IMG/VR virus record: IMGVR_UViG_3300044712_001205 | Coordinates: 4,534-68,533 of that record | DNA from: a virus | Direction: 5' to 3' (one strand) | Length of the DNA stretch: 64,000 nucleotides | Made by a program: the position numbers and the translations under genes | Notes under the pieces: model-generated | Databases searched by the model: none | Told to the model about the DNA's origin: nothing | What the model saw: only the letters and a program-made list of their open reading frames with translations | Shown here: positions 1 to 64,000 of the stretch, in pieces | Layout of the letters: every line of letters starts with the position of its first letter | Position numbering within the stretch: position 1 is the stretch's first letter

Positions 1-453
1 GGCCTGTGTTTCTCGCACTTCCACGCGATAGCACCACAGCCGTTCTGCTTCAGCAGGACCCCACATCTCAGGAATGTAAACACCGTTGACATACTTGTAG
101 AGTTGATCTGCTAAGCCTTCGCAGCCCAGACGCGGTAGTACCACAATCTTGGCCATTTTCTTCTCTTGTAGCATTTTGAATGTTTCCAAGTCTGGATCAT
201 CCTGTGCTACAATCAGCGTATGATCAAATTGATCTTCTAACACACGCTTGAGTTCTTTGAGTCCACCGTAGTCAGCAGCCCAGTTACGGACGTCCAAGTC
301 ATTGGTGCCAAAGTAAAACTTCATTGAAAAACTGTAACCGTGAATTAGGTTGCAGTGTGAATCAGCACGCCATTGACGATATGCACAGGGAAATGCATCA
401 ACGTACTCTTTGGTACTGGTCCACTTGTAAGTGATTGGTTGTAGATTTGCCAT
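1..453 (-). CDS. queD: 6-carboxy-5,6,7,8-tetrahydropterin synthase (QueD/PTPS family), runs off the window edge
   Basis: Read by hand, not in the ORF track: ATG at 453 after AAGGAG, MANLQPITYKWTSTKEY...AYRQWRADSHCNLIHGYSFSMKFYF...DYGGLKELK...DQFDH; C-x3-HG motif; next to folE. Confidence 0.88.
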   Translation of the reverse strand, partial: MANLQPITYKWTSTKEYVDAFPCAYRQWRADSHCNLIHGYSFSMKFYFGTNDLDVRNWAADYGGLKELKRVLEDQFDHTLIVAQDDPDLETFKMLQEKKMAKIVVLPRLGCEGLADQLYKYVNGVYIPEMWGPAEAERLWCYRVEVRETQA

Positions 454-485
454 CTCTAGTCTCCTTTATGAAAGTAGCAAGTTTG

Positions 486-533
486 ATGGCATGCAGAATA
501 TTTAAAGAGGGATGAATGCCCAAAGTCCTCTGT
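486..533 (-). ncRNA. Candidate preQ1-I-like riboswitch / H-type pseudoknot in the queD leader
   Basis: Minus strand AGAGG-ACUUUGGGCAUUCAUC-CCUCU-UUAAAUAUUCUGCAUGCC; stem AGAGG/CCUCU; loop GGCAU complementary to downstream AUGCC. Confidence 0.45.
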
Positions 534-543
534 AGCCTAATAC

Positions 544-1245
544 TTATCGCGGCGCGAATTCCTGTTGCAACTTAATGTTGTCAAAGAATTCTTTCTTCAC
601 CGACGAATCAGTTTTAAACGCACCTTGTAGCACAGTGGTCTGTGTGAGGCTAGAGTGCGCCATAATACCGCGATTTTCGCAGCATCCGTGTACCGCTTGA
701 ATGTAAACGCCCAGGTCTACTGCTCCTGTGGCCTTGCCAATTTCTCTAGCAATATCGTTGGCTAGTTCTTCTTGTAAAGTACCGCGGCGAGCACACCACT
801 GAGCAATACGAGTGTACTTGCTAAGACCAATAAGTTTTTCTGCGGCGATGATGCCAATGTAAGCGACACCACTAACGGGCTGATGATGATGACTGCACAT
901 AGAGCGCAACTCACTACGTACCACCAACATACCTTCGTAGCGGTCCGCCGAGTCGTTTGGAAATGCTGTTGCGTCTGGTGCTGGGTCATAACGTCCACTC
1001 ATGATTTCGTTGAAGTACATCTTGGCCAGTCTGCGAGCTGTGCCATGACTGTTGGGATCGTTTTCACGATCAATCAGCAGTCGATCCAATACCATTTCAA
1101 AAGCTTCTGTGGCTTCGTCAATGAGCTTGTGTTTGACTTCGGGAGTGACATAGTCACTGATGTTGTCTCCGGCCCAAAAACGTTTTCCGTCTAGGACCAT
1201 TTTTTCGCGAATAGCTTGCGCTAGGGGTTTACTTGAGTCTGTCAA
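544..1245 (-). CDS. folE: GTP cyclohydrolase I
   Basis: SMCSHH, IGLSK, R..LQE, HGCCENRG motifs; TTG start after GGAG. Confidence 0.95.
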   Translation of the reverse strand: MTDSSKPLAQAIREKMVLDGKRFWAGDNISDYVTPEVKHKLIDEATEAFEMVLDRLLIDRENDPNSHGTARRLAKMYFNEIMSGRYDPAPDATAFPNDSADRYEGMLVVRSELRSMCSHHHQPVSGVAYIGIIAAEKLIGLSKYTRIAQWCARRGTLQEELANDIAREIGKATGAVDLGVYIQAVHGCCENRGIMAHSSLTQTTVLQGAFKTDSSVKKEFFDNIKLQQEFAPR

Positions 1246-1289
1246 TTTTTTCTCCGAGTTATAAGGACGAGGATGTCCTGTATTGCGTT

Positions 1290-1318
1290 AGTGTAAAGTA
1301 TTTAGACCAGGAAGTCAA
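1290..1318 (-). promoter_or_regulatory. Sigma70-type promoter for folE with an embedded CTAAATA late-type motif
   Basis: Minus strand TTGACT-17 nt (TCCTGGTCTAAATACTT)-TACACT. Confidence 0.55.
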
Positions 1319-1902
1319 TCCTGTATAGAAATTTTTCTTAGATCTGGATAAGTTACTGCCACAGGAGCAGGGTTGTTTTCCCATAATCCTTTGAGCAATG
1401 CCGATCCAAGTTCGGCTTCTTCGGGTGTGGGCTTGTAATGATACCCAACTCTGAATGTTTGTTGATTCTGCCATGGGCTAATGCTCAAATCTCTACCGTC
1501 GTAACGCATGCGAATAATCTCGTCGTAGGCACGACGGTCATCCAGCAAAATAGCGCCGCCACGGCCGATGTGCAAGGGTTTGGTATGACCAAAACTCAAG
1601 CATTGCATTTGCCCTGACCTATACATGCCTTGCTCACATCTACGTGCAGAGTCCCAGATCCTAGTGCCGTGGAAGTTGTACTCACCAATCCATTCTTCTT
1701 CGCGATAGTAGTATTTGATGCCCAACTTGTGCATAGTCATAGGTATGCTGAGATAGGTGTAAGGAGTCATTACAACTTCTCGCACACGATCGTATCTCAA
1801 ACACAGTTCAATAGCATGTGTACAGCAATCAGTCATGATCGCATATGGTGCACCAGCATACTCTGCTAGTTCTTGTTCGAATTTTAAAATCTTATCAAAC
1901 AT
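1315..1902 (-). CDS. DegT/DnrJ/EryC1/StrS-family PLP aminotransferase (short form)
   Basis: FEQELAEYAGAPYA...CTHAIELCL, WDSA, CLSFGHTKPLHIGRGGAIL (PLP-lysine motif). Confidence 0.8.
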   Translation of the reverse strand: MFDKILKFEQELAEYAGAPYAIMTDCCTHAIELCLRYDRVREVVMTPYTYLSIPMTMHKLGIKYYYREEEWIGEYNFHGTRIWDSARRCEQGMYRSGQMQCLSFGHTKPLHIGRGGAILLDDRRAYDEIIRMRYDGRDLSISPWQNQQTFRVGYHYKPTPEEAELGSALLKGLWENNPAPVAVTYPDLRKISIQD

Positions 1903-1907
1903 GCAAT

Positions 1908-2885
1908 TTAAAAATATTGTTGAATAACACCTTTGCGGTGTAGGTCAGCAGTTACACAATGTATACCACCATCCCAGAAATACCTATGACGGAACGGAAC
2001 AATATGTGGTGTAATTTGATATCTCTGTAATGCATCAAACACTTGCTGATTATATCCAAACACCAAAACGTTTTTTGGGTCCACAATTAGCATGTTCACA
2101 TCAAACACTGTTTCTTCTATATATCCAGTCCAGTGTCCTAACCATGATTCTACAAACTCAATGACTTCAGCATCTTGCTCAAAACCGGGAATCCACCAAC
2201 GGCCTCGATTGCGTTCTTTGAGACGTTGAAATGGTTTGATTGCATCCCAACTTTGTCCAGGCAAATAAACCACTTCCCAACCAGGGTATGTATCTGCATA
2301 GGTAGGAACATCGTACAAACTTATAATCAGCCCCGGACACACTGGGCAATATGTAGCATCACTGTGTCCACCTGTGTTAATTACGTGTACACGATTGTTG
2401 GGAAATTGTGTTTGTAACTGTTCTTTTAATAAAAACTTATTTTGACTGTAGCTATCGGTGCCAAAGAACAAATCGTACCCAATTGGAGCAACCATTGCTC
2501 CATGTATACCTAGGCCAGATTTAATTTCATTACCATTTGCATGAATTCTATCAAGTATGTGTTGATATTGCTGCTGTTCGTCGCAGGTATGATCATACAA
2601 AGTATTTCCGATCATGGCCATACGATCTCTTGGTGCCATGGGAGGGTTTACATAACGTCCATTTTTAAATGTTTCCCTAGGCAAGTCGGGCCTTAATATT
2701 TCGACGTTGAACTCTCGAAGCTTGGAAATAATTTTTTGATAATCTTCTTCGGTTTCTATGGCGATACGCTCAAACAGTTCTCGAACATGCGGAATAGTTA
2801 CCCAAGAATAAAACTCCGGGGGATAGCTTCTGCCAACCACACATACTTCAAGAGGATCCCAATGCTGATACACCGACCAAGACAT
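1908..2885 (-). CDS. Amidinotransferase (glycine/inosamine-phosphate amidinotransferase family)
   Basis: WDPLEVCVVG, PRD, H-S-D, DVNML, C-terminal GGIHCVTADLHR with catalytic Cys. Confidence 0.85.
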   Translation of the reverse strand: MSWSVYQHWDPLEVCVVGRSYPPEFYSWVTIPHVRELFERIAIETEEDYQKIISKLREFNVEILRPDLPRETFKNGRYVNPPMAPRDRMAMIGNTLYDHTCDEQQQYQHILDRIHANGNEIKSGLGIHGAMVAPIGYDLFFGTDSYSQNKFLLKEQLQTQFPNNRVHVINTGGHSDATYCPVCPGLIISLYDVPTYADTYPGWEVVYLPGQSWDAIKPFQRLKERNRGRWWIPGFEQDAEVIEFVESWLGHWTGYIEETVFDVNMLIVDPKNVLVFGYNQQVFDALQRYQITPHIVPFRHRYFWDGGIHCVTADLHRKGVIQQYF

Positions 2886-3826
2886 TACCTATACCAAGCC
2901 CATGCATGTTGAATAACATCATCTAGTGTATAACGACGCCAGTTACACAATTTGCTGAACTTGTCAGCGTTGGCTACCAACACTCCGGGATCGCCTTCAC
3001 GTGCTGAACCAACAGTGACTTGCACTTGGCGGCCAGTAATGCGCTCGGCAGCATCGATAATTTGTTGATTGCTAGTACCTGTGTTGGATCCGAGATTGTA
3101 TACGCCTGCAGGAATGTCCAAGCTCAAGGCTGCAACGTGTGCTTGAGCAATGTCAGCAACATGCACATAGTCACGTACACAGGTTCCGTCTGCGGTATCG
3201 TAGTTGTTGCCGTTGAGCACAAACTCTTGCCCACTGGCAATGCTTTCTAACACTCTAGCAATGATATGTGTGGCACCCAACTCTTGACCGTGTCGAGCTC
3301 GAGGATCAGCACCGCAGGCATTGAAATAGCGAAACGCCACATAGTCAAGATTGTAAGCACGATGATATGCAGCAAGTATCTGCTCTACCATCATTTTGCT
3401 TTCACCATAGGGACTGATGGGTTTCAGCGCATCAGTTTCTTGACAAGGTAGTGCAGCAACTGGAGTACCATATGTTGCTGCACTAGAACTAAAGATAAAA
3501 CGTGTGCGTGGCAAGGCGCTTAACACAATGCCCAACAGGTGCAGAGTCTTGACCACATTGTTGTTGTAATAATCGCTGGGGTTTTTGATGCTGGGACCAA
3601 CAAGGCTAGTGCCAGCACAATGTACAATAGCATCTGGCTGACTCTGAATTATCTTCATATATGACTGATCACTGTCGAAGTCTGCTTGCACAAACTCCAT
3701 GACACCGGCCAAATGATGCGGCAAGGGCCTGCGATCAATGCCTATCACGGTGTGACCAGCATCCAACAATTGAAGGGCGCATTGCCCTCCAATGTAACCA
3801 GACACACCTGTAACTACTACAATCAT
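2885..3826 (-). CDS. galE: UDP-glucose 4-epimerase
   Basis: TGVSGYIG, FSSSAATYG, YGESK, RYFNACGA, DGTCVRDYVHV. Confidence 0.92.
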   Translation of the reverse strand: MIVVVTGVSGYIGGQCALQLLDAGHTVIGIDRRPLPHHLAGVMEFVQADFDSDQSYMKIIQSQPDAIVHCAGTSLVGPSIKNPSDYYNNNVVKTLHLLGIVLSALPRTRFIFSSSAATYGTPVAALPCQETDALKPISPYGESKMMVEQILAAYHRAYNLDYVAFRYFNACGADPRARHGQELGATHIIARVLESIASGQEFVLNGNNYDTADGTCVRDYVHVADIAQAHVAALSLDIPAGVYNLGSNTGTSNQQIIDAAERITGRQVQVTVGSAREGDPGVLVANADKFSKLCNWRRYTLDDVIQHAWAWYR

Positions 3827-5037
3827 GACTCGATCTTTACAACTTGATATTTCTCGTGAGCAGCGTGGTCACGATAGCGGTTACCTGCTCGATTCCACTG
3901 CTCACCTTGGCCAGACATAATATCAACAATACGGTCCACAGTGGCATCGTTCCAGTCGGAAATAAGTCCCATGTTGTGATGCGGTTCACGCAGTAGGTTT
4001 TGCATTTTGTGATAAGCATCGTCTATGCTCCAAGGTACGTAGAGCCTGTTAGGGTCATTGGCAAAAGTTTCAGGAAAACTACGGTAAGCAGGATATAAAA
4101 CATTGCAGCCCAGAGTATCGGCTTCACTGACTGTGTTGGAGACCCAGTCTTGTAGCGCACAATTGAATAACACGCGAGTATTATTAACGAGGGCATAGTA
4201 TTCATCCTTTTTCAAGTTATCGTAGATCTTGAGCTTCCCTTCCGCTTCCATCCTCCGTGCTCTTTCAACATACTCTGGGTTGTTAGACCTGAGCGGGCCT
4301 CCTGAAAATATTGCAAACTCGCATGGCTCTGTGGTAAGCTCGCCATACATCTCAATGAGATCCATAAAGAAGCCCGGCTGCTTCTCTTGATCAAAACGAG
4401 CCGCGAAGCCGACCCTTCTTGGACGATCGCCAAACGGTGTAATTTTTTCACGGCCGCCGATGCGTTCAAGGACTTCGCTCTTTCCGAATGCCAATCCAGA
4501 TATGTTATAGATCGGGGCTGTCCAGCCTGCAATTCGCATGTGGGCGACCATTTCTTCGTTGGTAGCAAGAACTGCACCACCAGAGAAGCTAACCATTTCA
4601 TTGACCATTTTTTCATAGAGATCCATCCAACGAGCCATACCCCACACATGCACAAAGTCATCGGGATCGATAGCTTGTGCCAGACAGCGCACATAGATAC
4701 GCGGAACTTGTTCTCGAGGAATCTGGTTCATGATATAGCCAAGACTTTCAAAGCCAGGCTGGAACATGTCTTCAAAGTAGATCACATCTTCGCCGGTGAC
4801 TTCGCCGTTTTTCATTAGTTGAACCAAGTTCATCATTTGACTCATAGCAAAGAAACTGCGACCGTGTGCATCCAGCACTTGACCCACAGAGATAGCCTGT
4901 GTGCTGTCAATGGTATTGCCGGGTACGTAAACAACGTCTAGGCCACGACGTTCAAACACACGACGATTCCACTCAGTGAGTTGCAGTGTGTATCGGGCTT
5001 CGTAACTTTCCAAGCCCATGTAGAATAGTTTTCTCAT
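3823..5037 (-). CDS. GT-B fold glycosyltransferase (GT4-like)
   Basis: ARFDQEKQP, EADTLGCNVLYP..RSFPE C-terminal GT-B signatures. Confidence 0.7.
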   Translation of the reverse strand: MRKLFYMGLESYEARYTLQLTEWNRRVFERRGLDVVYVPGNTIDSTQAISVGQVLDAHGRSFFAMSQMMNLVQLMKNGEVTGEDVIYFEDMFQPGFESLGYIMNQIPREQVPRIYVRCLAQAIDPDDFVHVWGMARWMDLYEKMVNEMVSFSGGAVLATNEEMVAHMRIAGWTAPIYNISGLAFGKSEVLERIGGREKITPFGDRPRRVGFAARFDQEKQPGFFMDLIEMYGELTTEPCEFAIFSGGPLRSNNPEYVERARRMEAEGKLKIYDNLKKDEYYALVNNTRVLFNCALQDWVSNTVSEADTLGCNVLYPAYRSFPETFANDPNRLYVPWSIDDAYHKMQNLLREPHHNMGLISDWNDATVDRIVDIMSGQGEQWNRAGNRYRDHAAHEKYQVVKIES

Positions 5038-5447
5038 TTTTCGTATAGTCCTTTTGCTTTGACCTTTAGCTGGTTGATCAAATCTTGATCGATTTGATTT
5101 GCCATCTCCTTGGCTGCTTGCATGCTGTACTTTTCGTAAGGATAGTTGTATCTGTAATTTTCTCTGTCCCGCGACAGTTGACGCACTAGATCACTATGTT
5201 CTTCTTCTATACGACCCAGTCTGTTATTTAGATGATAGATGTCTTCGTACAGCCTTCTCAACGGACCACGTTGGCGATCAGCCAGGCCTCCACCGTGTGA
5301 CTCAGGACGAGTCAGCGTTACCATCATCATGAGATCACGCAGTGCTCTTACCACTCTGGGATCCTTGCTGGTCATAGCTTCGTCGAACATGTCAATGAAG
5401 CGTTCTAGATCAAAGTCGGCTTGATCTTTTTCTCGAGCCGCGCCCAT
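5034..5447 (-). CDS. Hypothetical coiled-coil protein
   Basis: ORF in the operon; likely start MGAAREKDQ at 5447 rather than 5537. Confidence 0.6.
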   Translation of the reverse strand: MGAAREKDQADFDLERFIDMFDEAMTSKDPRVVRALRDLMMMVTLTRPESHGGGLADRQRGPLRRLYEDIYHLNNRLGRIEEEHSDLVRQLSRDRENYRYNYPYEKYSMQAAKEMANQIDQDLINQLKVKAKGLYEK

Positions 5448-5449
5448 GA

Positions 5450-5671
5450 TCAATACCTCGAAGCCAAGCGTCGAGTGTCTTCGTCCCACATGTTCTTGGC
5501 ATTCTTGCCCTGTGAGAATTTGGTGTATTGTTGCCATGCATAACTCTTGAAGTTATGCAGGTCTGCTTCGTTGTACCGATAACCGTAGTCTTGGCAGAAG
5601 CCCAGGAACTTTTCCAGTTCATCAAAAAGTTCGTTGACACGGGGATTGGGTTTGATAGCAGGTTTTGCCAT
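5450..5671 (-). CDS. Hypothetical protein (73 aa)
   Basis: AAGGA RBS, tight operon packing. Confidence 0.7.
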   Translation of the reverse strand: MAKPAIKPNPRVNELFDELEKFLGFCQDYGYRYNEADLHNFKSYAWQQYTKFSQGKNAKNMWDEDTRRLASRY

Positions 5672-5689
5672 GATATTTCCTTTGGTTGG

Positions 5690-6382
5690 TTAGAGATTGT
5701 AAAATTCTAATGCTTGTAAAAACATTGACAGATTGTCAACAAATAAATTTGGAGTTTTGCTTTCTAGTAGAGTGTGCCCATAATAGTCCTTGTTGTGAAA
5801 GTAAATAAAGTTTTTTGCTTTTTCTTGTATCCATGTGTCAAGGAACGTATCTGCTGTGTGGTTTACGTGATGGAAAAACATTTCTTGATCGCCTGACATA
5901 AACGGAACAAAATCATGTTGTCCCAGTAAATGTTCTTTGATGACTTGATCAACTCCGGGCAAGCAAAAATCATCCATGCATAGAATAGTATTTTTATGCA
6001 TCAACGGCAATACTTTAAAGACATCGTTAAGCACAGTCTGATATGAATGATCACCGTCAATATGTATAAAATCAAATTGCTCAGTTAGTGCAAGATTTTT
6101 ACTTGGCATCTCTAAAAATTTTACATTGTAAGTTGGGAATAGTTGATCGAACGGTTCTTTAAACTTATAACAGATGTCTACAGAAGTAAAGTTTGCGTCT
6201 GCCCCAGCTGCTTCTAGAAGAAGCCCCAATGTCTGTCCGGCATAAAATCCAATCTCTAGAATAGACTTAGGGCGAAAATATTCACATGTTTTCCACATCA
6301 AGTAAATGTCGTTGGACAAACGCATCCGAGGCTTCGGAAACAATTCAATGTTATTTAGAACAGTTGATTGATGTAACTTCAT
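5690..6382 (-). CDS. Class I SAM-dependent methyltransferase (Methyltransf_24-like)
   Basis: ILEIGFYAGQT, FDFIHIDGDHSY, MDD motifs; visibly AT-rich. Confidence 0.8.
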   Translation of the reverse strand: MKLHQSTVLNNIELFPKPRMRLSNDIYLMWKTCEYFRPKSILEIGFYAGQTLGLLLEAAGADANFTSVDICYKFKEPFDQLFPTYNVKFLEMPSKNLALTEQFDFIHIDGDHSYQTVLNDVFKVLPLMHKNTILCMDDFCLPGVDQVIKEHLLGQHDFVPFMSGDQEMFFHHVNHTADTFLDTWIQEKAKNFIYFHNKDYYGHTLLESKTPNLFVDNLSMFLQALEFYNL

Positions 6383-6825
6383 CAGACATTGATAGATTGT
6401 GCAGGACGATGAGTTTCATATTTGATGAGAGCGCCGTTTTCACCATCTTCGGCTACTTCGATCCAGACCGCACGACCGGGATAGCGATTTGCGATTTGAT
6501 CGTACAGATCGTCAGACATCATTTCGCAGGATTTGTAATCAAGTTGGAGGGTTCCGTCTCGATAGAGATTTTCGAGCCAGCGTTTGAACTGGATGAACTC
6601 AATATCTCGGTCGTTGTGTAAGACATCAATCCATACACGGAAATGGAAAATATGACGATGAGGAACGCCCAGGAAAGACACGTCATACTCGTCGCCAGTA
6701 GCCAACGCAGGGTCGGTGGCTGCTGCTGGATAACGATGAATGCCTTCCTTGCGAAACGTGACCCAAATCTTTCGTTCAGCATGTTGTTTGATTCTTTCCA
6801 CTGTTTCTCTTTGTTCTTGGTTCAT
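6382..6825 (-). CDS. Second QueD-like (T-fold) protein
   Basis: EGIH...PHRHIFHF...IEFIQFKR...SCEMMS...IEVAEDGENGA resembles the PTPS layout; start MNQEQ at 6825 overlaps the upstream stop. Confidence 0.55.
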   Translation of the reverse strand: MNQEQRETVERIKQHAERKIWVTFRKEGIHRYPAAATDPALATGDEYDVSFLGVPHRHIFHFRVWIDVLHNDRDIEFIQFKRWLENLYRDGTLQLDYKSCEMMSDDLYDQIANRYPGRAVWIEVAEDGENGALIKYETHRPAQSINV

Positions 6826-7337
6826 ACTGTTTTGTCCTCGTTGTATTGATCCCAGCTGGTAAAAGTTTCTCTTGTCATTAGGCTGTGTAAACTGTGTGTC
6901 CACACACCCGGATTGGTTGCGTCAAAATCGTTGTCATCGATCTTGAGCATGGTATTGTAGTTCCATAGTCGGACGTATGGAATGCTCAAGCGAATCTGCG
7001 GAATAAAGTTATTGTATTCACACAATCCAGAGTCATTGAAGTTCTCAACACACTTGATTGGGATATCCAAACTGCACAGATATCCTCGGTCAAGGAAATA
7101 TGTGATCATTGATTCCCAACGTTGCCATGCCAAGTGATCCTCAGGATCGGGATGGAAACTGTGATTGGCTCCAAAGAAGATATGCTCTATGCCTCTTGGG
7201 TTCATGTCAAAGTGATGAGCAATTTCATCAACAGGTTGTACACCCACAACAAACAAAGTTTGTTTGCCAAATGCAGGCGTTTTTTCTACTTCCTTGCCAA
7301 AGAAAAAGTCTACGTTGTCATGACCTTCACGATTCAT
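6822..7337 (-). CDS. Hypothetical protein in the TGT/QueD cluster
   Basis: 171-aa ORF overlapping both neighbours. Confidence 0.75.
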   Translation of the reverse strand: MNREGHDNVDFFFGKEVEKTPAFGKQTLFVVGVQPVDEIAHHFDMNPRGIEHIFFGANHSFHPDPEDHLAWQRWESMITYFLDRGYLCSLDIPIKCVENFNDSGLCEYNNFIPQIRLSIPYVRLWNYNTMLKIDDNDFDATNPGVWTHSLHSLMTRETFTSWDQYNEDKTV

Positions 7338-8901
7338 TGTGAATATCCTCTTCCATTTTGTCCAATGCTGATGTGTCTAATTCTACAGTATCATCGGTGG
7401 TTTCGTCAACTTCTGGTTGCTCGAAACTGAACAATGCATTGAATTGAGTACGAGCGTTTTTGGTTTTCTTGCCTTTGAATCCGCGTGTGCCCACAATCTG
7501 CATCCAATAATCATCGTAACTTTCGATTATGGATTCGGCAGTTTCGCGATCGGGTGCAGCAAAGATCTGCTCCACAATGTCTTCAAAGTACGCATAGTCG
7601 CCGCCATTGCGTTGCATCATAGCAGGATGTTCTCCTGCATCAAAGCGTCGGTTGGCTTCTTGTACCGCAGTCAAGTGCATCCAAACATTGTGACCCATGA
7701 GCAATGCATAGCTGAAGCTGTCCCAACTAGTTTTGCCCTCTTTACCAATCTTGTTGAGATCGCCAGGCTTGTAGATGCAAATGTCTTTCATCTTAAACAA
7801 GTCGCTGAGTGGACTGTCCTGCCACACAGGGTAGATGCCGTCGGCTACTACACCTGCTGACCACTTTCTTGTGTCTGTGGCATATTTTTTGTCATCGGCT
7901 GAAGGAGCCATGCGGTACGACCACTTGCCGTCCTGTGGGAATACATTTTCGAAGTAGACTTGTCCGTTTGCTGTGGCAAGGAACGGTGAGGCGCAATCAA
8001 AAGAGATGGTAAACGATGGGTTGACATATTTCCTTACGGCACGTTGAATAACAGTTAAGAGAACTGCCCACTCTAGCTTGCTGGTTCCAAGAAAGTGCAT
8101 CCAATCATGCACACCCTGTTGCAGCAAGTTATCATAGCGCAGTGCAACCAGTCGTTTCAAGACCAAATGCACATCGCACATGTTTTGTCCACCCATGGCC
8201 CAACCATCAAAGTGTGTGTCCGGATATACAGCAGGATCACAGAACTCTTTCATGGTCTGGTACCATTGTTCAGCTGAAGTATGGTTGTCGCCCTGCAACA
8301 CGTTCAAGAAACGTGCGCCACCACGGTTCTTGCCTTTACGGTTTTGCATGAAGTAAAGGTTATTGAACTTGGTAGCGTCCACAGCTTCTTGCAGTGTAGT
8401 AATACCGCAGGCGTCTGAAGCTTTTTTGTCGTGGATAACCCAAGTGGGGATATCCAGGATCATGCCATAGTCGGCAACGTTGTCTAGCCAGTTGAGAATC
8501 AGTTGTCGCTTTTTCTGGGCCTTAGCACAACCTGAGTTGGCTTTCCAATCACCTTCCCAAAGACCTTTAGCGATCTGGAAACCGCCCGAGTCCCCAAGGA
8601 TGAACGTGCCAGGTTCACGGTTCCGGACCATGTCCTCTGACCAGTCTTGTTTAGCAAGATCGAGATTTGCATGCCCTCCAGAGTATAAGCTCCAACGGTA
8701 AGGGAACAAAGCTTTTGTGGAATTAAGCCAGTTAAGTTGTTCCATGTCCTTAATACCCTGAGGAAATCTAGCTGGATCAACATACTGCTCATTCCTTTGC
8801 TTGCCTATGAACGTGGCATAGAAGCCAGAGATAGCTGGCAAGAACACAGCATAGTCTGATTGCTTTGCTGTGAGATTGTCTTGAACAACAGGTTCAGTCA
8901 T
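7327..8901 (-). CDS. TGT/DpdA-like guanine transglycosylase
   Basis: ILGDSGGFQI, MILDIP, NVLQG, GWAMGG, HFLG, SFDCAS, GHN motifs of the TGT TIM barrel. Confidence 0.8.
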   Translation of the reverse strand: MTEPVVQDNLTAKQSDYAVFLPAISGFYATFIGKQRNEQYVDPARFPQGIKDMEQLNWLNSTKALFPYRWSLYSGGHANLDLAKQDWSEDMVRNREPGTFILGDSGGFQIAKGLWEGDWKANSGCAKAQKKRQLILNWLDNVADYGMILDIPTWVIHDKKASDACGITTLQEAVDATKFNNLYFMQNRKGKNRGGARFLNVLQGDNHTSAEQWYQTMKEFCDPAVYPDTHFDGWAMGGQNMCDVHLVLKRLVALRYDNLLQQGVHDWMHFLGTSKLEWAVLLTVIQRAVRKYVNPSFTISFDCASPFLATANGQVYFENVFPQDGKWSYRMAPSADDKKYATDTRKWSAGVVADGIYPVWQDSPLSDLFKMKDICIYKPGDLNKIGKEGKTSWDSFSYALLMGHNVWMHLTAVQEANRRFDAGEHPAMMQRNGGDYAYFEDIVEQIFAAPDRETAESIIESYDDYWMQIVGTRGFKGKKTKNARTQFNALFSFEQPEVDETTDDTVELDTSALDKMEEDIHNES

Positions 8902-9623
8902 TACTTGGTCTGTGCAGGAATAATGTAGTTATAAACAGCAAGTCCTGAATCAACAGTGATTTGCATAGCACCGTCGTCACTGATCTTCATAGTCTTGTCA
9001 CCGTTGCTAGACAGAATACTAGCAATTTGTACGGCAGGATAATTCCAACTGCGCTTCAGTGTACCGGTTACACCAGCCTGGAACACAAAGTTACCAGCGT
9101 GAGTGCTTGCTGCACCAAAGCTGAACTTCAAGTCGCCGTTTTCTACTTTAACTTGGAAGTTGGGTTCTTCGGCATTGGCACTCATTTGCCAACGCAGACG
9201 TTGAATGCTGGCAGCACTGGGTACCAGTTCAACGTGCCAGTTTGCACCGCGGAACTTGGGAGTGGGCACCTTGTTGGCAACAATGTTGGCAACCATGAAA
9301 CGATAAGTGTTGCGGAAGTCTCCGGCTTTGTTGGCAAACTCAATGCCATCCAAATCGCCAGTGTTGCTACGACTCACGCTGAGTGCAGCGTCTTGCTTGT
9401 ACTCATCAAGGTTCAAGATTGTTTTGAGTTTGGGCAAGTTGGGCATGCCAAACAAACCAATGAATTCAGGAACTGGATTCTTAAATGCACCGTCAATGAC
9501 CACGCTTTGGTCGTTGCCAACCCCAATGATCTTGGTTTCAGTGTCTGTGCCTTCGATTTTGAGCATGTCAATACAGCCAAGGTCAATGCTGTGTTGTACT
9601 AGGTCCAATAGGTAGTCTCTCAT
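8901..9623 (-). CDS. Putative sliding clamp (gp45-like)
   Basis: 240 aa, beta-rich two-domain pattern, C-terminal ITVDSGLAVYNYIIPA; next to the polymerase, clamp loader also in the window. Confidence 0.65.
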   Translation of the reverse strand: MRDYLLDLVQHSIDLGCIDMLKIEGTDTETKIIGVGNDQSVVIDGAFKNPVPEFIGLFGMPNLPKLKTILNLDEYKQDAALSVSRSNTGDLDGIEFANKAGDFRNTYRFMVANIVANKVPTPKFRGANWHVELVPSAASIQRLRWQMSANAEEPNFQVKVENGDLKFSFGAASTHAGNFVFQAGVTGTLKRSWNYPAVQIASILSSNGDKTMKISDDGAMQITVDSGLAVYNYIIPAQTK

Positions 9624-9641
9624 GTGTATCTCCTTTTGATG

Positions 9642-9670
9642 ATTATATGAGGTTTATTTAGATTTTTCAA
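9642..9670 (-). promoter_or_regulatory. Sigma70-type promoter with embedded CTAAATA
   Basis: Minus strand TTGAAA-17 nt (AATCTAAATAAACCTCA)-TATAAT, then AAGGAG and ATG of the clamp. Confidence 0.65.
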
Positions 9671-9681
9671 GTGTTTTGATA

Positions 9682-10623
9682 TTATTTCTCTACTATTTTG
9701 GCCAATGTCTGGCCTCCGCGTAGGCTGTAGATTTTGCCCGGCTTTTGGAATTCTAACCAGGCCACATCGCCGGTGCCTCGGTAGCGTTCGGTTAGATCAA
9801 ACCCTGCGGTTTCGGCAGCACGTATGACCATGTTGCCCGGTGTAAAGCACATGAAGTTCTTTTCGGCCAGTGCAACACCATGTGCAAAGTTACAGTCGTT
9901 GTAGGTCATAAACACTACACCACCATTGCGAACTTTGACAAACAGTTCTCGAAAATATTGTTCGATAACTTCCATGGGTTTGAAATTGAACCAGTTGTAT
10001 GCAAACACATAACCAAACTGGTTGTTGGGCAAGTCTTTCAATATGGCTTGATTGCCGTTGCGATCATCCACGGCATATTGGCGAAGTCTGCGTTGATACT
10101 GCGGATGAAATCCCGACACCGCAGGCTGCAACAATTCAAGATTGTTGTCCACAAGATACAGTGGATCCAGCGGTACCAAGTGTTCGATCCATTTTTCACG
10201 GCCAGGTCTAAAACACAACCCAGGTAGGCGCCAATCGGTATAGCGCAAGATTCTACCCAACAACAGTTCTTCAGCTTCCGAGTCAATGCTCAACTTTCGA
10301 TTCAAAATATAATCGTTGGTTTCGTAAATGCTTTCGTGATTGAACCACCTTGTGCTTTCCCTAAACATGTCGGGATACCGCTCTTCAATCAGCACATCCA
10401 AATGCAGTTTGATTTCTTTGACTGTGGATCCAAACTTGATAAAAGCAGCATCAATGCCCGCAGCATCTTGTCCAATTTCTCTGCTGAACTGTTTGAACTG
10501 TAGGCCGTGATTCACAATCTGATGCATCACTGCATTGATCTGCTGTCGTGACTGATGGTGAATATCCTCTAGCGAATATTCCTCCAGCAAGTTTCTGTAA
10601 TCAACCAAGTCGCTGAGTTTCAT
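9682..10623 (-). CDS. Protein with a C-terminal SAM-methyltransferase-like domain
   Basis: LPNNQFGYVFAYNWFNF...VRNGGVVFMTY resembles class I MTase motifs. Confidence 0.55.
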   Translation of the reverse strand: MKLSDLVDYRNLLEEYSLEDIHHQSRQQINAVMHQIVNHGLQFKQFSREIGQDAAGIDAAFIKFGSTVKEIKLHLDVLIEERYPDMFRESTRWFNHESIYETNDYILNRKLSIDSEAEELLLGRILRYTDWRLPGLCFRPGREKWIEHLVPLDPLYLVDNNLELLQPAVSGFHPQYQRRLRQYAVDDRNGNQAILKDLPNNQFGYVFAYNWFNFKPMEVIEQYFRELFVKVRNGGVVFMTYNDCNFAHGVALAEKNFMCFTPGNMVIRAAETAGFDLTERYRGTGDVAWLEFQKPGKIYSLRGGQTLAKIVEK

Positions 10624-13280
10624 GAGAAGCTGAACAGTGAAGTGAATGTGTTTTCAGTGTTGGTAGCAGCACCTAGATCCCAGTCCAATACGCCCAATAG
10701 GTTGTCAATCTTACCGTCTACAACAGTGGCTTCCATTTCGCCGTCATCAAACGGCAGCTCTGTAAACCAAGTGGGCAGTCGCTGTTCATCTGTGGGATAA
10801 CCAATAGACGTCCAGCCCAAGGGATTAGATTTGAGCTTGCACACAATGGTCTTCATGCCGTCCACAATGGCCATCGAGTAGTTGTCCGAGTTCATCTTGC
10901 GCATGCTGTTCCAATTCAATGCAGCACGAACGTGTCCGGGCATGTTGGCTTTGCCTTGTTCGGCTTCCTTTTTCCCGTACATGGTCAAGTTGTTCACACG
11001 CTTGGGCGAACCTTTTTCCCATGCTGGACGCTCTTTGAACGCAATCTTGAACTCGCGAATCTTTTCCACAATTTCATCGCGACCAGATCCTGTTAGCACA
11101 TCTTTCAGGATATCGCTTAGGAAGTCTTGAATGACCTTGGGTGTGTCCGAACGTTTGAGATCCAAACCCATGGCCTTGACCTTGCCAGGCTTGCCGTCTA
11201 CATCCACACGCTTGCCTTCTTTGTCAATGATCATCACAGCATAACGCTTCTTGGTAATGAACAGGCCTTTTGATGCCACAACTTCTCGACCGCCCCGGAT
11301 AACTGCGCCCATGTCTCTGGGACAATGAAACGCTTGCTCCATAAAGCCCGGAAAGCTTTCGTTGACTTGTTCAGCAATTGAGTCATACAGCTGGATACAA
11401 ATTTCTTTGGACCACTGCATGCGACCTTGTTCTACTTCCTTTTGCAGCACAGGCCACGCAGAGAAGTAACACGAGTCTGTGTCACCGTAGATGATAGTTT
11501 CGCCTATGTGATCATACACACCAGTTATGCACTCATTGACATAGGCATCCATGTGCTTGGCAATGCTTCGTCCTGTGAGGGTAGTGGATTGGCCAATTCG
11601 CTTATCAAAAAACCTACAGCCAGGATTAAGAATAGCGCCATACAAGCTGTTAAGGTTAATCTTTTTAACCAGCTGGCGTTTGTCCCAGTATTCTTCATCT
11701 TCTTTGATTTCGCACTCTTTGAGTTTGGCCTGCATCTGTTTGCGTTCTGCATACCAGCGTTTGAGCAAGCCCGGAATCACTGCTTCACGTTCAAATGTAA
11801 AGATAGTACCATTGGCACTCAGTGTCCAAGGCTGATTTGAATCAAAGATCATTGACCAAATTTCAGCACCAGACATCACAGTTTCTTCACCATTGGCCCA
11901 ATCCACAGTGATTTGCATGCCACGTTGCTGTTCCATCACAGCAGTGTATTCCAGTGTGGCAAACAATCCTTCCCAGGCAGCAGCAAAGCTCTGTCCCGAA
12001 GCCATGCGCTCACGAATCAGTCGATCTGTGGCTGTGGGTCGCAGTTGTCCCACAATGGTCTCGGGTCCCATGTTCAGCGCACGAATGGTACTGGGATATA
12101 GACTGTTGATGTCAATGCTTCCGATGTATTCGTGCATGCCTTTCTTGGGATAAGCAACATACGCACCTGCTGCCTGGGTGTCCTCGCTGTCTACCCGTTC
12201 TTTGCGATTGGGCACAACCATGCCACGCTCGTGGGCTTCGTTGATAATGGCCTGCTCAGTCACTGCCACAGCACCCATGGTGGTTTGCAGCAACACAGTG
12301 TTTTCGTGTGCCAGTGTGTTGGCTAGATCCAGGAACTTGAGCTTTTTGTCCAACTTGGCCAGCAGTGCAGTATCCTGCCTGTTGTATTCAATGAACTTCT
12401 TAAAGTGTTGGTTGTACAGTTGATCCAGTGTGCCTTCGAACTGTGTTTTGCGCTCGTCCAGCTCGTATTCGCCAATGGCATCCAAGCTGTAGCTGTGACG
12501 TTCTTCATATGTGTACTTGCGATACAGTTGCATATAGTCCATATGCACACGACCAATCAAGTCATATGTTTCTTGTTCAGCACCAAAACGCTCAAACATG
12601 CGCTTCTTGGGCAGTTGTCCCCACAGACAAAACTTGCGAGTATCGTCTTTTGACAGCACTCTGGTACAGCGGTTCACGGTGTAGGGAATGTCATAGCCCT
12701 CACTGTTCCAGCCCGACAGTACGTCTGCATCGTCAATGAGATCAAGAAATGTTTTGATCATTTCTTCTTCGCGCTCGAACAGTATGGTATTGTCAAACTC
12801 CGACACCAGTTCTTGTGCAGTGTCCCAACTGAGATGTTTGGGTGGCACAGCCAGCGTGACCAACTGATCCAGCCAATCCAAGTACACCGAGATAGCAGTG
12901 ATTGGGTTGAATGGATCATGCACAGGCGAGAAGCCACGTTCAGAATCAAACGCTACTTCAATGTCGAAAAATGCTGTGTGCAGTTTTGGAGCATCTTGCC
13001 CTTTGTAGTTTTCTTCAAAGCAACGAAATACTGGATTGATATCCGACTCGTAGATCTGTCGGCCACTTTGAATCCTAAGTTCTTTGCGGAACTCTTTGTT
13101 GTTGCGGCTGCTGAATCTACTGACCGGATTGCCATATATGCTGCGAAACTTACCACGAGGATCGTCGTAGTAAAAAACATACTGGGCAGGGTACTCTTGG
13201 TATCGTCGTTCGCCATCACGGCGTTCGACAACATGAATGCGATCGTGTTCACGATCAAATAGTGCGTCTACGTAACTCAA
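10620..13280 (-). CDS. Family B DNA polymerase with 3'-5' exonuclease
   Basis: FFDIEV, GWNSEGYD, SIDINSLYPS, KINLNSLYG, YGDTDS, KKRYA; TTG start. Confidence 0.97.
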   Translation of the reverse strand: MSYVDALFDREHDRIHVVERRDGERRYQEYPAQYVFYYDDPRGKFRSIYGNPVSRFSSRNNKEFRKELRIQSGRQIYESDINPVFRCFEENYKGQDAPKLHTAFFDIEVAFDSERGFSPVHDPFNPITAISVYLDWLDQLVTLAVPPKHLSWDTAQELVSEFDNTILFEREEEMIKTFLDLIDDADVLSGWNSEGYDIPYTVNRCTRVLSKDDTRKFCLWGQLPKKRMFERFGAEQETYDLIGRVHMDYMQLYRKYTYEERHSYSLDAIGEYELDERKTQFEGTLDQLYNQHFKKFIEYNRQDTALLAKLDKKLKFLDLANTLAHENTVLLQTTMGAVAVTEQAIINEAHERGMVVPNRKERVDSEDTQAAGAYVAYPKKGMHEYIGSIDINSLYPSTIRALNMGPETIVGQLRPTATDRLIRERMASGQSFAAAWEGLFATLEYTAVMEQQRGMQITVDWANGEETVMSGAEIWSMIFDSNQPWTLSANGTIFTFEREAVIPGLLKRWYAERKQMQAKLKECEIKEDEEYWDKRQLVKKINLNSLYGAILNPGCRFFDKRIGQSTTLTGRSIAKHMDAYVNECITGVYDHIGETIIYGDTDSCYFSAWPVLQKEVEQGRMQWSKEICIQLYDSIAEQVNESFPGFMEQAFHCPRDMGAVIRGGREVVASKGLFITKKRYAVMIIDKEGKRVDVDGKPGKVKAMGLDLKRSDTPKVIQDFLSDILKDVLTGSGRDEIVEKIREFKIAFKERPAWEKGSPKRVNNLTMYGKKEAEQGKANMPGHVRAALNWNSMRKMNSDNYSMAIVDGMKTIVCKLKSNPLGWTSIGYPTDEQRLPTWFTELPFDDGEMEATVVDGKIDNLLGVLDWDLGAATNTENTFTSLFSFS

Positions 13281-13355
13281 TTTTTCTCCACTTGTGGCTG
13301 GACAGCCGTTCTACATGCTCGTAACGTGAGCGACTCGGTACTGACGCAGTACTTA
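13281..13355 (-). promoter_or_regulatory. Structured 5' leader of the DNA polymerase gene
   Basis: Inverted repeats GTACTG/CAGTAC (13338-13352), GCTC/GAGC (13317-13331), GGCTG/CAGCC (13296-13307); CCAC/GTGG overlaps the GGAG RBS. Confidence 0.5.
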
Positions 13356-13613
13356 TAGAGTTTTGCCAACGGTTTCAAGAATTGTTTCAAGGATTTCGTG
13401 GTCTTGCTTTTCTTTGCCAAATTCGGCTTTGTGTGCTAGCTTGATAGCTTTCTTGAGAATAGCAGGTTTGATTTCCAGTTCTTCAGCCACGGCTTTGATA
13501 GTGTCATTGAGGCCACCTTGCAGTGTTTCAATTTCGTGCATCACTGCCATGCCTTCGTTGATGATTTGGTTCAACTTGATTTTTTGTTCGCCGTTGAAAG
13601 ATTTGTCGCTCAT
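13353..13613 (-). CDS. DsbA/GapR-like small dsDNA-binding protein
   Basis: 86 aa helical protein, ..LNDTIKAVAEELEIKPAILKKAIKLAHK pattern. Confidence 0.6.
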   Translation of the reverse strand: MSDKSFNGEQKIKLNQIINEGMAVMHEIETLQGGLNDTIKAVAEELEIKPAILKKAIKLAHKAEFGKEKQDHEILETILETVGKTL

Positions 13614-13618
13614 AGAGA

Positions 13619-13662
13619 ATCTCCTAAAATGCTAGTATACACAGCACTTTAGGAGATGTCAA
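13619..13662 (-). promoter_or_regulatory. Near-consensus sigma70 promoter inside a 15-bp inverted repeat that covers the RBS
   Basis: TTGACA-17-TATACT; ATCTCCTAAAATGCT (13619-13633) / AGCACTTTAGGAGAT (13643-13657). Confidence 0.75.
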
Positions 13663-13669
13663 AGATTAT

Positions 13670-13759
13670 TTGCTCACTTTCGAGATCAGGTAGCGAATCC
13701 GAACTCTGAGGCAGCAGCCGCCCACACACCGTAAACGGTAACGGTCCTAAGGTGTGTTC
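13670..13759 (-). ncRNA. Candidate ncRNA made of segments complementary to conserved 23S/16S rRNA
   Basis: Plus strand carries AGGTAGCGAA, GAGGCAGCAGCCGC, GTAAACGG and TAACGGTCCTAAGGT; stem ACACACC/GGTGTGT. Confidence 0.55.
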
Positions 13760-14725
13760 TTACTTGGTGCGGCCTTCTGCCACACCCTGATCTCTTACTG
13801 GACGCACACTGAGCCCACGACCGCTTTTGCCAATGGCTTCTAACCAATCATCGGCTTTGACAAAAGCATCCATTATGTCGTTGGCTTCGAAAGGATGATA
13901 CACTCGTTTCATTGTGCGGAGATCGTAGATTTCAAATTCTCCGGGTTCTTGGCCCGAACCTTCCGCTACACCTTGCTTTTGCTGTTGTAACTCTTTTAAT
14001 CTGGCTTGTAGTTCTTTGATTTTCTTATCATGTGTACCAGCAGTATTCCAATCTTTTAATTGTAGAATTCTGTCTTTGATGCGCTTGATTTGCGAATCTA
14101 CATTTACGCCTTCCGCCACACCTTGATCAAATTCTTGCAAGGCCATATCAAGGAAGTCACTCAACGCCTCCGAGTCCATAGTCTTGGAAAAGACACTCAT
14201 TTTATTACCACTAAGACCACATTCAACATGTTGGCCTTCAGATTGTGCAAGTTTCTTCAATGCTGACATTACTGAACGATATTCTTCTTTTCCGCTAACT
14301 TCAGTGTCTACACGACCTTTATATCCACGTGGCACAAAAGTCTTTGTGCGTTCAAATTCTGCATTGGCATTTGCGGCACTTAGGGCAGGAGCAATGAATG
14401 CTTCCGCCACACCTTGCTCCATGGTGTCTCTGCGACCTGCTGCCCATGTAGAGTAGTCATCACTGTATTCAGTGCTGGGGTCGCGCAGCCGAGGTGCTGG
14501 CTGTGACTTGACAGCAGGATACATGTCAGGATTGGCTGCACGATGGCGCTTGGTATATCCTGCAATGCCTTTATCACGTTTTAGTTCTGTACGGCGAGCA
14601 GCAGCTTTTTCTTCTGGACTCTTGCCAAAAGTTCTTTGTGTAGCTTGTGCTTGACTGCGACTACGCTCTGCTGCACGTAGGTAATCAGGGTTGGCACTGA
14701 CTTCAAATAATTCATTCAACAGCAT
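13760..14725 (-). CDS. Modular putative head-internal protein with four QGVAE linkers
   Basis: N-terminus MLLNELFE; QGVAEA once and QGVAEG three times. Confidence 0.75.
   Translation of the reverse strand: MLLNELFEVSANPDYLRAAERSRSQAQATQRTFGKSPEEKAAARRTELKRDKGIAGYTKRHRAANPDMYPAVKSQPAPRLRDPSTEYSDDYSTWAAGRRDTMEQGVAEAFIAPALSAANANAEFERTKTFVPRGYKGRVDTEVSGKEEYRSVMSALKKLAQSEGQHVECGLSGNKMSVFSKTMDSEALSDFLDMALQEFDQGVAEGVNVDSQIKRIKDRILQLKDWNTAGTHDKKIKELQARLKELQQQKQGVAEGSGQEPGEFEIYDLRTMKRVYHPFEANDIMDAFVKADDWLEAIGKSGRGLSVRPVRDQGVAEGRTK
13773..14416 (-). repeat. Four copies of a 17-bp in-frame repeat, consensus CAAGGTGTGGCGGAAGG
   Basis: Copies at 13773, 13959, 14109 and 14400; spacings 186, 150 and 291 nt, all multiples of 3. 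Confidence 0.85.
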
Positions 14726-14726
14726 T

Positions 14727-15470
14727 TCAGCGTTCCTCTATGTAATCTTGACCGCGGTCTTGACGTTCCCAACGATTCTTAAACAGGTCCATGGCCATTC
14801 GGGCATGATCTGCTTTGGGGAAACGACTGGGCATGGTGCGACCTTGACGGCGTACTTCAAATCCACGACCTTCATCGCCCCAGCATTCTAAACATGAACC
14901 GTCACTCATTTCCACAGTGAACACCGGACCTGCTGACTCAGGCAACACAGGATCTTGCACAGGAGCAGGCGGCGGCGTGACCATGGTGTCTTGTTCTGTG
15001 GGATCTTCTGTGACTTCTTCGGCTTCAGCCTGACCTTTTTGCACAGCACTCACAGCTTTGTCAACAAGGTCACGATCAATCTTGACTTTCTTTTCTAGTC
15101 GATCTAGATCAGGTGTACCTTTTTCACGCTGACCATCGTCGGCCATTTTCTTTTCTAATTTGTCTAAGTAGCTGTTGAGATCAGCTTTGACCTTGCCCAG
15201 CATGTCTTCTTCAACGCTGACCATGGCTTCTTCTAAGGCAGATTTTTTGTGTTCCACACTTTCGTCAGCACCCACAGCATAGCCCTTCATGGGATGTTGT
15301 GGGTCTGTTTTGGCACCCAGTGCTGTGATCTTTTTGGGCTTGAACAGTGCAGGCAACTGTGGCACTGATTTTTGCTGTGGGTTCAAACCACCCTTGACTG
15401 AAGTAGGAGTGGTCTTGCCTTCTTCAATGGCGGTGATACGCTGTAGTATATCACGAATGTCTGCGGTCAT
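14727..15470 (-). CDS. Hypothetical, probably head-associated protein
   Basis: MTADIRDILQRITAIEE leader; acidic x-x-E sites. Confidence 0.7.
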   Translation of the reverse strand: MTADIRDILQRITAIEEGKTTPTSVKGGLNPQQKSVPQLPALFKPKKITALGAKTDPQHPMKGYAVGADESVEHKKSALEEAMVSVEEDMLGKVKADLNSYLDKLEKKMADDGQREKGTPDLDRLEKKVKIDRDLVDKAVSAVQKGQAEAEEVTEDPTEQDTMVTPPPAPVQDPVLPESAGPVFTVEMSDGSCLECWGDEGRGFEVRRQGRTMPSRFPKADHARMAMDLFKNRWERQDRGQDYIEER

Positions 15471-15910
15471 GCTCTAGAGTCTTTCAAGAAACTTCTCAAC
15501 ATCCAACGGTGCTTGCCCATGGCATCAATGCGACCTGCAAGGAAATCACAAATGCCTTGTTGGTCTTCGGCTTCGGCTGCATCAAAAGTTTGGTTCAGCA
15601 GTGCAATCACTTGTTCTGCATCAGCAAACAGTTCTTCGATCATGAGTCGAGCACGTGGGATTTTGGTCTGTCCTGTGATAAGGCTGAGTTCGGCAAAACG
15701 CTCAAAACTGCCAGGTGTGTAGTCGTCTAGTATTCTAATAAATTCTGCGGTTTGGTCTATGCTGTTTTCATAGACTTCTTCATAGATATTGCCAAAAAAT
15801 TCGTGTAGTTGGGCAAAGTCTGGGCCTTCTACGTTCCAATGAAAAAGCTGTGCCTTGATCACAAAGGCATATTGTGTGGCCAACAGTGTTTTTAAATCAT
15901 CAACTAGCAC
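15467..15910 (-). CDS. dps: Dps ferritin-like DNA protection protein
   Basis: HWNVEGPDFAQLHEFF, D..AE.IR, KHRWML; GTG start. Confidence 0.92.
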   Translation of the reverse strand: MLVDDLKTLLATQYAFVIKAQLFHWNVEGPDFAQLHEFFGNIYEEVYENSIDQTAEFIRILDDYTPGSFERFAELSLITGQTKIPRARLMIEELFADAEQVIALLNQTFDAAEAEDQQGICDFLAGRIDAMGKHRWMLRSFLKDSRA

Positions 15911-16088
15911 GTTTTTTCCTCTTGTATTTGGCCGGCGTATTAGGTGTCGGCTCAGATGTATATTTACCTGTTAGCAAACCAGAGCCTGTTCTTGACAACA
16001 TGCCTAGATTACCAATGGCAGGAGCCACACTGCCTGCTGCTGTGGCACCCACACTGGCTGTTTCCATAATTTCACGTATTTTCATCAA
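15900..16088 (-). CDS. Small basic protein with MKIREIMET leader
   Basis: 62 aa, Gly/Ala core, KRKKR tail. Confidence 0.6.
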   Translation of the reverse strand: MMKIREIMETASVGATAAGSVAPAIGNLGMLSRTGSGLLTGKYTSEPTPNTPAKYKRKKRAS

Positions 16089-16368
16089 TGATCTCCAGTA
16101 TATCGTGTTTGTGCAACACAGCTGATCCTACTTCTATTCTGGGGTTCTTCAACCGCAGTTCTGCATGTTCAGGATCCAACAACTCGTATCTAATTTTGTA
16201 CTTACCAGGTGGTGCTTGTATCTGAAATGCTTCTTCGAGATACACGCCTTGCCAATCCCAAGTACGTTCAGCAAACAGTTCATCTTCAACGTAACAACGA
16301 TATCGCGGCGGAGTCCCATCCCAGCGACAATGCACATCAAACACAACTTTGACAAACTGATTGTTCAT
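16072..16368 (-). CDS. Hypothetical protein
   Basis: Start MNNQF at 16368, 5 nt after TAAATA. Confidence 0.65.
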   Translation of the reverse strand: MNNQFVKVVFDVHCRWDGTPPRYRCYVEDELFAERTWDWQGVYLEEAFQIQAPPGKYKIRYELLDPEHAELRLKNPRIEVGSAVLHKHDILEIIDENT

Positions 16369-16373
16369 AAGAA

Positions 16374-16401
16374 TATTTATCAAAAACTACAGCTATAAAT
16401 A
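16374..16401. promoter_or_regulatory. Back-to-back T4-late-like promoters (ATAAATA minus, TATAAATA plus)
   Basis: Divergent genes start 5 and 6 nt downstream, with no SD. Confidence 0.6.
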
Positions 16402-16407
16402 TTTGCC

Positions 16408-17460
16408 ATGTTAAAACTCACTGACATACGCAGAGTTCACGTTGAATTAACCACACGATGCAATGCACGTTGCCCCATGTGCATGCGCAACTATCGTGGC
16501 ATGGATTTCAATTCAGGATACCCTGTTACTGAACTAAGCCTTGAACAGTTTCAATCTATTTTCTCTCCTGTGATACTGGCCAGCATCATGCAGCCTGATC
16601 CTCCTGTAAACGGGCGTGTGCCTGTAAATCACGGATTTACACACGGATTCTCCTTCAACGGCAACCTTGGAGATTTTGGCTCAGCACGCGACGGTGCAGA
16701 AATAGTCAAGTATCTGGTGGACCATGGCGTGCCTGTGATGATCAACACCAACGGCAGTGTGCGTAGTGCTGAATGGTGGGCAAGACTGGCACTGCCTGGT
16801 GTTGAAATTGGCTGGGCCATAGACGGGCTAGCCGATACTCATGCACTGTATCGCCAGGACACAGACTGGCACAGAATCATTGATCATGCCAAGGCATTTA
16901 TTGCTGCTGGCGGCCGTGCTGTATGGCGCTTTGTACCGTTTGAACACAACCGCCATCAAGAACAGGCTTGCCGAGATTTAGCGCAAGAACTGGGTTTTGC
17001 TAAGTTTGAAAACATCTATGACGGCAGAGACAATGGACCTGCGTTCTCACGCATTGGAGAGTTCAGTCATCAGATTGGCAACGACCCTGGGTTTGACGGT
17101 ACTCCTAGGGATATCAAACCGTTGTTGGAAAATCACATCACCTGGTACAACAGCAAAACTGTACGAGAACCACGTGACACACCTGAACTCAACATACAAT
17201 GCATTCACAAACGCAACAGAGAAATCTATGTTGCAGCTGATGGTACTGTGTATCCCTGCTGCTTTTTGGGATTCTATCCCGCCACAATGAATCATCCTGG
17301 CAACCAAGAACTAGCGCCGCTGATACACGAAAACAATGCTCTTGAATATCCTTTGGAGCATTGCTTGGAGTGGTTTGATCGTGTAGAGCAGACTTGGCAA
17401 TTAAATAGTATTGCAGAGGGTAGAACATACCAATGCGTTAAAACTTGTAACAGAATTTAA
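16408..17460 (+). CDS. Radical SAM protein with SPASM/twitch domain
   Basis: CNARCPMC; C-terminal C...DGTVYPCC...CVKTC. Confidence 0.9.
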   Translation: MLKLTDIRRVHVELTTRCNARCPMCMRNYRGMDFNSGYPVTELSLEQFQSIFSPVILASIMQPDPPVNGRVPVNHGFTHGFSFNGNLGDFGSARDGAEIVKYLVDHGVPVMINTNGSVRSAEWWARLALPGVEIGWAIDGLADTHALYRQDTDWHRIIDHAKAFIAAGGRAVWRFVPFEHNRHQEQACRDLAQELGFAKFENIYDGRDNGPAFSRIGEFSHQIGNDPGFDGTPRDIKPLLENHITWYNSKTVREPRDTPELNIQCIHKRNREIYVAADGTVYPCCFLGFYPATMNHPGNQELAPLIHENNALEYPLEHCLEWFDRVEQTWQLNSIAEGRTYQCVKTCNRI

Positions 17461-17461
17461 T

Positions 17462-18478
17462 ATGACTTCAGCAAAAATTGTTTACCTTGCACGTTATCGT
17501 GTACCACATGCCTTGATGGCATTGCAACCCGAGTTCAGTCGACATCTCGTTGGAGTGGATAGAACCTGTATTGCCAGTCCTGTGCCCAAAGAAGAGCTTT
17601 GGCCTATTTTTGAAAAATACGGCATTGACACTTCAAACTTTGATTATGCACCTGATTCGGAAATTTATAGACTATATCCCGAAGTAAACAATTGGGTGTT
17701 TGACGATGACTACAGAGGTTGGTGGCTGCGACAACAGGCCATTAAACTGGCATTTCTAGATTACTTAGATTATGATCTCATGGTTATGAATGACCCTGAC
17801 TGTATATTGATTCGTGATTACGAGCCTTTTAAAAACGGTCAACTCAACTACATGGTGCTGGAAAACGAACGACACAGTTGGGGCTATTACGAAACTATCA
17901 AGAATGCATTGGGATTTGAACGGCAGACTCCACATTGTTTTATCAGCGAATATGTACCTGTGCTTAAACAAGATATTACTGATCTAAGATTATTCTTAGA
18001 ACAAAAGCATAAATGCAAGTGGTTAGATGCTATCATTGATCACTGCCCCGGAGAACCCACAGTTCCGCCATGGGGCAACGGAGAACTTATACGCTGGCTG
18101 TCTGAATACGAACTTGTGGGCAACTGGACTATGAGTCGTAGACCGATAACCATGGAACCACAACGCAGATACATGTATGATGACATGACCAAAATTGGCG
18201 GATTTGATCCTGATTATCATACCGCAGTTTGTGATGCAGTTCCTGACCTAAGTCGTAGTGTACAATTCGACTGGCAAACCAACGAAGTCAAAGATTTTGA
18301 TCGTTGGATGGATTTGATAAGACAGCGATTGAGCCAAGCCACAGGAGTCATCAAAACTTCCATTGAAGAAGAGATTTGTCCCGGACAAGCCAATCGTGAT
18401 TGGCTAGGACGATCAGCCGAGAGCGATCGATCTTTAAGCGAACGATTTGGTAACAATTATAACGCATACAAACCATGA
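17462..18478 (+). CDS. DUF6492-like putative glycosyltransferase
   Basis: GWWLRQQAIKL, DPD (DxD), SEYELVG; start MTSAK at 17462. Confidence 0.55.
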   Translation: MTSAKIVYLARYRVPHALMALQPEFSRHLVGVDRTCIASPVPKEELWPIFEKYGIDTSNFDYAPDSEIYRLYPEVNNWVFDDDYRGWWLRQQAIKLAFLDYLDYDLMVMNDPDCILIRDYEPFKNGQLNYMVLENERHSWGYYETIKNALGFERQTPHCFISEYVPVLKQDITDLRLFLEQKHKCKWLDAIIDHCPGEPTVPPWGNGELIRWLSEYELVGNWTMSRRPITMEPQRRYMYDDMTKIGGFDPDYHTAVCDAVPDLSRSVQFDWQTNEVKDFDRWMDLIRQRLSQATGVIKTSIEEEICPGQANRDWLGRSAESDRSLSERFGNNYNAYKP

Positions 18479-19533
18479 CTGAACTTTCTCAACTAAAAAT
18501 TTATAGCCCTGGATATCAAGCCATTGACTGGGGCTTTGATTATCCTCAAGTGGTTAGCTTAGAAGAAGCACTGGATCAGCCTACCAAGATTGCTGCCTTG
18601 CCTGTGCATTATAACAATCCTCAAAATTTTGCTTACAAAGAAGAATTTCAAAGTGTAGATTTGTCGCAGTTTGATCTAGTGTTATTCACGGACATTCAGT
18701 TCAGTCGACAAACAGAACTTGTGAATTGGATCAGTACTACCAACGCAAAAAATTGGCTATTGAGTGTAGCTGGATTGTATTCAGACGAAACATTGGACTC
18801 ACGTACTGTTTATCGACCATGGTGGAGTTTTACGTTCTTGCAATGGAATCCACCGCGAGATGATTTTCCATTGGATCGACCTTACATGTACGATTGCTTA
18901 TCCGGCTCACGACGTGATCACAGAGATTACGTAATGCTGTCACTGGAAAAACACAACCTGTTAGACCGAGGCATAGCTACCTACAGAGATATTTTTATAG
19001 GCAACAGCTTTGACAAAACTCCGCATCATGTTGCCAAACATTTTCCAGGTCAAACTTTAACTTGGCCATATGTGAGTCCTAATTTAAAACCTGAATGGGA
19101 AGTTCGTGAAAATTTAGATCATTCTATCAGCAGCATTGTCCCTTGGGAGATTTACAATAGAACTTACTTTACTATTCTTGTAGAAACATTGAGTTCAGGC
19201 AATTGCTATCTCATGGCTGAAAAGATCGGTAAGTGTTTGTATGGTCGAAGATTGTTTGTGCATTTTGGTGTTGCACACTGGCTTGAAAGGCTGCGATCTT
19301 TTGGATTCAAAACGTTTGACGGTATCATCGACGAAAGTTATGACAGCATTGATGATGACGTCGAACGCTGGAAAGCAGCATTCGCACAAGTAGAATATCT
19401 CAGCAAACAAAATCTAGTTGATGTGTTGCTGCAATCAAAACGAATACTGGATCATAACCACAGACGCCTGTATGAATTCAAACAAGAAAAATACGACGAA
19501 ATGTGGCGCATGATCCAGCCGCACTTACGCTAA
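18475..19533 (+). CDS. Hypothetical GT-B-like protein
   Basis: FTILVET...AEKIGK...LRSFGFKTFDGIIDESYD C-terminal pattern. Confidence 0.5.
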   Translation: MTELSQLKIYSPGYQAIDWGFDYPQVVSLEEALDQPTKIAALPVHYNNPQNFAYKEEFQSVDLSQFDLVLFTDIQFSRQTELVNWISTTNAKNWLLSVAGLYSDETLDSRTVYRPWWSFTFLQWNPPRDDFPLDRPYMYDCLSGSRRDHRDYVMLSLEKHNLLDRGIATYRDIFIGNSFDKTPHHVAKHFPGQTLTWPYVSPNLKPEWEVRENLDHSISSIVPWEIYNRTYFTILVETLSSGNCYLMAEKIGKCLYGRRLFVHFGVAHWLERLRSFGFKTFDGIIDESYDSIDDDVERWKAAFAQVEYLSKQNLVDVLLQSKRILDHNHRRLYEFKQEKYDEMWRMIQPHLR

Positions 19534-20337
19534 ACCAAAGTCATTGCTGATCCTGCTGTAGTAGTTGTCAGCAATGATTTGTTGTCCTTGGGGTCCTGAG
19601 TGATAACCGGGATCTTCCCCTTCAAAAGGATTGTTACCGCAAATAGGCAGTACAGACTCGCGCTCGTTGAACATTACGTATCGATCTGGAATGGCATCAG
19701 TTATTACTCTACGCCACTGATTTTGTCCAGCAGCTGGATCAAACGGCCACAACAACACAGGCACAAACAAGAAGTTGATACCAGCATGATACAGTTCAAA
19801 AATACCTTCTTTGATCAACCACTCGTCTTGTTGTTTTTTCCACTCTGAATCATAGATAGCATCGATGTAATGTCTCACTGCGGTCTGTGCTGTTTTGCTG
19901 ATCAGGCCTGATCTATATGGATGCTCATAGTTCTCGGCCAGAGTGTAGATAGTTTCACAGATCATGTTGTAGTTGTTGTTGCCGTAGTTAACGTTGTTGA
20001 TGCCGTCGGCTCTGTTGTATCCGTTTTTCAAACTGCGGTCTTGCAAATGACGTTGTATATCGGGGTTCCACCCACCGGTACTCTTCTTCCAATCAAAAGG
20101 TGCAGCAGTGGCAGGTATCTCCATTCTATCCCAAAACGTAGGAGTAATCACAGCAAAGTCCGGGCGCTGACGCAGGATTTCTTCTATCTGCACACGTATG
20201 CCTCCGTTTGAACAACCTTGACGTGCAAGATTTTCCAAATCCCAACCCAGTCGTTGTGCCAATAGCTCACTCCAGCTGGTGCCTGGTAATCGTTGTGACG
20301 GTGCTGAAAAACTGCAACCTGCTACCATTAATTTCAT
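19525..20337 (-). CDS. SGNH/GDSL hydrolase-like protein
   Basis: VAGCSFS, NLARQGCSN, C-terminal DPGYH. Confidence 0.65.
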   Translation of the reverse strand: MKLMVAGCSFSAPSQRLPGTSWSELLAQRLGWDLENLARQGCSNGGIRVQIEEILRQRPDFAVITPTFWDRMEIPATAAPFDWKKSTGGWNPDIQRHLQDRSLKNGYNRADGINNVNYGNNNYNMICETIYTLAENYEHPYRSGLISKTAQTAVRHYIDAIYDSEWKKQQDEWLIKEGIFELYHAGINFLFVPVLLWPFDPAAGQNQWRRVITDAIPDRYVMFNERESVLPICGNNPFEGEDPGYHSGPQGQQIIADNYYSRISNDFGLA

Positions 20338-20858
20338 TGTGATTCCTTGTAACTGTTTTGATGTGTGTGTTGATGAAAGCCGGCTACAATATCTTTGTGC
20401 AACGGTAGTTCATCTAAACTGTATGTACCTTCAGGCACAGCATAAGTTGTGCCTTCGCCGGGTTTGGCAAAAGTTATCAATTGTGGATGATGCTTAACTG
20501 CATCATGCACCAACTTATGATGTATATGTCCATAATCTCCGTGTTCGTCGTGTGTGAGAACCAGATCATAGTCTTTGACCAGTTGTTGGCAAGCTGCTGT
20601 GGCATCTATACCAAGCCAACGTGTTAGTTGTTTCTGTTCATTGTCGTGCCAGTGATCTTCAAAACCCAAGAACACTGTGGCAATGTTTCTATGCTGCCAA
20701 AACTTGGCCATTTCTGCACCTCGTGGATCTGCGGCTTGGTATGTTAAGTAACCAACGGTCCAGTTGTATTCTGGATGTGCATGGATATAACTGTATCCAA
20801 AGATTATGCAGTCATCCGGGTGTGCTACCAGGCACAGTGCATTTAGTTTAGATTCCAT
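20334..20858 (-). CDS. PIG-L/LmbE family deacetylase
   Basis: VAHPDD; TH...GDYGHIHH. Confidence 0.85.
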   Translation of the reverse strand: MESKLNALCLVAHPDDCIIFGYSYIHAHPEYNWTVGYLTYQAADPRGAEMAKFWQHRNIATVFLGFEDHWHDNEQKQLTRWLGIDATAACQQLVKDYDLVLTHDEHGDYGHIHHKLVHDAVKHHPQLITFAKPGEGTTYAVPEGTYSLDELPLHKDIVAGFHQHTHQNSYKESQ

Positions 20859-21682
20859 GCTTCAGTGATTCCACGATCTATTAGCAAATTTCTATACTGT
20901 TGTTTTTGTTCTGGTGTCAACGCAGACCAGGCATTCCTATGTATACTCACAGCGTGAGACCGACTCATGTTAGAAATTTTTTGATCAGCTATGCCAGTTT
21001 CACTGTGACACAGATTCACTGGCCATATTTGTTGACTCGAAGTAGCATACAAGGCCTCTAAACTGCCAAACTTGTATTTGACATAGCCTGAATACAATAT
21101 AAACTCTGTGAGCATGCCTTGAGCTTGAAACCACTCAGGGAAGTTTTGCTGTGTTTTTACAGTGACATCGGCGATCATCATTCTCACTGTGTTGTTGTGA
21201 AAAATGTAAGGCACGCCTCCTGGTCCAATCTGTGTGTCTAAATCAATATCAAAAGTACGGTTTACAATTTGTCGCGATGGCTCAAACACTGACTGTATGG
21301 GCAAAAATCCTGCGACTATTTTTCCATTGGAATCTATCAGTTCATTGAGATGAAGTTCTTGGGTAATTATGGTTTTGGCATCCAGCACCATGGTACAGGT
21401 GTTGTAGCTCATTGAAGGGACCAGCAGTTTCCAAAGTTGTTGTGTGAGCCAACCGTTGTCAACCCAAGGAGTAGAAAATGCTGTTCTAGGAACTACTAGC
21501 ACCAAAGGTGCTAATTCACCCCACCACGTAGGATCAATGTCATTGACTAGAGTTTCGTCGTCGTTGACTACAACATAGATATTGCGGATGCCAAGATTGC
21601 GGCAGTAAAGAGCAATGCTCTGCGCTTGCAAGCGCAGCACAGGAAGTTCTTGTCTGAAAACAACAGTGCAAAGATCGATCAT
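20843..21682 (-). CDS. DUF6492-like putative glycosyltransferase
   Basis: GWLTQQLWKL, VLDAK, TEFILYS; same motifs as the 17462 gene. Confidence 0.55.
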   Translation of the reverse strand: MIDLCTVVFRQELPVLRLQAQSIALYCRNLGIRNIYVVVNDDETLVNDIDPTWWGELAPLVLVVPRTAFSTPWVDNGWLTQQLWKLLVPSMSYNTCTMVLDAKTIITQELHLNELIDSNGKIVAGFLPIQSVFEPSRQIVNRTFDIDLDTQIGPGGVPYIFHNNTVRMMIADVTVKTQQNFPEWFQAQGMLTEFILYSGYVKYKFGSLEALYATSSQQIWPVNLCHSETGIADQKISNMSRSHAVSIHRNAWSALTPEQKQQYRNLLIDRGITEAWNLN

Positions 21683-21715
21683 GCACTTATGTATCAGACA
21701 AGTTTGGGTAGATGA

Positions 21716-23185
21716 TTATTTAGATTGTGGAGGGTTAACCGGTACAGTTTTGTACACACGTTTCACAGGATCCCACACAGTTTTACGAGGACCTTGTCCG
21801 GCTAACTGTTTGAGACGGCTCATGGCATCGTCAAAACGATCTGCATCCATATTGCCAACTTTGTTGCCCTCGCCTAGGTCTCGATCGTTGGAATAATCGC
21901 CCGAGTCATAATCTGATTTACGAGCACTCTTAAAGTATGCAAAGTCAGGGTCGTGGAATTTACCATCATTACCTAGGCTGCCGGTTTTGGGATCATCCCA
22001 TTCTTTGCGTTTTACTACGGTGCGGCCAGGAGTTGTTGTAACACTCACAGGGCCATTTGCACCTCTAAACTCGCGTTCGCTTTCGTCGACACCTTCTTTG
22101 GGCACACAGTTGGGAACCATGCGGTCACCTTTTTTCTTCATGCCTACTTGACGATGTGTGTCCCAACACTTTTCGTCTAGTTGTTCTTCAAATGTAGACA
22201 CAGGGGGAACTCTGGATGAAGTTTTACGCTTAGCCATTTCACGCTTGTATGCTTCTGGATCAGTCTGCTTTAGTTTTGCTAAACGCTGTTTTTCTTTTTC
22301 TATTTTAGCAATCATACGCTGTTCAACATCGCCGGCGTCGTCTTCCGCCACACCTTCTTTTTTAGTGAATACATTGTGACCAAATCTATCACCATATTGT
22401 TGTGTATTGATAGTGACAGTTCTGCCAGGATATGTCAAATATGAATTGTGGGCACGGCCCATAGCATCATACTTGTGACGGTATTCACCTGGGGTGCCGT
22501 GTGCTGTGATATACTTTTCAACTTCACTGTGATGTGCTTGTTCAAAATCGTTGTTGATGCCTTCCGCCACATCTTGCTCTTGACCTTGCACATCAGCAAT
22601 AGCACCGTTGGTAAGTTTAACCATCATAGGACCTTGTGGGCCAAACATACGCTTGAAGCCTGCCGTAGTCATACGACCAGCTTCTGTGCCGTCTCGGATA
22701 TCGCCAATGCGCTTGTCAGTGATAGCAATGGCACTACCACGTGGTAGTATTTTCTTACCATTAGCAGACTTCATTGATAGCAAGTCTTGTAGAATAGCAT
22801 CAGCGTTATCTAGTACAACCTGGCGTGCTTCTTCTGGACTGGTTGCCAGTACATAATAGTATCTACCGCTGTAATCACTGTACTTGCCGCGATAGTAGTT
22901 GTTCATGATAACAACTTGCCACGACTTCAAACCTTTTAACGCATTAAATGTTGTCTCTGGGCTTGCCTCTGCTACACCTTCAGACTTGTTGCCCCAGTTG
23001 GCAGCACCTTTTTTACGGCACTGAACCAAGGCACCCGACGCATAAGCCGATGGCCATACTTTGTAGCGACTGCGAACCTTGTGATAGCAAGCATCTTTCT
23101 TTTCTGCCAACAACAAGTCGCTGAAAGCAGGGCCGCCACACTCAGGACAGGTTTGCGGTGATTCAAATAAGTCGTCTACAATCAT
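21716..23185 (-). CDS. Modular putative head-internal polyprotein (GVAE linkers, Cys-pair micro-domains)
   Basis: MIVDDLFE leader; EGVAEA, QDVAEG, EGVAED and EGVDES linkers. Confidence 0.75.
   Translation of the reverse strand: MIVDDLFESPQTCPECGGPAFSDLLLAEKKDACYHKVRSRYKVWPSAYASGALVQCRKKGAANWGNKSEGVAEASPETTFNALKGLKSWQVVIMNNYYRGKYSDYSGRYYYVLATSPEEARQVVLDNADAILQDLLSMKSANGKKILPRGSAIAITDKRIGDIRDGTEAGRMTTAGFKRMFGPQGPMMVKLTNGAIADVQGQEQDVAEGINNDFEQAHHSEVEKYITAHGTPGEYRHKYDAMGRAHNSYLTYPGRTVTINTQQYGDRFGHNVFTKKEGVAEDDAGDVEQRMIAKIEKEKQRLAKLKQTDPEAYKREMAKRKTSSRVPPVSTFEEQLDEKCWDTHRQVGMKKKGDRMVPNCVPKEGVDESEREFRGANGPVSVTTTPGRTVVKRKEWDDPKTGSLGNDGKFHDPDFAYFKSARKSDYDSGDYSNDRDLGEGNKVGNMDADRFDDAMSRLKQLAGQGPRKTVWDPVKRVYKTVPVNPPQSK
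22080..22981 (-). repeat. Further copies of the 17-bp GVAE repeat
   Basis: Copies at 22341, 22560 and 22965, degenerate copy at 22080; spacings 261, 219 and 405 nt. Confidence 0.75.
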
Positions 23186-23442
23186 TTTTTCTTAGTAGCC
23201 ACGTTGATGGCTGCTCCTTTGCGTTCTGGATTGGGGTCTTGTCTACGTTTTCTAGCAGCAGCCGAAGCACGACCTTTTTTGCCCAGGGCATGTGCTTTTG
23301 ACTGTGGCAAACACTTGGGCTTGCCTTCGCTATCGTCGCCCCGAGCACAAGCACCACGAATTTTACCGTCAGGGCCAAATCGCACCCACTTTTCTTTGAA
23401 CCACTTGCGTAGATTCTCGTTGACGAATTCGTTTGCTCGCAT
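23182..23442 (-). CDS. Small basic protein with MRANEFVNE leader
   Basis: LRKWFKEKW...C...KPKCLP; TAAATA 7 nt upstream. Confidence 0.75.
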   Translation of the reverse strand: MRANEFVNENLRKWFKEKWVRFGPDGKIRGACARGDDSEGKPKCLPQSKAHALGKKGRASAAARKRRQDPNPERKGAAINVATKKK

Positions 23443-23448
23443 AATAAG

Positions 23449-23934
23449 TTATTTACCAGCTTTGGCCAGTGCAGCACCCTTGTTGAAACTGGGGCTCCAA
23501 CTCAAGGGATCACGTTGATTTCTTTGGTACCATGCATAGCCAGCACGATGTCCAGAGCAGTCGTATGTACATTCGCTGCCCAGGAAAGTGAGTTCATCCA
23601 GCTGTTCAGGTATTTCAATCTCGGGTGTGTCGCTTTGATACGTGCGATTTTGCACAGCAGTTTTGAACTGAAAGCGCATTTGGTCAGCAGAGATCTTACG
23701 CAGCCCTACACTGACACCAGAGGCAGAATCACGAATCCATATCTTGGAACCAGAATCCATGGACTCTAATTCATCTCGCACAGCAGGTAGTTTACGAAAC
23801 ACACCGTCCACAGCTCGTGGATCGATTTCTCTCATGTACACCTGCTCAATGGCATGATCATCGACCACAATCACAATATCGCCAATGCGTATTGATCCTA
23901 CAGCAGCCTCATTTATAAACTCACGTGCTTTCAT
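23449..23934 (-). CDS. Hypothetical protein with MKAREFINE leader and C-terminal CTYDCSGHRAGY module
   Basis: Start set at 23934, 7 nt after TATAAATA. Confidence 0.7.
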   Translation of the reverse strand: MKAREFINEAAVGSIRIGDIVIVVDDHAIEQVYMREIDPRAVDGVFRKLPAVRDELESMDSGSKIWIRDSASGVSVGLRKISADQMRFQFKTAVQNRTYQSDTPEIEIPEQLDELTFLGSECTYDCSGHRAGYAWYQRNQRDPLSWSPSFNKGAALAKAGK

Positions 23935-23949
23935 ATACAAGTATTTATA

Positions 23950-24400
23950 GGGATCGCTGAGCGATCCAAGCTTCGCTTTCAGCTCGCTTTGTTTATAAAA
24001 ACACACAAGAGATATTTCGCTAGATTGTGAGGCCATACGACACCCAGAAATTCTGGGCGTCAAGACATTCGCTGAGTTGCTCAGCCACACTTGTGACAGC
24101 AGGTATTTGTGTTGTCTACTGCTCTGGGCTCTGTACCTTACCCCACCTGCTACGATTTTTAAAGCGACTTCGGTGTCAAGTGTCGCTATGGCAGTGTTAG
24201 ACAATAAGCTAGCTCACGCTACGCTCAACCCGTACGACTGTTCTAACGCTACTGCCACGGGGCAGACGTTTTCTCTGGGCATCCCTGCGTCACAGGGGTA
24301 GAGAACAGAAGCCTCTTGTACAAAGAAGAGGATGGTTACCGTGAGACATCACCACGGATTCACCAGCGGAATATCAACCGGCCCGCCAACCTTGTGTTGT
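23950..24400 (-). ncRNA. Candidate large structured ncRNA (or structured DNA element)
   Basis: At least ten helices, with ACACAAG (24003) / CTTGTGT (24391) closing most of the region; strand inferred from flanking genes. Confidence 0.55.
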
Positions 24401-24423
24401 ACTAATTTTTTAAAAGATAGTGA

Positions 24424-24837
24424 TTAAGTTATGGGACCGCCTTCGACCCATGCATCGCAGGTTCGTTTGGCAGCACATTTGAATTTGAGAAATTTACAAT
24501 ATCCGAGATGACCAGCATCCACAGTGTCCTGTGGGTCTGATCCGGGCTCGGCCCCGATACCTTTGGCCATACAATCCATCATGCTTTCGCTCATGTCAAA
24601 TGCTGCACAATTACCGCAGCGAGCGCTCTTGGCGTCGTCGGGATCACTCATGTTCCATTCGTCGGCTTTGGCTTGCCAAAACTCTTCGTTGGGTGCGTTG
24701 GGATCTAATGGACCGTATCTGTATTCGTCGATGGCTTTTTGTCTGTTCTTTAAGTTTAGGTCAATGTTTTGTGTGGCAGGAGGACAGCCACGTTCCACGG
24801 CTTCCATAAAATTGATATAGTCTCTGATAGTTTTCAT
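24424..24837 (-). CDS. Cys-rich protein with HiPIP-like spacing
   Basis: CGNCAAF...GYCKFLKFKCAAKRTCDAW. Confidence 0.55.
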   Translation of the reverse strand: MKTIRDYINFMEAVERGCPPATQNIDLNLKNRQKAIDEYRYGPLDPNAPNEEFWQAKADEWNMSDPDDAKSARCGNCAAFDMSESMMDCMAKGIGAEPGSDPQDTVDAGHLGYCKFLKFKCAAKRTCDAWVEGGPIT

Positions 24838-25391
24838 TTTTTACGTCCTGATTTCATGTTGGCACACCAATGATACATTTTGCCACGCTCACCGCCGTAC
24901 TTACGTGCTCGCGCTCGCAAGTCTGATACTGACCCTTTGCAACTGGCACCTGCACGTTTCACACGTCCGGGTCTACTCTTGCCTTTGACTTTGCCATCAG
25001 CAAAGTTTTCATTGAGTTTTGATAATGCTTCTACTAGCCCTGGATGCATGGGTTCGGGCAGTTGATCTTGCTCGACCCAACACCAGTCTTTGCTTTCCTG
25101 ATTTATTCGGGGTTCAAATTCCCGTGGCACACGGCCTATGAATGTAGCATACTGACCTGTGCGGTGCAGCGGTTCTAACTTGAGCGGACCCACATATCCA
25201 CCTTCTTCTGCAAGTTCTCTGCGTACAGCCTGTTCCAGTGTTTCGCCTGGCTCTACGCCACCGCCCCAGGTTGACCACACGCCAGGATCACTCACAGTAT
25301 CACTACGCTGCTGCAAGCACCAACGTCCTGTGTCTTCGGCTACAACAATGCAGCCTGCTGACTTTGGCTGTGTGAATTCGCTGGCTCGCAT
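24834..25391 (-). CDS. NUDIX hydrolase with basic C-terminal peptide
   Basis: GGGVEPGETLEQAVRRELAEEGG Nudix box; MRASEF leader. Confidence 0.88.
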   Translation of the reverse strand: MRASEFTQPKSAGCIVVAEDTGRWCLQQRSDTVSDPGVWSTWGGGVEPGETLEQAVRRELAEEGGYVGPLKLEPLHRTGQYATFIGRVPREFEPRINQESKDWCWVEQDQLPEPMHPGLVEALSKLNENFADGKVKGKSRPGRVKRAGASCKGSVSDLRARARKYGGERGKMYHWCANMKSGRKK

Positions 25392-28300
25392 TATGCCTCT
25401 CTCCAGTTAGGCACAACTTCTACACCAGCCTGCATGTGTCGCGGGTTGTTTCTCAACCAGTTGATTGCAAATGCATTGGCATCCGATTGCGCATTGCCTA
25501 TGCCTGAAAACTCATGTATGGTACGGCCTTGAGAGTCAACAATCTTCCAACCCACAAACTCACGACCTGCGCCCAGAGGTTGTGGTTGCTGTTGGCGAGT
25601 TCTTACACCATACAGCTCTGGCGCTTCACCGCGCAAGCCCAATGCGTTACGTGCTTCTGCTTCTGCTTCGGGTCTGCTGGTATTACTCAAAGGTCTCACA
25701 GCGGAATTGTCGCTGATGCGATAGATTTCCCAAGGCCCAGGACCACGCGGTGTCAAGTTGCTGGGTTGGCCTTCACGCGGCACGTTCTCAGTTGATCGGA
25801 ACTGCGATGGATCATTTATAACTGACCTCACACTGTAGTCTGCTGCCGCGCCTGGTAAGTTAAAGTCAGACACATATCTCGCAATCTTGCTTTCAGCATC
25901 ATCAGGATTCAGTGCTCTGAATACAATAGGGTTACCAGCAGGCGCAGTAACTGTGCGTCCATCGCTGACGCGATACAGTTCATAACTGCTTTGACCGACT
26001 GCATCTTGAGCAGATCTTGGATAGTTTTGGCCGCCCAAAGGTGATTGTGGTTGACCAGCAGGCTCAATCTCACGCACTTCGATGTCGGTTCGCATTGCAG
26101 AGTTTGTGGAGCGAGTTTGAGCAATCCACTGTTCGGCTGCTTCGCGGCTAGGGAATCTGCGTAACACTGAGTTGTCCATCTGACCTGGTGCTCTTGCAAA
26201 GCGTCCAGGACCTTGCATCCAGATACCCCAGTTGCCAGTTTGGTTAGTGGCTTGAGGTTCTTGATATGGACGCAGCGGAGTTGCTCGCAAAGTGTTCTGG
26301 ACCCTAGCCCACTCTGGATAGTTTCCTGGCTCCACTGCTTTTTCAATAGCTTCTTCCTTGCTGGCAGCAACAACTTCAATACTGGCAAAAGTGTTGGCAG
26401 GATTGGTTACACTCCACCAGTACTTTTGTCCAGGGGGAGTTTTACCCTTGGCCAGATTGCGTGCCAACTGCTTTTCACGCACTTGGCGGATCAAGGCTGC
26501 TTTGTCTAGTTCACCTGCTGAGTAGTTAGAGAACAACTGAACTACGTCTACGCCGCCTTTGTCTTGCGAACCTTCCAGCAGTTTGTACAGTTTCTTCAAA
26601 TACTCTTGGCGATAGGCCTGTGGATCAATGGCAGCACTCAAGGCCACTGTAAAGCGCAACAAGGTGTTTTCAATCTTGTCGAAGTTGGCATCCAACCAGT
26701 CACCGCCAGGTGATCGGAATTCAATATAACCTGTTTTGGTATTGATACTGGTGTACTTGTCTGTGATGCCTGAGTGAATGGCCTTGGTAGCAAGGTCTTC
26801 CATGTGATCACGCATCTTGTCCATGAGTACAGGTGCAAGATCTGGATTCTTTCTCAACGCATCACGAATTTTGCCCGTGGCTGCTCGGGCATAGTGGTTG
26901 CCTGATCTACCAAACAATTCTAACACGTATTCATCACCCATGAGCAGGGCTAGTTTAACATAGTCTAGCTTTTCCAGCGAATAGTCTGGCACTGAAATGT
27001 TGATGTGTAATCCAGTTGAATCATTGGTATAACAACCACGACGGCCAGCCCACTCTTTGACTTTGTTTAGGTCACTCAGCAGTTCATCAATGGGCAGCGG
27101 TGGTGATACAAACTCTAGTCCAGTGTCGTTAGCATTGTCACCTTCCAAACTACCATCAGGTTCTACCACATAGTGTCCTGGCTCTCGACGGGCACCGTGA
27201 TAACTGGTTGATGCGTTTACAGGCTTGCCAATGGCGTCCGAGAATTCGTCAGCAACTTCGTCCACATTGGCTTCGCCACTTTCTCCAGCATTGATGTCAT
27301 AGTAGTAAGGCCATTGGATATCAAAGTTGCGTTCGATATCACTCATGTAAGGAAAAGCTTCTTCTAGGAAGTCACTTTCGTCATATGCTGCATTTTTTTC
27401 GTCAGCGAACTCTGTAAATGCATCATTGTAGATACGACCTTGTGATTCAAACTCATCTAGTACAAACTGTTCTTGCAGCTCGGCTATTCTAGCACTAATG
27501 CCTTGTTGTGCTTCTTCAGAGTCCAACGGTATGTCAGGGTTGGCATCAGCAAACTCATCACGTGCAATATCCAATGCTTCATCGCGGTCAAACAAATCAT
27601 AGTTTTCGATGTAGTCGCGTAGAAAATCAACACCTTCACTGTCCCAATCGTTGGCAGTCTGGTCCATCTTCCATTCTTGGTACGCTTCACTTAGCTCGTT
27701 TAGTAGGCTACGCACATCACCACGGCTGTTGTAATCCCCATCGTAGAAGAATGCTTCAATGTCATCGAAACTTCTAGCACGCCGGTCCATATCTTCATCG
27801 CGTTCGTATTCTGGCTCAACATCAACGCCACCTACATCGGGCACAATCATTTCAAATTCCATGCCTGCTTGTGCGCCTGTTTGTGCTGCTAACTGTCGGA
27901 GGTTGGCAGTGCTCATCTTGATCTCACTGATGTACTCATCTTCCAACAGTGCGAATTCTTGGCGCAGGCTTTCAATCTCTATTGACTCTCTAAGATTAGC
28001 AGTCTTCATCAGCAGTGCAGGCTTGCCTTGGCTGTCGGTTTTCAAACCCATCTTGTTGGCTTGCCTGCCAGTTTCGCCTGGACGAACATCCTGGGTCAGC
28101 GCCATTTTGAATCTTGGATCATTGGCCTGTGCAGCAGTGGGGATATAGCCCGACGACTCAAACATGTTGGGATTCATCTTTGCCCAGTTACGCATGATGA
28201 TACCGGCCACAGCATGCGCTTCATTTTCCATGTCTGAACCAGTGTCACCAGCATCGGGTCCCAAGGTTTCAACTTCGTGCTGGCGTGCATGTGCCAGTTC

Positions 28301-29455
28301 GTGTGCAGTGGTGCGCAACACATCCATGATGTGTCGATTCCACATGTTGATATGCAAGTCATGGGTGTTGGGCTCAAAGCGACCAAAGCTCTTTTCACGC
28401 TCGCTCCACTCGGGATCGTTGTGAATGTGTATGCGCGGCATGTTCTTGAGACCAATTTCTTTGGCAGTGTATCTAATGAAGTCGCGCAACACACTTTGAT
28501 TTACATCATCTTCGCTGAGGAATTCGTCAGTGTCGGGATCTACTCCGTCCCATGTACTTTGAGCGCCAGTGTCGCCAGTGACACTGCCTTGTGCAAGCCC
28601 AGTATCGTCTTCACGTACACTTTCGCCACCACCATCGCCGCCTCCCATATCGCCAGTTTCGCCTGCGTTGAAATTATAGCCCGGGAAGAACCAACCACCA
28701 AATGCACCGTACTTGAACTTGCTCTTGGGTTTCTTTTTCTTCTTTTCCATGAGACTGAGCTCACGGTCTCTGGCATCAGCATATGCTTGATACAGTTTGT
28801 CAATGTAGCCTTGGCTACGCAACATTTTGTAGGCCAAGTTTTCGGGACCAAACTCACCGTGTGCATCCAGGCCAGTTTGGCGCATTTCTTTGATTTTTTT
28901 GATCAGTGCATGTATACGGTCAGAGTCTTGATCCTTGAGCGCAGATTCAATTCTAGCACCAAGGTCTTCGTACTTGTGTCGCACAACACTTTGATCGATC
29001 TTGGCACGTTTACGACGTGGCACTTGTAGCCATTTGCCATCGCGCACTGAGTACTCGCCAAGACTCACAGGACTTTCGTCTGCAGGTTGCACATACAGTT
29101 CAACATCGGCGCCGTGTATGCGGATGTCGTGCATGTCATTGTATTGATACTTTTTTGCGTTGAACAGTTCTTGATAAACTTCGTCGGCACCTTCGGGCTT
29201 CCGAACCACTAGATGCAGGTCAATGTCAGAATGTGGAGTGTAGCTGTAGGCTGCATTGCTGCCTGAAATAGTGATGTCTACTACGTCAAGGTCAGGCACG
29301 CCTAGAAATTCTTGAAAATCTGCTGCTATTTCCAGCAGTTTATCTTTTACTTCGGGCAGTAGATGCTCGTTCCGGTCCCACAACCGCGGATTAAGGCGGT
29401 TATGGAACTTTACTGCATCTGCAAGGTTGTAGGAATCTAACTCATGAAGGTTCAT
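25391..29455 (-). CDS. Polyvalent protein: Pol-beta-type nucleotidyltransferase, zincin metallopeptidase, amidoligase-like domain and tandem small domains
   Basis: GSNAAYSYTPHSDIDLH; AHELAH...ENEA; GMEFE...LEFVSPP...STGLHINIS...IEFRSPGG. Confidence 0.8.
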   Translation of the reverse strand: MNLHELDSYNLADAVKFHNRLNPRLWDRNEHLLPEVKDKLLEIAADFQEFLGVPDLDVVDITISGSNAAYSYTPHSDIDLHLVVRKPEGADEVYQELFNAKKYQYNDMHDIRIHGADVELYVQPADESPVSLGEYSVRDGKWLQVPRRKRAKIDQSVVRHKYEDLGARIESALKDQDSDRIHALIKKIKEMRQTGLDAHGEFGPENLAYKMLRSQGYIDKLYQAYADARDRELSLMEKKKKKPKSKFKYGAFGGWFFPGYNFNAGETGDMGGGDGGGESVREDDTGLAQGSVTGDTGAQSTWDGVDPDTDEFLSEDDVNQSVLRDFIRYTAKEIGLKNMPRIHIHNDPEWSEREKSFGRFEPNTHDLHINMWNRHIMDVLRTTAHELAHARQHEVETLGPDAGDTGSDMENEAHAVAGIIMRNWAKMNPNMFESSGYIPTAAQANDPRFKMALTQDVRPGETGRQANKMGLKTDSQGKPALLMKTANLRESIEIESLRQEFALLEDEYISEIKMSTANLRQLAAQTGAQAGMEFEMIVPDVGGVDVEPEYERDEDMDRRARSFDDIEAFFYDGDYNSRGDVRSLLNELSEAYQEWKMDQTANDWDSEGVDFLRDYIENYDLFDRDEALDIARDEFADANPDIPLDSEEAQQGISARIAELQEQFVLDEFESQGRIYNDAFTEFADEKNAAYDESDFLEEAFPYMSDIERNFDIQWPYYYDINAGESGEANVDEVADEFSDAIGKPVNASTSYHGARREPGHYVVEPDGSLEGDNANDTGLEFVSPPLPIDELLSDLNKVKEWAGRRGCYTNDSTGLHINISVPDYSLEKLDYVKLALLMGDEYVLELFGRSGNHYARAATGKIRDALRKNPDLAPVLMDKMRDHMEDLATKAIHSGITDKYTSINTKTGYIEFRSPGGDWLDANFDKIENTLLRFTVALSAAIDPQAYRQEYLKKLYKLLEGSQDKGGVDVVQLFSNYSAGELDKAALIRQVREKQLARNLAKGKTPPGQKYWWSVTNPANTFASIEVVAASKEEAIEKAVEPGNYPEWARVQNTLRATPLRPYQEPQATNQTGNWGIWMQGPGRFARAPGQMDNSVLRRFPSREAAEQWIAQTRSTNSAMRTDIEVREIEPAGQPQSPLGGQNYPRSAQDAVGQSSYELYRVSDGRTVTAPAGNPIVFRALNPDDAESKIARYVSDFNLPGAAADYSVRSVINDPSQFRSTENVPREGQPSNLTPRGPGPWEIYRISDNSAVRPLSNTSRPEAEAEARNALGLRGEAPELYGVRTRQQQPQPLGAGREFVGWKIVDSQGRTIHEFSGIGNAQSDANAFAINWLRNNPRHMQAGVEVVPNWREA

Positions 29456-29469
29456 GAGTATATTTACCG

Positions 29470-30354
29470 TTATTGGGTTGTAGACGTTTCTTCGCTGCTG
29501 GCAGCAAATACTTCAGGTTCTGCAGGTTCCGCAACTTCAGGCAGCTGGCTGGGAATCTGATGTGTGGGTGCTTGCACCAGAGCCTGTAGATCTTTGTACA
29601 GCTTTTCCTGGCTCATGCCGTCAAACACATAGGTACCCACGTGACGCAGCAGCACACGCTTGTCCACAAATACTTGACCGCCTAGATCACGCCAGTTTTC
29701 ACAGAAAGTCCAGTCTTCGCTGTAGTAGCGGTTTTCACGCACAGCAGTGTCAAAATAGGTCTTCATGTAGGGGTTGAGTTCTTCGGGCAAGCCGATGTCA
29801 TTGTTGAAAGGACGAGTAGCAGGGTGTTGGTTCAGCTTTTCAAACACATCACGCTTGATCAGCAAGAAACCTGTGCCAGTTTTGCTGACTTCTACAATGT
29901 TGGGTTCTTCGGGTGTGCCGTTTTCCTTGCCAGGGATGCCGTTGACGCACCACTTAACGGGCAGGCTCTTCATGGGGTACAGGCCACCAATAACGTCTTT
30001 GCGAGCGTTGAGCATGACCAGCAAGTGCCAAGGTTCCCAGCCAATGTCAGAGTCAATAAACATCAAGTGAGTGCTTTCGGGAGTGTTCAAGAACTTGGCT
30101 GTGAGTGTGTTTCTAGCACGACTGATCAAACTTTCGTTGGTCATGGTTTCCACAGTCCAGTCGATGCCAAGTTGACGGCAAGTGTTGCCCCACTTGATAA
30201 AGCTCATGAACGTTTGTTCAGTCATCATACCACCATAACAGGGCATGCAAATATGCACACGGGTAGTACGCAGATAGTCAAGATCTACTTGAATTTGAAC
30301 CTGACTGGGGTCAAGTGAACTTGGTGGGGTAGTTGTGGGTTGGGCGTCAGCCAT
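29470..30354 (-). CDS. GT-A/GT2-like glycosyltransferase
   Basis: NESLISRARN, LMFIDSDIGW, GTGFLLI, SEDWTFC, HVG. Confidence 0.75.
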   Translation of the reverse strand: MADAQPTTTPPSSLDPSQVQIQVDLDYLRTTRVHICMPCYGGMMTEQTFMSFIKWGNTCRQLGIDWTVETMTNESLISRARNTLTAKFLNTPESTHLMFIDSDIGWEPWHLLVMLNARKDVIGGLYPMKSLPVKWCVNGIPGKENGTPEEPNIVEVSKTGTGFLLIKRDVFEKLNQHPATRPFNNDIGLPEELNPYMKTYFDTAVRENRYYSEDWTFCENWRDLGGQVFVDKRVLLRHVGTYVFDGMSQEKLYKDLQALVQAPTHQIPSQLPEVAEPAEPEVFAASSEETSTTQ

Positions 30355-30360
30355 GTTATC

Positions 30361-30390
30361 TCCGTAAAAAATTTGTGTAATATTTACGGA
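30361..30390 (-). promoter_or_regulatory. Late-type promoter in the 5' arm of an RBS-sequestering hairpin
   Basis: Minus strand CCGTAAATATTACACAAATTTTTTACGGAG; CCGTAAA/TTTACGG overlaps GGAG. Confidence 0.55.
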
Positions 30391-30430
30391 TTATACAGGC
30401 CGGGCTGAATTTTTTCTAGTAGTTTGGCAA

Positions 30431-31249
30431 TTATTTTTTTCTACCAGCGCAATGAGCACGTTGACTAAACCCTTTGGGATTAGAACAATCGATACTACGC
30501 TTGTAACGTTCTGACCATTTTTCTTCCAAATAGTCTTCGTCCACGGGCTGGTTTTCTCTGCGTTGATAAGCAGCAGTCATGCCAGCACCTTGTTGTCCAC
30601 CATAGGCACGAGTTTCTTCACTGGTGTAGGTAGCGGCCCAGCCTTGGTTTTCGTCAACAGAATCGCCCACAATAGCAGTGTCCAGCATCTTTCTAACAGT
30701 CGCAGCCAACTTGGGATTACCTTGTGTGCGGGGATACAAACTCATTACCAGCGCAGTTTTTCTACGCTCATCTAAATCGGGCCAAGCTGTGCGAATCTGT
30801 GTGGCCGAAGTCAGTCCAGGACCAAATTCTACAGTGGGCAGGTATGCCATGTAAGCATGCTTGGCAAAAGGTTCCAGTTTCTTGGCACCCAACAGTGGTT
30901 GCAGGTATGCAGGTGAACCATCTTTTTTGACGCCACCGGGCCGGGGCTGTGAACCTTCGTCTTTTTCACTACGTACAAAGATCAGCTGATCCTTGTTGGG
31001 ATCAAACTTGGCAGTGATTTCTTCTGCTCTAAACGGTGATTTGACCTGTACAAAATGCCCGGGCTCTACGCCGGCCAGCTTGGCCAGTTTTTCTTTCACA
31101 GCAAAGGGAAAAGGGCGGGCCGAAGTGTCATTGGTTGCAGCCACATACACTTCAGCGTCAGGAAAAGTACGGCGTGCTGATTGATAAAGAGCAGCATGCC
31201 CCGCATGAAAAGGGTGAAAGCCTCCGGGCATAACAACAATGGTGGTCAT
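30431..31249 (-). CDS. HIGH-family cytidylyltransferase-like protein with basic C-terminal micro-domain
   Basis: PGGFHPFHAGH, SATQIR; tail EEKWSERYKRSIDCSNPKGFSQRAHCAGRKK. Confidence 0.8.
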   Translation of the reverse strand: MTTIVVMPGGFHPFHAGHAALYQSARRTFPDAEVYVAATNDTSARPFPFAVKEKLAKLAGVEPGHFVQVKSPFRAEEITAKFDPNKDQLIFVRSEKDEGSQPRPGGVKKDGSPAYLQPLLGAKKLEPFAKHAYMAYLPTVEFGPGLTSATQIRTAWPDLDERRKTALVMSLYPRTQGNPKLAATVRKMLDTAIVGDSVDENQGWAATYTSEETRAYGGQQGAGMTAAYQRRENQPVDEDYLEEKWSERYKRSIDCSNPKGFSQRAHCAGRKK

Positions 31250-31263
31250 GCCTTTATTTAGCC

Positions 31264-31701
31264 TTACATGTTTTCTAACAACCAGAGATAGGCTGGGCTT
31301 GAAAATTCAAATGTAATAGTGCCATTGCACCCTGCATTTCCAAAAAAATCAGCGTTTGTTTGGGCAGCGGTGCCGTTGAAATCGTGTGAATAAATTGATT
31401 TCTGATACACTAGTTTGGTGATATCAATCTCGTCCAGGCAAAATTTTGAAAACTCAAGCAAACTATCTTGGATAATGTTGCCTTGATTGTCTATCTGTGT
31501 GTGAGAGCTAGTTTTGTTTTTTACAATTATTTTTAATTGATGCAACTGTTCTACATCATGGTTGAGTTTGCAAACAACAGATTGAGCTTGAGACAGTTGA
31601 TTGTTGTCGACTACTTTGTTGTTGTCCATCCAAACTTCAAAGCCCAGCGGATTTTTTGGGTCCGTAGGTACAACGTCAAATGTCAATTGAGAAATATGCA
31701 T
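31264..31701 (-). CDS. Hypothetical protein
   Basis: 145-aa ORF, start overlaps the upstream stop. Confidence 0.65.
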   Translation of the reverse strand: MHISQLTFDVVPTDPKNPLGFEVWMDNNKVVDNNQLSQAQSVVCKLNHDVEQLHQLKIIVKNKTSSHTQIDNQGNIIQDSLLEFSKFCLDEIDITKLVYQKSIYSHDFNGTAAQTNADFFGNAGCNGTITFEFSSPAYLWLLENM

Positions 31702-32063
31702 TAATATGAAACAGTTACAGAATTAATAGTACCACCGTCAAACCCAACCACACGGGCTCGTAGCCACACAAAGTTGCCTTGAATGTTTGTAGGGTGAACG
31801 TCAGTGACAGGATTTTCAAGATCACCGAATCTGTAAGTTTCAAACCAAATGGCTGTTTCAGCTACAGAATCCAGTGTGGCTTCGATCACAATTTCGCCCA
31901 CAAAATTTGTGACTGTGATCAACGCAGTTTGCAAGCCGCCCCTGCCGCGATAGTAATTTGCGGCTTCTTGCGGATCGCTGGCCCAGTCTTGACTACTACC
32001 GTCGTAGTTACCTGACGGCGTACCGTACACAGTGGTGCCAAGAATGGTTTTTGTAGTAATCAT
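31701..32063 (-). CDS. Hypothetical beta-rich protein (possible virion protein)
   Basis: 120 aa, ends GNFVWLRARV. Confidence 0.65.
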   Translation of the reverse strand: MITTKTILGTTVYGTPSGNYDGSSQDWASDPQEAANYYRGRGGLQTALITVTNFVGEIVIEATLDSVAETAIWFETYRFGDLENPVTDVHPTNIQGNFVWLRARVVGFDGGTINSVTVSY

Positions 32064-32230
32064 TATGCTCGTTCAACTTCTACAACAACTGCATCGCCCA
32101 CTAATTCTTGAGCCACTTGTTCCAGTGCTTGAATGTGTTCGTTAAGCACAGCTGGCGCAGGATCAGTGTCTGATTCACGTACAATTTTGCTAAATTTAAT
32201 GACGATAACGTCTTCGATAATTTTTGCCAT
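32063..32230 (-). CDS. Small hypothetical protein (55 aa)
   Basis: Read by hand: MAKIIEDVIVIKFSKIVRE...VEVERA; TAAATA upstream; TAATG coupling. Confidence 0.7.
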   Translation of the reverse strand: MAKIIEDVIVIKFSKIVRESDTDPAPAVLNEHIQALEQVAQELVGDAVVVEVERA

Positions 32231-32232
32231 AG

Positions 32233-32916
32233 TCAGTTATTTATACGCTGCACAATAGGCAGTGTTTTACGTACAACTCTAGGCACAACCAAGCTCAGCA
32301 TCAACGGATACCCTGGATCGTTGTGATCTATAAAATAGTGGCTTGCCAACCAGTGACTTTTATATGCTGTGTTGCTTTTTAAGAAACGCTGGAACGACTT
32401 GCAAGGGCCAATGTTGTTGTCAGTTTGTGCGGCAAAAAAATTATCAAGATTGACAATTTGTTGATCATCCAGCCACATCGATCTTAGATACGTTCTGTAT
32501 GCAAAGCTGCTTTGACTCAGCATTACAGCATCTCTGGGCTGCGAAACTTCTGCTTGTTTAAAAAACCTAACCTTGGCAGCTGGACAAGCAGAAGTTAGCC
32601 TGTTGACCAATAACGCATCGTTGGTATAGATGTAGGCCCAGTTACCGCTGAGTGTGAGTTTGAACGGCTCTGTCTCAGCAGCAAAAAAGTTCAAGGCAGC
32701 ATAGATATGGGTTATCACATCACGTGTGTATCTTCCTTGATGGAACTTTGACTGTGATTTGTATTCGATTAGCCGTTTGGTAGCTTCTAAATCCAGTCCT
32801 CGAATGTCTGAAATTCTACTTTGAACAACAGCAATGCTGTATTGCCATCGATCAAAGTACAACCTATCTCGGGCATCAGTTTGAATTTTGATCTTGTTGG
32901 ACAACGGTATCTCCAA
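32233..32916 (-). CDS. Hypothetical protein
   Basis: 227-aa ORF; start uncertain. Confidence 0.6.
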   Translation of the reverse strand: MEIPLSNKIKIQTDARDRLYFDRWQYSIAVVQSRISDIRGLDLEATKRLIEYKSQSKFHQGRYTRDVITHIYAALNFFAAETEPFKLTLSGNWAYIYTNDALLVNRLTSACPAAKVRFFKQAEVSQPRDAVMLSQSSFAYRTYLRSMWLDDQQIVNLDNFFAAQTDNNIGPCKSFQRFLKSNTAYKSHWLASHYFIDHNDPGYPLMLSLVVPRVVRKTLPIVQRINN

Positions 32917-35131
32917 TGTGTTCTACTGCAAATTCAATCTTGCCATCAACTGTATTCACAGTGACTACACAGTCTGTGAGTCGTTCAAACAGGATTTTCT
33001 TGGATAGCGGCACACGAATCAGTTCGTCAATCTTGCGGCTTAGAGGACGAGCACCCATCTTGCGATCGTAACCCTGTTCTGCAAGCAGTTCCACAGCTGA
33101 TTCAGTCAAGGACAAACGAATGTTCTTGGGAGCCAGTGCAGACTTGAGCTCGTCTACAAACTTCACAACAATCTTCTTGATTGCCAGGGTGTCCAGCTTG
33201 TTGAACTTCACAATACTGTCAATACGATTACGCAGTTCGGGCTTGAAGAACTCTTTGAGAGCGCGATCGTCTTCGCCTGTTTTCTCTTGCGAGCCAAAGC
33301 CAATCACATTGCCTTCACTGTCACGTGCGCCCAAGTTAGACGTCATGATAATAATGGTGTTCTTGCAGCTCACTTGTTTGCCATTGGCACCAGTGACATG
33401 TCCTTCGTCCAGCATTTGCAACAGGATGTTGGTAACATCGGGGTGTGCTTTTTCGATTTCGTCAAACAAGATAATAGCAAAAGGATGCTTGCTCAAGTCT
33501 GAAATCAACTTGCCGCCGCCCACGTTGCCATCCTCAAAGCCCACATAGCCCGGAGGAGCACCAATCAAGCTGGCCACTGAGTGACGTTCTTGATATTCAC
33601 TCATGTCGTAACGCAGCAGATGCATGTCTAGATTGTCTGCCAGAGCCTTGGCCAATTCAGTTTTACCTGTACCAGTGGGACCCAAGAACAGGAAACTGCT
33701 CATGGGTTTTTTATCGTTGCCAATGCCAGCAAAGCTGATGTAAACACGTTCCAGCACTGAGTCCACAGCACTATCTTGACCGTACAGTCGTTGCTTGACG
33801 TTGCTTTCTAGTTCAACAATCTTTGTGCTACGCTCGTTTTGCAGTTTGTCGGTGGGCACACCGCTCACACGACTCAGCTGCTCTTCAATCATGCCTTTGG
33901 TAACAGTGACAAGACCAACGTCTTTGACTCGTTCCCTGGCACAGGCTGCATCAATAAGGTCAATACTCTTGTCAGGATTTTTCCTGTCGTGTATGTATCG
34001 GTTAGCAAGTTCAACCGCGGCAGTAATAGCTTCGGTATCAATGAGAACGTTATGAAACTGTTCGAGTCGTGGTGATAGACCAATGAGAATTTGTTCGGTA
34101 GTTGACGCATCCGGTTCATCAATCGCCAGGCGATAGAAACGTCGCATAAGAGCCCGGTCTTTTTCGAATGATTCATAGTATTCTTCCCAAGTAGTGCTGG
34201 CAACAACTTTCAAGCTGCCTTTGGTAATAGCAGGCTTCAGCATGTTGGCAAAGTCCAAGCTGGAGTTAGAACTTGCACCAGCGCCTTTCATGGTATGTGC
34301 TTCGTCCACAAACAGGATACAGTTTTTCTTGGCTTCCAGTGCAGCAATCACTGCCTTGAGCTTTTCTTCAAAGTCGCCGCGATACTTGGAACCTGCCAAC
34401 AAGCTGCCAATCTCCAGTGACCATACTTCGTGTCCTTTTAGGAACGTAGGCACACGACCTGCTTGGATTTCTTGTGCCATTCCTTCTACAATAGCAGTCT
34501 TGCCCACACCGGGATCGCCTACCATGAGCACGTTGGCCTTGAACTTGCGAGCCAGCACAGTGATCATTTCCTGTACTTCTTTGGCTCGACCGATCATGGG
34601 CTCCAGCTGATTGTTCTGTGCCTTGGCAGTGAGGTTGATACAGTACTCTTCCAGGATTTCGTTGGCCTGAGTATTGCTGATACGGCCCTCAGCAGCGGTG
34701 TAGTTCTTCTGCCAAAAGTCCACAAACTCAGCTTTTTTAACACCGTATTTGAGCAGGAAATAATGAGCATGACTGTTGGTCTCGCTCATGATGGAAAGAT
34801 ACACATCTCCGGTGGTCAGTGTTCTACGACCAGTGAACATGGCCTGCACATTGGCTCGATTGAAAATGCGCTCCAGAGCTTGTGTTTTTCTAGGCTTAAC
34901 GCTTTCGCTGTCTTTGACAATGCTGGAGAGTGTGCCAAGATATGCATCCAGTTCAGTTTCCATGCTGGCAGTGTCAACACCAAATTTGTCCAACACTTTG
35001 CGAAATGGTTGATATCGAATCATGGCCAACAGCAAATGTTCTGTGGTCACGTATTCGTGTTTTTTCTCGCTGGCAATTTCAATTGCTTGTTCAACGATGC
35101 TTTCAATTTCGGAATGGTTTGACATGGGCAT
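32876..35131 (-). CDS. clpA: ClpA-type AAA+ chaperone/protease ATPase
   Basis: Clp N domain (HEYVTTEHLLL), GDPGVGKT and GPTGTGKT Walker A motifs, GAPPGYVG pore loop, IGF loop. Confidence 0.92.
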   Translation of the reverse strand: MPMSNHSEIESIVEQAIEIASEKKHEYVTTEHLLLAMIRYQPFRKVLDKFGVDTASMETELDAYLGTLSSIVKDSESVKPRKTQALERIFNRANVQAMFTGRRTLTTGDVYLSIMSETNSHAHYFLLKYGVKKAEFVDFWQKNYTAAEGRISNTQANEILEEYCINLTAKAQNNQLEPMIGRAKEVQEMITVLARKFKANVLMVGDPGVGKTAIVEGMAQEIQAGRVPTFLKGHEVWSLEIGSLLAGSKYRGDFEEKLKAVIAALEAKKNCILFVDEAHTMKGAGASSNSSLDFANMLKPAITKGSLKVVASTTWEEYYESFEKDRALMRRFYRLAIDEPDASTTEQILIGLSPRLEQFHNVLIDTEAITAAVELANRYIHDRKNPDKSIDLIDAACARERVKDVGLVTVTKGMIEEQLSRVSGVPTDKLQNERSTKIVELESNVKQRLYGQDSAVDSVLERVYISFAGIGNDKKPMSSFLFLGPTGTGKTELAKALADNLDMHLLRYDMSEYQERHSVASLIGAPPGYVGFEDGNVGGGKLISDLSKHPFAIILFDEIEKAHPDVTNILLQMLDEGHVTGANGKQVSCKNTIIIMTSNLGARDSEGNVIGFGSQEKTGEDDRALKEFFKPELRNRIDSIVKFNKLDTLAIKKIVVKFVDELKSALAPKNIRLSLTESAVELLAEQGYDRKMGARPLSRKIDELIRVPLSKKILFERLTDCVVTVNTVDGKIEFAVEHIGDTVVQQDQNSN

Positions 35132-35175
35132 ATAAAAAGTTAATCCAAAAGTTATTTTAACACAACCTGATTAAA

Positions 35176-35955
35176 TTAGCGATACTTTTGGATCGCTTCT
35201 CGAATTTCAGGTGCAACATCTGTGGGCAGTGTGGCATGAATACGCACAAACATATCTCCGGTTTGACCACGGCCATCCGGTAGTCCTCGATTTCGAGCAC
35301 GTAACAGTGTGCCTGGCTGTGTACCCGGTGGAATGGTAATCTGCAATTGGTTGTTCAAAATGTCAGAGACAGGCAAAGTACCTCCCAAAATCAAATCCCA
35401 AACCAAAACACGCTGTTCTTGTATTAGATTTAGTCCTTGGCGCTGCCATTTTGAGTCGGGTTTTATTCTAAAAGTCACTACCAAATCAGCGCCACCTGGT
35501 CCAATTCCGGCATATTGCACATTGTCACCATCATTGATGCCCTGGGGTATGTTGATTTCCACAGCAGAAGCACCTTGAGCTGTGCCCAAACTCACAGTGC
35601 GGCCGCCGCCAGTGGCCACATCATGCAGACTAATCCATAATGTAACACGTACATGACCACGACGTGGATGCTGTCCAAAACCCTGAAATCCTCCACCAAA
35701 CATCTGTCCAAAGATGTCGTTGATATTACCAAAATCTTGGAAATTGAAATGTTGATGCTGCGGCCGGGGATTGTCGTAGGCAGCACGTTTTTCAGCATCG
35801 CCTAGCACATCGTAGGCTGCTTGAATTTCCTGAAACCGTGCAGTATCGCCGCCTTTGTCGGGATGATGTTGACTGGCCAGTTTTCTAAAGGCTCGTTTGA
35901 TTTCGTCTGGGCTAGCAGTTCGAGCAACGCCCAGTGTTGCATAGTGATCGGTCAT
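35176..35955 (-). CDS. DnaJ/CbpA-class co-chaperone
   Basis: J domain with HPD, G/F-rich region, C-terminal domain, no zinc finger. Confidence 0.92.
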   Translation of the reverse strand: MTDHYATLGVARTASPDEIKRAFRKLASQHHPDKGGDTARFQEIQAAYDVLGDAEKRAAYDNPRPQHQHFNFQDFGNINDIFGQMFGGGFQGFGQHPRRGHVRVTLWISLHDVATGGGRTVSLGTAQGASAVEINIPQGINDGDNVQYAGIGPGGADLVVTFRIKPDSKWQRQGLNLIQEQRVLVWDLILGGTLPVSDILNNQLQITIPPGTQPGTLLRARNRGLPDGRGQTGDMFVRIHATLPTDVAPEIREAIQKYR

Positions 35956-35959
35956 TGAA

Positions 35960-36014
35960 ATAAGAAAAACCCAGTATTTTTTTAATTATACTGGGTCGTG
36001 GTTGTGTTTGTCAA
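35960..36014 (-). terminator. Intrinsic terminator overlapping a sigma70 promoter
   Basis: ACCCAGTAT/ATACTGGGT hairpin (35969-35996) followed by a T-run on minus; TTGACA-18-TATAAT with the -10 in the hairpin. Confidence 0.65.
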
Positions 36015-36015
36015 T

Positions 36016-36105
36016 TCAGCGAGTGCGAAATAGGTAGTCCGCGATCCACCATACGGCTAGACCGACTACAAGCACAGCACTGATCCAAATTACAATGCCT
36101 GTCAT
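36016..36105 (-). CDS. 29-aa single-pass membrane peptide
   Basis: Read by hand: MTGIVIWISAVLVVGLAVWWIADYLFRTR; TAATG coupling. Confidence 0.5.
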   Translation of the reverse strand: MTGIVIWISAVLVVGLAVWWIADYLFRTR

Positions 36106-36317
36106 TATTTTTTACCGTCTGGTACCTTTGTGGCGTTTTCGAGCTTTTTGTGTACTTTGACTTCTTTGCAATTTTGCTTGACGTTGCCTTTGGCATCCTT
36201 CACAGGCTTGCCGTCTTTCATTACATCAACACAGACTTTGCGAGTTTCTTTTGGCTCATCAGCATACGCCAGCGAAGTACCTAGAGCCAATGCTAGTGCT
36301 AAAAATAGTGATTTCAT
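36105..36317 (-). CDS. Small exported Lys-rich protein
   Basis: Signal peptide MKSLFLALALALGTSLAYA; one Cys pair. Confidence 0.7.
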   Translation of the reverse strand: MKSLFLALALALGTSLAYADEPKETRKVCVDVMKDGKPVKDAKGNVKQNCKEVKVHKKLENATKVPDGKK

Positions 36318-36333
36318 AATATTACCTTTCAAA

Positions 36334-37065
36334 TTAACTTGTTGGAAACGGTGCAGTAGGGGGAGTAAAGTTCGAAGTGTACCGTGCAATGCCATTGGTT
36401 ATACGCACGTCAGTAACGCCACCCAGCAAATCATTGGTCAGTGTTGTATATTGTATACCAACTGCCAGTGGTAGTGTACTGTTGAGTGAAGTAGAATTAG
36501 CAGCAGACGCTACTGATGTGCCGTTTAGAAACAATCTCACAGTTCCGCTGGATCTAGTTACTGCTACATGATACCAAGTGTTAGTGACAATATTTGTAGT
36601 CGACGGATCCTGCACTACAACAGCATTACCTGCAAAAAATGTCAAACTTGTGCCTGTGGCTCTCCAATACAGTTGCCATCCGCCTGCAAGACCAGAGGTC
36701 CAACGATCTAAGATCATCCTGTTGGATGACAACGCAGAAAAATTAACCCAAGCTTCAATTGTAAAATTACCTGTACCAAAATCAAGAGCAGCAGATGATG
36801 GCGACAACAAATAATCGTCGGTGCCGTCAAAAGATATACTGCCAAAATTGTTAGGCAATGCATAGGGGTCACTAGTGCTGGTCACTGTGTTTCCGCCCAC
36901 AGTAATAGTAAAGTTATTGGTACTAGAATCAACAAACGTATTATTAACAGCAGTTGTAGCACTTAACAAAAGTTCTACGTTTGCCCAGAAGGGATCTTGT
37001 ACTGCAGGAGTCAATAAAGATATTCCACTGCCGAACGTAACGCCGCCGGTGATAGTCAAGCCCAT
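36334..37065 (-). CDS. LamG/concanavalin A-like domain protein
   Basis: FGTGNFTIEAWV, WYHVAVTRS, DVRITNGIARYTSNFTPP. Confidence 0.85.
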   Translation of the reverse strand: MGLTITGGVTFGSGISLLTPAVQDPFWANVELLLSATTAVNNTFVDSSTNNFTITVGGNTVTSTSDPYALPNNFGSISFDGTDDYLLSPSSAALDFGTGNFTIEAWVNFSALSSNRMILDRWTSGLAGGWQLYWRATGTSLTFFAGNAVVVQDPSTTNIVTNTWYHVAVTRSSGTVRLFLNGTSVASAANSTSLNSTLPLAVGIQYTTLTNDLLGGVTDVRITNGIARYTSNFTPPTAPFPTS

Positions 37066-37078
37066 TTATATTCCTTTG

Positions 37079-37621
37079 TTAACCAATCACTGGATATTCT
37101 GGCTCAGGCGGAGCCTTTTTGCCGCCCCAACCAGTGGTTACTGTCGCGGTTGCAACAGGAGTCTGACCCCATGATGGTGCAGGACTAAACGCTGTTGATT
37201 GAGGTGCGCTTCCAAGGCTGCTTCCGCTGCCCAAGGGTTGTGATCCCCAGGTGTTTGTTGCTGGCGCAGATACGCCAAATGTTGAAGGCCCGGTGCCAGG
37301 GCTGGGTAGTTGTGGTGCTGCATTGTTGTTGGCCACTCCTGCAATTTTTTCTTGTCCGCGGCTCCATGCACTGACACCCAGTACAGCACCCATGGCCACG
37401 TGGAACAAGCCGCCGCCCAGCAGTGTCAGGGGATTCCATTGACGAAACGCATCATTGGCTGCTTGTGTTTCCCAGAATTGTACCACAGTAAACATAACTG
37501 GGAAAACAATAAAGTCAAATATACACACCATCATGTACATAATGGCCATCATGGGACGCCATTTTTTGGTCATCCAATCTTCTTCTTTTTTGCTGGGTTT
37601 GTTATCTTGTTCTTTTGCCAC
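37079..37621 (-). CDS. Putative holin (3TM gene-transfer-release type) with low-complexity tail
   Basis: WRPMMAIMYM...FDF; GGLFHVAMGAVLGVSAWSRGQEK; GTG start after AGGAG. Confidence 0.7.
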   Translation of the reverse strand: MAKEQDNKPSKKEEDWMTKKWRPMMAIMYMMVCIFDFIVFPVMFTVVQFWETQAANDAFRQWNPLTLLGGGLFHVAMGAVLGVSAWSRGQEKIAGVANNNAAPQLPSPGTGPSTFGVSAPATNTWGSQPLGSGSSLGSAPQSTAFSPAPSWGQTPVATATVTTGWGGKKAPPEPEYPVIG

Positions 37622-37641
37622 GGTTAGCTCCTTTTTTATAC

Positions 37642-37956
37642 TTATGGCGCCATTAAAATTGAGCACTGTCCCGCTGTAATAGCAGAGATGTTGGTGCCTG
37701 CACTTTGAGTCTGTTGAAGTGGTGTTGTGGGCACAGTGTAGTTGCCGGTGCCAAACGCAACAGCCGATGATCCAGAATACCATAGATAACTTGTAGAAGC
37801 ACCAGTAAAACTGTAACTGCTTCCTCCAGCAAATGGGCTTTGTGACACTATAGTCACATTGCTGGTACCAGTGGGATCCATTCCAGGTCCTACCTCCCTC
37901 GCGAGAGTTATTCCTGGCCCAACCGTGATACCCGGACCTACTTCAATAGGCATCAA
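37642..37956 (-). pseudogene. LamG-type paralogue apparently missing its core domain
   Basis: FGTGNYTV joins directly to PTTPL; reading frame intact. Confidence 0.45.
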
Positions 37957-38573
37957 TGAACTCCCATGACATGCAGTGCGTGGTTGGTATGCTTGATACG
38001 ATCTTCAAGTCCAATCTGTCCGCCGTTGATGGCGCGGGTCAATCCTTTGACGTCGTTGGCATCTGCAAAGCGATTCAGGTTGTTTTGTTCCCAGAAGAAG
38101 CAGGCACTTTGTGCAGCACCCTCAAATGTAGCAAGATAGTCAGCAGCTTCTTCCACAGGAATGCCAAGACTGCCAGCAAAGAATGTGTAGTTGTCTTTGC
38201 CAGTGAGTTGAATCAGGCCACGTCCGCAGTAGCGCCAACCGTCGCCCGACTCTTCGGGACCATTGCCCATGCGATTGGCATACACTCTGTTGGCAATTTT
38301 TTCTGGCTTTCGAGCATACTGATTGGCCAGTTCCTGTGTGGGAAAATACTTTTTGAATATGCCCATGAGGCCTGCTGCTGAGTAGTTCAAGTTCTCTCTA
38401 ATGAACTTGAATCCGCCTGACTCGTGAGCGCACTGTGCAATGAAGTGTGCCACACGTTGTGGTGTGTTTATGCCGTAGTCATCCAGCAGTTGATCCAGTG
38501 CTTCGTGCCAGTGTTCAATGTGTGGATTGCCTGGCACCATTTGTTTTAATTGATCCAATGAGAGTATGCTCAT
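37953..38573 (-). CDS. GH19 chitinase-like endolysin
   Basis: FIAQCAHESGGF, ENLNYS, GRGLIQLTGKDNY, INGG..GLEDR. Confidence 0.92.
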   Translation of the reverse strand: MSILSLDQLKQMVPGNPHIEHWHEALDQLLDDYGINTPQRVAHFIAQCAHESGGFKFIRENLNYSAAGLMGIFKKYFPTQELANQYARKPEKIANRVYANRMGNGPEESGDGWRYCGRGLIQLTGKDNYTFFAGSLGIPVEEAADYLATFEGAAQSACFFWEQNNLNRFADANDVKGLTRAINGGQIGLEDRIKHTNHALHVMGVH

Positions 38574-38588
38574 TTGTTAGCTCCTTGT

Positions 38589-39476
38589 TTATCGTCCTGT
38601 CCATACAGCATACAACCCTGAACTAGAGTCGTATCTACCGTACACTTTTGTCAAGCGAGAGTCTACATACGCTTTCAATTCTTGTTTAGTTGTATCTGGT
38701 TGCACATCAAAGGCAAAAAACACTTCGTGGCCAGACTTGCCAATGTACTGTCCGCCCAATTGGCCCATGATGGTGTCTATGGTCTTTTCTGCTTGTTTGT
38801 TTCGATATTTTATATAACTTGGGTCTTCCCATCGTTTATCGATTTTATTAACATCTACAGTTCTTAAATCAAGCTCGTCTATGCCAAAATATCCCTTCAT
38901 TTGCACGCCGGGTATTTGACTGAGGCTGAGCCAGTTTCTACGACCACCGGGTGTTTGGCTTGACCCGGCTACTAACGGACGTTTCATAATAGTCAACACA
39001 ATACCATACAATGCTTTGGCAAGACCCATGCCGCGGTAATCTTCATCTACTGTTATAACACCGACTTGTAGTGCATTTTTTAGTGGGAAATTGTATGGTT
39101 TACTAACTTGTAGTTCTCCAATTAACTTACCCGGAGACCTTGCAAATTTTGCTTGCATCTCTGCGTTTCTTTTTTCATAATGTGCAAGTAGTTCTTTCCA
39201 CTCTCTATTAGAATAATAAGAAGGTTTAGTAGTGTGCATTGATTTCACTGGCTCAAACTCACCTTTGTTGGCTGGATCCCATAATCTGATTTTGAAATCG
39301 CCACCATCGTGTTGTATAGAATACAATAGCCCGCTGCCGCCTGGCAACTTCTTAATTGTTTTGCCGGCGTCATATTCTCTTTCTAGATGCTCTTTGCCGC
39401 CTTCGAAACCACCAGGAGGCAGCCGTTCAATTTCAGCTAACCCCTGTGATTCTCGTAGAAATTCTATTGCTCTCAT
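38589..39476 (-). CDS. GNAT-like acetyltransferase-domain protein with MRAIEFLRE leader
   Basis: ITVDEDYRGMGLAKALY acetyl-CoA motif; SQTPGGRRNW. Confidence 0.65.
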   Translation of the reverse strand: MRAIEFLRESQGLAEIERLPPGGFEGGKEHLEREYDAGKTIKKLPGGSGLLYSIQHDGGDFKIRLWDPANKGEFEPVKSMHTTKPSYYSNREWKELLAHYEKRNAEMQAKFARSPGKLIGELQVSKPYNFPLKNALQVGVITVDEDYRGMGLAKALYGIVLTIMKRPLVAGSSQTPGGRRNWLSLSQIPGVQMKGYFGIDELDLRTVDVNKIDKRWEDPSYIKYRNKQAEKTIDTIMGQLGGQYIGKSGHEVFFAFDVQPDTTKQELKAYVDSRLTKVYGRYDSSSGLYAVWTGR

Positions 39477-39736
39477 CGTACTTTCTCATAAATCTTTTTT
39501 TGTTCTGTGTACCAGTCTTGCCAGCCGTGTGTTTTTTCAGCACACTGGTAATACAGTGCATAGTTTTGTATCACAACTTTGAGCATGTCGCGCAAACTGT
39601 TTTTGCCATCGTCGATCTGTAACAGGTCAGGGCAGCGTTCCAATAGAATAGTTGGCGCCACAGGAAACTGCTGTTTCACAGGCACAGGGGTGGAACAGCC
39701 TGCCAGCAATAATGTCAAGGCCAAGATGTATTTCAT
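39473..39736 (-). CDS. o-spanin-like lipoprotein (Rz1-like)
   Basis: LLLAGC lipobox, Pro-rich, next to an i-spanin-like gene. Confidence 0.8.
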   Translation of the reverse strand: MKYILALTLLLAGCSTPVPVKQQFPVAPTILLERCPDLLQIDDGKNSLRDMLKVVIQNYALYYQCAEKTHGWQDWYTEQKKIYEKVR

Positions 39737-40203
39737 TTACGGCCCTTTCGTTGTTCTTCGATGATCCGGTTCATACGAGCTGCTTCGTTGTGAACGTCGA
39801 TGGCTTCTTGTGGCACGCGACAATTTTCAACTTCTTTGACTATCTCACGATCCACATATTCTATCAGTGTGTCGGCTTTTTGTTTGACAACCTGTGTCTT
39901 GGTTACCACTCGAGTTTCAACCACAGTATTGACTTTGGCCGATTCGGCTTCGGCAACTTTGAGTTTTTCTTCCAACTGGTGTACACGTTCACGCCAGGTC
40001 TGTTCCACAGCAACACCGCCACGGAAATAAACACCCAATGCCAGCAACACAACGCCTGCAATCTTAAATGGCAGTTGGTAATGATAAACAAAAGGAATAC
40101 GGTGCGCGAACCAACCAGCTACGGTCAGCACAATGCCTGCCAACAACAAGATGTTGCAGAACCATATGATTAAACTATCGGGAAGAAATTGTAAGATCCA
40201 CAT
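39733..40203 (-). CDS. i-spanin-like protein (Rz-like)
   Basis: N-terminal TM helices, coiled coil, C-terminal Cys; start 40203 lies 5 nt after TAAATA. Confidence 0.7.
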   Translation of the reverse strand: MWILQFLPDSLIIWFCNILLLAGIVLTVAGWFAHRIPFVYHYQLPFKIAGVVLLALGVYFRGGVAVEQTWRERVHQLEEKLKVAEAESAKVNTVVETRVVTKTQVVKQKADTLIEYVDREIVKEVENCRVPQEAIDVHNEAARMNRIIEEQRKGRK

Positions 40204-40230
40204 GCCAATATTTAGCATGTGGAAACTGGA

Positions 40231-40878
40231 TCATTTGATCAAATTTAAAAACTGCGTAGTTTTCTCTGTTTTTATACCAGTAATTTGCAGTGTAACTCTG
40301 GGAACGTGCCCTGCATTAGCAGTGGCGTGTGGTACGTTCCACCAGTCAAATGTGCTAACATCGCCGGCAAACCATCCCGACCAACAGTAATTGCCATAAC
40401 TCCAAAAGTGCCCTGGTTGCCAGTCTGTGAGTTGCACAAAATAACGTACTACCTGGCTGGGGTCAGCAGGCATCCATTTTTCCAACTTGTCCAAATGCAG
40501 ATTCCATGTTTGTCCCGGATGTTGTACGTGTATGCGAGCCATGCATTGGTCCAGCGCAAACTGATCTGCTATGCGTTGAAACACAGGATCTAGATTGTAA
40601 TTTAAGTTAGTAACAATATGATCACGCCCGTAACCCTGCTGCTCAAGGTCATATTCCTCTTGATCGTATTCTTCGCTGGCACGTTTCAACGGATCATTGT
40701 CTCGCCCTCGTGTGCGCCAAGTCACTGGATTTGATGTTTCTACAGCAGCGGCAAGTTCCGTTGTCCACGTAGGCGTAATATGTCCTAGGTGTTGCACAGT
40801 ATCCCACCGCGGGTCCATCTGTGTAGGGTCAAAATGATATTGACTGCGAGCTCGGGTTATTTCCCAATTTGATTTCAT
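40231..40878 (-). CDS. 2OG-Fe(II) oxygenase-like protein
   Basis: HLD...PHATANAGHVPRVTLQITG facial-triad pattern. Confidence 0.65.
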   Translation of the reverse strand: MKSNWEITRARSQYHFDPTQMDPRWDTVQHLGHITPTWTTELAAAVETSNPVTWRTRGRDNDPLKRASEEYDQEEYDLEQQGYGRDHIVTNLNYNLDPVFQRIADQFALDQCMARIHVQHPGQTWNLHLDKLEKWMPADPSQVVRYFVQLTDWQPGHFWSYGNYCWSGWFAGDVSTFDWWNVPHATANAGHVPRVTLQITGIKTEKTTQFLNLIK

Positions 40879-41507
40879 ATCACGGTTACCTCAATGTCTG
40901 ACACTGCATAGTTCTGCCAATACTGATCAGTTGGCGGATCAATGCCCAATGTCTGGCACAGTGTTCTGTTGTTGTTGACTCTGATGCCACTTTCGTATTG
41001 CAACAATGCTTGTGTAATACCAGCATTTTGCAGTTTGATTATGCTGGCCATGTGGCGCAGGTCTCTGTAGTATTCACTATAATCAGGATAGGTAATATCA
41101 AAATGCCCGCACTTTACCCACCAACCAAGGCAAGAGTCATTGCTGCGATGAACCAGCACAATGGGACATTCAGGCCATTGCTTTCTAAGGTATTCCAAGT
41201 TTTCTTTATACGAGAAAATATGGCTCTTGATAATTCTGACTCCCGTAGAGTCCTTTTTAAAAGGATAATCAAAACTGGCCTCCGCTTCTTTTTTACTCAT
41301 CACTGACAGATCTTCAGGCAAGGCACAAGCCATGCCAGGGTCAAAATATGCGCCCAGATGCATGAGCTCTCTAGTGCCCGACGCATCGTGATAATAAGTC
41401 CACTCGTCGCGATAGTCTGAACGATCTATTGATGGCGAGTAATAAATGTTTTTAACAACCGAGCTCCATTTGGAACCCGGTGCACCTGCTACAAAAATGT
41501 ACTTCAT
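40875..41507 (-). CDS. Sulfotransferase-like P-loop protein
   Basis: FVAGAPGSKWS, IIKSH, IVLVHR. Confidence 0.5.
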   Translation of the reverse strand: MKYIFVAGAPGSKWSSVVKNIYYSPSIDRSDYRDEWTYYHDASGTRELMHLGAYFDPGMACALPEDLSVMSKKEAEASFDYPFKKDSTGVRIIKSHIFSYKENLEYLRKQWPECPIVLVHRSNDSCLGWWVKCGHFDITYPDYSEYYRDLRHMASIIKLQNAGITQALLQYESGIRVNNNRTLCQTLGIDPPTDQYWQNYAVSDIEVTVI

Positions 41508-42469
41508 TCGGGTTGAATACGTTCAGCAATTCTACGCCAATCGCGTTCTAGTCTGTACATGGCAGCTCGTACTCCTGCAGGCGTGTGTTCAGCTGGAGTG
41601 ATAAACATTAGGTTTTCGTCAAAACGTTTGCGAGCTTCTGCCGATCTAATGGCAGGCACAAATTGTTCTGCATACCAACGCTGAACTTCAGGTGGTGTGT
41701 TCTTGGGCAACACAAGATTCCAGCAGCCATAGAGATTCAATCCTGGTGCGTATTTGCTCATTAGCGGAGCAGATTCCAGGCCCTGCAACGGAACTTCGCT
41801 GGCCAAACCAATTAGTTTTAGTTTGCCTGCTTTGACATGAGGATAACCCACACCCACTGGGGTAACACCAAACTCAACGTGTCCGCCCATGACATCCATC
41901 AGTGCTTGTGCAGGACCTTTGTACATGGCAGTCTGTACACGATCGCCACCGGGTACTTTCAATGAATCAGTGAGATATTCCACAGCCAGTTTGTGTCCAC
42001 CACCGCCAATGGCAAAGTTAATGGGTCGTTGTTTGGCGCGAATTTCACGTATCAAATCTTCGGGTGTGTTGACTTTTGAGCCGGGGTGAGCCCAGAACGC
42101 CAATGGTGAGCGAGCAATGTTGGCCACGGGCTCAAAGTCTCTGATGTTGTATTTCAATCTAGATCCAAACCAAGGTTCAGCAGTGACCCATTGACTGTTG
42201 CAAGCAGGCACAGCAACAGTGTGCCCATCCGCAGGAACAGTGGCAAAATGATTCATGGCCACATTGCCGTCAGCGCCAGGGCGATGTTCAGAGTTGAATT
42301 TCGCACCAGTTTGTCGTTCCACAATGTCGGCAACAATTCTAAACGAGATTTCGTTGCCTGCCCCGGGTCCATTGGGGAAAACAACAGTGACTGGTTTTGT
42401 GGGCTGCCAGGCGGCAGCAGCAAAAGGTAGTGTGACAGCGAGTGTAGCTAATAATTTTTTGATGTTCAT
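41504..42469 (-). CDS. Bug/TctC tripartite tricarboxylate transporter substrate-binding protein
   Basis: Signal peptide, KPVTVVFPNGPG, RPGADG, ADGHT, YKGPAQALMDVMGGHV. Confidence 0.9.
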   Translation of the reverse strand: MNIKKLLATLAVTLPFAAAAWQPTKPVTVVFPNGPGAGNEISFRIVADIVERQTGAKFNSEHRPGADGNVAMNHFATVPADGHTVAVPACNSQWVTAEPWFGSRLKYNIRDFEPVANIARSPLAFWAHPGSKVNTPEDLIREIRAKQRPINFAIGGGGHKLAVEYLTDSLKVPGGDRVQTAMYKGPAQALMDVMGGHVEFGVTPVGVGYPHVKAGKLKLIGLASEVPLQGLESAPLMSKYAPGLNLYGCWNLVLPKNTPPEVQRWYAEQFVPAIRSAEARKRFDENLMFITPAEHTPAGVRAAMYRLERDWRRIAERIQPE

Positions 42470-42557
42470 AATGTCCCTTAAATATTTGAAATTCTCCAGG
42501 GCAGTTGCAAAATTTTACGGCTCTGTGTAAAATTTCAATGTATATACCAAAATATTT

Positions 42558-43292
42558 ATGAATACCAAAATTTTTTCCCTCTTAACGAAAAATTTGCAGA
42601 CAGCGTTCAGTTTGCCCAAGTATGCAAACATCGTAATTGATGCAGATACCCAGGTAGATTCTCTGCCCTGGACCACGGCTCGCTATCGCAAGTTCAAAGA
42701 TGCAATGTGGCACGAACTGCAATTGGATTCGGATTATGTGGGCACAGTGCGCGACATCACAGCAGATCTCAGCGAGCGCTATACGCACAGATTCTTTGCT
42801 GAAATGTGGCGGCCGCGCACTGGCGAATATGATCATTCAGGTTGGGCATTGGTAGAAGAAATCAACAAACTCAATCCCGAGTCTGTGTTGGACGTGGGCT
42901 GCGGATATCACCCTTTCAAAGGACGCATTCAGAACTTGATTGGTATTGATCCCTACAACGATGCAGCAGACTACGAAGTTGACATTTTGGACTACAAGGT
43001 CAAACCTGAAAGTCATGATGTGCTGATTGCTCTAGGCTCTATCAACTTCAACTCAAGAGACGAAATCGAACAGCGTTTTGCTCATTGTGTGAGTTTGTTG
43101 AAAAAAGGTGGACGTTTTTATCTACGTGCCAATCCTGGCATTCCGCACAAAACAGGCCCTTGGGTAGATATTTTCCCTTGGAGTTTTGAAGTGGTCAAGC
43201 AGTTGGAAGAAACCTACAATTTGAAGTTGTTGGAGTTCAAAAAAGAACCTGCCGACTTGGGCAGGCTCTACTTCGTTTACGAAAAATTATAA
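42558..43292 (+). CDS. Class I SAM methyltransferase with N-terminal extension
   Basis: VLDVGCG, GIDP, LKKGG. Confidence 0.8.
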   Translation: MNTKIFSLLTKNLQTAFSLPKYANIVIDADTQVDSLPWTTARYRKFKDAMWHELQLDSDYVGTVRDITADLSERYTHRFFAEMWRPRTGEYDHSGWALVEEINKLNPESVLDVGCGYHPFKGRIQNLIGIDPYNDAADYEVDILDYKVKPESHDVLIALGSINFNSRDEIEQRFAHCVSLLKKGGRFYLRANPGIPHKTGPWVDIFPWSFEVVKQLEETYNLKLLEFKKEPADLGRLYFVYEKL

Positions 43293-43841
43293 TATACCAG
43301 CAGCAGCTTGCAAAGCCCGTGTGTCTTTTTTGATAGCATGCACGGGCTTTGTTGTGAGTCCGGCTGCTACACGCATTTCGTTGAGCTCTTCTTCGTGCTG
43401 GTTTCTGTAAGCATCAGGTGTTAGAGGAACAGTTTTTTCAAATGCTTCTTCGCTCCAAGGCTGTTCTTGATCTTCGTAGGTAAAAGTCCAGTCCTTGGCA
43501 TCAAATTCTGTGAGTGTAGACAAGTCGTCCAACAGTTGTTGTACATGACGGCCAGCAGCTGATCTACGGCGCATTTCCAAATACACTAGATATCGTCCGG
43601 GCTTGATTTCGCCAGGGCTGACATCAGCGTCTACCACAAAGTCATAGCCTTTTTCAAACCAGGCCATCAAGTCACGAGCAGCAGTTTTGTCACGCACAAA
43701 GAAGCTGAGCACAATGATGTCTGCATCGTCGCCCATTTTGGAAGCAAATTCGTCCACGTGAATAGTGGACTTCATCATGCCATCTAGGTCCTTGTATTCA
43801 AGGCCTTCAAACAGCGGGTTGGTTGAGTTGTTGCTGTGCAT
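43287..43841 (-). CDS. Hypothetical protein
   Basis: 184-aa ORF overlapping the upstream gene. Confidence 0.7.
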   Translation of the reverse strand: MHSNNSTNPLFEGLEYKDLDGMMKSTIHVDEFASKMGDDADIIVLSFFVRDKTAARDLMAWFEKGYDFVVDADVSPGEIKPGRYLVYLEMRRRSAAGRHVQQLLDDLSTLTEFDAKDWTFTYEDQEQPWSEEAFEKTVPLTPDAYRNQHEEELNEMRVAAGLTTKPVHAIKKDTRALQAAAGIL

Positions 43842-44376
43842 CTTGTGCTTGCTCGTCGTTTTGATATTCTTCTTTGTCTAGATCTTGCTCGTATGCTGAA
43901 TCTAAATCTTCAAGATCAATGTCCTGATCTTCCATTTCAATTGAACCTGTACGGATTTCACTCATCAGTGCCTTGGGCATGACAATTTCTACTAGCCACA
44001 CAGGTTTTTCAATGATACGTGCTTTTTTAGTGCCAGGTTGATAGTCGCTGGGGTCGTCAATGCGAATTGGGATTTTGATCTTTTGCTTTTTGTAGTTTAC
44101 TTCGCAATCAAATGGTAGTAGTCTACGTCCGGCACGTGGATCGGGCATGAGATTGTAGGGCCACATAAATGTGCAGGCTACCTTGTATTTGCTGATCACA
44201 GGACCCTGTACCAGTTCTCCAATGGCCCAGTTTTTAAAAGCATACACATCCATTTCGTCTAACACACGCTCAAAATCCAGCAATGTAGTTAGACTGCCAT
44301 CGCTCATGTAGATTTCGCGAATGTTGTCTGCTACTTGCCAGTAGTCTTCGTGATTTTTGAAAATCTCTTTGTCCAT
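43807..44376 (-). CDS. Hypothetical protein
   Basis: 189 aa, LLDFERVLDE...GELVQGP; TAAATA 5 nt upstream. Confidence 0.75.
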   Translation of the reverse strand: MDKEIFKNHEDYWQVADNIREIYMSDGSLTTLLDFERVLDEMDVYAFKNWAIGELVQGPVISKYKVACTFMWPYNLMPDPRAGRRLLPFDCEVNYKKQKIKIPIRIDDPSDYQPGTKKARIIEKPVWLVEIVMPKALMSEIRTGSIEMEDQDIDLEDLDSAYEQDLDKEEYQNDEQAQDAQQQLNQPAV

Positions 44377-44542
44377 GTTGTTATTTATGGAAAAGAAAAA
44401 TTGTTGTGTGTTTCAAGCAAATGCTCTCAACCCCGGAGCCTAATACTTATGCCGCAAAATCACACAAATCTGTCCACATAATTCTGTACCATTATGGTCC
44501 GTAAATATCTCTGTCCATCCAGGACATAAAGGAGTAAACACT

Positions 44543-45274
44543 TTGAGCAGAAATCGCGCAGCCAAAGCACAAAAGCGTATGACACACACTGAAAATACCA
44601 TCAGTTTCGATCAAGTGGCTAGACCCCAGTCTAGACGCATTGACTTGGTCCCTCGAACACGAAACCAAGAGAAGCTAGTATTGGCCCTGCAAGACGCAGA
44701 GCAACACATTGTGGTCACTGTGGGCCCTGCTGGCACAGGTAAAACTTATCTGGCCATGCTGGCCGCAATCAAAGCACTAAAAGAAGGAGAATGCGACAGA
44801 ATTATTATGACACGCCCAGCAGTGGGTGTGGAAGGTGAACAACACGGATTTTTACCTGGCAACCTAGTGGCCAAGATGGAACCGTGGACTCGTCCCTTGC
44901 TAGACGTCATGCGGGAATACTACCGCCCTCAGGACATCGTAACTATGATAGAGGATCAAATTGTGGAGATAGCGCCCCTGGCTTACATGCGCGGCCGCAC
45001 CTTTAAAAATGCATGGATCATTGCTGACGAGATGCAGAATGCCACCCCAGCACAGGCCAAGATGTTAATGACTCGTATCGGGACCAACAGTCGCATTGTA
45101 ATCACAGGAGATGTAGAGCAAGCTGATCGCAACAATGGCGACAACGGACTCTTGGATCTCTGCGAGCGATTGCAAGCACGACCTGTGCGCGGTATAGCTG
45201 TCTGTGAGCTAGAAGGCCGGGATGTGCAACGTCACAAGATCATTGGTGACGTTCTTCGACTTTACTCCGACTGA
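44543..45274 (+). CDS. phoH: PhoH-family ATPase
   Basis: GPAGTGKT, GFLPG, YMRGRT, DEMQN, TRIG, GDVEQ; TTG start after AAGGAG. Confidence 0.95.
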   Translation: MSRNRAAKAQKRMTHTENTISFDQVARPQSRRIDLVPRTRNQEKLVLALQDAEQHIVVTVGPAGTGKTYLAMLAAIKALKEGECDRIIMTRPAVGVEGEQHGFLPGNLVAKMEPWTRPLLDVMREYYRPQDIVTMIEDQIVEIAPLAYMRGRTFKNAWIIADEMQNATPAQAKMLMTRIGTNSRIVITGDVEQADRNNGDNGLLDLCERLQARPVRGIAVCELEGRDVQRHKIIGDVLRLYSD

Positions 45275-45855
45275 GAGGTTACTATCGAGTAAATTTCTTT
45301 CCAATTACGCACACGTGGTACAGCGGGGTTTTCATAATCCATGTTGTGCCCGTGTTCCATAAGCAGGCTTCGCAAGCCAAGATTGTTGCCAACTTCACAG
45401 TTGTCAATTTTGTCTTCGATCCACCAAAGCCCTGAATCTCTGTAAGGTTCCAGGGCTTCGTCTTTGTCAGCACCGGTATCTAGGATCACAAATTTTTCAA
45501 ATGCTGTTTCACCAAACAGTTTGCGCAGATTCATTTTGCGCAGTTCTTGGGCATCTGTATTAGAACTCAAGCTGGTGATAGCATGAAACACAAACCCATG
45601 TTCTTCGTGCAGACGTTTCACATAGTACATGGCATCACGCAAGGGAGGCAAAAACCCAATGTGTGCTGATTCATTGAAAATCTTTATGAGCTTTTTGCCT
45701 TGATCAGCATCGATACCGTAGCGTTTACCAACGTTGTATTTGAGGTTACCACCTTCTACTTTGTTGAATCCGTGTGTGCGAAGGTATACATCAAAGCTGT
45801 ATTCCCAATCCAGCAACACACCGTCAACATCAGTTAGAATTATTCGCTTGTTCAT
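45262..45855 (-). CDS. HAD-family phosphatase/nucleotidase
   Basis: TDVDGVL, WIEDK..N. Confidence 0.85.
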   Translation of the reverse strand: MNKRIILTDVDGVLLDWEYSFDVYLRTHGFNKVEGGNLKYNVGKRYGIDADQGKKLIKIFNESAHIGFLPPLRDAMYYVKRLHEEHGFVFHAITSLSSNTDAQELRKMNLRKLFGETAFEKFVILDTGADKDEALEPYRDSGLWWIEDKIDNCEVGNNLGLRSLLMEHGHNMDYENPAVPRVRNWKEIYSIVTSQSE

Positions 45856-46138
45856 TTTTCTCAGGCTCGTTTTTGGTTAGTTCGACTTCGTAACCGTTTT
45901 CGTTGAACAATCGCTTGATGATGTTTTCATAGTGCTGCATGTAGTATTCCGCAATGCGATTGAAATCACGCGGCACAGTTACACCGCCCATTGAGGCTTT
46001 GACTACTTCAAGCTTTTTAAAATCCAAGATCACACTGGCTGTTTGAATGTCTCGGGGCTTTAAGTTTTTTGCCACTTGCATGGCTTCGTCAATTCGACCG
46101 TCGGGTTTTTTGTAGTAGGTTAGAATTAGGTATCTCAT
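45830..46138 (-). CDS. Hypothetical protein
   Basis: 102-aa ORF overlapping both neighbours. Confidence 0.7.
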   Translation of the reverse strand: MRYLILTYYKKPDGRIDEAMQVAKNLKPRDIQTASVILDFKKLEVVKASMGGVTVPRDFNRIAEYYMQHYENIIKRLFNENGYEVELTKNEPEKNEQANNSN

Positions 46139-47058
46139 TGTATTTGTGTAAGTTCAATTAGGGTAGCACTCAAGTTGATTTCTACATCAGCCACTGAGTT
46201 GTGATTTACCAGTCCATTACGAATAATGATAATGGCTTGGTCTTGGCGTTCGGGTGTATCTCCCCAGAGATCTAAATTGTCATACATCCAACGAAAAATT
46301 TCTTCGGCTTCTTCGGGCGTGGAGTTCTGGCAAATCATAGTTCTAGCAGCACGTACCTGTCCACGCTTGAACAAGTCCACACATTCCAACTTCCAGTCAC
46401 GTGCAGAACGATCAGAAAGTCCTGGGGGATTAAGTCGGCCTGATTGACTGTTAAGTTGCACTAAGTTCAAGCATTTACGCAGATCAGGATAGGTAGCTTT
46501 GACATAACTGTCCAAAGTGTCTAGGTCAAACTCCACACCTTCTGACACCAATACAGTGGCCACACGGGCGGTGAACTCTGTGTGATCAGTTTTGACAATG
46601 TGAAAACCTTGGCAGCGACTGTGAATAGGCGGAATAATCTTGTGCGGATAGTTACAGGTTAGAATGAAACGCACAGTCTCGGAATAGTCTTCCATCAAAT
46701 TACGCAGTGCAGGCTGTACTGAATCCTTGTTCATGTAGTCAGCTTCGTCAATCAGCACCACTTTGAATTTGCCAAACGGCATAGTCTGACAGAAGCTAAT
46801 CAGTCGATCTACCCACTCAACTTTGCGAGCTTCCTTGGATCCATTGGCGTACATTACATCGTATTCTTCCACCCCAAGTTGGTTGATCAACAGTTTGGCC
46901 AGCGTGGTTTTGCCTGTGCCTGCTGATCCACTCAGCAGCAAATGCGGAATTGATCCGTCGCGAATCCAAGCTTCAACTTGTTCTCGCTGCGACTGATCAA
47001 CAAACACATAGCCATCTACAGTCTTTGGTCTATACGCCTCAACCCATAATTCCTTCAT
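46135..47058 (-). CDS. Clamp loader ATPase subunit (gp44/RFC-like)
   Basis: LWVEAYRPK, GSAGTGKTT, IDEAD, SRC. Confidence 0.95.
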   Translation of the reverse strand: MKELWVEAYRPKTVDGYVFVDQSQREQVEAWIRDGSIPHLLLSGSAGTGKTTLAKLLINQLGVEEYDVMYANGSKEARKVEWVDRLISFCQTMPFGKFKVVLIDEADYMNKDSVQPALRNLMEDYSETVRFILTCNYPHKIIPPIHSRCQGFHIVKTDHTEFTARVATVLVSEGVEFDLDTLDSYVKATYPDLRKCLNLVQLNSQSGRLNPPGLSDRSARDWKLECVDLFKRGQVRAARTMICQNSTPEEAEEIFRWMYDNLDLWGDTPERQDQAIIIIRNGLVNHNSVADVEINLSATLIELTQIQ

Positions 47059-47731
47059 ATGATATCCTTTTTTGATTTAAGACTAATACTACATTATATC
47101 CTTGGGCAACGCAAGCTGTCAACTTTGCCTTGTTCTTTTGTTCTAGCACTAGATCTTTGCCGTGCTTGTTCCAGGTCCAATTTGATTTAATTTCATAAAC
47201 GGTATTGTCGATGATAAAATCGCTAATATATAATCTTTCAACATTGTCAGTAGGATCGGTATACCATACAGATGGTCCGCGCTTTACATTTGATACCAGC
47301 CATTCAATACCGTGTTCAAATTCAATTTCTTCAAGAAATTCGAACTCGTATGTTCCTTGATAAGTTAGTTTGGTATTTTTATACGGAAGTATAGGACATT
47401 CTAAATTATTTTGCCACGGATTTTTATCCCAATGTTCTTGCATTCTCTTAGCAAGTTTTTGATAATGTCCGTTCGCTCGGCGAGTTGCCCCGCCCTTGAT
47501 TTGAGAAGTTTTTGTTATTCCCAACGATGTTCTGGTGGCCAATGATTTTGCAGCGTTTTGTTTATGATCTACATTCTCTGAAAATGCTTTGCGTTTACCC
47601 GGGCAGGAATTCTGGTGTGATGAGCAACAAATTTTTCCTTTGGCAAATCTATATTTTGCTGTGTGTCCGCAACCATATTCGCATATTTCGTTTGTTATAA
47701 TTGGCTCTGCCTTGGGTCTTTGATATGGCAT
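47039..47731 (-). mobile_element. Free-standing putative homing endonuclease (PD-(D/E)xK-like, N-terminal Cys motif)
   Basis: CEYGCG...CC...C; YISDFII...YEIKS; AT-rich; own TAAATA and GAGGAG; 11-bp direct repeat at 47039 and 47770. Confidence 0.7.
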
Positions 47732-47811
47732 AATTTCTCCTCTATATATTTATGAATAGAGAAGTTTTTTCAACCCATAACTTATTCTTCAACTCCGAAA
47801 TATTTCAATAA

Positions 47812-47921
47812 ATGCCGGTTACATTCTCCGGCTTGGCATCTCGTCGCCAATGTAGCAAATACGCTGTTCCAAGTCCTTTTCAGGTGCCTGCTAGGCTGTT
47901 GGCGAGAAACAGAATCGCCCT
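47812..47921 (-). ncRNA. Candidate multi-hairpin ncRNA/regulatory element
   Basis: Stems GGCGA/TCGCC, GCCT/AGGC, TTGGC/GCCAA and GCCGG/CCGGC in an ORF-free gap. Confidence 0.35.
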
Positions 47922-48176
47922 TTATTCTTCAATCTCGAAATGTTCTTTTAGTGAATCAATTTGATACTGAATAATATCATTCCAATCACAGTCAGTTAAC
48001 TCACCGGTATAGATGTCGCATTTTTTATTAGTTTCAAGATTCTTAACACATTCCCGAACAATCAGCTCGGCGAACTTTTCCAACGAATCCAAATACCATT
48101 GTTCATACGCCAAGGGATTGAAGTTATTGTTTATTACACCGGCTTCGACTAAGAGTCTTTGGATTCTTTCTTTCAT
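47922..48176 (-). CDS. Small hypothetical protein (EKFAELIVREC type)
   Basis: Paralogue of the adjacent ORF. Confidence 0.65.
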   Translation of the reverse strand: MKERIQRLLVEAGVINNNFNPLAYEQWYLDSLEKFAELIVRECVKNLETNKKCDIYTGELTDCDWNDIIQYQIDSLKEHFEIEE

Positions 48177-48361
48177 AAGTTTCCTAATCCAATTCTGCTG
48201 TAACCAAGTTCTGTTTTGACTTCTCTACGACTTTCGCGTAGTTCTTCATTATACGCTTGAATCACTAACTTAGCAAACTTTTCGGCATTGTCTACGCTCA
48301 TCCATTTGCCGCTGGTATCTGTTCCAGCCTGTTTCATTAAGTCTTGAATACGTTGATTCAT
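48173..48361 (-). CDS. Small hypothetical protein
   Basis: MNQRIQDL...EKFAKLVI. Confidence 0.6.
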   Translation of the reverse strand: MNQRIQDLMKQAGTDTSGKWMSVDNAEKFAKLVIQAYNEELRESRREVKTELGYSRIGLGNL

Positions 48362-48483
48362 TTTGTAATTCTAAATCCAAAGGTCCAAAAGTCAATACGG
48401 GCAAACCATCGCCCGTCGTTTTTACCAAAACCGATTCTTAAGAATCTTGTATTTTTGTCCCAGGTGAGTTTTGTTACCTTCAT
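48358..48483 (-). CDS. 41-aa aromatic/basic peptide
   Basis: Read by hand: MKVTKLTWDKNTRFLRIGFGKNDGRWFARIDFWTFGFRITK; ATGA overlaps on both sides. Confidence 0.55.
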   Translation of the reverse strand: MKVTKLTWDKNTRFLRIGFGKNDGRWFARIDFWTFGFRITK

Positions 48484-48782
48484 TGATATACACTTCCTGG
48501 TTGGCCGGGGTCGTTTGAGTCAGTGCAGGCCAGATCATGATCACTGGCATGCGGGCAGCGTTTATTACCACAGGTAGGGCAGAGAATCATTCTAGTTGAA
48601 TTCAAGGGAAGAAAACTGCCCTCACGCTCTACTAGATTCTTTTCTCGAACGCAGCGATGGCACGAACATTCCTTGCCGTCCCAGACTTTGGAGGGTTCTT
48701 TTTTGCCAAAAGTTGCTTCCCAGTTGCTGCCAAACTGCTGTTGATCTACACTGTATGGACGCGGTCTAGATCCTTTGCCCAT
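48480..48782 (-). CDS. Cys-rich Zn-binding hypothetical protein
   Basis: Start MGKGSRPRP at 48782; CSCHRC...CPTCGNKRCPHA. Confidence 0.65.
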   Translation of the reverse strand: MGKGSRPRPYSVDQQQFGSNWEATFGKKEPSKVWDGKECSCHRCVREKNLVEREGSFLPLNSTRMILCPTCGNKRCPHASDHDLACTDSNDPGQPGSVYQ

Positions 48783-49069
48783 TATACCAACTCCTCTACA
48801 ATGCCTAGAAATTCTGCTAGGATAAAGAATATACCGGCCAACACAAGGCTGCCGGGCCAAATCAATGCAATGCCAGCAGCAATGCGAGTGGCGCTCTTGA
48901 GTAGGCTCACAACAAAGTGGCCATAACTGGTGTCTCGGGGTTGAATGTTTAACATAGGTTTGTGATGTGGGCAGCGCCCTTGTTTGTAGTCGCAGTCAGC
49001 CGAATATGGCTGTCTGCAGATTTTACACTTGTCTAAGTGCTCGCCAAGCTTGGCGTTTGTCTTGTTCAC
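48782..49069 (-). CDS. Small membrane protein
   Basis: C-terminal TM hairpin; start uncertain. Confidence 0.55.
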   Translation of the reverse strand: MNKTNAKLGEHLDKCKICRQPYSADCDYKQGRCPHHKPMLNIQPRDTSYGHFVVSLLKSATRIAAGIALIWPGSLVLAGIFFILAEFLGIVEELV

Positions 49070-49274
49070 GTTGTTGCTCCTCTAACCATTCCTGCTCTCC
49101 GGCAAAAGACGGACTGTTTTTGAGCATTTGGTCGAGTTCAAATTTTACACGATACAGATCTTGTTTGCAAGCCCAAGCGGTAAAACCATCGTTGTAACTG
49201 CTGACCACTTGGGCATGACACGCTGACAAATCTTGAATGACTTGTGCAGAGTTCCAGCGTTTTATAAAGCTCAT
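49023..49274 (-). CDS. Hypothetical protein
   Basis: 83 aa, NDGFTAWACKQDL. Confidence 0.6.
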   Translation of the reverse strand: MSFIKRWNSAQVIQDLSACHAQVVSSYNDGFTAWACKQDLYRVKFELDQMLKNSPSFAGEQEWLEEQQREQDKRQAWRALRQV

Positions 49275-49675
49275 TAGTTGTGCTGCATCCAGCTGGGTTT
49301 GGCTTCGATGTGAACTGCATCAGAGAAAGTCTCGTCTTGCATGGGCTGGTCACTCTGCAACAGGATATCCTTGGGATCAACTCTGCGCAGAGTATGTTTG
49401 CCAGTTTCGTCTTCGACGTCGATGCCACGTGTCCAGCGTCCATGTGAAATGAGAATCCAGTCGCCTACTTTGACATCGTGCTGCTCAGGGCCCACTGCAT
49501 AGACTTGTGCCCAGCGTGGACGAATGCCTGTGCCTTTGCCGTTGTCGTTGAGCAACACAATACCACCAGTGGTAATGCGTTCGTCAAAAACCATGTCTGC
49601 TACAACCACTGAATCGTTGAGTGGTCGTAGACTTTGGCGTTGAATTCTGTGAGCTTCAAATGCTAGTTTGGTCAT
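49274..49675 (-). CDS. groES: GroES/Cpn10-like co-chaperonin
   Basis: LRPLNDSVVV, TTGGIVL, VYAVGP, VKVGD. Confidence 0.85.
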   Translation of the reverse strand: MTKLAFEAHRIQRQSLRPLNDSVVVADMVFDERITTGGIVLLNDNGKGTGIRPRWAQVYAVGPEQHDVKVGDWILISHGRWTRGIDVEDETGKHTLRRVDPKDILLQSDQPMQDETFSDAVHIEAKPSWMQHN

Positions 49676-49875
49676 TTTTTCTGTGTGGTTTGATTTTGAT
49701 ATTGACGGTTAACTTGTTGGGTCTTCGAGCTGATGGGACGATTCATGTCGTCCACTACATCGCCACGGGCGTTGACATTCATGTTGCCTACAGCACGTAC
49801 CTGTTCGTTTTGCAGAACTAGTCTGCCCATGTCTACAATTTTACCTTGGGCGGTTTTGTAAGTTTTTTGAGTCAT
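49672..49875 (-). CDS. Hypothetical protein (67 aa)
   Basis: AGGAG RBS; AVGNMNVNARGD. Confidence 0.7.
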   Translation of the reverse strand: MTQKTYKTAQGKIVDMGRLVLQNEQVRAVGNMNVNARGDVVDDMNRPISSKTQQVNRQYQNQTTQKK

Positions 49876-49896
49876 AGCAATCTCCTAAAACAATAT

Positions 49897-50415
49897 TTAA
49901 CGCAAGAATTCGGTGGGATCTAATTCGTAGTACATGCTGTCAATTCTGTGTACACCCAATTTGTACAGCACATAACTGGCCACTGAACTGCCTCGGCCCA
50001 CGCCCCAGATCAAGCGATTTTCAGTCATGACGTCCACAAGATACTTGAGATATCTCAGCAGATCAAACAAGTTGCGTTCTTGAAACAACAACAGTTCTTC
50101 ACCGCAGCGTTGTAGTTCGGCGTCAGTTTTGCACAGACTCAGCACATGGGCAGCAATATCCATGCTTTTGTACTCATCGGGCATGTACCATGTGGACTGA
50201 CAACGATGATCCCACTGTTCAACAGTTTGTTGTTGTGCCAGTTCATCGTAACGAATAAACGCAGGCACATTGTCCAGAATACTTGCAGCAGTTTCTAAAT
50301 CAATGGTGTTATCTACCATGAGATGTTGCAGTGTGCTGATATCATGCCCTTGCAGATACAGATGTATGACATCTTGCTCACTGAACACCATTTGCCCAAA
50401 TTTGTCAGTTTTCAT
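49897..50415 (-). CDS. Stand-alone DnaE (Pol III alpha)-like fragment
   Basis: R..EEL...WGVGRGSSVASYVLY.LGVHRID; likely start MKTDK at 50415. Confidence 0.75.
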   Translation of the reverse strand: MKTDKFGQMVFSEQDVIHLYLQGHDISTLQHLMVDNTIDLETAASILDNVPAFIRYDELAQQQTVEQWDHRCQSTWYMPDEYKSMDIAAHVLSLCKTDAELQRCGEELLLFQERNLFDLLRYLKYLVDVMTENRLIWGVGRGSSVASYVLYKLGVHRIDSMYYELDPTEFLR

Positions 50416-51007
50416 GTCGTGGAAATTTTGCGTATACCACAGTATGCTCTTTTTCTTGAGATTTGTCAACTACATCTGGCCAAAGCAATCCGTATTCGGC
50501 CCAAGGATGCAAAACTTTTACCACTTTGTCTGTGTTTTCATTTTGGGTCAATGTATTGTGTACAGTGCCCGAATCGTGCCACCAACCTTCGGCATTAAAT
50601 GGTCCAATAGCATCTTCTTCGGTGTGGTCATACCAAACATCATCACCCAGTTTGGAACTGATGTCCAATGCTGTCACTGCCATCACGCCTTCCATGATAG
50701 CATTGAGTTTGCAAAACAACATGAGACCCACAATTTGATCCACAGGCTCGTCGGGCAAGCTCACAACATTGGCCCCGATCAAGTCCAGCAGCTCACACAA
50801 GTCGGGTTGATTTTGATTTACGAACACAGCATCTGCTAGTTCTAGATTTACAAAACACTTGAGGCGGTCCATGGCTACATTGATTGCAGCACGGTCCGCT
50901 GACTGTGTTTCCAAATTAAGATTGACCTGATATTGGTTTAGTTGTAGCACGCCGTCTATGTGTATGGCGCCCGAAAACTCTAAATTGTATTGTAGTCTAA
51001 CGTTCAT
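50405..51007 (-). CDS. Hypothetical protein
   Basis: 200-aa ORF overlapping both neighbours. Confidence 0.7.
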   Translation of the reverse strand: MNVRLQYNLEFSGAIHIDGVLQLNQYQVNLNLETQSADRAAINVAMDRLKCFVNLELADAVFVNQNQPDLCELLDLIGANVVSLPDEPVDQIVGLMLFCKLNAIMEGVMAVTALDISSKLGDDVWYDHTEEDAIGPFNAEGWWHDSGTVHNTLTQNENTDKVVKVLHPWAEYGLLWPDVVDKSQEKEHTVVYAKFPRHEN

Positions 51008-51243
51008 TGAATGTTGATTTTGTTTTCAAAATCTATGTTGGTGGTGTTGGCCTTTTGATAGCTCTCTTGCAGCTTGGCTTGGTAAGCATTGTAATAAGTT
51101 TCCAATGCCATTCTTATTTGATTGCCGAGATGACCATTGCCCGATCTTTGAGCAATGGCCAGTTTCTTTTGTAGTTCGCTGACTTTGGCGCCTAACTCTT
51201 CTGTGGTTAGGTTAGATACGTCGCCGATTAACGGATGTTCCAT
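51004..51243 (-). CDS. Small coiled-coil protein
   Basis: 79 aa; ATG 6 nt after a -10 box. Confidence 0.7.
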   Translation of the reverse strand: MEHPLIGDVSNLTTEELGAKVSELQKKLAIAQRSGNGHLGNQIRMALETYYNAYQAKLQESYQKANTTNIDFENKINIQ

Positions 51244-51249
51244 CTTTGA

Positions 51250-51278
51250 ATTGTATTACAAAAAATGAACAAAGTCAA
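51250..51278 (-). promoter_or_regulatory. Sigma70 promoter giving a leaderless mRNA
   Basis: TTGACT-17-TACAAT-TCAAAG-ATG. Confidence 0.6.
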
Positions 51279-51287
51279 TGACTGTGG

Positions 51288-52805
51288 TTAACTCCAGTTA
51301 CCCACAGATGTCACAGAGCTATTGCCCACAGGAATCAAACGGAAATAACTGTTGCGAACAATAGTAGGTGCGCCGCCTGGGGCAGCACTGAACTGAATCT
51401 GCGGAATCAACGTACCAGCAGCATTGGTTCTAATTGTGCCCTTGAGTAGCACAGTAATATTTTCAGTTGCCGATGTGGATGCAGCGGTCACTGTCAATGC
51501 ACCAACACCTGTACCGTAAATTCGACTCACAGCACCCAACACGTTTCCGGTTGTGGATGTGGTTTCTGCAAGATACGTAATGCTGGTAAATGTAGCAGTA
51601 CCACCGAACAGCGTGGCCAGTGTGTGACTGGTTGTACCAGCAGAACGTGCAATGTAATACACAGCTTCAAACATGTAGGTAGTTGACCCCAACAGGGTGA
51701 TTGCTCCCGAAGCAGTTGCATTGAATACTTGCTGTGCTGAAGAACTGTTGGATGCAACATAATCTGAACTTTGAACAATGAAATATTCACTGGGCAATAT
51801 TCCTCGCTGGCTTGCAGCAACAGAACTGTAAATAGATGTTCCATCGTACTCGATTGCGCCAGATGCAGGAGTTACCAACAAACTGCCAGCGGTTAGTCTT
51901 ATGGGCGCATTGGTAGTAGTACCGGCTGAGGGTCTGCTGAAGCCGTTGATGTTGACGCCTACAACGTTGCCTGTTGTGCTAATAGTACCAGCAGTGGAAA
52001 TGTTACCTCCGCTGATGTTGCCTGTGGCTGTCACAGTGCCAGCAGTGGAAATGTTACCTCCGCTGATGTTGCCTGTGGACACAACTCTGCCGCCAGTGAT
52101 CAAATTGCCGCCTGTAACATTTCCTGCTGCACTTACAAAACCAGTGGCAGTGATGTCATCGGTTTGAATATCTGCGCTGACAAAGTTGGTCAACGCACGG
52201 TTTAGGTCAAACACAGTGATAGTAACACCAGCATCATAACTGCCAAATGCAAACTCATAGATGCCTGTGGCACCAAACGTAATCGTGCCTGTGTAGGCAT
52301 TGGTGGCCACGTATCCTTGAATACCTTGTGTGCCCAACAGTTGGCCAGTAGTAGGCGCTTTGATTGTGATGGTATGGGAAATGTCAGTGATGTTGATCTG
52401 TACTTTTACATAACCATAGTTTGCAACCAAGCCGTTCAGCGTAGGGAAATTTGAAAATTCAATTGTGGTAGGAGCGTTGGTTGTAAATGTCTGATAATGC
52501 CCTAACGCATAGTTCACTGTGGCAGTGAGAGGACTACCAGTGGGGCTGATCTGCACACGTGGTGCTGCAAAGTCTCTAATGGCCGCGGCGTAGATCAAAT
52601 TGTCGTTCATGTTGTTGTCAAGAACGCCACCGATCAGTGCGGCTTTTAGCAATGCTTTGCTTTGCAAGTCGTTGATTTCGTCTTCGGCGTATTGAAAGTT
52701 GGTTTTGATGTTGGTAAAATTGTCGCGAAAGCCTTGACTGTTGTTGTCTTGACCTGCAACTGGATATGCGCCGTCGATGTTGTTTGGGTTAATATTACTT
52801 GACAT
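51288..52805 (-). CDS. Virion tail/baseplate-associated protein
   Basis: N-terminal YPVAGQDNNSQGFRDNF; GN-rich 17-aa repeats. Confidence 0.75.
   Translation of the reverse strand: MSSNINPNNIDGAYPVAGQDNNSQGFRDNFTNIKTNFQYAEDEINDLQSKALLKAALIGGVLDNNMNDNLIYAAAIRDFAAPRVQISPTGSPLTATVNYALGHYQTFTTNAPTTIEFSNFPTLNGLVANYGYVKVQINITDISHTITIKAPTTGQLLGTQGIQGYVATNAYTGTITFGATGIYEFAFGSYDAGVTITVFDLNRALTNFVSADIQTDDITATGFVSAAGNVTGGNLITGGRVVSTGNISGGNISTAGTVTATGNISGGNISTAGTISTTGNVVGVNINGFSRPSAGTTTNAPIRLTAGSLLVTPASGAIEYDGTSIYSSVAASQRGILPSEYFIVQSSDYVASNSSSAQQVFNATASGAITLLGSTTYMFEAVYYIARSAGTTSHTLATLFGGTATFTSITYLAETTSTTGNVLGAVSRIYGTGVGALTVTAASTSATENITVLLKGTIRTNAAGTLIPQIQFSAAPGGAPTIVRNSYFRLIPVGNSSVTSVGNWS
51988..52078. 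repeat. Exact 40-bp duplication with a 51-bp period
   Basis: CCAGCAGTGGAAATGTTACCTCCGCTGATGTTGCCTGTGG at 51988 and 52039. Confidence 0.85.
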
Positions 52806-52820
52806 TGTTTGTCCTTGTTG

Positions 52821-53714
52821 TTATGCAAATACGCAACCGTTGTTGCCAATGCAGAACCATTTGTTGTTGATGTATTGCAGTGTACAAGCGTCACCGATGG
52901 TATCAAACGTAATTGTGCCAGTGCCTGATGTTTTCCAACCTGCGTTGGTCACGGTGATTACCATGTCGCCACCGTCGGCATACATTGCAAATACTTTTAT
53001 TTGTCCCTTGACACCTGCTGCCAACGTGGCTGTTTCGGCAGCAGCAGTGCTAAAATAACTGGTGTTTACTGCCAGGCTTGCAGCAGCAGAAGCTGCTAAG
53101 TCTTCGCTGGTGGCATTGAATGGGGTGTGGCTTAACTGTTGTACTGTGACTTCTGCGCCGCCATCGGAACATACAAATTCAAAATCATAATATCCCACAG
53201 CAGGGAATGTTATAACTCCGCTGTAACCATTGGTTGCTGTGTAGCCTTGCAGTTGGGTAGCATTGATCAATGCTGCACCCCCACCAGTGTTGTCGGCTGC
53301 AATTGTTAATGTATGAGCAGTACTAATAACTTCAACTTGCAAACGCATATAACCCACTGACGAAGAACCTGCAGTAGGCCAGTTACTGAAAGTAATACTG
53401 ACAGCGCCGTCGGTTACTAAAGAATAATACGGTGCAGAAGCAAAGTTTAATACTATGCTACCTGCAGCTGAAGGGTCAGTGACCTTGGTCCATGCAATGT
53501 CTTGCAGTTTTGCAGCGTAGATTGTGTTGTCGTTGAAGTTGTTTGCACCGTTGATCACTGCACTGTTGGTTTGCAGTGCATTGATTTCTTGTTCAGCATA
53601 CTCAAAGTTTTGCTTGATATTGGTAAAGTTGGTACGAAAACCCTGTGTGCTGTTGTCCTGACCAGCCACAGGGTATGCAGTATCAATGTTGTTGGGGTTG
53701 ATAAGACTTGCCAT
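52821..53714 (-). CDS. Virion protein, paralogue of 51288-52805
   Basis: Shared N-terminus INPNNID.AYPVAGQDN..QGFR.NFTNIK. Confidence 0.75.
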   Translation of the reverse strand: MASLINPNNIDTAYPVAGQDNSTQGFRTNFTNIKQNFEYAEQEINALQTNSAVINGANNFNDNTIYAAKLQDIAWTKVTDPSAAGSIVLNFASAPYYSLVTDGAVSITFSNWPTAGSSSVGYMRLQVEVISTAHTLTIAADNTGGGAALINATQLQGYTATNGYSGVITFPAVGYYDFEFVCSDGGAEVTVQQLSHTPFNATSEDLAASAAASLAVNTSYFSTAAAETATLAAGVKGQIKVFAMYADGGDMVITVTNAGWKTSGTGTITFDTIGDACTLQYINNKWFCIGNNGCVFA

Positions 53715-53726
53715 TTTTTTCCTATT

Positions 53727-56700
53727 TTATACCAATATATTGGCTTTGGGGAATACGAGATATTTATCCAGTGCATCTGACGTATCGTACATATCCACAG
53801 GATCAATCCACGCCACGCTGCCGCCGTCGAACACTGTTTCGCCTGTGATCACAGTGGTAGCAGTGATCAGTGGTTGCCAGTTTACCAGTGTAAGGTCTTG
53901 CTGTGGTGTTCCTGGTCTATACAGATAGGTATTGGCTGCGTATTTTTGTCCTTGACTTGAAGTCACATAGTCATCTGTTACAGTTTGTGTATCCAAAGTC
54001 AAGGTCAATATTTCGTCGGAATCAATGCTCACTGTGTAGATAGCCATTCGGTAGTTGCCGTAGTTTGCAAACATTGTGCCTGAACTGTTTGACAGTGCAA
54101 CAGGTGCTCCACCGGGTGTGATGCTGACTTGGAAAAGACCCACAAACATAGTCATTGATCCTGTGGCAGTTGACAGAGTAATCGGAGATCCGCCTGCTGT
54201 GTCACTGATTGCAAATTGTGTAGAATTAGGAATGTCCACTACAAAATATGCCCGTGGTGTGCCATTGGCGTTTAAATCATTTACGCCGCCAAACACTGAG
54301 CCAGTGAACCAAACTTGATCGCCTATGTCAATGTAATCATTGATGTTGCCTATTCCGCTGGCAGTGATCAAGTTAGTGCCCGAAGTAGTTGCTGTGCAGG
54401 TAACATCAGTTACGTCAGTTACATAATATACCTGTACAAAACCGTTGCTGGTTGATGATATCCCACCGAACGGAGTTCCAGTGAACCAAACTTTGTCGCC
54501 TACAGCCATGCCCACGGTCCCGTTGCACTCAATGGTATCAGTGGACGCAACAGTTTGTGTACAGGTTTGACTGTATCCAATGTTAATCACAGGACCATAA
54601 TCAAAAGTCCCAGGTTCGGCTAGTCCTGCACCCGAGTCAAAACCAGTGCTGTCAAAAGGTGTCAGGTAGTTAGTAAATGCATCATTTGCACTGTCAAACA
54701 CACTGCCCGATGGACCAATAAATCCTTCTTGCTTAACAAAAATAATTTTGCTGCCGTTACCAATGACTACAGTGGTTCCCGGTGGCGGTGTTTGCCCAGC
54801 CTTGGCAACCCATGTAGGACCATCGAGGCCTCCTAACGAATTTATGTAATCAATGGGTCTGCGATTGACATCAGCAAACGCCAGTTCAGTACAAGCATTG
54901 ACAATTCCCAGATCTGCATAGCCCAAGGTATCCACACGATCAAATGTGGTTTGACTAGGTTCAGGCGTCCAGTTCTGTGTTACAGGATCCCAATTCTTAC
55001 TCAGAGTAGAGTCAAGCACATAGCGATCCACTTTGAAGTCAATGTTGTTTAGTTGTTGTCCAAACTGTGTGTTGACATAGTAAGCAATTCTAGCACTTTC
55101 GCCGGGGTTGGTATAACAAATTACCCAAGCAGGCGTGAACCCTAACACACGGCCATTGGGCTGCTTGCTGGTCATCCACAGTGGTAATTTGGTGGATATC
55201 TGTCCCACTACATCAATGACTTGATCGCGCATGTTGACCAAGCTGTTGGGATACACTTCTCGCAACACAGTGCTGCCGTCAGCAGGATCAATAATCGGAT
55301 AGGGCAGACTCACTATCTTGCTCACGCTTTCGCCTTGAGCGTTTACTAGATCGTCAACTATTTGACTATACACTACTTCGTACACTACTTCGCCAGACAC
55401 AGGATCTACTGCTTGTGCTGTTTTGATTGATCCCAACACAAGATTTTTCCAGTAGTGGTTTTGATATAGACTCAGCACATAAGTTTCAAATGTGTCTGGA
55501 GCAAGACCAAACGCATGTTGATATTTTACCTGTGTGCTAACGCCAAAGTTTGGATCATCGGGTCTGTAGATTGCGTCTGGTATAAAAATGTTAGTGTCAG
55601 TTAGTAATTGGTTTAGCAACACCCGGTCGTTTTGTGGAGGCATGGCCAACACAAACAAGTTCTGATATGGCTTGTTGTACGCTCTAACTACTTTGATAGT
55701 GAATGTCTTGAACACAGAGATAACATCTCTTAACCCAGTTTGCTGCATTACTACTTGTAGATCAGCACCCGAGCCGGCACCTGTGATTGTAAACGATGGA
55801 TTGTCTGTGGTATAACCTGACCCTGGATCGATAACATTGACAGCAGTTATAGCACCTGCATCAACTTCGGCTTCAACCACAGCAACTTCTGCGGTGGCAC
55901 CTGTGGGAGATTCAAATGTAATAGCAGGCGGCGAAGAATATCCAGTTCCGCCATCATTGACAATGACTTCGCTAAGGTTATACAGTGGTTGTTCAGAGTC
56001 AGCAGCATAGGCATTGACCGTAAACACAAATGTGGAATCAAATGTAGTTGGATCAAGTTTGGTAATCGAACTTTGTGTGGAATCAAACGTGGTTGCGCCT
56101 AAGTCAATGGCAAATGTGTTAAATGTCACACGTCCAGCAATTTCTCCAGAAGGCAACAATGTCAATCCCTGCGGTAGTTCGTTGAATCCGCCCTCTTTTA
56201 GTCTATAACTCAGTTGTCTGTTGCCCGAGTTCACTGCTTCCACACGGAATATGCTGGTTGCACCGTTTTCAATTTCGCCAAGATAGTCAGGGCTAAGCCA
56301 TGTAACTTCACTGTCAATGTCGCCAGCAATGGTAATTGAGAACGGATATGGTGCAGATGCTACCACAAGATTGGCTTGCATTGTTCCCGATGCTGTGGTC
56401 AATGTCACAGGCGTAGTTGACACTGGACTTGTGCTAACTTTGAATTGTGTTGTGCCCAGTGAACCAAATACTTCTGCAACATAATAGATTGTGGTAGGTG
56501 ATGCAGTGATACCACCGAATCCTGTTCCTGTGAACACAATAGGCTGACCCACTGCCAACTGTAGAGTGCTGTTGCAAGTAATTACGTCAGTACCGCTGGT
56601 GGTAGCGGTACAGTTAATTGGTGTACCAACAAAGTCGGCTTGATAAACTGTGATGTTAAAACTGTATTCCAGTTCTGTAACGCCTTGGTCTGGAATAAAA

Positions 56701-58121
56701 CCATAGTACCAACCCGACGAAGGATCTAGCTGTAGGCCTGGTGGGGCACCAAACCCTTGATTAACACTGAATGCATACTTCACAGGCTCATTGTCGTAGT
56801 CTTGCCCAATGAATCTATATGCAAAATTGTTGTCACTGCGAACACGGCCTAGGTTAGTAGGTTCAAAGTTTAACAAGAATGGGAATCGTTCTGGAGTCTG
56901 ATCAGCAGTTACAAAAGTATTGTCAGCAGTGATATAGGTATCATCGGCAGTGAGGTCTTCGCGATTGTACACAAAGATTGTAAATGTTCTTATGCTGTTG
57001 CTTTTACCGTCGCTGACTTCCAGTGTGAATTGATAGTTTTTACTGATGGCTGCACTGACAAAGTCATAGGGCACTGTGCCTGCGGGCGTTTCGTCGTATC
57101 CCACTGGCTGGTCCTCGTTGGGTGCAGGACGAATAAATCCTTTGATTACGCCGCGACTATCAATTTTTAGACCTGGAGGAAGTGCTCCAGAAATAAGTGT
57201 CACAGTTACAGTGTCACCCAAGTCGCTGTTGGTGTATTGGATTGGAATCTCAACATAGTCGCCGTCGTAGTAAGAACCAATGGTGCCAACCATGCTAACT
57301 GAACTGCGAACTTGAGAAATGTTTATTTCGTATGTCCCTGTGCCGCCACTGCCGGTGATGTAAGATCTAATTACAGTACCGGGATAAACTCCGTTGCCTT
57401 TGAGGTTCATACCTGGACGGATGGTGCCTACTACAGGCGGCTCACCAGACACAGTCAGTGTGGTGCCAGAAATTGATCCCGTGAATTCTGCACTGGTCAC
57501 GGTGGCAAATGCGCCAGCAGGTGTGATGAATTCTGGAACATCATTACCAGTCACTGTTAATGTAAAGGTACGATCCGCAATGCCATCTATTTCGCCTGCT
57601 TGTGTTTTGGTATAACCTCTAATGGCAAATTTACTGGTTACATCTTCTGAAACTTCAGTGGGCACACCTTGTAAACTGGCCACTGCCTGCGGTACACCTA
57701 TCAACATTCCGTTGTCAGCAACTTGCACACCCTTGGGCAATGTGCCTGCTATCAAGTTGTAATATACGTGCTGCGAAAAATACGCAGTCATTGAGCCCGA
57801 TCCATTGGTCAATTGACGGGGAGTTGTTGCAAATTCGTCGTCGGCAATGCTGAATTGAGTGGAGCTCACAACTTGTAAAACAAAGTATCGTGTGTTTTCC
57901 GACAAGCCACCAAATGTTGTTCCGGTAAATTCAACTGCCAAGCCGGGATACACACCTGCTGTACTAGCACAGGTGATGAGATTGGTTGACGCAGATGTTG
58001 CTGTGCAAACAGGGGTATTGGGAAAATACTCTGTAAAAGCACGAAGCGCCTGTTGATAGAAAACGCCTTCTGGGATGACTCCCAAACTGCCTGCGGGGGT
58101 TATCCAAATTGGTTTTGCCAT
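53727..58121 (-). CDS. Large baseplate/tail structural protein with Ig-like repeats
   Basis: 1464 aa; repeated G.LP.GL.L...G.I.G units and repeated CTAT...FTG..FGG...YFV modules. Confidence 0.7.
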   Translation of the reverse strand: MAKPIWITPAGSLGVIPEGVFYQQALRAFTEYFPNTPVCTATSASTNLITCASTAGVYPGLAVEFTGTTFGGLSENTRYFVLQVVSSTQFSIADDEFATTPRQLTNGSGSMTAYFSQHVYYNLIAGTLPKGVQVADNGMLIGVPQAVASLQGVPTEVSEDVTSKFAIRGYTKTQAGEIDGIADRTFTLTVTGNDVPEFITPAGAFATVTSAEFTGSISGTTLTVSGEPPVVGTIRPGMNLKGNGVYPGTVIRSYITGSGGTGTYEINISQVRSSVSMVGTIGSYYDGDYVEIPIQYTNSDLGDTVTVTLISGALPPGLKIDSRGVIKGFIRPAPNEDQPVGYDETPAGTVPYDFVSAAISKNYQFTLEVSDGKSNSIRTFTIFVYNREDLTADDTYITADNTFVTADQTPERFPFLLNFEPTNLGRVRSDNNFAYRFIGQDYDNEPVKYAFSVNQGFGAPPGLQLDPSSGWYYGFIPDQGVTELEYSFNITVYQADFVGTPINCTATTSGTDVITCNSTLQLAVGQPIVFTGTGFGGITASPTTIYYVAEVFGSLGTTQFKVSTSPVSTTPVTLTTASGTMQANLVVASAPYPFSITIAGDIDSEVTWLSPDYLGEIENGATSIFRVEAVNSGNRQLSYRLKEGGFNELPQGLTLLPSGEIAGRVTFNTFAIDLGATTFDSTQSSITKLDPTTFDSTFVFTVNAYAADSEQPLYNLSEVIVNDGGTGYSSPPAITFESPTGATAEVAVVEAEVDAGAITAVNVIDPGSGYTTDNPSFTITGAGSGADLQVVMQQTGLRDVISVFKTFTIKVVRAYNKPYQNLFVLAMPPQNDRVLLNQLLTDTNIFIPDAIYRPDDPNFGVSTQVKYQHAFGLAPDTFETYVLSLYQNHYWKNLVLGSIKTAQAVDPVSGEVVYEVVYSQIVDDLVNAQGESVSKIVSLPYPIIDPADGSTVLREVYPNSLVNMRDQVIDVVGQISTKLPLWMTSKQPNGRVLGFTPAWVICYTNPGESARIAYYVNTQFGQQLNNIDFKVDRYVLDSTLSKNWDPVTQNWTPEPSQTTFDRVDTLGYADLGIVNACTELAFADVNRRPIDYINSLGGLDGPTWVAKAGQTPPPGTTVVIGNGSKIIFVKQEGFIGPSGSVFDSANDAFTNYLTPFDSTGFDSGAGLAEPGTFDYGPVINIGYSQTCTQTVASTDTIECNGTVGMAVGDKVWFTGTPFGGISSTSNGFVQVYYVTDVTDVTCTATTSGTNLITASGIGNINDYIDIGDQVWFTGSVFGGVNDLNANGTPRAYFVVDIPNSTQFAISDTAGGSPITLSTATGSMTMFVGLFQVSITPGGAPVALSNSSGTMFANYGNYRMAIYTVSIDSDEILTLTLDTQTVTDDYVTSSQGQKYAANTYLYRPGTPQQDLTLVNWQPLITATTVITGETVFDGGSVAWIDPVDMYDTSDALDKYLVFPKANILV

Positions 58122-60973
58122 TATACGTTATCCCAAGCTGATCCGGTCCATAGTCTCAAACCACCAAATACTGTGCTGTAGTATATCTGTCCTGCAACTG
58201 GACTGCCTGGATCTGATGCCGACACAGGTATAATCATTCTTGATGTAGCCTGTACGTTGCCTGCTGTGACGTTGGCACCAGTGATGCTGCCAGTGGCAGT
58301 GATCAAACCTGCTGTAACAATGTTAGCACCAGTGACGTTGCCTGAACCAGAAATTGTTGTACCAGTAATAGCAGTACCACTGATAGCAGCACCAGTGATT
58401 GCTCCTGCAGCACTAACTTGACCAGCTGTGGTCAAGTTTCCGCCTGTAATGTTGGCAGTTGCAGATACAATGCCTGCGGTATTGATGTTGCCACCTGTGA
58501 TATTTCCTGTGGCAGAGATTACCCCACCTGTAGAAATATTAGAACCCAACAGCCAGTTACCGGTGATGTTTCCAGACGCAGTAATTAGTCCAGCAGTGCT
58601 TATGTTACCACCTGCAATGTTGCCAGTGGCCGATACCAATCCGCCAGTATTGATGTTGCCGCCAGTAACGTTGCCTGTAGCGGAGATTAGACCGCCGGCA
58701 AATATGTTGCCACCAATGCCTACGCCACCTGCCACTCGCAACGCACCTGTAACAGTTGATGTAGAACCAGCAGAGTTCTTGACGTTGGCTAACGTAGTTA
58801 CTTCAAGTGTAGCGATGTTGGCTATACCGGTGGTGTCTATATTGCCACCTGTGATATTACCTGTGACATTTATTGCGCCAGCAGTTTCAAAGTTTGCTGC
58901 AATGATGTTTCCTATTGCGCTTACCACACCCGACGCATACACGCCAGCGCCAGTGTTAATATTGCCACCTGTGATATTTCCAGTAGCACTTACAATGCCA
59001 GCAGTGTAGAACGCACCAGCATACACATTGCCACCAATGCCAGCACCGCCTGCTACACGCAATGCACCTGTGGTAGTTGAACTAGCAGCAGTGGATGATT
59101 TAACGTTGGCCAGAGTAACGACTTCAATAGTAGCAACGTTGGCAGTACCAGCAGTAGTTAAATTACCGCCGATCACATTGCCAGTTGCACTGACAATGTT
59201 TCCAGTGTTGATATTACCACCTATTACATTTCCTGCGGCACTGACAATACCAGCTTCTAAGTTACCAATCACCAGGTTACCATAAGCGTTGACCAAATTT
59301 ACAATGTCACTGCTGATAGTAACATCAGTGGCAATGACCATTTTTCCAAGACTGTTGTCATATCCAATAAATGCAGATTTTTCGCTGCCACTTGCATAAT
59401 ACCAAAGTTGTTCGCCGCGATCTTTGCCATCATTGGAAGTCAGTGGAGAGTTGTTTGGGCCACGTCCTAGACCAATAATTGGATCTTCGACTTCCAGTGT
59501 GCCAACATTGGTATACACAAGATCGCCATCGACTATGAGGTTTCCAGTAATCAGCGCAGATCCTGCTTGAATAGCACCAGCAGTTACCAAGTTTCCACCA
59601 GTAACGTTGCCACTGGTTGTTACTTGTCCGGTAGTTACAAGATTGCCACCAACTACATTGCCCGAAGCACTGATGTTTGTCCCAGTCACTGTGGTTGCAG
59701 ATACCAAACTTGCATTAACGTTGCTAGTAGTCGAAATAATCCCAAGGCTAATAATGTTGCCGCCTCTGATATTGCCAGTGGCACTGACTATGCCAGCAGT
59801 TTCAATATTGCCGCCACGAACATTGCCAGCAGCAGAAACTTCGGTTCCTGTTATTAAACTGCCTGATGCACTAACAATCCCCACGGCAATCAAGTTGCCA
59901 CCGAGAACATTTCCTGTAGCCGTTACTAGACCAGCGGTGTTGATGTTGCCTCCAGTGATGTTACCAGAAGCAGTGATTACAGCAGTGGATATCTGTGTAG
60001 TAACTGAAAGATTATTTGCTGCTGCATTGCCCACAGCAGAAACATTGCCACCTACAATGTCACCTGTGGCAGTAATTGTCGCTGAATCAACCTTGCCAGC
60101 AGTGACCAAGTTTGCACCAGTGATGTTTCCTGTGGCTATTACTTGATCTTGTGTTGATAAATTGTTGGCCGTGATGTTGCCTGAACCGCCCAATGCATTA
60201 CTTACAACCAGGTTACTCAGTGTGCCCACTGTTTGCAGGCTTGAATTAACTACGTTGGCACTGAGTGTAGAACCTGTGAGCAGTGCAGCGTTTGAACTTA
60301 CACTAATGCCTGTTAACAAGCTTCCGTTGCCGATGAAATAGTTACCAGATACGTTGCCCACGGCTGTGATTGACCCGCCAATGTTGGCATCACCGGCAGT
60401 GACAAGATTGCCACCTGTGACATTACCGGCAGCACTGACAGCAGCACCGGCATTGAAGTTGGAACCTTGCACTGTGCCCGAAGTACTGATGGTTCCGCTG
60501 GTGGTTAAATTACCACCTACAATGTTACCCGACGCGGTGAGACTAGTAAGTGTGCCCACAGAAGTCAAGCTTGAGTTTGTGACGTTGGAACTTAGAGTAT
60601 TGCCAATCAGCAACGCTGCATTGGCCTGGCTTACAACACCAGTTAGCTGGCTTCCGTTACCAATGAAAAATCCTCCAGCAGTGACGTTGCCTGTGGCGCT
60701 GACCGCAGAGTTTGCGATCAATGTACCTTTGACTGTGGCTCCTGTTGCAGTGACCACAATCACGTTGCTGGTAATACCGCTGGACATAGTAATTGCACCG
60801 TCCACAACCGGTATAGATACGTTGGAAACACCGTTTGCGATACCCGAAACACCGCCAGCAATTTCTAAAACTGCAAAGTTTTCGTTGATAATTTCAAAAG
60901 CATCCCGTAACGGATCACCTGTGCCATCGTTGGCTGTGTTTCCCACATTGATTTGTTGTAGCGAAATGGTCAT
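58121..60973 (-). CDS. Tail-fibre-like protein with gp9/gp10-type N-terminus and many 17-aa GN repeats
   Basis: INVGNTANDGTGDPLRDAF..INENF; (S/T)ATGNI.GGNI.TAG repeats. Confidence 0.75.
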   Translation of the reverse strand: MTISLQQINVGNTANDGTGDPLRDAFEIINENFAVLEIAGGVSGIANGVSNVSIPVVDGAITMSSGITSNVIVVTATGATVKGTLIANSAVSATGNVTAGGFFIGNGSQLTGVVSQANAALLIGNTLSSNVTNSSLTSVGTLTSLTASGNIVGGNLTTSGTISTSGTVQGSNFNAGAAVSAAGNVTGGNLVTAGDANIGGSITAVGNVSGNYFIGNGSLLTGISVSSNAALLTGSTLSANVVNSSLQTVGTLSNLVVSNALGGSGNITANNLSTQDQVIATGNITGANLVTAGKVDSATITATGDIVGGNVSAVGNAAANNLSVTTQISTAVITASGNITGGNINTAGLVTATGNVLGGNLIAVGIVSASGSLITGTEVSAAGNVRGGNIETAGIVSATGNIRGGNIISLGIISTTSNVNASLVSATTVTGTNISASGNVVGGNLVTTGQVTTSGNVTGGNLVTAGAIQAGSALITGNLIVDGDLVYTNVGTLEVEDPIIGLGRGPNNSPLTSNDGKDRGEQLWYYASGSEKSAFIGYDNSLGKMVIATDVTISSDIVNLVNAYGNLVIGNLEAGIVSAAGNVIGGNINTGNIVSATGNVIGGNLTTAGTANVATIEVVTLANVKSSTAASSTTTGALRVAGGAGIGGNVYAGAFYTAGIVSATGNITGGNINTGAGVYASGVVSAIGNIIAANFETAGAINVTGNITGGNIDTTGIANIATLEVTTLANVKNSAGSTSTVTGALRVAGGVGIGGNIFAGGLISATGNVTGGNINTGGLVSATGNIAGGNISTAGLITASGNITGNWLLGSNISTGGVISATGNITGGNINTAGIVSATANITGGNLTTAGQVSAAGAITGAAISGTAITGTTISGSGNVTGANIVTAGLITATGSITGANVTAGNVQATSRMIIPVSASDPGSPVAGQIYYSTVFGGLRLWTGSAWDNV

Positions 60974-61042
60974 AAATCTAGTCCTGTTATGCTATTTACC
61001 AAAAGCTACGCTACCACTAAATACACTAGTTCGGAGTAATCA

Positions 61043-63088
61043 ATGAGTTACATCATCAATAACAGCAGAGGGCAAGTGGTTGCGGTTGTAGCAGACGGCA
61101 CAATCAATACCAGTGCCACAGATTTAGCCCTAGTTGGGCGCGGTGTGTCTGGCTACGGTACCAGCGAAAACGAAAACTATGTGTTTTTGTTGGAAAATTT
61201 TGCCAATAACACAGCACCACTACAACCAATTTTAGGACAGCTTTGGTACAATTCGGCCACAGACGTGCTGTCTGTTTACAACAGTGCCAACGCTTGGCAA
61301 GCACTGGCCACACAAGCCAACATTGAAGCTGCAAAAATTAGCCCTGTGTTTACTGGGGTGCCTACTGCTCCTACTGCCGCCACAGGCACAGCTACTACAC
61401 AGCTGGCAACCACAGCTTTTGTTACCAATAGCCCGCAATTTGCAGGTGCTCCAAAAGCTCCTACTGCTGCTGCTGGCACAGCCAACACTCAAATAGCCAC
61501 CACTGCTTTTGTAACCAACAGTCCACAATTTGCAGGAACACCAACAGCGCCCACAGCCGCAGCTGGCACAAATACCACACAAATTGCTACCACTGCATTT
61601 GTTACAGCAGGACCTCAGTTTGCAGGCATACCCACTGCTCCGTCAGCAGCAAACACTGACAACAGCACACAACTTGCTACCACAGCTTTTGTTCAAGCTC
61701 AGAAAACAAGTCCAGCATTGTCCGGCGTGCCAACTGCTCCTACTGCGGCAGCTGGCACAAATACCACACAAATTGCTACCACAGCTTTTGTACAAAACGA
61801 AAAGGTCAGTCCTGCATTCTCAGGAACTCCTACTGCGCCCAATGCATTGCCAGGTACCAACACTGATCAAATTGCCACTACTGCATTTGTGGTTAGCACA
61901 GTCACAGGCGGCACCAGCATTCTGGGAACCATGGCACAACAAGCAGCCAATGCTGTGTCTATCACAGGTGGAACAATCACAGGATTATCTGCACCCATAG
62001 ATGTGGCATCAGGCGGCACGGGAGGCAGTACTGCTGCTCAAGCACGCAGTTCTTTGGGGCTCGGTTCTATATCTACACAAAACGCTGACGCAGTTGCTAT
62101 CAGCGGAGGCACAATTACTGGTATTGCCCCTCTCCCTATCACTTCAGGTGGTACCGGGGGGAATACCGCAGCAGACGCAAGAACCAATCTAGGGCTAGGC
62201 TCAATGGCAGTTCAACCTGCTACTGCGGTAAACATCACTGGGGGATCAATTTCAGGTATCACTCCATTACCGTTGGCATCAGGCGGTACCGGTGCTGCTG
62301 ATGCAGGTAGTGCCCGAAGTGCGCTAGGCCTAGGATCAATGTCTACGCAAAGCTCTACCACAGTTAATATCACAGGCGGAACTATAAACAACGTTCAAAT
62401 TGATGCATTGTCACAGCCATTGCCTGTTACAGCCGGAGGCACAGGAGGATCCAGTGCGTTTGCTGCAAGAACCAATCTGGGCCTAGGATCATTGGCCACA
62501 CAAAATCTCAGTGATGTCAACATCACTGGCGGTTCTATCACAGGTATTGATCCGCTGCCACTTTCATCTGGCGGAACAGGCGGTAACGATGCATCATCTG
62601 CTAGACTGAATTTAGGCTTGGGTACAATGGCGTTGCAAAGCGCCAGCAACGTGCTCATCACTGGTGGCAACATACAATCGTTGTCAAATCCTCTTGGCAT
62701 AGCACAAGGGGGCACAGGTGCTACATCTGCGGCTGCTGCACGAGCAGCACTGGGCATAGCATCAGGCGGAACAACTGACGTAGGTACCATAGCAACTCAA
62801 AATGCCAACGCTGTGACCATTACTGGTGGTTCTATTACTGGCATTACCCCACTGGCAGTATCAGCTGGTGGTACTGGGTCAGGGAATCCCTCTGGCGCAA
62901 GAGCAGCGTTGGGTGCTGCTGCTGAGACTATAACTATCACAGGTACTGGTGGATTGACTGGCGGTGGTGATTTGTCTACATCAAGAGTTATTAGTATTGC
63001 TTCAAATTCCAATGGATTTGGAACAAGAACAGTTTCCACTGGTTCTCCTTCTGGCGGCAGCAACGGTGACATTTGGTATCAAGTCTAA
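61043..63088 (+). CDS. Tail fibre protein
   Basis: LLENFAN...GQLWY N-terminus; PTAPTAAAGTNTTQIATTAFV and GGTG....AR..LGLG repeats; GDIWYQV end. Confidence 0.8.
   Translation: MSYIINNSRGQVVAVVADGTINTSATDLALVGRGVSGYGTSENENYVFLLENFANNTAPLQPILGQLWYNSATDVLSVYNSANAWQALATQANIEAAKISPVFTGVPTAPTAATGTATTQLATTAFVTNSPQFAGAPKAPTAAAGTANTQIATTAFVTNSPQFAGTPTAPTAAAGTNTTQIATTAFVTAGPQFAGIPTAPSAANTDNSTQLATTAFVQAQKTSPALSGVPTAPTAAAGTNTTQIATTAFVQNEKVSPAFSGTPTAPNALPGTNTDQIATTAFVVSTVTGGTSILGTMAQQAANAVSITGGTITGLSAPIDVASGGTGGSTAAQARSSLGLGSISTQNADAVAISGGTITGIAPLPITSGGTGGNTAADARTNLGLGSMAVQPATAVNITGGSISGITPLPLASGGTGAADAGSARSALGLGSMSTQSSTTVNITGGTINNVQIDALSQPLPVTAGGTGGSSAFAARTNLGLGSLATQNLSDVNITGGSITGIDPLPLSSGGTGGNDASSARLNLGLGTMALQSASNVLITGGNIQSLSNPLGIAQGGTGATSAAAARAALGIASGGTTDVGTIATQNANAVTITGGSITGITPLAVSAGGTGSGNPSGARAALGAAAETITITGTGGLTGGGDLSTSRVISIASNSNGFGTRTVSTGSPSGGSNGDIWYQV
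61559..61782 (+). repeat. Exact 35-bp duplication within tail-fibre repeats
   Basis: GCAGCTGGCACAAATACCACACAAATTGCTACCAC at 61559 and 61748. Confidence 0.8.
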
Positions 63089-63091
63089 CAT

Positions 63092-64000
63092 ATGCCAACA
63101 ACAACAAGAGTTTTAGGTTTTACAAACGGAGTCCAGCGACTGGTCTGGTCTGGGCCTTCGGGAACTATCACTGCACATCTTTGGGGCGGTGGCGGCGGAC
63201 TTGGCGGCAGTGATTCGTTTGGTGGGGGTAGCGGCACAGGTGGCGGATATTCAAGATATCAATTTGTGGCCAACGACGGAGACATTCTAGATGTTGCTGT
63301 AGGAGGGCCCGGTGCCAACGGACAATCAGGACAAGGCAGTGCTCAAGGAGGTGCCGCTGGTGCAAGTTACAGTTTGCTGTTATTCAACACACGCACAACT
63401 ACTGCATCTCCTGCTGTGTACCCAACATCAAATCCAAATTGGAGTTCTTTTTTAAACACCTACGGGGTATGGGAAGAATACACCGGCGCTAGTAATTTTT
63501 CAAGAACCTATACAGTTAATTTTCCTGCTTCTGACAATTACACTTTTACTTTCAGTGTTGATAATTATGGAACAGTATTGTTAGACGGAGTTCCTGTAAT
63601 TTCGTTGAGCGGCAGTGATCCAGCCAACTATAGAGGATCATATCAAAGAACCATTAACGTTACCTCTGGAAATCATACTATTTCTATACAGGCTGTTAAC
63701 ACTGGTGGCCCCGGTGGCGTTGGATTAGCTATCAGCAGAACTGCCGGATTCAGTGGCGGTCGAGGTGGCAACGCCGGTCCTGCAGGAAGTTCAGGCGGTG
63801 GTGGTGGTGGTGGTGGCGCCACTGCATTGTTTGTCAACGATGTGGTTGTAGCAGCAGCCGGTGGCGGCGCTGGCGGCGGTGGCGGTGGACGTTTTAGTTC
63901 TGGCCAGACAGCACCAGGAACCTCAGGTATCAATGCAGCTTATAACGGTCAAAACGGTCAAGATCACCCCGGCGATGGCGGTGGTGGTGGCGGTGGTGGT
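63092..64000 (+). CDS. Glycine-rich virion protein, runs off the window edge
   Basis: Read by hand: MPTTTRVLGFTNGVQRLVW...HLWGGGGG; YTFTFSVDNYGTVLLDG insert. Confidence 0.75.
   Translation, partial: MPTTTRVLGFTNGVQRLVWSGPSGTITAHLWGGGGGLGGSDSFGGGSGTGGGYSRYQFVANDGDILDVAVGGPGANGQSGQGSAQGGAAGASYSLLLFNTRTTTASPAVYPTSNPNWSSFLNTYGVWEEYTGASNFSRTYTVNFPASDNYTFTFSVDNYGTVLLDGVPVISLSGSDPANYRGSYQRTINVTSGNHTISIQAVNTGGPGGVGLAISRTAGFSGGRGGNAGPAGSSGGGGGGGGATALFVNDVVVAAAGGGAGGGGGGRFSSGQTAPGTSGINAAYNGQNGQDHPGDGGGGGGGG

Follow-up and report, generated by a model that had tools for sequence, protein, structure and literature searches.

The ORF-free gap between two minus-strand genes of the window (the whole stretch of viral DNA analysed here, 64,000 nucleotides of an IMG/VR record) encodes one member of an uncatalogued family of RNAs, 75-100 nt in length, that is found in giant freshwater phages. 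The functional strand is the minus strand of the window, which is also the strand of the flanking genes. Two loops of this folded RNA, L1 (CCUUAGGACCG) and L3 (UUCGCUACC), are exactly antisense to the contiguous positions 1920-1930 and 1929-1937 of 23S rRNA. Pairing of the RNA with host 23S rRNA at 1920-1937 through L1 and L3 would best explain this arrangement and, judging from sequence comparison, we give it roughly even chances.

A conserved structured RNA in giant phages

The 86-aa protein encoded downstream of the gap has at least 595 relatives in IMG/VR, and the regions upstream of their genes revealed a common element, whose parts in the window are listed in Table 1. A covariance model built from 19 simple copies (R1) found exactly one copy, on the gene-sense strand in all cases, in 65 of 82 related IMG/VR loci located through the 86-aa protein, one of these 65 copies being cut at the edge of its locus; no second copy was found in the 64-kb window at E values up to 1. 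A second model (R2) matched 100 of 100 sources, which were drawn mostly from a motif-pattern scan of IMG/VR and comprise the window, 98 new loci from that scan, and Pseudomonas phage PA5oct. The scan returned at least 120 stretches, and 136 distinct cores were obtained in total. An earlier note, made from the window sequence alone, had proposed a small structured RNA in the gap that would lose credit if related phages carried no homologues; the copies detected in 65 of 82 related loci, together with their covarying helices, bear this proposal out.

Table 1. The RNA element, its parts, and the neighbouring features in the window
Feature	Position	Strand	Remarks
ORF-free gap	13614-13759		Flanked by two minus-strand ORFs
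Upstream 321-aa ORF	13760-14725	minus	
UAA stop codon of the 321-aa ORF	13760-13762	minus	1 nt ahead of the RNA element
Downstream 86-aa gene	13353-13613	minus	phrog_12534; phrog_639 'transcriptional regulator'; syntenic neighbour
Family-B DNA polymerase gene	10620-13280		After the 86-aa gene
Sigma-70-type promoter TTGACA-17-TATACT	13634-13662	minus	Serves the 86-aa gene; outside the RNA element; 11/12 consensus positions
Whole RNA element, 88 nt	13671-13758	minus	End-to-end covariance-model match: R1 62 bits, E 6e-17; R2 74.2 bits, E 1.9e-19
Helix P1	13724-13757	minus	Core ACAC 13757-13754 with GUGU 13727-13724, extendable to 7 bp; encloses L1 and optional hairpin P1a
Loop L1, CCUUAGGACCG	13742-13752	minus	Exact complement of 23S 1920-1930; extended in the window copy to 1917-1931 (13739-13753)
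Optional hairpin P1a (CCGU...ACGG)	13729-13744	minus	Inserted in L1; carries GTAAACGG; present in MFE fold
Hairpin P2 (GGGC(G)/(U)GCCU) with loop L2 (GGCUGCU)	13709-13723	minus	Plus strand reads GAGGCAGCAGCCGC
GCU of L2	13716-13718	minus	5' half of the pseudoknot
Helix P3	13681-13708	minus	13708-13699 with 13690-13681; small internal loop; capped by L3
Loop L3, AUUCGCUACC	13689-13698	minus	Final 9 nt exactly complementary to 23S 1929-1937; window match of 10 nt, 1928-1937 (13688-13697)
3' tail, AAAGUGAGCA	13671-13680	minus	AGC 13674-13672 pairs with L2 as a pseudoknot

The family proved to be absent from the catalogues searched. Rfam 15 gave no match at gathering level across the whole window, and a search of positions 13300-14100 at E values up to 10 returned five sub-threshold matches, of which the best overlapping the element was ar9 (16.4 bits against a gathering threshold of 45); no known family thus accounts for the motifs, an outcome that the earlier note had named as one that would explain them away. 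No published description of the RNA was found in the literature searched. With blastn, positions 13000-14400 had no match among 50,697 phage records, and the element alone gave a single match of 22 nt (E = 3) to the tail-fibre gene of Cronobacter phage CR5, taken as chance. ARAGORN detected no tRNA or tmRNA gene in the window.

The helices are supported by extensive covariation. In an alignment of 66 rows, 50 of them distinct, two-sided changes occur at 16 of 19 pairs, and 89.8% of the cells are paired; shuffling lowers this share to 66.1%, and displacing the partners by 1-3 columns lowers it to 23-49%. An alignment of 100 rows (A5, 97 distinct rows) gave similar values, with two-sided changes at 21 of 23 pairs and 85.9% of cells paired against 63.7% after shuffling. 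Within A5, all four pairs of P1 vary on both sides (92% of cells paired), as do all five of P2, a hairpin of 4-5 bp (100% of cells paired), and all ten of P3, a stem of 8-10 bp across the family that shows many pair types and one internal-loop position that is often unpaired. The self-folding that had been noticed in the single sequence is recovered here, since ACACACC/GGUGUGU corresponds to helix P1 and GAGUUCGG/CUGAUCUC to helix P3, both covarying in the relatives. The hairpin P1a occurs only in part of the family and is variable in sequence between members; in those that bear it, the first 2-3 nt of L1 are able to pair within P1. The single-sequence fold of the window copy is no stabler than shuffled sequences (z = -0.11), and thermodynamics alone would therefore not have flagged the element.

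The same alignments indicate the active strand. Read on the minus strand, the modelled pairs include 50 G-U/U-G against 19 A-C/C-A combinations (one invariant G-U was left aside), and 13 of these 19 fall at a single internal-loop position that is not helical. It is therefore only as gene-sense RNA, from the minus strand of the window, that the helices hold up. This count agrees with the earlier note in its view of a minus-strand transcript antisense to 23S rRNA, here to positions 1920-1937, and speaks against the alternative that it had offered, namely, an rRNA decoy expressed from the plus strand.

In addition to the three helices, the RNA contains a pseudoknot of 3 bp between GCU of L2 and AGC of the tail. 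Among the 97 distinct rows, pair 54-119 is G-C in all 97, pair 55-118 is C-G in 89, G-C in 8 and never unpaired, and pair 56-117 is U-A in 95 and U-G in 2. A C-to-G change at the fourth base of the L2 word CGGCUGCUG occurs in 10 of 136 distinct cores, all of which carry the tail GACC; this tail is found in none of the other 126, which have GAGC. The central base of L2 is also variable, with 17 U and 5 A variants among the 136 distinct cores. On the plus strand, this region had been likened to the 16S primer regions 341F and 515F (530 loop). The 10-nt 16S match is kept in 36 of 49 members of the protein-anchored set and broken in 32 of 136 distinct cores; since L2 moreover sits in the covarying pseudoknot, its resemblance to 16S rRNA is best seen as a by-product of structure, and the proposed relation to the 530 loop falls away. 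A pairing of the L3 loop UUCGCU with AGUGAG of the tail, also suggested from the single sequence, is possible in 95.5% of cells, but none of its six pairs changes on both sides, and the first pair is unpaired in 11 rows, including those in which the G-to-C change of the tail is compensated in L2. This pairing was rejected and the L2-tail pseudoknot preferred; tail AGUG may still pair weakly and partially with L3 CGCU, or the RNA may switch between both pairings.

The genomic position of the element is highly regular. It begins at or a few nucleotides from the stop codon of the upstream gene, although the ORFs that precede it fall, judged by their C-termini, into at least eight unrelated types. 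The CCUUAGG motif of L1 follows the end of a long ORF by 3-14 nt in 91 of 131 distinct contexts. All copies share the orientation of the surrounding genes, and an A/U-rich stretch follows the tail. Among the 98 loci found by motif pattern, 77 have a homologue of the 86-aa gene downstream on the same strand and 71 the polymerase gene, while a Dps-like gene lies upstream of the element in 31. The start of the 86-aa gene is 55-78 nt from the element in 23 of these 98 loci and otherwise 0.5-11 kb away, and the gene was not found in 21. In the window, it has its own promoter and its own Shine-Dalgarno sequence; across the family, a promoter scoring at least 10/12 is present within 70 nt after the element in 43 of 131 distinct contexts.

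Of 131 distinct copies, only 3 have a terminator-like site in the 90 nt that follow, and no such site, in particular no U-tract terminator, was found within 13614-13759 of the window; an intrinsic terminator was rejected on these counts. A complete genome of 364 kb contains one copy of the element and a complete genome of 352 kb two, the second with a degenerate L1. Promoter-early stem-loop cassettes of the T4 type are present in many near-identical copies per genome, between early genes. With one or two copies per complete genome of about 350 kb and one in the 64-kb window, a repeated regulatory cassette of this type was also rejected. The low copy number, the synteny, and the presence of a terminator at 3 of 131 copies therefore describe a syntenic RNA gene that lacks its own promoter, and not a cassette or a terminator. 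Directly behind a stop codon, 1 nt away in the window, the element has the location of a 3'-UTR-derived base-pairing sRNA.

We also searched for the RNA in cultured phages and in bacteria. The nearest polymerases from cultured phages are those of Sinorhizobium phage Phosso, Agrobacterium phage Atu_ph07, Vibrio phage 2.275.O, and Rak2-type phages, with 42-52% identity. R1 (with stricter filters) and R2 found no copy in Phosso, Atu_ph07, and 2.275.O, nor did R1 alone, with stricter filters, in Serratia phage BF or Escherichia phage PBECO4, results that leave absence unproven. Pseudomonas phage PA5oct (MK797984) carries a divergent copy at 115472-115561 (24.4 bits, E 7e-5) with L1 and L3 intact. 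This copy begins at the EST35_0189 stop codon, and a separate hairpin and U-tract terminator comes after it, near 115600 (gap 115474-115609). Eleven PA5oct-type records share this copy at 99-100% identity. The four ncRNAs reported in the PA5oct omics paper (PMC7318152) lie at other coordinates, and none of them is this RNA. In one genome each of 185,579 bacterial species, the motif pattern was found only in two phage-like contigs (one Haliscomenobacter MAG), which marks it as specific to phages. Both MAG contigs carry the phage polymerase, 86-aa, Dps, and 247-aa genes and are therefore read as binned phage DNA, giving a weak host lead at best.

Complementarity of two loops to 23S rRNA

The earlier note had drawn attention to the gap because of a cluster of rRNA words on its plus strand. 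All of these strings are present on that strand inside the ORF-free gap, and comparison with the E. coli K-12 rrnH operon (rrlH, rrsH) confirmed that their rRNA matches are exact. The longest, TAACGGTCCTAAGGT (13739-13753), equals 23S 1917-1931 over 15 nt, AGGTAGCGAA (13688-13697) equals 23S 1928-1937 over 10 nt, and GTAAACGG (13731-13738) equals 23S 1897-1904 over 8 nt. Within GAGGCAGCAGCCGC (13708-13721), positions 13708-13717 correspond to 16S 348-357 (10 nt) and positions 13712-13721 exactly to 16S 519-528 (10 nt). Composition-aware arithmetic for an 88-nt stretch against the rRNAs predicts, per orientation, 5.9 chance matches at a length of 8 nt, 0.36 at 10 nt, 0.09 at 11 nt, and 0.0003 at 15 nt; taken singly, the 8-mer and the two 16S 10-mers are therefore unremarkable. 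Across a 64-kb window, a 15-mer match to rRNA is expected about 0.5 times by our arithmetic, in line with the remark in the earlier note that one 15-mer alone could be chance. The 15-mer of the window is itself an 11-nt family match, lengthened by chance through the hairpin sequence of this copy. Three segments had been assigned to one 23S locus, and the 15-mer and the abutting 10-mer do stand beyond chance; the third, GTAAACGG, is neither beyond chance expectation nor conserved. It was rejected as a conserved feature, as it sits in the optional hairpin P1a, whose sequence differs among members.

Across the family, the columns of L1 are invariant and those of L3 invariant or nearly so (52 aligned copies). 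Complementarity to 23S 1920-1930 or longer was found for L1 in at least 44 of 49 distinct members, and to 23S 1929/1930-1937 for L3 in 48 of 49. Matches of at least 8 nt to rRNA numbered 339 in the antisense orientation, compared with 200 ± 14 (maximum 242) in shuffles and 191 in the sense orientation. The single L1 variant seen, A to G at two loci (L005 and L006), still pairs with U1923 as G-U. No intramolecular partner covaries with L1 or L3, and the tail varies at one position (G to A) without a change in L3; the tail therefore does not hold L3 constant. The family alignments accordingly display the pattern that the earlier note had proposed to look for, covarying stems around 23S-like segments that do not change.

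The probability that two given loops, one of 11 nt and one of 9 nt, would match abutting stretches of rRNA in one orientation is about 1.3e-7, a value that by our estimate stays small even when some ten thousand RNA families are allowed for. If rRNA-directed antisense RNA is used as a working class, for which there is no established family, then complementarity above chance was found for 23S rRNA and not for 16S rRNA.

The stretch 23S 1920-1937 lies at the subunit interface, where we take it to comprise the 3' strand of helix 69 and the first part of helix 70. In the mature 50S subunit, it is base-paired and partly buried. The segments read by L1 and L3 overlap by 2 nt, and by 5 nt in the 6 of 49 members whose L1 match extends to 1933, so that L1 and L3 cannot both be fully paired at once. 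The order of the two loops is permuted relative to a simple antisense transcript. In the record from which the window was taken, an IMG/VR fragment about 20% complete, and in two complete genomes, the element itself is the sole place where the 10-nt complement of L1 is found, and none of these three records has a site for the 18-mer target within 3 mismatches. A phage-internal target for L1 was rejected on the evidence of these three records; the partner should therefore be host-encoded, and 23S rRNA is the sole candidate in view.

Candidate function and alternative explanations

We propose that the RNA would be made as the 3' part of an upstream early or middle transcript and that its pseudoknotted scaffold would hold out L1 and L3 for collinear pairing with the 23S stretch of the host. 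The likely substrate would be nascent or not-yet-folded 23S rRNA, or the free 50S subunit; nascent or assembling 23S rRNA is favoured because the target stretch is base-paired in the mature 50S subunit. Such pairing would disturb or redirect 50S maturation or subunit joining during infection. That a dedicated jumbo-phage RNA might grip the helix 69-70 strand by two loops and thereby control 50S assembly or subunit joining is put forward tentatively, as a reading that falls somewhat short of probable. According to a review (PMC7038079, citing Kulik et al. 2017), a synthetic PNA against helix 69 of 23S rRNA inhibits the growth of E. coli.

Some observations tell against pairing. One RNA per transcript would confront tens of thousands of ribosomes, and the 16S match of L2 proved to be structural, which means that rRNA-like words can arise in other ways here. 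Further points on this side are the base-paired and partly buried state of the target stretch in the mature 50S subunit, which would call for an unfolded or assembling substrate, the overlap of the two target segments, the permuted loop order, the ability of the first 2-3 nt of L1 to pair within P1 where P1a is present, and the ordinary stability of the single-sequence fold.

A role unrelated to rRNA is possible, if on balance unlikely. The structured RNA would then act as a self-cleaving ribozyme, as an element for processing or stability that sets the 3' end of the upstream message, or as a protein- or ligand-binding domain, its 23S complementarity being coincidental or a vestige, left over for example from the capture of antisense rDNA. 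Compact pseudoknotted folds with invariant unpaired bases are typical of ribozymes and aptamers, the element is always found at a gene end with the A/U-rich stretch after its tail, and the rRNA-like word of L2 did turn out to be structural. However, no Rfam ribozyme or riboswitch matched even at E values up to 10, and coincidence would have to produce two separate invariant loops matching adjoining rRNA positions, at a probability of about 1e-7. A vestige should drift over more than 130 distinct variants, whereas the two loops are the most conserved columns. Another reading, which we regard as improbable, is a translational device acting in cis, in which the 23S complementarity would catch the large subunit of the terminating ribosome and tether or recycle it for the next gene (termination-reinitiation). 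In 91 of 131 distinct contexts, 3-14 nt separate L1 from the stop codon of the upstream gene, and these genes are unrelated to one another; the target is at a subunit interface that is remodelled during ribosome recycling. Tight spacing is, however, normal in phage genomes and would be expected of a promoterless RNA close to its upstream gene; the next gene comes with a promoter and a Shine-Dalgarno sequence of its own and is 55-78 nt away in only 23 of 98 loci, and the known tethering elements pair with small-subunit rRNA, upstream of the stop codon.

We consider it very improbable that the plus strand is active as an rRNA mimic or decoy that would show 23S- and 16S-like loops to rRNA-binding proteins or rRNA-cleaving toxins. 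It is on the plus strand that the loops read as sense 23S words; yet the excess of G-U/U-G over A-C/C-A pairs (50 against 19, 13 of them non-helical) points to helices of the minus strand only, each copy found is oriented like the surrounding genes, and the 16S-like word is not conserved. Barely credible, finally, is a feature acting at the DNA level, such as a cassette for recombination, a terminator, or a site for protein binding, or else a cluster of rRNA-like words that arose by chance. The covariation of three helices and the pseudoknot argues against it, as do one or two copies per genome, which make no repeated cassette, and the gap without a U-tract terminator in a family with terminator-like sites after 3 of 131 distinct copies. 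What it could draw on is the unexceptional single-sequence fold (z = -0.11) and the expectation of about 0.5 rRNA matches of 15 nt per 64-kb window.

The family is new, pseudoknotted, and strikingly complementary to 23S rRNA; whether it is also a new kind of RNA would depend on the putative target. If pairing with 23S rRNA is true, it would make this RNA the first natural one, in bacteria or in their viruses, known to act in trans on large-subunit rRNA by base pairing, and it would give phages an RNA-RNA route to the ribosome via one of the most conserved sequences in biology. To our knowledge, no such RNA-RNA route has been described for bacteria or their viruses. It would also open the question of how giant phages control host translation or ribosome biogenesis and would mark out a site on 23S rRNA that nature has already validated as an antisense target. 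Since cultured Pseudomonas phages of the PA5oct type carry a divergent copy, the idea is open to bench experiments. Regardless of rRNA pairing, a widespread RNA family missing from Rfam has been found, with more than 130 distinct variants, a well-supported fold that includes a pseudoknot, and a fixed place in the replication module.

Comparison with known RNA systems

Several known systems share single traits with the phage RNA. Like CopA/CopT of plasmid R1 and RNA I/RNA II of ColE1, it is a folded scaffold that exposes short conserved loops complementary to a target, and recognition would thus begin with loop contacts. In those plasmid systems, the RNA comes from the strand opposite its own target gene and acts upon an mRNA or a primer, whereas the candidate partner of the phage RNA is a host rRNA encoded elsewhere, of which two loops would read one contiguous stretch. 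Two loops of one RNA facing collinear, adjoining target segments are also found in group II introns, where EBS2 and EBS1 recognize IBS2-IBS1. Unlike these, the phage RNA comes without an intron, a reverse-transcriptase/maturase gene, or splice sites; what it would pair with is rRNA, in two segments that share 2 nt.

Conserved antisense elements directed at conserved rRNA are a hallmark of the box C/D and H/ACA sRNAs and snoRNAs and of U3 in archaea and eukaryotes, and the known guides act in ribosome biogenesis. The invariant columns of the phage RNA, in contrast, are confined to the L1, L2, L3, and tail motifs and include no C/D or H/ACA boxes (a CUGA in the window lies in the variable P3 stem), and no gene for a partner protein of a guide-RNA-like system was identified. 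We know of no rRNA guide system of the box C/D or H/ACA type in bacteria or phages. With the 3'-UTR sRNAs CpxQ, SroC, and DapZ, the phage RNA shares a place directly after a stop codon, the lack of its own promoter, and a conserved single-stranded seed, and the PA5oct copy is in addition followed by an intrinsic terminator. It differs from them in that most copies, including that of the window, have no terminator, in that the putative target is rRNA and not mRNA, and in having two seeds and a pseudoknot.

The TURBS of caliciviruses are likewise viral RNA elements at a stop codon that are complementary to rRNA. They lie upstream of the stop codon and pair with small-subunit rRNA, and translation restarts a few nucleotides away; the phage RNA is located after the stop codon, its complementarity is to large-subunit rRNA, and between 55 nt and several kilobases separate it from the next start. 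The closest parallel in target is artificial. The helix 69 PNAs (Kulik et al. 2017, as cited in PMC7038079) are antisense to the same 23S region, and the growth inhibition ascribed to them there suggests that a complementary strand can reach it. The PNAs are man-made and strand-invading, whereas the phage RNA is natural and folded.

Structural variation within the RNA family

Part of the family, including the members at the IMG/VR loci L009, L018, L021 and L032, carries a small additional hairpin, GCCR-GNRAG-YGGC, just upstream of the element, the closing pair of which alternates between A-U and G-C. This hairpin overlaps the final codons of the upstream ORF and may represent an additional 5′ helix of the RNA. 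On the 3′ side of the Pseudomonas phage PA5oct element lie a GGAGAC...GUCUCC hairpin and a U-tract (locus L216, 1590-1620; about 115561-115600), likely an intrinsic terminator, which, if real, would provide the RNA with a discrete 3′ end. The complete 352-kb genome also harbors a degenerate second copy of the element (locus L208, 1490-1570; G002:C1:76950-77016; 34 bits), in which the P2 loop (L2), the 3′ tail that pairs with it and most of the P3 loop (L3) are retained and GGACC has disappeared from the P1 loop (L1).

Coding repeats in the window

Repeat analysis of the window combined with translation revealed an in-frame word, repeat family D15, shared by a 321-aa and a 489-aa ORF. The QGVAEG motif encoded by this word forms the end of the 321-aa protein, directly before the RNA element. 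Long coding-repeat arrays with 51-nt and 90-nt periods, together with a Gly-rich GGN repeat, were observed elsewhere in the window and probably correspond to fibre or collagen-like structural genes.

Features near the RNA element and coding repeats of the window
Feature	Positions	Strand	Evidence
86-aa gene	13353-13613	-	
321-aa ORF with D15 word	13760-14725	-	translation
D15 word (...QGVAEG...)	13767-13803, 14103-14139, 22554-22590	within minus-strand ORFs	repeat analysis, translation
Dps/ferritin-like gene	15467-15910	-	PF00210, E 1.5e-19
489-aa ORF with D15 word	21716-23185	-	translation
Coding-repeat arrays, GGN repeat	51949-52152, 58254-60538, 61323-61890, 63185-63999		

Gene neighbors of the RNA

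The Dps-like gene is a syntenic neighbor upstream of the RNA in 31 of the 98 loci found by motif pattern. Taken together, two contigs (L218 and L219) of a single Haliscomenobacter sp. MAG (Bacteroidota) contain the element along with the polymerase of the window phage (79% identity) and its 86-aa, Dps and 247-aa genes. Either these contigs are mis-binned phage DNA, or else they give a weak hint of the host. At least 595 IMG/VR proteins are related to the 86-aa protein, which matches phrog_12534 and phrog_639 ("transcriptional regulator"); its search against Pfam returned no matching family. By eye, the 86-aa protein appears to resemble small coiled-coil DNA-binding proteins.

Follow-up and report, generated by a model that had tools for sequence, protein, structure and literature searches.

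A short in-frame box bounds exchangeable cassettes in two phage polyprotein genes and may also mark cleavage sites

Two cassette-array genes and their junction boxes

The window analysed here (the whole stretch of 64,000 nucleotides, positions 4,534 to 68,533 of IMG/VR virus record IMGVR_UViG_3300044712_001205) carries two polyprotein genes, P0001 and P0002, and shares their layout with many relatives. In these arrays an N-terminal leader (M-x-[LI]-x-[DE]-[LF]-F-E) is followed by cassettes, which are unrelated small domains with a median length of about 100 aa, and often by a common C-terminal module. The junction box is an in-frame element of 17-20 nt (CAA GGT GTG GCG GAA GG(C)) that is translated as QGVAEG. 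The features of the locus are as follows.

13760..14725, minus strand: P0001, polyprotein gene of 321 aa, with leader MLLNELFE, four cassettes and four boxes
13773..13789, minus strand: box copy with 2 mismatches, DQGVAEG, 4 residues ahead of the stop codon
13959..13975, minus strand: box copy with 1 mismatch, KQGVAEG, where a run X5 contig joins to the end of P0002 cassette 4
14109..14125, minus strand: exact box copy, DQGVAEG, where a run X5 contig joins to P0002 box 22341-22357
14400..14416, minus strand: box copy with 1 mismatch, EQGVAEA; run X5 contigs depart from the window at 14418
21716..23185, minus strand: P0002, polyprotein gene of 489 aa, with leader MIVDDLFE and five or six cassettes
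22080..22096, minus strand: decayed box with 5 DNA mismatches, EGVDES, after a small CW..PNCVP cassette
22181..22189, minus strand: cassette 4/5 junction of P0002 (..FEEQ/LDEKCW..), box lost, where an X5 contig joins a box
22341..22357, minus strand: box copy with 2 mismatches, KEGVAED, one end of an exact 219-nt cassette deletion in X5
22355..22561, minus strand: P0002 cassette 3 (aa 209-277), precisely missing from a related X5 contig
22560..22576, minus strand: box copy with 1 mismatch, EQDVAEG, second end of the 219-nt X5 deletion
22574..22966, minus strand: P0002 cassette 2 (aa 74-204), modelled at pLDDT about 90 as a compact alpha/beta domain
22965..22981, minus strand: decayed box with 5 DNA mismatches, EGVAEA, separating the first cassette, which is Cys-rich, from the cassette of 131 aa
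23182..23442, minus strand: 86-aa ORF with a P0002-type leader (MRANEFVNE), whose stop overlaps the P0002 start (ATGA)

P0001 ends in QGVAEG-RTK-stop. The junctions of P0002 comprise three boxes and one degenerate box, and its C-terminal module (KTVWDP..RVYK) is common to many relatives. A Pfam search of P0001 and P0002 gave no match. An AlphaFold model of P0002 shows compact domains at good confidence, and the boxes fall in the stretches between them, where pLDDT is <50; each cassette probably folds on its own.

A preliminary description of this DNA had reported the repeat CAAGGTGTGGCGGAAGG (QGVAEG), in frame and in four copies in each of the two genes, and our analysis agrees. Six copies, each with at most 2 mismatches and each on the minus strand, lie at 13773, 13959, 14109, 14400, 22341 and 22560, a count for which the chance expectation is 0.21 and which was reached in 0/100 shuffles. 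The copies at 22965 and 22080 have 5 DNA mismatches each, yet they are in frame and read EGVAEA and EGVDES. When the contig (68,533 bp) was scanned in six frames for [GD]V[AD]E, 8 sites were recovered, all within P0001 or P0002. The spacings are all multiples of 3, as described (186, 150 and 291 nt in P0001; 261, 219 and 405 nt in P0002), and the codon counts hold for the seven [GD]VAE copies, with Ala encoded by GCG in five and GCA in two, and Val by GTG in five and GTA in two. The segments between copies (46-131 aa) are indeed unrelated and belong to different sequence clusters; their GC content spans 35 to 50%, so that the remark that some are AT-richer is also correct. The six-frame scan gave a single extra match, at window position 40144 on the plus strand, which is unrelated.

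Cassette exchange at the box

Relatives of the box genes are many in metagenomes and viral contigs, and in cultured phages are limited to two small modules. For P0002 there are more than 6,665 database relatives, partial matches only, with up to 97% identity at 8-85% coverage. From 215 polyproteins we obtained 924 cassettes in 464 clusters, arranged in many different orders, and the commonest clusters have 14-23 different left neighbours and 15-46 different right neighbours. P0002 cassette 2 belongs to one of the sample's two commonest families, with 52 copies whose neighbours differ (21 on the left, 39 on the right). Domain order therefore varies among the relatives rather than being fixed, in keeping with the cassette swapping proposed in the preliminary description. 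For example, cassette 3 precedes cassette 2 in P0004, a P0002 cassette is fused with a P0001 cassette in P0005, and P0019 contains P0001 cassette 2. P0126 and P0130 keep the first cassette of P0001 with different internal cassettes, and P0130 retains the P0001 tail too.

The box is the breakpoint for cassette deletion, replacement and recombination, both within and between genes and between phages. In blastn comparisons of P0001 and P0002 with 82 viral loci, HSPs begin and end at boxes; for HSPs of ≥90% identity among 101 polyprotein ORFs, 44/60 internal ends were no more than 12 nt away from the centre of a box, against 5.9% for random positions. Different phages have cassettes in common at 72-93% nucleotide identity. 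Run X5 belongs to another study; contigs in it pass directly from box 22341-57 to box 22560-76 and so leave out exactly 219 nt. Further X5 contigs link P0002 cassette 4, at either side, to P0001 boxes, in effect replacing P0001 cassette 3, and one of them matches the window over 973 nt with just 6 differences, up to the box. These joints may come from co-occurring related phages and not from variants within one population; every run found is deposited in contig form, with no RNA run among them. The reordered cassettes, the HSP ends and the box-to-box joins in X5 thus bear out the recombination-site half of the preliminary description.

Exchange very probably proceeds through the phage's general RecA/UvsX-type homologous recombination, which would act on the short identical box. 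A RecA/UvsX-like gene is present in 4/4 near-complete relatives. A length of 17-20 nt is short for RecA-type recombination. All box copies have the same orientation and frame, and every crossover product is therefore in frame. New junctions would necessarily be consensus boxes, and old junctions would decay; the window offers candidate examples in the GVDE copy and in the box lost at FEEQ/LDEKCW, and at the junction matching the latter the relative P0010 has EQGVAEGQLDEKCW.

Could a dedicated recombinase instead recognise the 17-nt box and excise or insert cassettes, as in integrons or shufflons? The box is a short repeated site of fixed orientation that bounds mobile cassettes, and a recombinase of unknown family is conceivable, but we consider such a site-specific system extremely improbable. 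Neither tyrosine (PF00589) nor serine (PF00239) recombinases were found in the window contig or in four relatives that are 97-100% complete, in a search whose positive controls gave matches in 14/14 (PF00589) and 12/14 genomes, and the neighbouring genes scanned include no recombinase. In addition, the conserved block measures about 20 nt, and the 17-mer is without dyad symmetry by reading. Integron cassettes and shufflons are likewise arrays of exchangeable units bounded by a repeated short site. However, both depend on a tyrosine recombinase and on sites that are structured or inverted, neither of which is seen here, and the units of the box genes belong to a single reading frame instead of being separate genes. 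An integron, with IntI beside the array, was rejected on the absence of PF00589. The attC sites of integrons, hairpin-forming imperfect inverted repeats with a length of about 60-140 nt, were rejected as well, the box being conserved from about nt -5 to +14 with flanks at about 0.1 bit. The integron analogy drawn in the preliminary description therefore does not hold: there is no integrase in the four near-complete relatives, some 20 nt are too short for an attC-type hairpin, and recombination is thus general rather than integron-like. A shufflon has inverted repeats and an Rci-type recombinase that inverts C-terminal segments; it was rejected because the box copies all lie on one strand in each of 5 genomes and no tyrosine recombinase was found.

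PeSLs provide a parallel in their genomic setting. According to PMC2839356, these are short conserved repeats on either side of variable accessory genes, in regions described as hyperplastic, and recombination between repeats deletes, inserts or replaces a unit. The box-gene loci are similarly hyperplastic, the P0001 site being empty in relative G003 and filled by other genes in G007. PeSLs are intergenic, regulatory and about 100 bp long (promoter plus terminator), whereas the box has 17-20 nt. A PeSL regulatory cassette, with an intergenic sigma-70-like promoter and a stem-loop terminator, was rejected since each box copy is part of an ORF, always in the same frame, and yields QGVAEG on translation. 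T-even gp38 adhesins also have hypervariable segments separated by conserved glycine-rich motifs. In gp38 these motifs build up a single domain's structural core, and the segments are all needed together; the cassettes here are separate domains from unrelated families, and the box falls in model linkers of low confidence.

Constraint on the box at the nucleotide and protein levels

The box is constrained at the nucleotide level, with frozen synonymous sites. For codon analysis, loci were found by patterns that exclude the box, which gave 47 junctions with both flanks novel. Gly is encoded by GGT in 44/47 of them (background 50%), Val by GTG in 43/47 (background 16.5%) and Ala by GCG in 39/47 (background 5.4%), and the exact GGTGTGGCGGAA occurs in 30/47 against 0.36% expected from codon usage. 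The synonymous conservation suspected in the preliminary description is therefore far above what codon usage predicts, and these sites do not vary freely. Constraint at the protein level is also evident, V and E being nearly invariant. Across 81 distinct copies with no more than 2 mismatches, third positions changed 31 times, first positions 9 times and second positions 8 times, so that non-synonymous changes are less frequent than third-position ones by a factor of about 3.6; none affects Val position 2 or Glu position 1, and one affects Glu position 2.

Selection might have acted on QGVAEG for its peptide alone, as a linker or as a cleavage site, with the identical DNA a by-product of recent junction copying and lateral spread, and with breakpoints at the box because it is the sole shared sequence. 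This would account for the protein-level constraint, and cassettes shared at 72-93% nucleotide identity mean that junctions could be young. However, the rarest Ala codon (GCG, 5%) and an uncommon Val codon (GTG, 17%) are kept in 83-91% of the 47 unrelated-flank junctions, and the exact 17-mer is retained even in phages with a PolB that shares only 64% identity with that of the window. We regard selection on the peptide alone as quite unlikely. In practice it differs from a dual role of the box, in recombination and in cleavage, solely on whether recombination capacity itself is selected.

The purine-rich box (AAGGTG..GGAAGG) might alternatively act on the mRNA, as a Shine-Dalgarno-like pause aiding domain folding, an internal start signal or an RNA processing site. 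Such a signal would be consistent with the nucleotide-level conservation, with GTG and GCG being uncommon in these genes and with the location of the box at domain boundaries. However, Met after the box (P2'-P10') has a frequency of 0.5-4.5% in 625 junction contexts against a background of 2.6%, which is no enrichment, and internal initiation is therefore not general. The box codons GGT, CAA and GAA are common ones, so rarity is not what is conserved, and the constraint on V and E would be left unexplained. An RNA-level signal is accordingly very improbable.

Candidate cleavage at the box

On balance, and by a modest degree, we favour a dual-role box and view P0001 and P0002 as cassette-array polyproteins of an uncultured phage of about 350 kb with a T4-type head. 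As a hydrophobic-x-Glu site, the box would be cut after Glu by a prohead protease of the gp21 family. The cut would turn every cassette into a small protein of its own, probably within the capsid, to be delivered together with the DNA, and the leader (..L-F-E) would serve as a targeting propeptide. Cleavage after Glu is itself probable; that a gp21-family prohead protease performs it inside the capsid is a more tentative proposal.

Tat signals are normally read at a free N-terminus. Among 298 polyproteins we found 4 Tat signal peptides, all internal (positions 112-609), and 4/4 begin 2-4 residues past a box Glu, two of them without a preceding Met. Their Pfam TAT_signal scores are 21.4-23.0 bits against a cut-off of 22.7, with 3/4 just under it, and in two proteins a TonB C-terminal domain comes after the signal. 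The leaders of 118 full-length relatives were M-x4-5-h-x-E in 42, MSNIxKGLNE in 9, another h-x-E in the first 15 residues in 38 and none of these in 29; a clean h-x-E leader is thus present in just 51/118.

The box may also be a recombination linker only, offering short homology and a flexible spacer, with products that are uncleaved multidomain 'polyvalent' proteins. The breakpoints and the DNA-level conservation are explicable without cleavage. In P0001 the box lies 4 residues from the stop, and 10 relatives likewise end in GVAEGRTK, a position for which a need for cleavage offers little explanation. Polyvalent phage proteins have 2-15 domains and some are packaged unprocessed, according to parts of PMC5512222. 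However, a mere spacer does not require almost invariant V and E or the 3.6-fold rarity of non-synonymous changes, and the four internal Tat signals just past a box Glu also tell against it. We therefore hold a linker-only role to be unlikely.

The protease of the window's phage is inferred from relatives because its own contig is about 20% complete, without head genes, and PF03420 (Peptidase_S77, the T4 gp21 family) is absent from it. The PolB of the window is 88% identical to that of G003, which is among the 6/10 large box-bearing contigs with PF03420. In the other 4/10 the head module is itself incomplete, with the portal unmatched in three and the contig ending within the portal gene in the fourth, and all related contigs containing head genes have a T4 gp21-type prohead protease, whose gene adjoins a T4-type capsid gene. 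The proteases of T4, phiKZ and SPN3US cut after Glu at short motifs, as reported in portions of PMC5694885 and PMC9026906. The scaffold protein of G004 includes KLVAE/G and RFVAE/S. In G003 and G004, GVAE itself was not found in the protease, in the capsid and scaffold proteins or in the acidic protein encoded next to them, for which L-L-E and L-A-E are the candidate sites, and the box is thus not simply this protease's universal site. The setting of the polyprotein genes, among replication and accessory genes and away from the head genes, also speaks against the proposal. With a gp21-family protease in the phage group, the constraint on V and E, the low-confidence linkers and the internal Tat signals, the cleavage half of the preliminary description is nevertheless plausible.

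The T4 internal proteins (IPI, IPII, IPIII and Alt) have a capsid targeting sequence and are processed by gp21, and those contigs of the lineage studied here that include head genes likewise show a T4-type head and a gp21-family protease. In T4 the CTS has 10 residues; this leader is cut after Glu, and fusing it to foreign proteins leads to their packaging (sections of PMC9026906 and PMC8442874). Both groups consist of diverse accessory proteins that are not conserved. A short conserved leader that ends in hydrophobic-x-Glu, as in T4, is seen at the N-terminus of part of the box proteins, and their candidate cleavage is also after Glu. T4 internal proteins are single and cut once, whereas the box genes hold unrelated cassettes in one ORF with a candidate site at every junction; the junction site is also frozen at the DNA level. 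In phiKZ, 201phi2-1 and SPN3US, the inner-body or ejection proteins are head-internal and cut after Glu at multiple A-x-E or S/A/G-x-E sites (passages of PMC5694885 and PMC9026906). These are also giant phages with a gp21-like protease, and the box genes have candidate sites at several points. Their cuts, however, strip propeptides from single proteins and do not separate unrelated cassettes. We know of no report of DNA-level conservation of their cleavage sites.

For polyvalent proteins (Iyer, Burroughs, Anand, de Souza and Aravind 2017; passages of PMC5512222), packaging and delivery have been predicted, in some cases with release by proteolysis. The box genes resemble them in having many unrelated domains per phage polypeptide and mosaic architectures. 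In PMC5512222 the word 'linker' occurs 0 times, and no uniform junction motif or nucleotide-conserved box is described. Release of polyvalent proteins was proposed to occur through built-in peptidase domains. The cassettes here are mostly tiny domains without assigned function, and no peptidase domain was found among the polyproteins scanned with Pfam. The Pfam domains that do occur in relatives are DUF5872, DUF6321, GP88, Sigma70_r4, TonB_2, CTP_transf_like and, in one relative (P0147), ParB_N, a domain type named in PMC5512222.

Box-linked cassettes in the window and its relatives

The box, a 17-nt in-frame repeat encoding QGVAEG (CAAGGTGTGGCGGAAGG), occurs in the window in six copies with 0-2 mismatches, on the minus strand without exception, against 0.21 expected by chance, and none of 100 shuffles reached six. 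When all six frames of the complete 68,533-bp contig were scanned, the peptide [QEK][GD]V[AD]E turned up in frame eight times, the single further match being an unrelated plus-strand site. The copies lie in two cassette-array polyprotein genes:

13760-14725, minus strand: P0001, ORF of 321 aa with four box copies
21716-23185, minus strand: P0002, ORF of 489 aa with four box copies

Box-to-box spacings in both genes are multiples of three. The motif count and the scan thus confirm the preliminary description of a repeat held in frame in two genes, whose Ala and Val codon counts at the box were also correct on recount, and the segments between copies (46-131 aa, GC 35-50%) are indeed unrelated to each other, as it had stated. 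Two of the eight copies, at 22965 and 22080, show decay at the DNA level. A search for the exact 17-mer in cellular genomes was uninformative, with at least 120 stretches against about 70 expected by chance in 596 Gb (our estimate); all 80 among the matches listed were single copies in unrelated taxa.

No Pfam family was found in P0001 or P0002 and no PHROGs match in P0001, while P0002 matched PHROGs families of unknown function only. In a metagenome protein collection P0001 had 75 piecewise relatives and P0002 more than 6,665 (8,000 candidates scored); the best 120 listed for P0002, proteins of 268-853 aa, match piecewise only, covering 8-85% of P0002 with identities of up to 97%. The sequences of these relatives consist of short modules linked nearly throughout by QGVAEG, in differing orders and combinations. 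In the relative P0004, the third P0002 cassette (a segment between boxes) precedes the second; P0005 fuses the first cassette of P0002 to the first of P0001; P0019 holds the second cassette of P0001; and P0130 has the first P0001 cassette and its odd tail QGVAEG-RTK, with other cassettes between. GVAE occurs 259 times in 121 proteins (67,017 aa), at least once in 100 of them and at least twice in 74, preceded mostly by Q (161), E (58) or K (30) and followed by G (162), A (40), E (24) or D (17). Cutting 215 polyproteins at the motif gave 924 cassettes with a minimum length of 20 aa and a median of 104 aa. They grouped into 464 clusters, of which 331 had a single member; the commonest had 14-23 kinds of left neighbour and 15-46 kinds of right neighbour. 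Cassettes recognised by Pfam include DUF5872, DUF6321, GP88, sigma-70 region 4, TonB C-terminal, ParB_N and cytidylyltransferase.

P0002 ends in a module (..NMDADxFDxAMxRLKxLAG..KTVWDPxxRVYK..; residues ~430-489, window 21719-21900) that is terminal in 31 of the 121 polyproteins and internal in 10 more (41/121). AlphaFold models it as a helix and a beta-hairpin, and a shared role in docking or targeting is possible. Repeated NUMOD3-type DNA-binding motifs (Pfam), typical of homing endonucleases, form the end of P0180, a relative of P0001; a link between cassettes and mobile endonucleases is possible.

No cassette polyprotein was found among the cultured phages of the INPHARED collection: window 13000-24000 by megablast and P0001 by tblastn gave no match, and tblastn with P0002 and P0019 returned two small Cys-containing modules only, mainly from cyanophages. 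These modules (window 22979-23105, ..CYHKVRSRYKVWPSAYASGALVQCRKKG..; window 22094-22190, ..CWDTH..PNCVP..) share one annotated hypothetical protein in 374 cultured-phage records, mostly Synechococcus and Prochlorococcus myoviruses, and no other part of the system was seen in cultured phages.

The two closest large records, G003 and G007, have PolB proteins 88% and 86% identical to that of the window. The genes flanking the polyprotein sites are collinear in both (55-84% amino-acid identity), and amid these flanks the sites themselves are hyperplastic. G003 has nothing at the P0001 site, where G007 carries 3.5 kb of other genes. At the P0002 site nothing is present in G007, and G003 encodes there a 376-aa polyprotein that starts with a similar leader, contains two QGVAEG boxes and different cassettes, and closes with the C-terminal module of P0002.

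Window 13614-13759 / 14726; L335 (G003 locus) 19461-19650; L336 (G007 locus, reverse complement) 15693-19248: P0001 site

This site is bordered by a conserved 247-251-aa ORF and an 86-aa regulator-like ORF; in G007 it contains four ORFs of 300, 134, 433 and 216 aa, the first with the leader MIVSELFNE.

Constraint on the box and recombination at its positions

For the codon test we used loci found by peptide patterns without the box, plus the window's own contig, as a guard against ascertainment bias. Across 77 GVAE sites in 27 ORFs, Gly was encoded by GGT in 74, Val by GTG in 70 and Ala by GCG in 66, against 50%, 16.5% and 5.4% in the rest of the same genes. At the 47 junctions with both flanks unlike any other junction the counts were GGT 44/47, GTG 43/47 and GCG 39/47, and exact GGTGTGGCGGAA was present in 30 of them against 0.36% expected by codon usage, so that the synonymous-site conservation noticed earlier holds when set against codon usage. 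Conservation falls off sharply beyond about nt -5 to +14, in a profile biased upward by its inclusion of loci chosen by the 17-mer. Sequence comparison shows selection on the peptide besides that on the nucleotides; among 81 distinct copies that carry no more than 2 mismatches, changes numbered 31 at third, 9 at first and 8 at second codon positions, with Val position 2 and Glu position 1 unchanged and a single change at Glu position 2. The repeat has 3-9 copies (at most 2 mismatches) in each of five large genomes, on one strand and clustered in few places, and no copies of a reversed control pattern were found in those five. The exact 17-mer is also present in G004, a large box-bearing contig with a PolB that shares only 64% identity with that of the window.

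When P0001 and P0002 were compared by blastn with 82 viral loci, the ends of HSPs coincided with box positions. In a separate comparison among 101 distinct polyprotein ORFs, 44 of 60 internal ends of HSPs with at least 90% identity lay within 12 nt of a box centre, against 5.9% for random positions. We also aligned contigs from four public runs to window 13000-24500. In X5, a freshwater run from a different study, one contig omits exactly 219 nt, from box 22341-57 to box 22560-76, so that P0002 cassette 3 is cleanly lost in frame. Two further X5 contigs join P0001 boxes 14109-25 and 13959-75 to either end of P0002 cassette 4, giving a P0001-like gene with its third cassette replaced, and one of them matches the window over 973 nt with 6 differences, right up to the box. 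Loose contig ends in X5 and in a second run, X7, also begin at box edges. Since Logan contigs are assembled with words longer than 17 nt, a 17-nt repeat should not yield such joints by misassembly; the X5 contigs may come from co-occurring relatives rather than one population. The HSP ends together with the box-to-box deletion and the replacement in X5 agree with the expectation of cassette changes bounded by the repeat, and from these alignments shuffling of cassettes at the box is very probable.

The preliminary description had likened the repeat to an integron, which did not hold. We rejected an integron-type or shufflon-type mechanism because no tyrosine or serine recombinase was found in any of four relatives that are 97-100% complete (search controls were positive in 14/14 and 12/14 genomes) and because the box is short and non-palindromic (the 17-mer was judged by eye). 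A RecA/UvsX-like gene is present in all four. General homologous recombination on the short identical box is therefore the likely mechanism. With every copy on one strand and in one frame, any crossover would be in frame; each new junction would necessarily receive a well-matched box, and junctions no longer recombining would decay, which would account for the frozen synonymous sites without foresight. Examples of decay in the window are EGVDES at 22080, EGVAEA at 22965 and a box lost at FEEQ/LDEKCW, the last at a junction where the relative P0010 retains EQGVAEGQLDEKCW.

Candidate cleavage after the box glutamate

By CheckV estimate the window's contig is about 20% of a genome, and no head genes were found in it; relatives of the phage are about 340-350 kb. 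The T4 gp21 protease family (PF03420) is present in six of ten large box-bearing contigs, and in the other four the head module is absent altogether or the contig is cut inside the portal gene. The protease, of roughly 211 aa in G003 and G004, is encoded within a T4-like gene block together with the portal, an acidic protein, the scaffold and a Gp23-type capsid protein. Proteases of the gp21 family from T4, phiKZ and SPN3US are described, in parts of PMC5694885 and PMC9026906, as cutting after Glu in short motifs. GVAE is absent from the capsid and scaffold proteins of G003 and G004. These proteins contain many hydrophobic-x-E sites, with KLVAE/G and RFVAE/S in the scaffold and QLLAE/S preceding the mature domain of the capsid protein.

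An AlphaFold2 model of P0002 (78-sequence alignment, mean pLDDT 65.9) has confident compact domains (residues 75-203 at about 90) and, between them, segments with pLDDT below 50, into which the boxes at residues 70-73, 205-208, 278-281 and 365-368 fall. No match to the whole model was found in the PDB by Foldseek at E <= 0.001.

Four twin-arginine (Tat) signal peptides were found in 298 polyproteins, all internal (positions 112-609) and all starting 2-4 residues past a box Glu:

QGVAE/AEGM-SRRGFLKG
ESIDE/DL-SRRGFLKG
ASVDE/ADM-NRRGFLKG
EQGVAE/DL-SRRGFLKG

Their Pfam TAT_signal scores are 21.4-23.0 bits (cut-off 22.7); two lack a preceding Met, and in two a TonB C-terminal domain comes next. A Tat signal is normally read at a free N-terminus, and a cut after Glu would create one, so that these internal signals argue for cleavage and constitute the strongest indirect argument for it. 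Internal translation starts were rejected as a general alternative, since Met is not enriched after the box.

Many polyproteins are headed by a short leader ending in hydrophobic-x-Glu (M-x4-5-h-x-E in 42 and MSNIxKGLNE in 9 of 118 full-length relatives), and 29 of the 118 have no such leader site. The leaders resemble the T4 capsid targeting sequence, given in parts of PMC8442874 and PMC9026906 as 10 residues cut after Glu. Against simple cleavage, however, a box lies 4 residues ahead of the P0001 stop, GVAEGRTK ends 10 relatives, and the polyprotein genes lie among replication and accessory genes and do not adjoin head genes. Overall, we lean towards cleavage after the box Glu, whereas it is possible but somewhat doubtful that the prohead protease makes this cut within the capsid and that ejection follows.

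A putative dual device, known systems and neighbouring genes

More doubtful still is the combined reading, in which the box would be kept for both jobs, as a translated recombination junction and as a protease site freeing cassettes in the capsid, with the resulting cocktail injected together with the DNA; such a device would have no described phage counterpart. A giant-phage community would then draw on a common pool of hundreds of small effector cassettes, in any order and in frame, and a combinatorial, fast-changing protein cocktail would enter the host with the DNA. Cassettes such as a Tat signal with a TonB-like domain would be re-targeted to the host periplasm. If true, this would place a mechanism of evolvability within an open reading frame: repeat-mediated modular shuffling, known between genes in T4-type phages, would also act within one, and a single short sequence would be constrained simultaneously as DNA (homology box) and as peptide (protease site). 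With the box as an easily recognised boundary, a very large and unexplored set of small phage proteins can be delimited (464 cassette families in a small sample), natural candidates for host-takeover and anti-defence functions. It is also a possible tool for protein engineering, as a natural module for in-frame joining and cleavage, and such genes will confuse orthology and domain annotation of metagenomic phage genomes.

Cyanobactin precursor peptides, with hypervariable core cassettes flanked by conserved recognition sequences, offer a conceptual analogy. The box system may work like a combination of three things known in T4-type phages: variable internal proteins, which have a common cleavable leader; PeSL elements, repeats between which recombination shuffles accessory genes (part of PMC2839356); and gp38 adhesins, with exchanges at conserved in-frame motifs (part of PMC3157838). 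Polyvalent proteins in their broad definition (PMC5512222) cover it as well; in that paper the word 'linker' occurs 0 times and no linker motif is mentioned. Yet it belongs to none of these four, being set apart by a box that is translated, only 17-20 nt long, uniform over hundreds of cassette families with no relation to each other, and fixed at its synonymous sites. Among the papers listed on the motif, DUF5872/DUF6321, polyvalent proteins and jumbo-phage polyproteins, none was found to describe the box, and there is a real chance that it deserves the name of a new kind of device.

Several neighbouring genes were also recorded:

23182-23442, 23449-23934, 24834-25391, 38589-39476 and 9682-10623, minus strand: genes with an M-R/K-A-x-E-F leader, also in L335 and L336
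15467-15910, 20334-20858, 20843-21682 and 25391-29455, minus strand: accessory genes around the polyproteins
32876-35131, minus strand: ClpA/ClpB-like double AAA+ unfoldase, 751 aa (Clp_N, AAA, AAA_2, ClpB_D2-small)
16408-19533, plus strand: three tandem genes of ~350 aa each, between the two minus-strand polyprotein genes

The M-R/K-A-x-E-F leader type (MRANEFVNE, MKAREFINE, MRASEFTQP, MRAIEFLRE, MKLSDLVDY) stands at the start of several accessory genes with a single domain, among them those for a NUDIX hydrolase and a GNAT acetyltransferase, and appears in G003 and G007 as MRANEF.., MRASEF.. and MRAQEF..; such a leader may serve as a shared targeting propeptide or as a recombination linker at the gene level. 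Around the polyproteins, the accessory genes encode a ferritin-like, a PIG-L deacetylase-like and a DUF6492 protein, besides a 1,354-aa ORF with weak PHROG matches including amidoligase. The ClpA/ClpB-like unfoldase is an unusual phage gene. For the T4 late promoter motif TATAAATA the window yielded 3 matches where 1.08 were expected, no significant excess; one copy of TATAAATA lies 7 nt upstream of the start of the first tandem gene. This gene scores 27.8 bits for Radical_SAM (Pfam cut-off 29.5), with SPASM likewise below its cut-off, and the three-gene block is conserved in G003 and G007.

What the first reader, a model, noticed from the sequence alone, without database searches (positions are those of the whole stretch)
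23950..24400. ~450-nt densely base-paired ORF-free region: candidate large phage ncRNA
Seen (plus coordinates): closing helix ACACAAG 24003 / CTTGTGT 24391; hairpin 24039-24061; GCTGAG/CTCAGC 24071-24085; AGCAGGT 24098 / ACCTGCT 24145; AGCGAC 24163 / GTCGCT 24182; TGGCAGT+GTTAGA 24189-24201 with TCTAAC+ACTGCCA 24242-24257; TTCTCT/AGAGAA enclosing CCCTG/CAGGG 24271-24305; CCTCTT/AAGAGG 24312-24331; CCGTG/CACGG 24339-24357; GGATCGCT/AGCGATCC 23951-23967. This is the longest non-coding gap I found in an otherwise tightly packed window. I could not recognise tRNA, tmRNA, RNase P or intron signatures. Inference: a multi-domain RNA of unknown class, or a structured replication origin/priming region.
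Basis: partly seen in the sequence, partly recalled or inferred. Interest (0 to 1): 0.78.

Follow-up and report, generated by a model that had tools for sequence, protein, structure and literature searches.

The report
Twin-box structured RNA gene, jumbo phage
The gene-free gap holds a real gene for a knotted non-coding RNA of about 450 bases in an uncultured giant freshwater phage; it carries the same short word twice, and its job is still unknown.

Summary
Window 23951-24402 (minus strand) is a stand-alone gene for a ~450-nt pseudoknotted non-coding RNA. An invariant 19-mer from it finds 46 IMG/VR contigs, 108 metagenome contigs and 2 MAG contigs. In 35 distinct homologues, 97.7% of cells in 50 proposed pairs are paired (84.3% shuffled, 32-42% slid) and 24 pairs changed on both sides. 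G-U pairs set the strand. No Rfam family, tRNA or tmRNA matches. The extended ORF is broken in 6 of 6 close relatives, and there is no GC-skew turn.

The RNA carries two identical 6-7-nt boxes (here AGCGAA, 24068-24073 and 24016-24021). They differ between phages but match each other in 111 of 114 rows. This scan has already reported this "twin-box" family on other DNA, with Polynucleobacter-1 (RF01718) as closest known. The window RNA is a divergent second type:
- It has no RF01718 match.
- 3 of 5 near-complete genomes that hold it also hold a true RF01718 RNA elsewhere, with a different box word.
- A model of its 3' half reaches one such RNA at E=0.002.

Function is unknown. My best guess is that the boxes are a paired address read by base pairing. 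No expression data were obtained.

The parts
23951..24402 (-). Whole RNA gene as inferred: 5' end about 24398-24404, 3' end at the last hairpin
   Evidence: Conservation starts and stops here in close relatives. Contigs of related phages match only 24008-24398, with loose ends at both places.
24008..24398 (-). Conserved core shared by all homologues
   Evidence: nhmmer and alignments; loose ends.
24365..24387 (-). Hairpin H1 (GGCGG/CCGCU)
   Evidence: 98.3% of cells paired; 2 of 5 pairs changed on both sides.
24339..24357 (-). Hairpin H2 (CCGUG/CACGG)
   Evidence: Different stem letters in other clades (GCAUC/GAUGC). The MAFFT register is shifted, so it was judged by eye and by single folds; two hairpins H2+H3 appear in 18 of 31 distinct sequences.
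24311..24332 (-). Hairpin H3 (CCUCUU/AAGAGG)
   Evidence: Stem letters differ between clades.
24238..24308 (-). Helix Ha (CUGUUCU 24302-24308 with AGAACAG 24238-24244), enclosing H4 (24282-24300) and H5 (24245-24270)
   Evidence: Ha: 7 of 7 pairs changed on both sides, 98.0% paired. H4+H5 fold as two hairpins in 32 of 34 distinct sequences.
24163..24187 (-). Hairpin Hb (AGCGAC/GUCGCU) with conserved loop UGACACCGAAG
   Evidence: 6 of 6 pairs changed on both sides, 100% paired.
24118..24195 (-). Pseudoknot: PK1 (ACUGC 24191-24195 with GCAGU 24118-24122) crosses PK2 (GCAGGU 24145-24150 with ACCUGC 24099-24104)
   Evidence: PK1: 5 of 5 pairs changed on both sides, 100% paired. PK2: 4 of 6 pairs changed on both sides, 99.5% paired. 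Mutual information agrees.
24123..24143 (-). Invariant 21-mer GGGUAAGGUACAGAGCCCAGA inside the pseudoknot
   Evidence: Invariant in 35 of 35 aligned sequences. Its 19-mer finds 46 viral, 108 metagenome and 2 MAG stretches.
24068..24073 (-). Box 1 (AGCGAA), preceded by CAACUC
24016..24021 (-). Box 2 (AGCGAA), preceded by CAAUCU
24039..24061 (-). Hairpin Hc between the two boxes
   Evidence: 95.1% paired; changes on one side only, to wobble pairs.
24038..24044 (-). 3' strand of PK3 (GGUGUCG), which pairs with the Hb loop UGACACC (24172-24178). It cannot form together with the outer part of Hc.
   Evidence: 7 pairs, 245 of 245 cells paired; A-U to G-C in 7 sequences.
24075..24079 (-). CAACU, proposed partner of GGUUG at 24226-24230 (helix Px). 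It mirrors AAUCU (24022-24026) with AGGUU (24388-24392) (helix P1).
   Evidence: 96.0% and 92.6% paired, but with no change on both sides, so both are possible but unproven.
23968..23989 (-). Tail hairpin with loop GAGCUGAAAGCGA
   Evidence: Predicted. GAGCUGA(U)AAGCGAA recurs in the tail of the RF01718-type RNA of L129.
23951..23967 (-). Last hairpin GGAUCGC-UCA-GCGAUCC, a possible 3' end. It has no U tail.
   Evidence: Compensatory GGAUUGC/GCAAUCC in L094 and L091. Not called a terminator by the scan.
24424..24837 (-). Upstream gene p4 (137 aa, no Pfam or PHROG family); not part of the RNA
23449..23934 (-). Downstream gene p3 (161 aa from the ATG at 23934); its upstream extension to 24204 is not coding
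   Evidence: In 6 of 6 close relatives the homologous frame meets stop codons inside the RNA.

Best explanation
Window 23951-24402, minus strand, is a stand-alone gene for a ~450-nt, multiply pseudoknotted non-coding RNA. The host phage is an uncultured ~320-350-kb phage with a T4-type replisome.

The RNA belongs to the uncatalogued 'twin-box' phage RNAs as a divergent second type. It shares their 3' plan: a conserved core, then CUC-box, a hairpin, UCU-box, a tail hairpin and a last hairpin. It lacks a detectable Polynucleobacter-1 (RF01718) 5' domain.

Shown here: the gene, its strand, most helices, the crossing helices, the rule that box 1 equals box 2, and one copy per genome.

Inferred:
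- It acts in trans as a folded RNA or RNA-protein particle. The invariant 21-nt centre would be the working or binding site.
- The two identical single-stranded boxes each sit just 3' of a near-identical helix strand. I read them as a paired 'address'.
- My preferred reading, at about 30%, is that each box base-pairs with the same 6-7-nt word on a nucleic-acid partner, and that each RNA has its own address.

The biological role is unknown.
For: Covariation. On 35 distinct sequences, 97.7% of 1748 cells are paired, against 84.3% in shuffles and 32-42% when partners are slid. 24 of 50 pairs changed on both sides, in 239 cells. 0 of 500 shuffles reach the observed score. PK1 crosses PK2. PK3 is paired in 245 of 245 cells.

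Strand. G-U pairs are kept, for example 14-412 GU in 35 of 35 and 277-288 UG in 35 of 35.

Spread. The invariant 19-mer occurs in 46 IMG/VR, 108 metagenome and 2 MAG stretches.

Stand-alone gene. The RNA is always intergenic and its neighbours change: NUDIX in 12 loci and a CHASE2-cyclase in 11 loci, among others, out of 42.

Copy number. There is one match each in 4 of 5 near-complete genomes.

Constraint. The RNA is 90-94% identical in three loci whose adjacent p4 protein is only 76-77% identical.

Boxes.
- The first six letters are identical in 40 of 40 sequences and in 111 of 114 rows, 94 of them distinct.
- There are at least 12 and at least 14 state changes on a tree built without the box columns.
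- Most sequences hold no 6-nt complement of the box inside the RNA.
- The RF01718-type and the window-type RNA of one genome carry different boxes in 3 of 3 genomes. This fits a per-RNA address better than one shared protein reader.

Family link.
- 3 of 5 genomes with this RNA hold a true RF01718 hit elsewhere.
- The 3' parts of those RNAs show CUC-box ... hairpin ... UCU-box and the tail motif GAGCUGA(U)AAGCGAA.
- A covariance model built only from window-type 3' halves finds the RF01718-type RNA of L129 at 26 bits, E=0.0019, in the expected place.
Against: - No transcript evidence. No listed run is on record as RNA, and the three 'RNA?' runs that I laid are flagged as probably DNA.
- No sigma-70-type promoter was found, and the last hairpin has no U tail. 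The RNA may therefore be cut out of a longer transcript.
- The link to the RF01718-type RNAs is weak by score. A sequence profile sees none of the 3. The covariance model reaches 1 of 3 at E<0.01; the other two score 11.9 and 10.7 bits (E 2.5 and 4.6), no better than background hits. E-values of that model are rough.
- Helices P1 and Px have no change on both sides.
- For the address reading, no partner word was found. The complement TTCGCT is not enriched in the window (11 seen, 9.5 expected on the gene strand) and does not occur in pairs. No complementary pair at 30-60 nt spacing turned up in 5 genomes.
- A wobble-tolerant pairing partner would allow boxes that differ by G/A, and these are not seen.
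- Two rows, L185 and L204, break the identity rule by one letter.
Confidence: 0.72

Rival explanations
1. The identity of the boxes is needed only within the molecule. On this reading the two boxes are donor and acceptor sites of a strand-transfer or 'hop'. A polymerase that copies the RNA would stall after one box, at the helix just beyond it, and re-anneal its nascent end to the other box. It would then skip or re-copy the ~52-nt unit. The idea is recalled from the ACA-1/ACA-2 motifs of the DRT2 ncRNA, retroviral R and hepadnaviral DR1/DR2.
For: - Identity is strict rather than wobble-tolerant (111 of 114 rows).
- The words drift freely, with at least 12 changes.
- Most sequences hold no complement of the box anywhere in the RNA.
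- Two paralogues in one genome carry different words in 3 of 3 genomes.
- Each box lies directly 3' of a helix strand.
All of these need only box 1 = box 2.
Against: - No reverse transcriptase (PF00078) in 0 of 5 near-complete genomes.
- No polymerase known to me copies RNA in T4-type phages.
- There is no product to point to.
- The comparison systems are recalled from memory, not tested here.
Confidence: 0.1
2. The two 'helix plus 3' overhang' modules are twin binding sites for one dimeric, or twice-bound, RNA-binding protein. The RNA is the scaffold of a ribonucleoprotein.
For: - Two near-identical modules exist: GGUUG/CAACUC-box and AGGUUG/CAAUCU-box.
- The boxes are single-stranded and purine-rich.
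- The GGAUGA word of some members resembles the GGA motif bound by CsrA dimers (recalled from memory).
Against: - The word differs between the two paralogous RNAs of one genome in 3 of 3 genomes. One protein would not then demand identity, and two co-evolving proteins would be needed.
- No conserved neighbouring gene exists.
- Most words (AGCGAA, AGCAAA, AACAAA) have no GGA.
Confidence: 0.1
3. A mobile or selfish RNA-gene cassette, or a degenerate intron, that spreads between phages. Its conservation would reflect recent transfer rather than a function for the phage.
For: - The RNA is 90-94% identical where the adjacent protein is 76-77% identical.
- Only 3 of 80 loci around p4 homologues hold it.
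- Neighbourhoods are mosaic.
- L137 joins a 5' part like the L103 clade to a 3' module like the window's.
- Earlier notes of this scan place the RF01718-type copies beside GIY-YIG nuclease genes; I did not test this here.
Against: - No intron family matches.
- The flanks are complete genes that differ between loci, not halves of one gene.
- Compensatory changes across about 94 distinct sequences show long purifying selection on the fold.
- None of the 10 common neighbour clusters that I scanned is a nuclease.
Confidence: 0.06
4. A cis-acting structured leader or trailer of a neighbouring gene: the 3' UTR of p4 or the 5' leader of p3.
For: The gap to the p4 stop codon is only about 20 nt in six loci, and no own promoter was found.
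Against: Upstream and downstream genes differ between loci, including genes on the opposite strand. The size and pseudoknots are far beyond known leaders.
Confidence: 0.03
5. A DNA element (replication origin or priming region), or a protein-coding stretch (the extended ORF 23449-24204).
For: Dense inverted repeats are present. In the window alone the frame is open from 24204 to 23449.
Against: - There is no GC-skew turn at 24 kb.
- Kept G-U pairs are strand-specific.
- The frame is broken in 6 of 6 close relatives, and loop indels are not multiples of three.
Confidence: 0.02

Closest known systems
Polynucleobacter-1 RNA motif (Rfam RF01718; Weinberg et al. 2010, PMC2864571; I saw only its table row), together with the full-length 'twin-box' phage RNAs reported earlier in this scan
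   Same: - An orphan, structured RNA of freshwater Burkholderiales and phage-type sequences.
- The RF01718-bearing RNAs of related jumbo phages (L128, L129, L130) continue 3' into the same plan as the window RNA: CUC-box, a G+C-rich hairpin, UCU-box with the identical word, a tail hairpin with GAGCUGA(U)AAGCGAA, and a last hairpin.
- A model of the window type's 3' half hits L129 at E=0.0019.
   Different: - The window RNA and 32 relatives tested never match RF01718, even at E up to 10.
- Its 5' two thirds (H1-H5, Ha) and the invariant 21-mer have no counterpart that I could align.
- It is a second gene at another place in genomes that also hold the RF01718 type.
- In the loci examined it is not beside a nuclease gene.
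GOLLD and ROOL large ncRNAs (abstract of bioRxiv 10.1101/2024.12.08.627333 seen in a search listing; their link to phages and tRNA genes is recalled)
   Same: Large, ornate, function-unknown RNAs found in phages and metagenomes. Here too, 7 of 19 related loci scanned carry tRNA arrays and/or a permuted tmRNA gene within the fetched stretch, and in one locus directly upstream (L085).
   Different: There is no match to either Rfam model. The RNA is smaller (~450 nt). The twin variable boxes have no counterpart that I know of. Whether it multimerises is untested.
HEARO / omega RNA of IscB (recalled, not tested beyond the Rfam scan)
   Same: A large pseudoknotted orphan RNA that turned out to be the guide scaffold of a neighbouring nuclease. 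This is the precedent for reading variable words as an address.
   Different: There is no Rfam match. No nuclease gene lies beside the window type. The variable part is 6-7 nt and occurs twice, rather than being one long guide.
Stable RNAs C and D of the phage T4 tRNA region (recalled)
   Same: Stable phage RNAs of unknown function encoded among tRNA genes of a T4-type phage.
   Different: They are much shorter, about 120-140 nt as I recall. No sequence comparison was made here.

Membership tests
Polynucleobacter-1 (RF01718) | Covariance-model match at or above the gathering score (37 bits) | tested here: not met
   No match in the window at gathering score, nor at E up to 10 in 23700-24650. 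The best match in the whole record is 7.8 bits at another place. None of 19 + 13 related loci match at the element.
Twin-box phage RNA (working name of this scan; uncatalogued) | Stand-alone intergenic gene of about 400-500 nt with crossing helices | tested here: met
Twin-box phage RNA (working name of this scan; uncatalogued) | Two copies of one variable 6-7-nt word, after CUC and UCU, with a hairpin between them | tested here: met
   AGCGAA at 24068-24073 and 24016-24021. The words are identical in 111 of 114 rows, and nine word types were seen in all.
Twin-box phage RNA (working name of this scan; uncatalogued) | The first third is the RF01718 domain | tested here: not met
Twin-box phage RNA (working name of this scan; uncatalogued) | Detectable homology of the 3' half to RF01718-bearing RNAs | tested here: inconclusive
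   Covariance model R1 gives L129 26 bits (E=0.0019), L130 11.9 bits (E=2.5) and L128 10.7 bits (E=4.6), all at the expected place. Background hits also occur near E=4. The nhmmer profile finds none.
Known large RNAs in Rfam 15 (RNase P, tmRNA, group I and II introns, GOLLD, ROOL, HEARO, OLE, 6S, SRP) | Match to the family model | tested here: not met
   0 matches in the window at gathering score. At E up to 10 there are only two chance-level hits, aspS and SpR10. None at the element in 32 related loci.
tRNA / tmRNA | ARAGORN detection | tested here: not met
   0 genes in the window.
Protein-coding gene (extension of 23449-23934 to 24204) | Reading frame kept open in relatives | tested here: not met
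   Stop codons appear in the homologous frame in 6 of 6 close relatives.
Replication origin | Turn of cumulative GC skew; strand-neutral repeats | tested here: not met
   The skew falls steadily across 18-30 kb, and G-U pairs are strand-specific. Iterons and AT-rich unwinding elements were not searched for.
Retron / DRT-type template RNA | A reverse transcriptase gene in the same genome | tested here: not met
   PF00078 is found in 0 of 5 near-complete genomes; the controls ring in 3 of 14.

The most novel reading that the evidence does not exclude
The twin boxes are a self-consistency device rather than a binding site. They would be donor and acceptor of a templated strand transfer, or another 'hop', across the ~52-nt hairpin unit. 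That would make this a phage RNA that is copied or read discontinuously, and it would explain four things at once:
- The words drift freely.
- They always stay identical within a molecule.
- They have no complement in the RNA.
- They differ between two paralogous RNAs in the same genome.
Probability: 0.08. Interest if true: 0.9.

Novelty: new variant of a known kind. Interest (0 to 1): 0.6.

Why it matters
Large RNAs with several pseudoknots and an invariant centre are rare. Those that have been explained turned out to be ribozymes, guides or core RNP scaffolds.

This one is widespread in giant freshwater phages and absent from Rfam. It has a feature I know from no characterised RNA: two short words that change repeatedly in evolution yet stay identical to each other. 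The same phage can carry two such RNAs with different words.

Working out what reads or uses the boxes could reveal a new kind of RNA-based specificity in phage infection.

The value of this window within the scan is narrower, because the family was already reported on other DNA. What this window adds:
- It defines the divergent second type by its invariant 21-mer.
- It gives about 94 distinct sequences for that type.
- It counts the coordinated box changes.
- It shows that paralogues in one genome carry different boxes.

Tried and rejected
Expression. The look-up of sequencing runs listed no holder on record as RNA. I laid three 'RNA?' runs and one DNA run. All are contigs, and the three are flagged as probably DNA, so nothing can be said about transcription.

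Cultured model.
- blastn of the 1.5-kb stretch and of the 159-nt core against 50,697 GenBank phage records found nothing.
- RF01718 and my model R1 gave no significant match in Sinorhizobium phage Phosso, Agrobacterium phage Atu_ph07 or Vibrio phage 2.275.O (best E 0.385 and 0.608).

Neighbour search. The search for related loci with p3 found no relative.

Internal partner of the boxes. Most sequences hold no 6-nt complement, with G-U allowed, and there is no constant place for one.

Direct antiparallel pairing of box 1 with box 2. I rejected this because it predicts complementary centres (for example CA with UG), not identical words, and only identical words are seen.

Genome-wide target.
- TTCGCT is not enriched and not paired in the window.
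- The pattern RGATGAA-N30-60-RGATGAA in 5 genomes returned the RNA genes themselves plus 4 other places, all on the same strand as the RNA genes. No complementary pair was found on the opposite strand.
- Other spacings were not tried.

Alternative helix GUUAGA/UCUAAC. It is not kept; L099 and others break it.

RNase P, group I intron, T-box, box H/ACA, ribosomal bypass and tmRNA-tag readings. I considered these from memory. I dropped them for lack of any model match, because box variants differ in length by one nucleotide, or because of the lack of a conserved frame.

Host.
- The phage tmRNAs match the betaproteobacterial model.
- One 6-kb contig with the RNA is binned as Polynucleobacter sp..
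- Its genes do not show whether it is phage or bacterial DNA.
- I treat this as a hint only.

Literature.
- 'Polynucleobacter-1' occurs in one paper of the library.
- Searches for large structured phage RNAs gave no description of this RNA; for these I saw listings only.
- Fremin et al. 2023 (PMC10690425, passages read) report candidates of 29-151 nt. Parts of this RNA could be in their supplements, which I could not see.
Full report
What is there.

The finding lies in a 489-base gap (23935-24423) between two minus-strand genes: p4 (24424-24837, 137 aa) and p3 (23449-23934, 161 aa from its ATG). Neither gene has a Pfam family.

The window is part of a 68.5-kb IMG/VR virus record that CheckV rates 20% complete. 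Relatives are contigs of 300-354 kb. The phage has a T4-type DNA polymerase and clamp loader. Its polymerase is 52% identical to that of Sinorhizobium phage Phosso and 47% identical to that of Agrobacterium phage Atu_ph07, the nearest cultured phages.

Is it more than chance?

The minus strand folds better than shuffles (z = -3.19, 0 of 100 shuffles as low); the plus strand gives z = -2.29. Rfam gives nothing in the window at gathering scores, and only two chance-level hits at E up to 10. ARAGORN finds no tRNA or tmRNA.

Homologues.

Of 80 loci fetched around p4 homologues, only 3 hold the element. There it is 90-94% identical, although p4 itself is only 76-77% identical. Those four sequences already show compensatory changes and G-U/A-U exchanges that fix the RNA strand as minus.

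An invariant 19-mer from the centre then found 46 IMG/VR stretches. Later it found 108 metagenome stretches, of which 80 were listed, and 2 MAG contigs. nhmmer recovered the element in 49 loci, which gave 42 distinct sequences counting the window.

Structure.

On a MAFFT alignment of 35 full-length distinct sequences (A3) I wrote nine helices, chosen from mutual information and pair counts, and had them counted.
- 97.7% of 1748 cells are standard pairs. Shuffles give 84.3% and slid partners give 32-42%.
- 24 of 50 pairs changed on both sides, in 239 cells.
- 0 of 500 shuffles reach the observed covariation score.
- The structure was derived from these same sequences, which favours it against the slid controls.

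The best helices are Ha (7 of 7 pairs changed on both sides), Hb (6 of 6), PK1 (5 of 5) and PK2 (4 of 6). PK1 (24191-24195 with 24118-24122) crosses PK2 (24145-24150 with 24099-24104), so the centre is a pseudoknot. It encloses a 21-mer, GGGUAAGGUACAGAGCCCAGA (24123-24143), that is invariant in 35 of 35 sequences.

A third long-range pairing, PK3, joins the Hb loop UGACACC (24172-24178) to GGUGUCG (24038-24044). It is paired in 245 of 245 cells, and A-U is exchanged for G-C in 7 sequences. PK3 cannot form together with the outer pairs of hairpin Hc, which are less well kept (95.1% paired). Either the RNA switches between the two, or only the inner part of Hc is real.

H4 and H5 fold as two hairpins in 32 of 34 distinct sequences. 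H2 and H3 do so in 18 of 31; MAFFT puts H2 out of register, so I did not count it.

Helices P1 (AGGUU 24388-24392 with AAUCU 24022-24026) and Px (GGUUG 24226-24230 with CAACU 24075-24079) are possible but show no change on both sides.

What it is not.
- The frame that is open in the window from 24204 into p3 meets stop codons in 6 of 6 close relatives, because of a 2-nt loop difference among other changes.
- Cumulative GC skew falls steadily across 18-30 kb with no turn at the element.
- The neighbours change from locus to locus. NUDIX is upstream in 12 loci. A CHASE2-cyclase is beside the element in 11 loci. A fatty-acid desaturase, DUF4337, AhpC and CMD proteins occur elsewhere, some on the opposite strand.
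- So the element is neither a leader or trailer of one gene nor an intron in a split gene.
- There is one copy in each of 4 of 5 near-complete genomes.

The twin boxes.

Near the 3' end the word AGCGAA occurs twice: after CAACUC at 24068-24073 and after CAAUCU at 24016-24021. Hairpin Hc lies between the two copies.

Other phages have other words, but the two copies match. They match in 40 of 40 sequences with both boxes. After metagenome and MAG sequences were added to the 3'-domain alignment, they match in 111 of 114 rows, 94 of them distinct. Of the three exceptions, L184 is a shift of register (both boxes read AGCGAG), and L185 and L204 differ by one letter.

Nine words were seen in all: AGCGAA, AGCAAA, AACAAA, AACGAA, AGAUGA(A), GGAUGA(A), AGUGGA, AGCGAG and AGAUGAG (the last in L107). 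On a quick likelihood tree of the 94 distinct rows, built without the box columns and with L184 left out of the counts, box 1 changes state at least 12 times and box 2 at least 14 times. Recombination, which L137 suggests, could inflate these counts.

Most sequences contain no complement of their box. The roughly 30 nt around each box are also alike (GUGUGGCUGAGCAACUC-box against GUAUGGCCUCACAAUCU-box). Each box follows a strand that can pair with a GGUUG segment.

Relation to what is known.

After I had seen the boxes, the scan's own notes showed that earlier agents had described a 'twin-box' RNA family in aquatic T4-like and jumbo phages, with Polynucleobacter-1 (RF01718) as its catalogued 5' third. 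They had also met look-alikes of this very sequence in other genomes (e1-5366687, e1-5366695). I tested this relation as follows.
- RF01718 does not match the window RNA or any of 32 relatives, even at E up to 10.
- 3 of 5 near-complete genomes that hold the window type have a true RF01718 hit (79-112 bits) at another place.
- Those RNAs continue into CUC-GGAUGAA (or AGAUGAA), a G+C-rich hairpin, UCU plus the same word, a tail with GAGCUGA(U)AAGCGAA, and a last hairpin.
- A sequence profile of the window type sees none of them.
- A covariance model of its 3' half (R1, 151 positions, 17 pairs) finds L129 at 26 bits, E=0.0019. It finds L130 and L128 at the expected place, but with scores (11.9 and 10.7 bits) no better than background.

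I therefore file the window RNA as a divergent second type of that family. This rests on shared architecture plus one weak model hit.

In each of the three genomes with both types, the two RNAs carry different words: G001 has GGAUGA and AGAUGAA, G002 has AGCGAA and GGAUGAA, and G004 has AGAUGA and GGAUGAA.

How it may work.

The gene, the fold and the box rule are shown. The rest is inferred.

An invariant centre inside a pseudoknot suggests a catalytic or binding site for something universal. The boxes look like a specificity element. Three observations narrow what reads them:
- Identity is strict rather than wobble-tolerant.
- No complement lies in cis.
- The words differ between paralogues in one genome.

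One shared protein reader fits these poorly. Two readings remain:
- Each RNA has its own address, read by base pairing on a partner that carries the word's complement twice. I put this at about 30%.
- Only identity within the molecule matters, as in template switching or hopping. I put this at about 10%. It has the better logical fit, but no enzyme is in sight: no RVT_1 in 0 of 5 genomes.

I found no partner word.

In 7 of 19 related loci, tRNA arrays and/or a permuted tmRNA gene lie within the fetched stretch, and in L085 directly upstream. This is a hint of a link with the phage's RNA-gene region and nothing more.

Limits.
- There is no expression evidence, no promoter and no U-tailed terminator.
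- No cultured phage carries the RNA.
- The alignments are MAFFT alignments, not structure-aware ones.
- E-values of model R1 are rough.
- Supplements of the papers could not be read.

Noticed in passing
L085:2994-3385 (directly upstream of the RNA at 2507-2902); also L105, L084, L100, L107; tRNA arrays in L090, L084, L120: Related jumbo-phage contigs encode a permuted tmRNA (RF04321, 61-136 bits), which also matches the betaproteobacterial tmRNA model. They also carry arrays of up to about 17 tRNA genes close to the twin-box RNA.
   Followed up: partly
window 23940-23947 (minus strand): TATAAATA, the T4 late-promoter word as I recall it, sits between the last hairpin of the RNA and the ATG of p3, only 5 nt before the ATG. 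The same word is present in L011 and L109.
   Followed up: no
window 21716-23442 (minus strand): The 86-aa gene (23182-23442) and the 489-aa gene (21716-23185) overlap by 4 nt and match successive parts of one PHROG (phrog_727, positions 106-196 and 265-315 of 450). They look like a split or fused gene pair.
   Followed up: no
loci L002-L081 around p4 homologues: p4, the 86-aa protein and a 42-aa C-terminal piece of p3 (residues 110-151) recur in many phages in changing order and orientation. This suggests a shuffled set of small gene modules.
   Followed up: no
upstream of the RNA in L112, L088, L118, L105, L085, L120, L090: Three spaced copies of AGGC(A/U)C-like words lie within about 40 nt before the RNA start. 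This may be a phage-specific promoter or protein site. It is absent in the window.
   Followed up: no
L137:3999-4402 (contig in a Bacteroidetes MAG bin): This copy joins a 5' part like the L103 clade (whose word is AGAUGAA) to a 3' module nearly identical to the window's, with AGCGAA twice. It looks like recombination inside the RNA gene.
   Followed up: no
G003:C1:246194-246254: A further GGATGAA ... GGATGAA pair 54 nt apart, outside the RNA gene, in a genome with no RF01718 hit. It may be coding sequence by chance.
   Followed up: no
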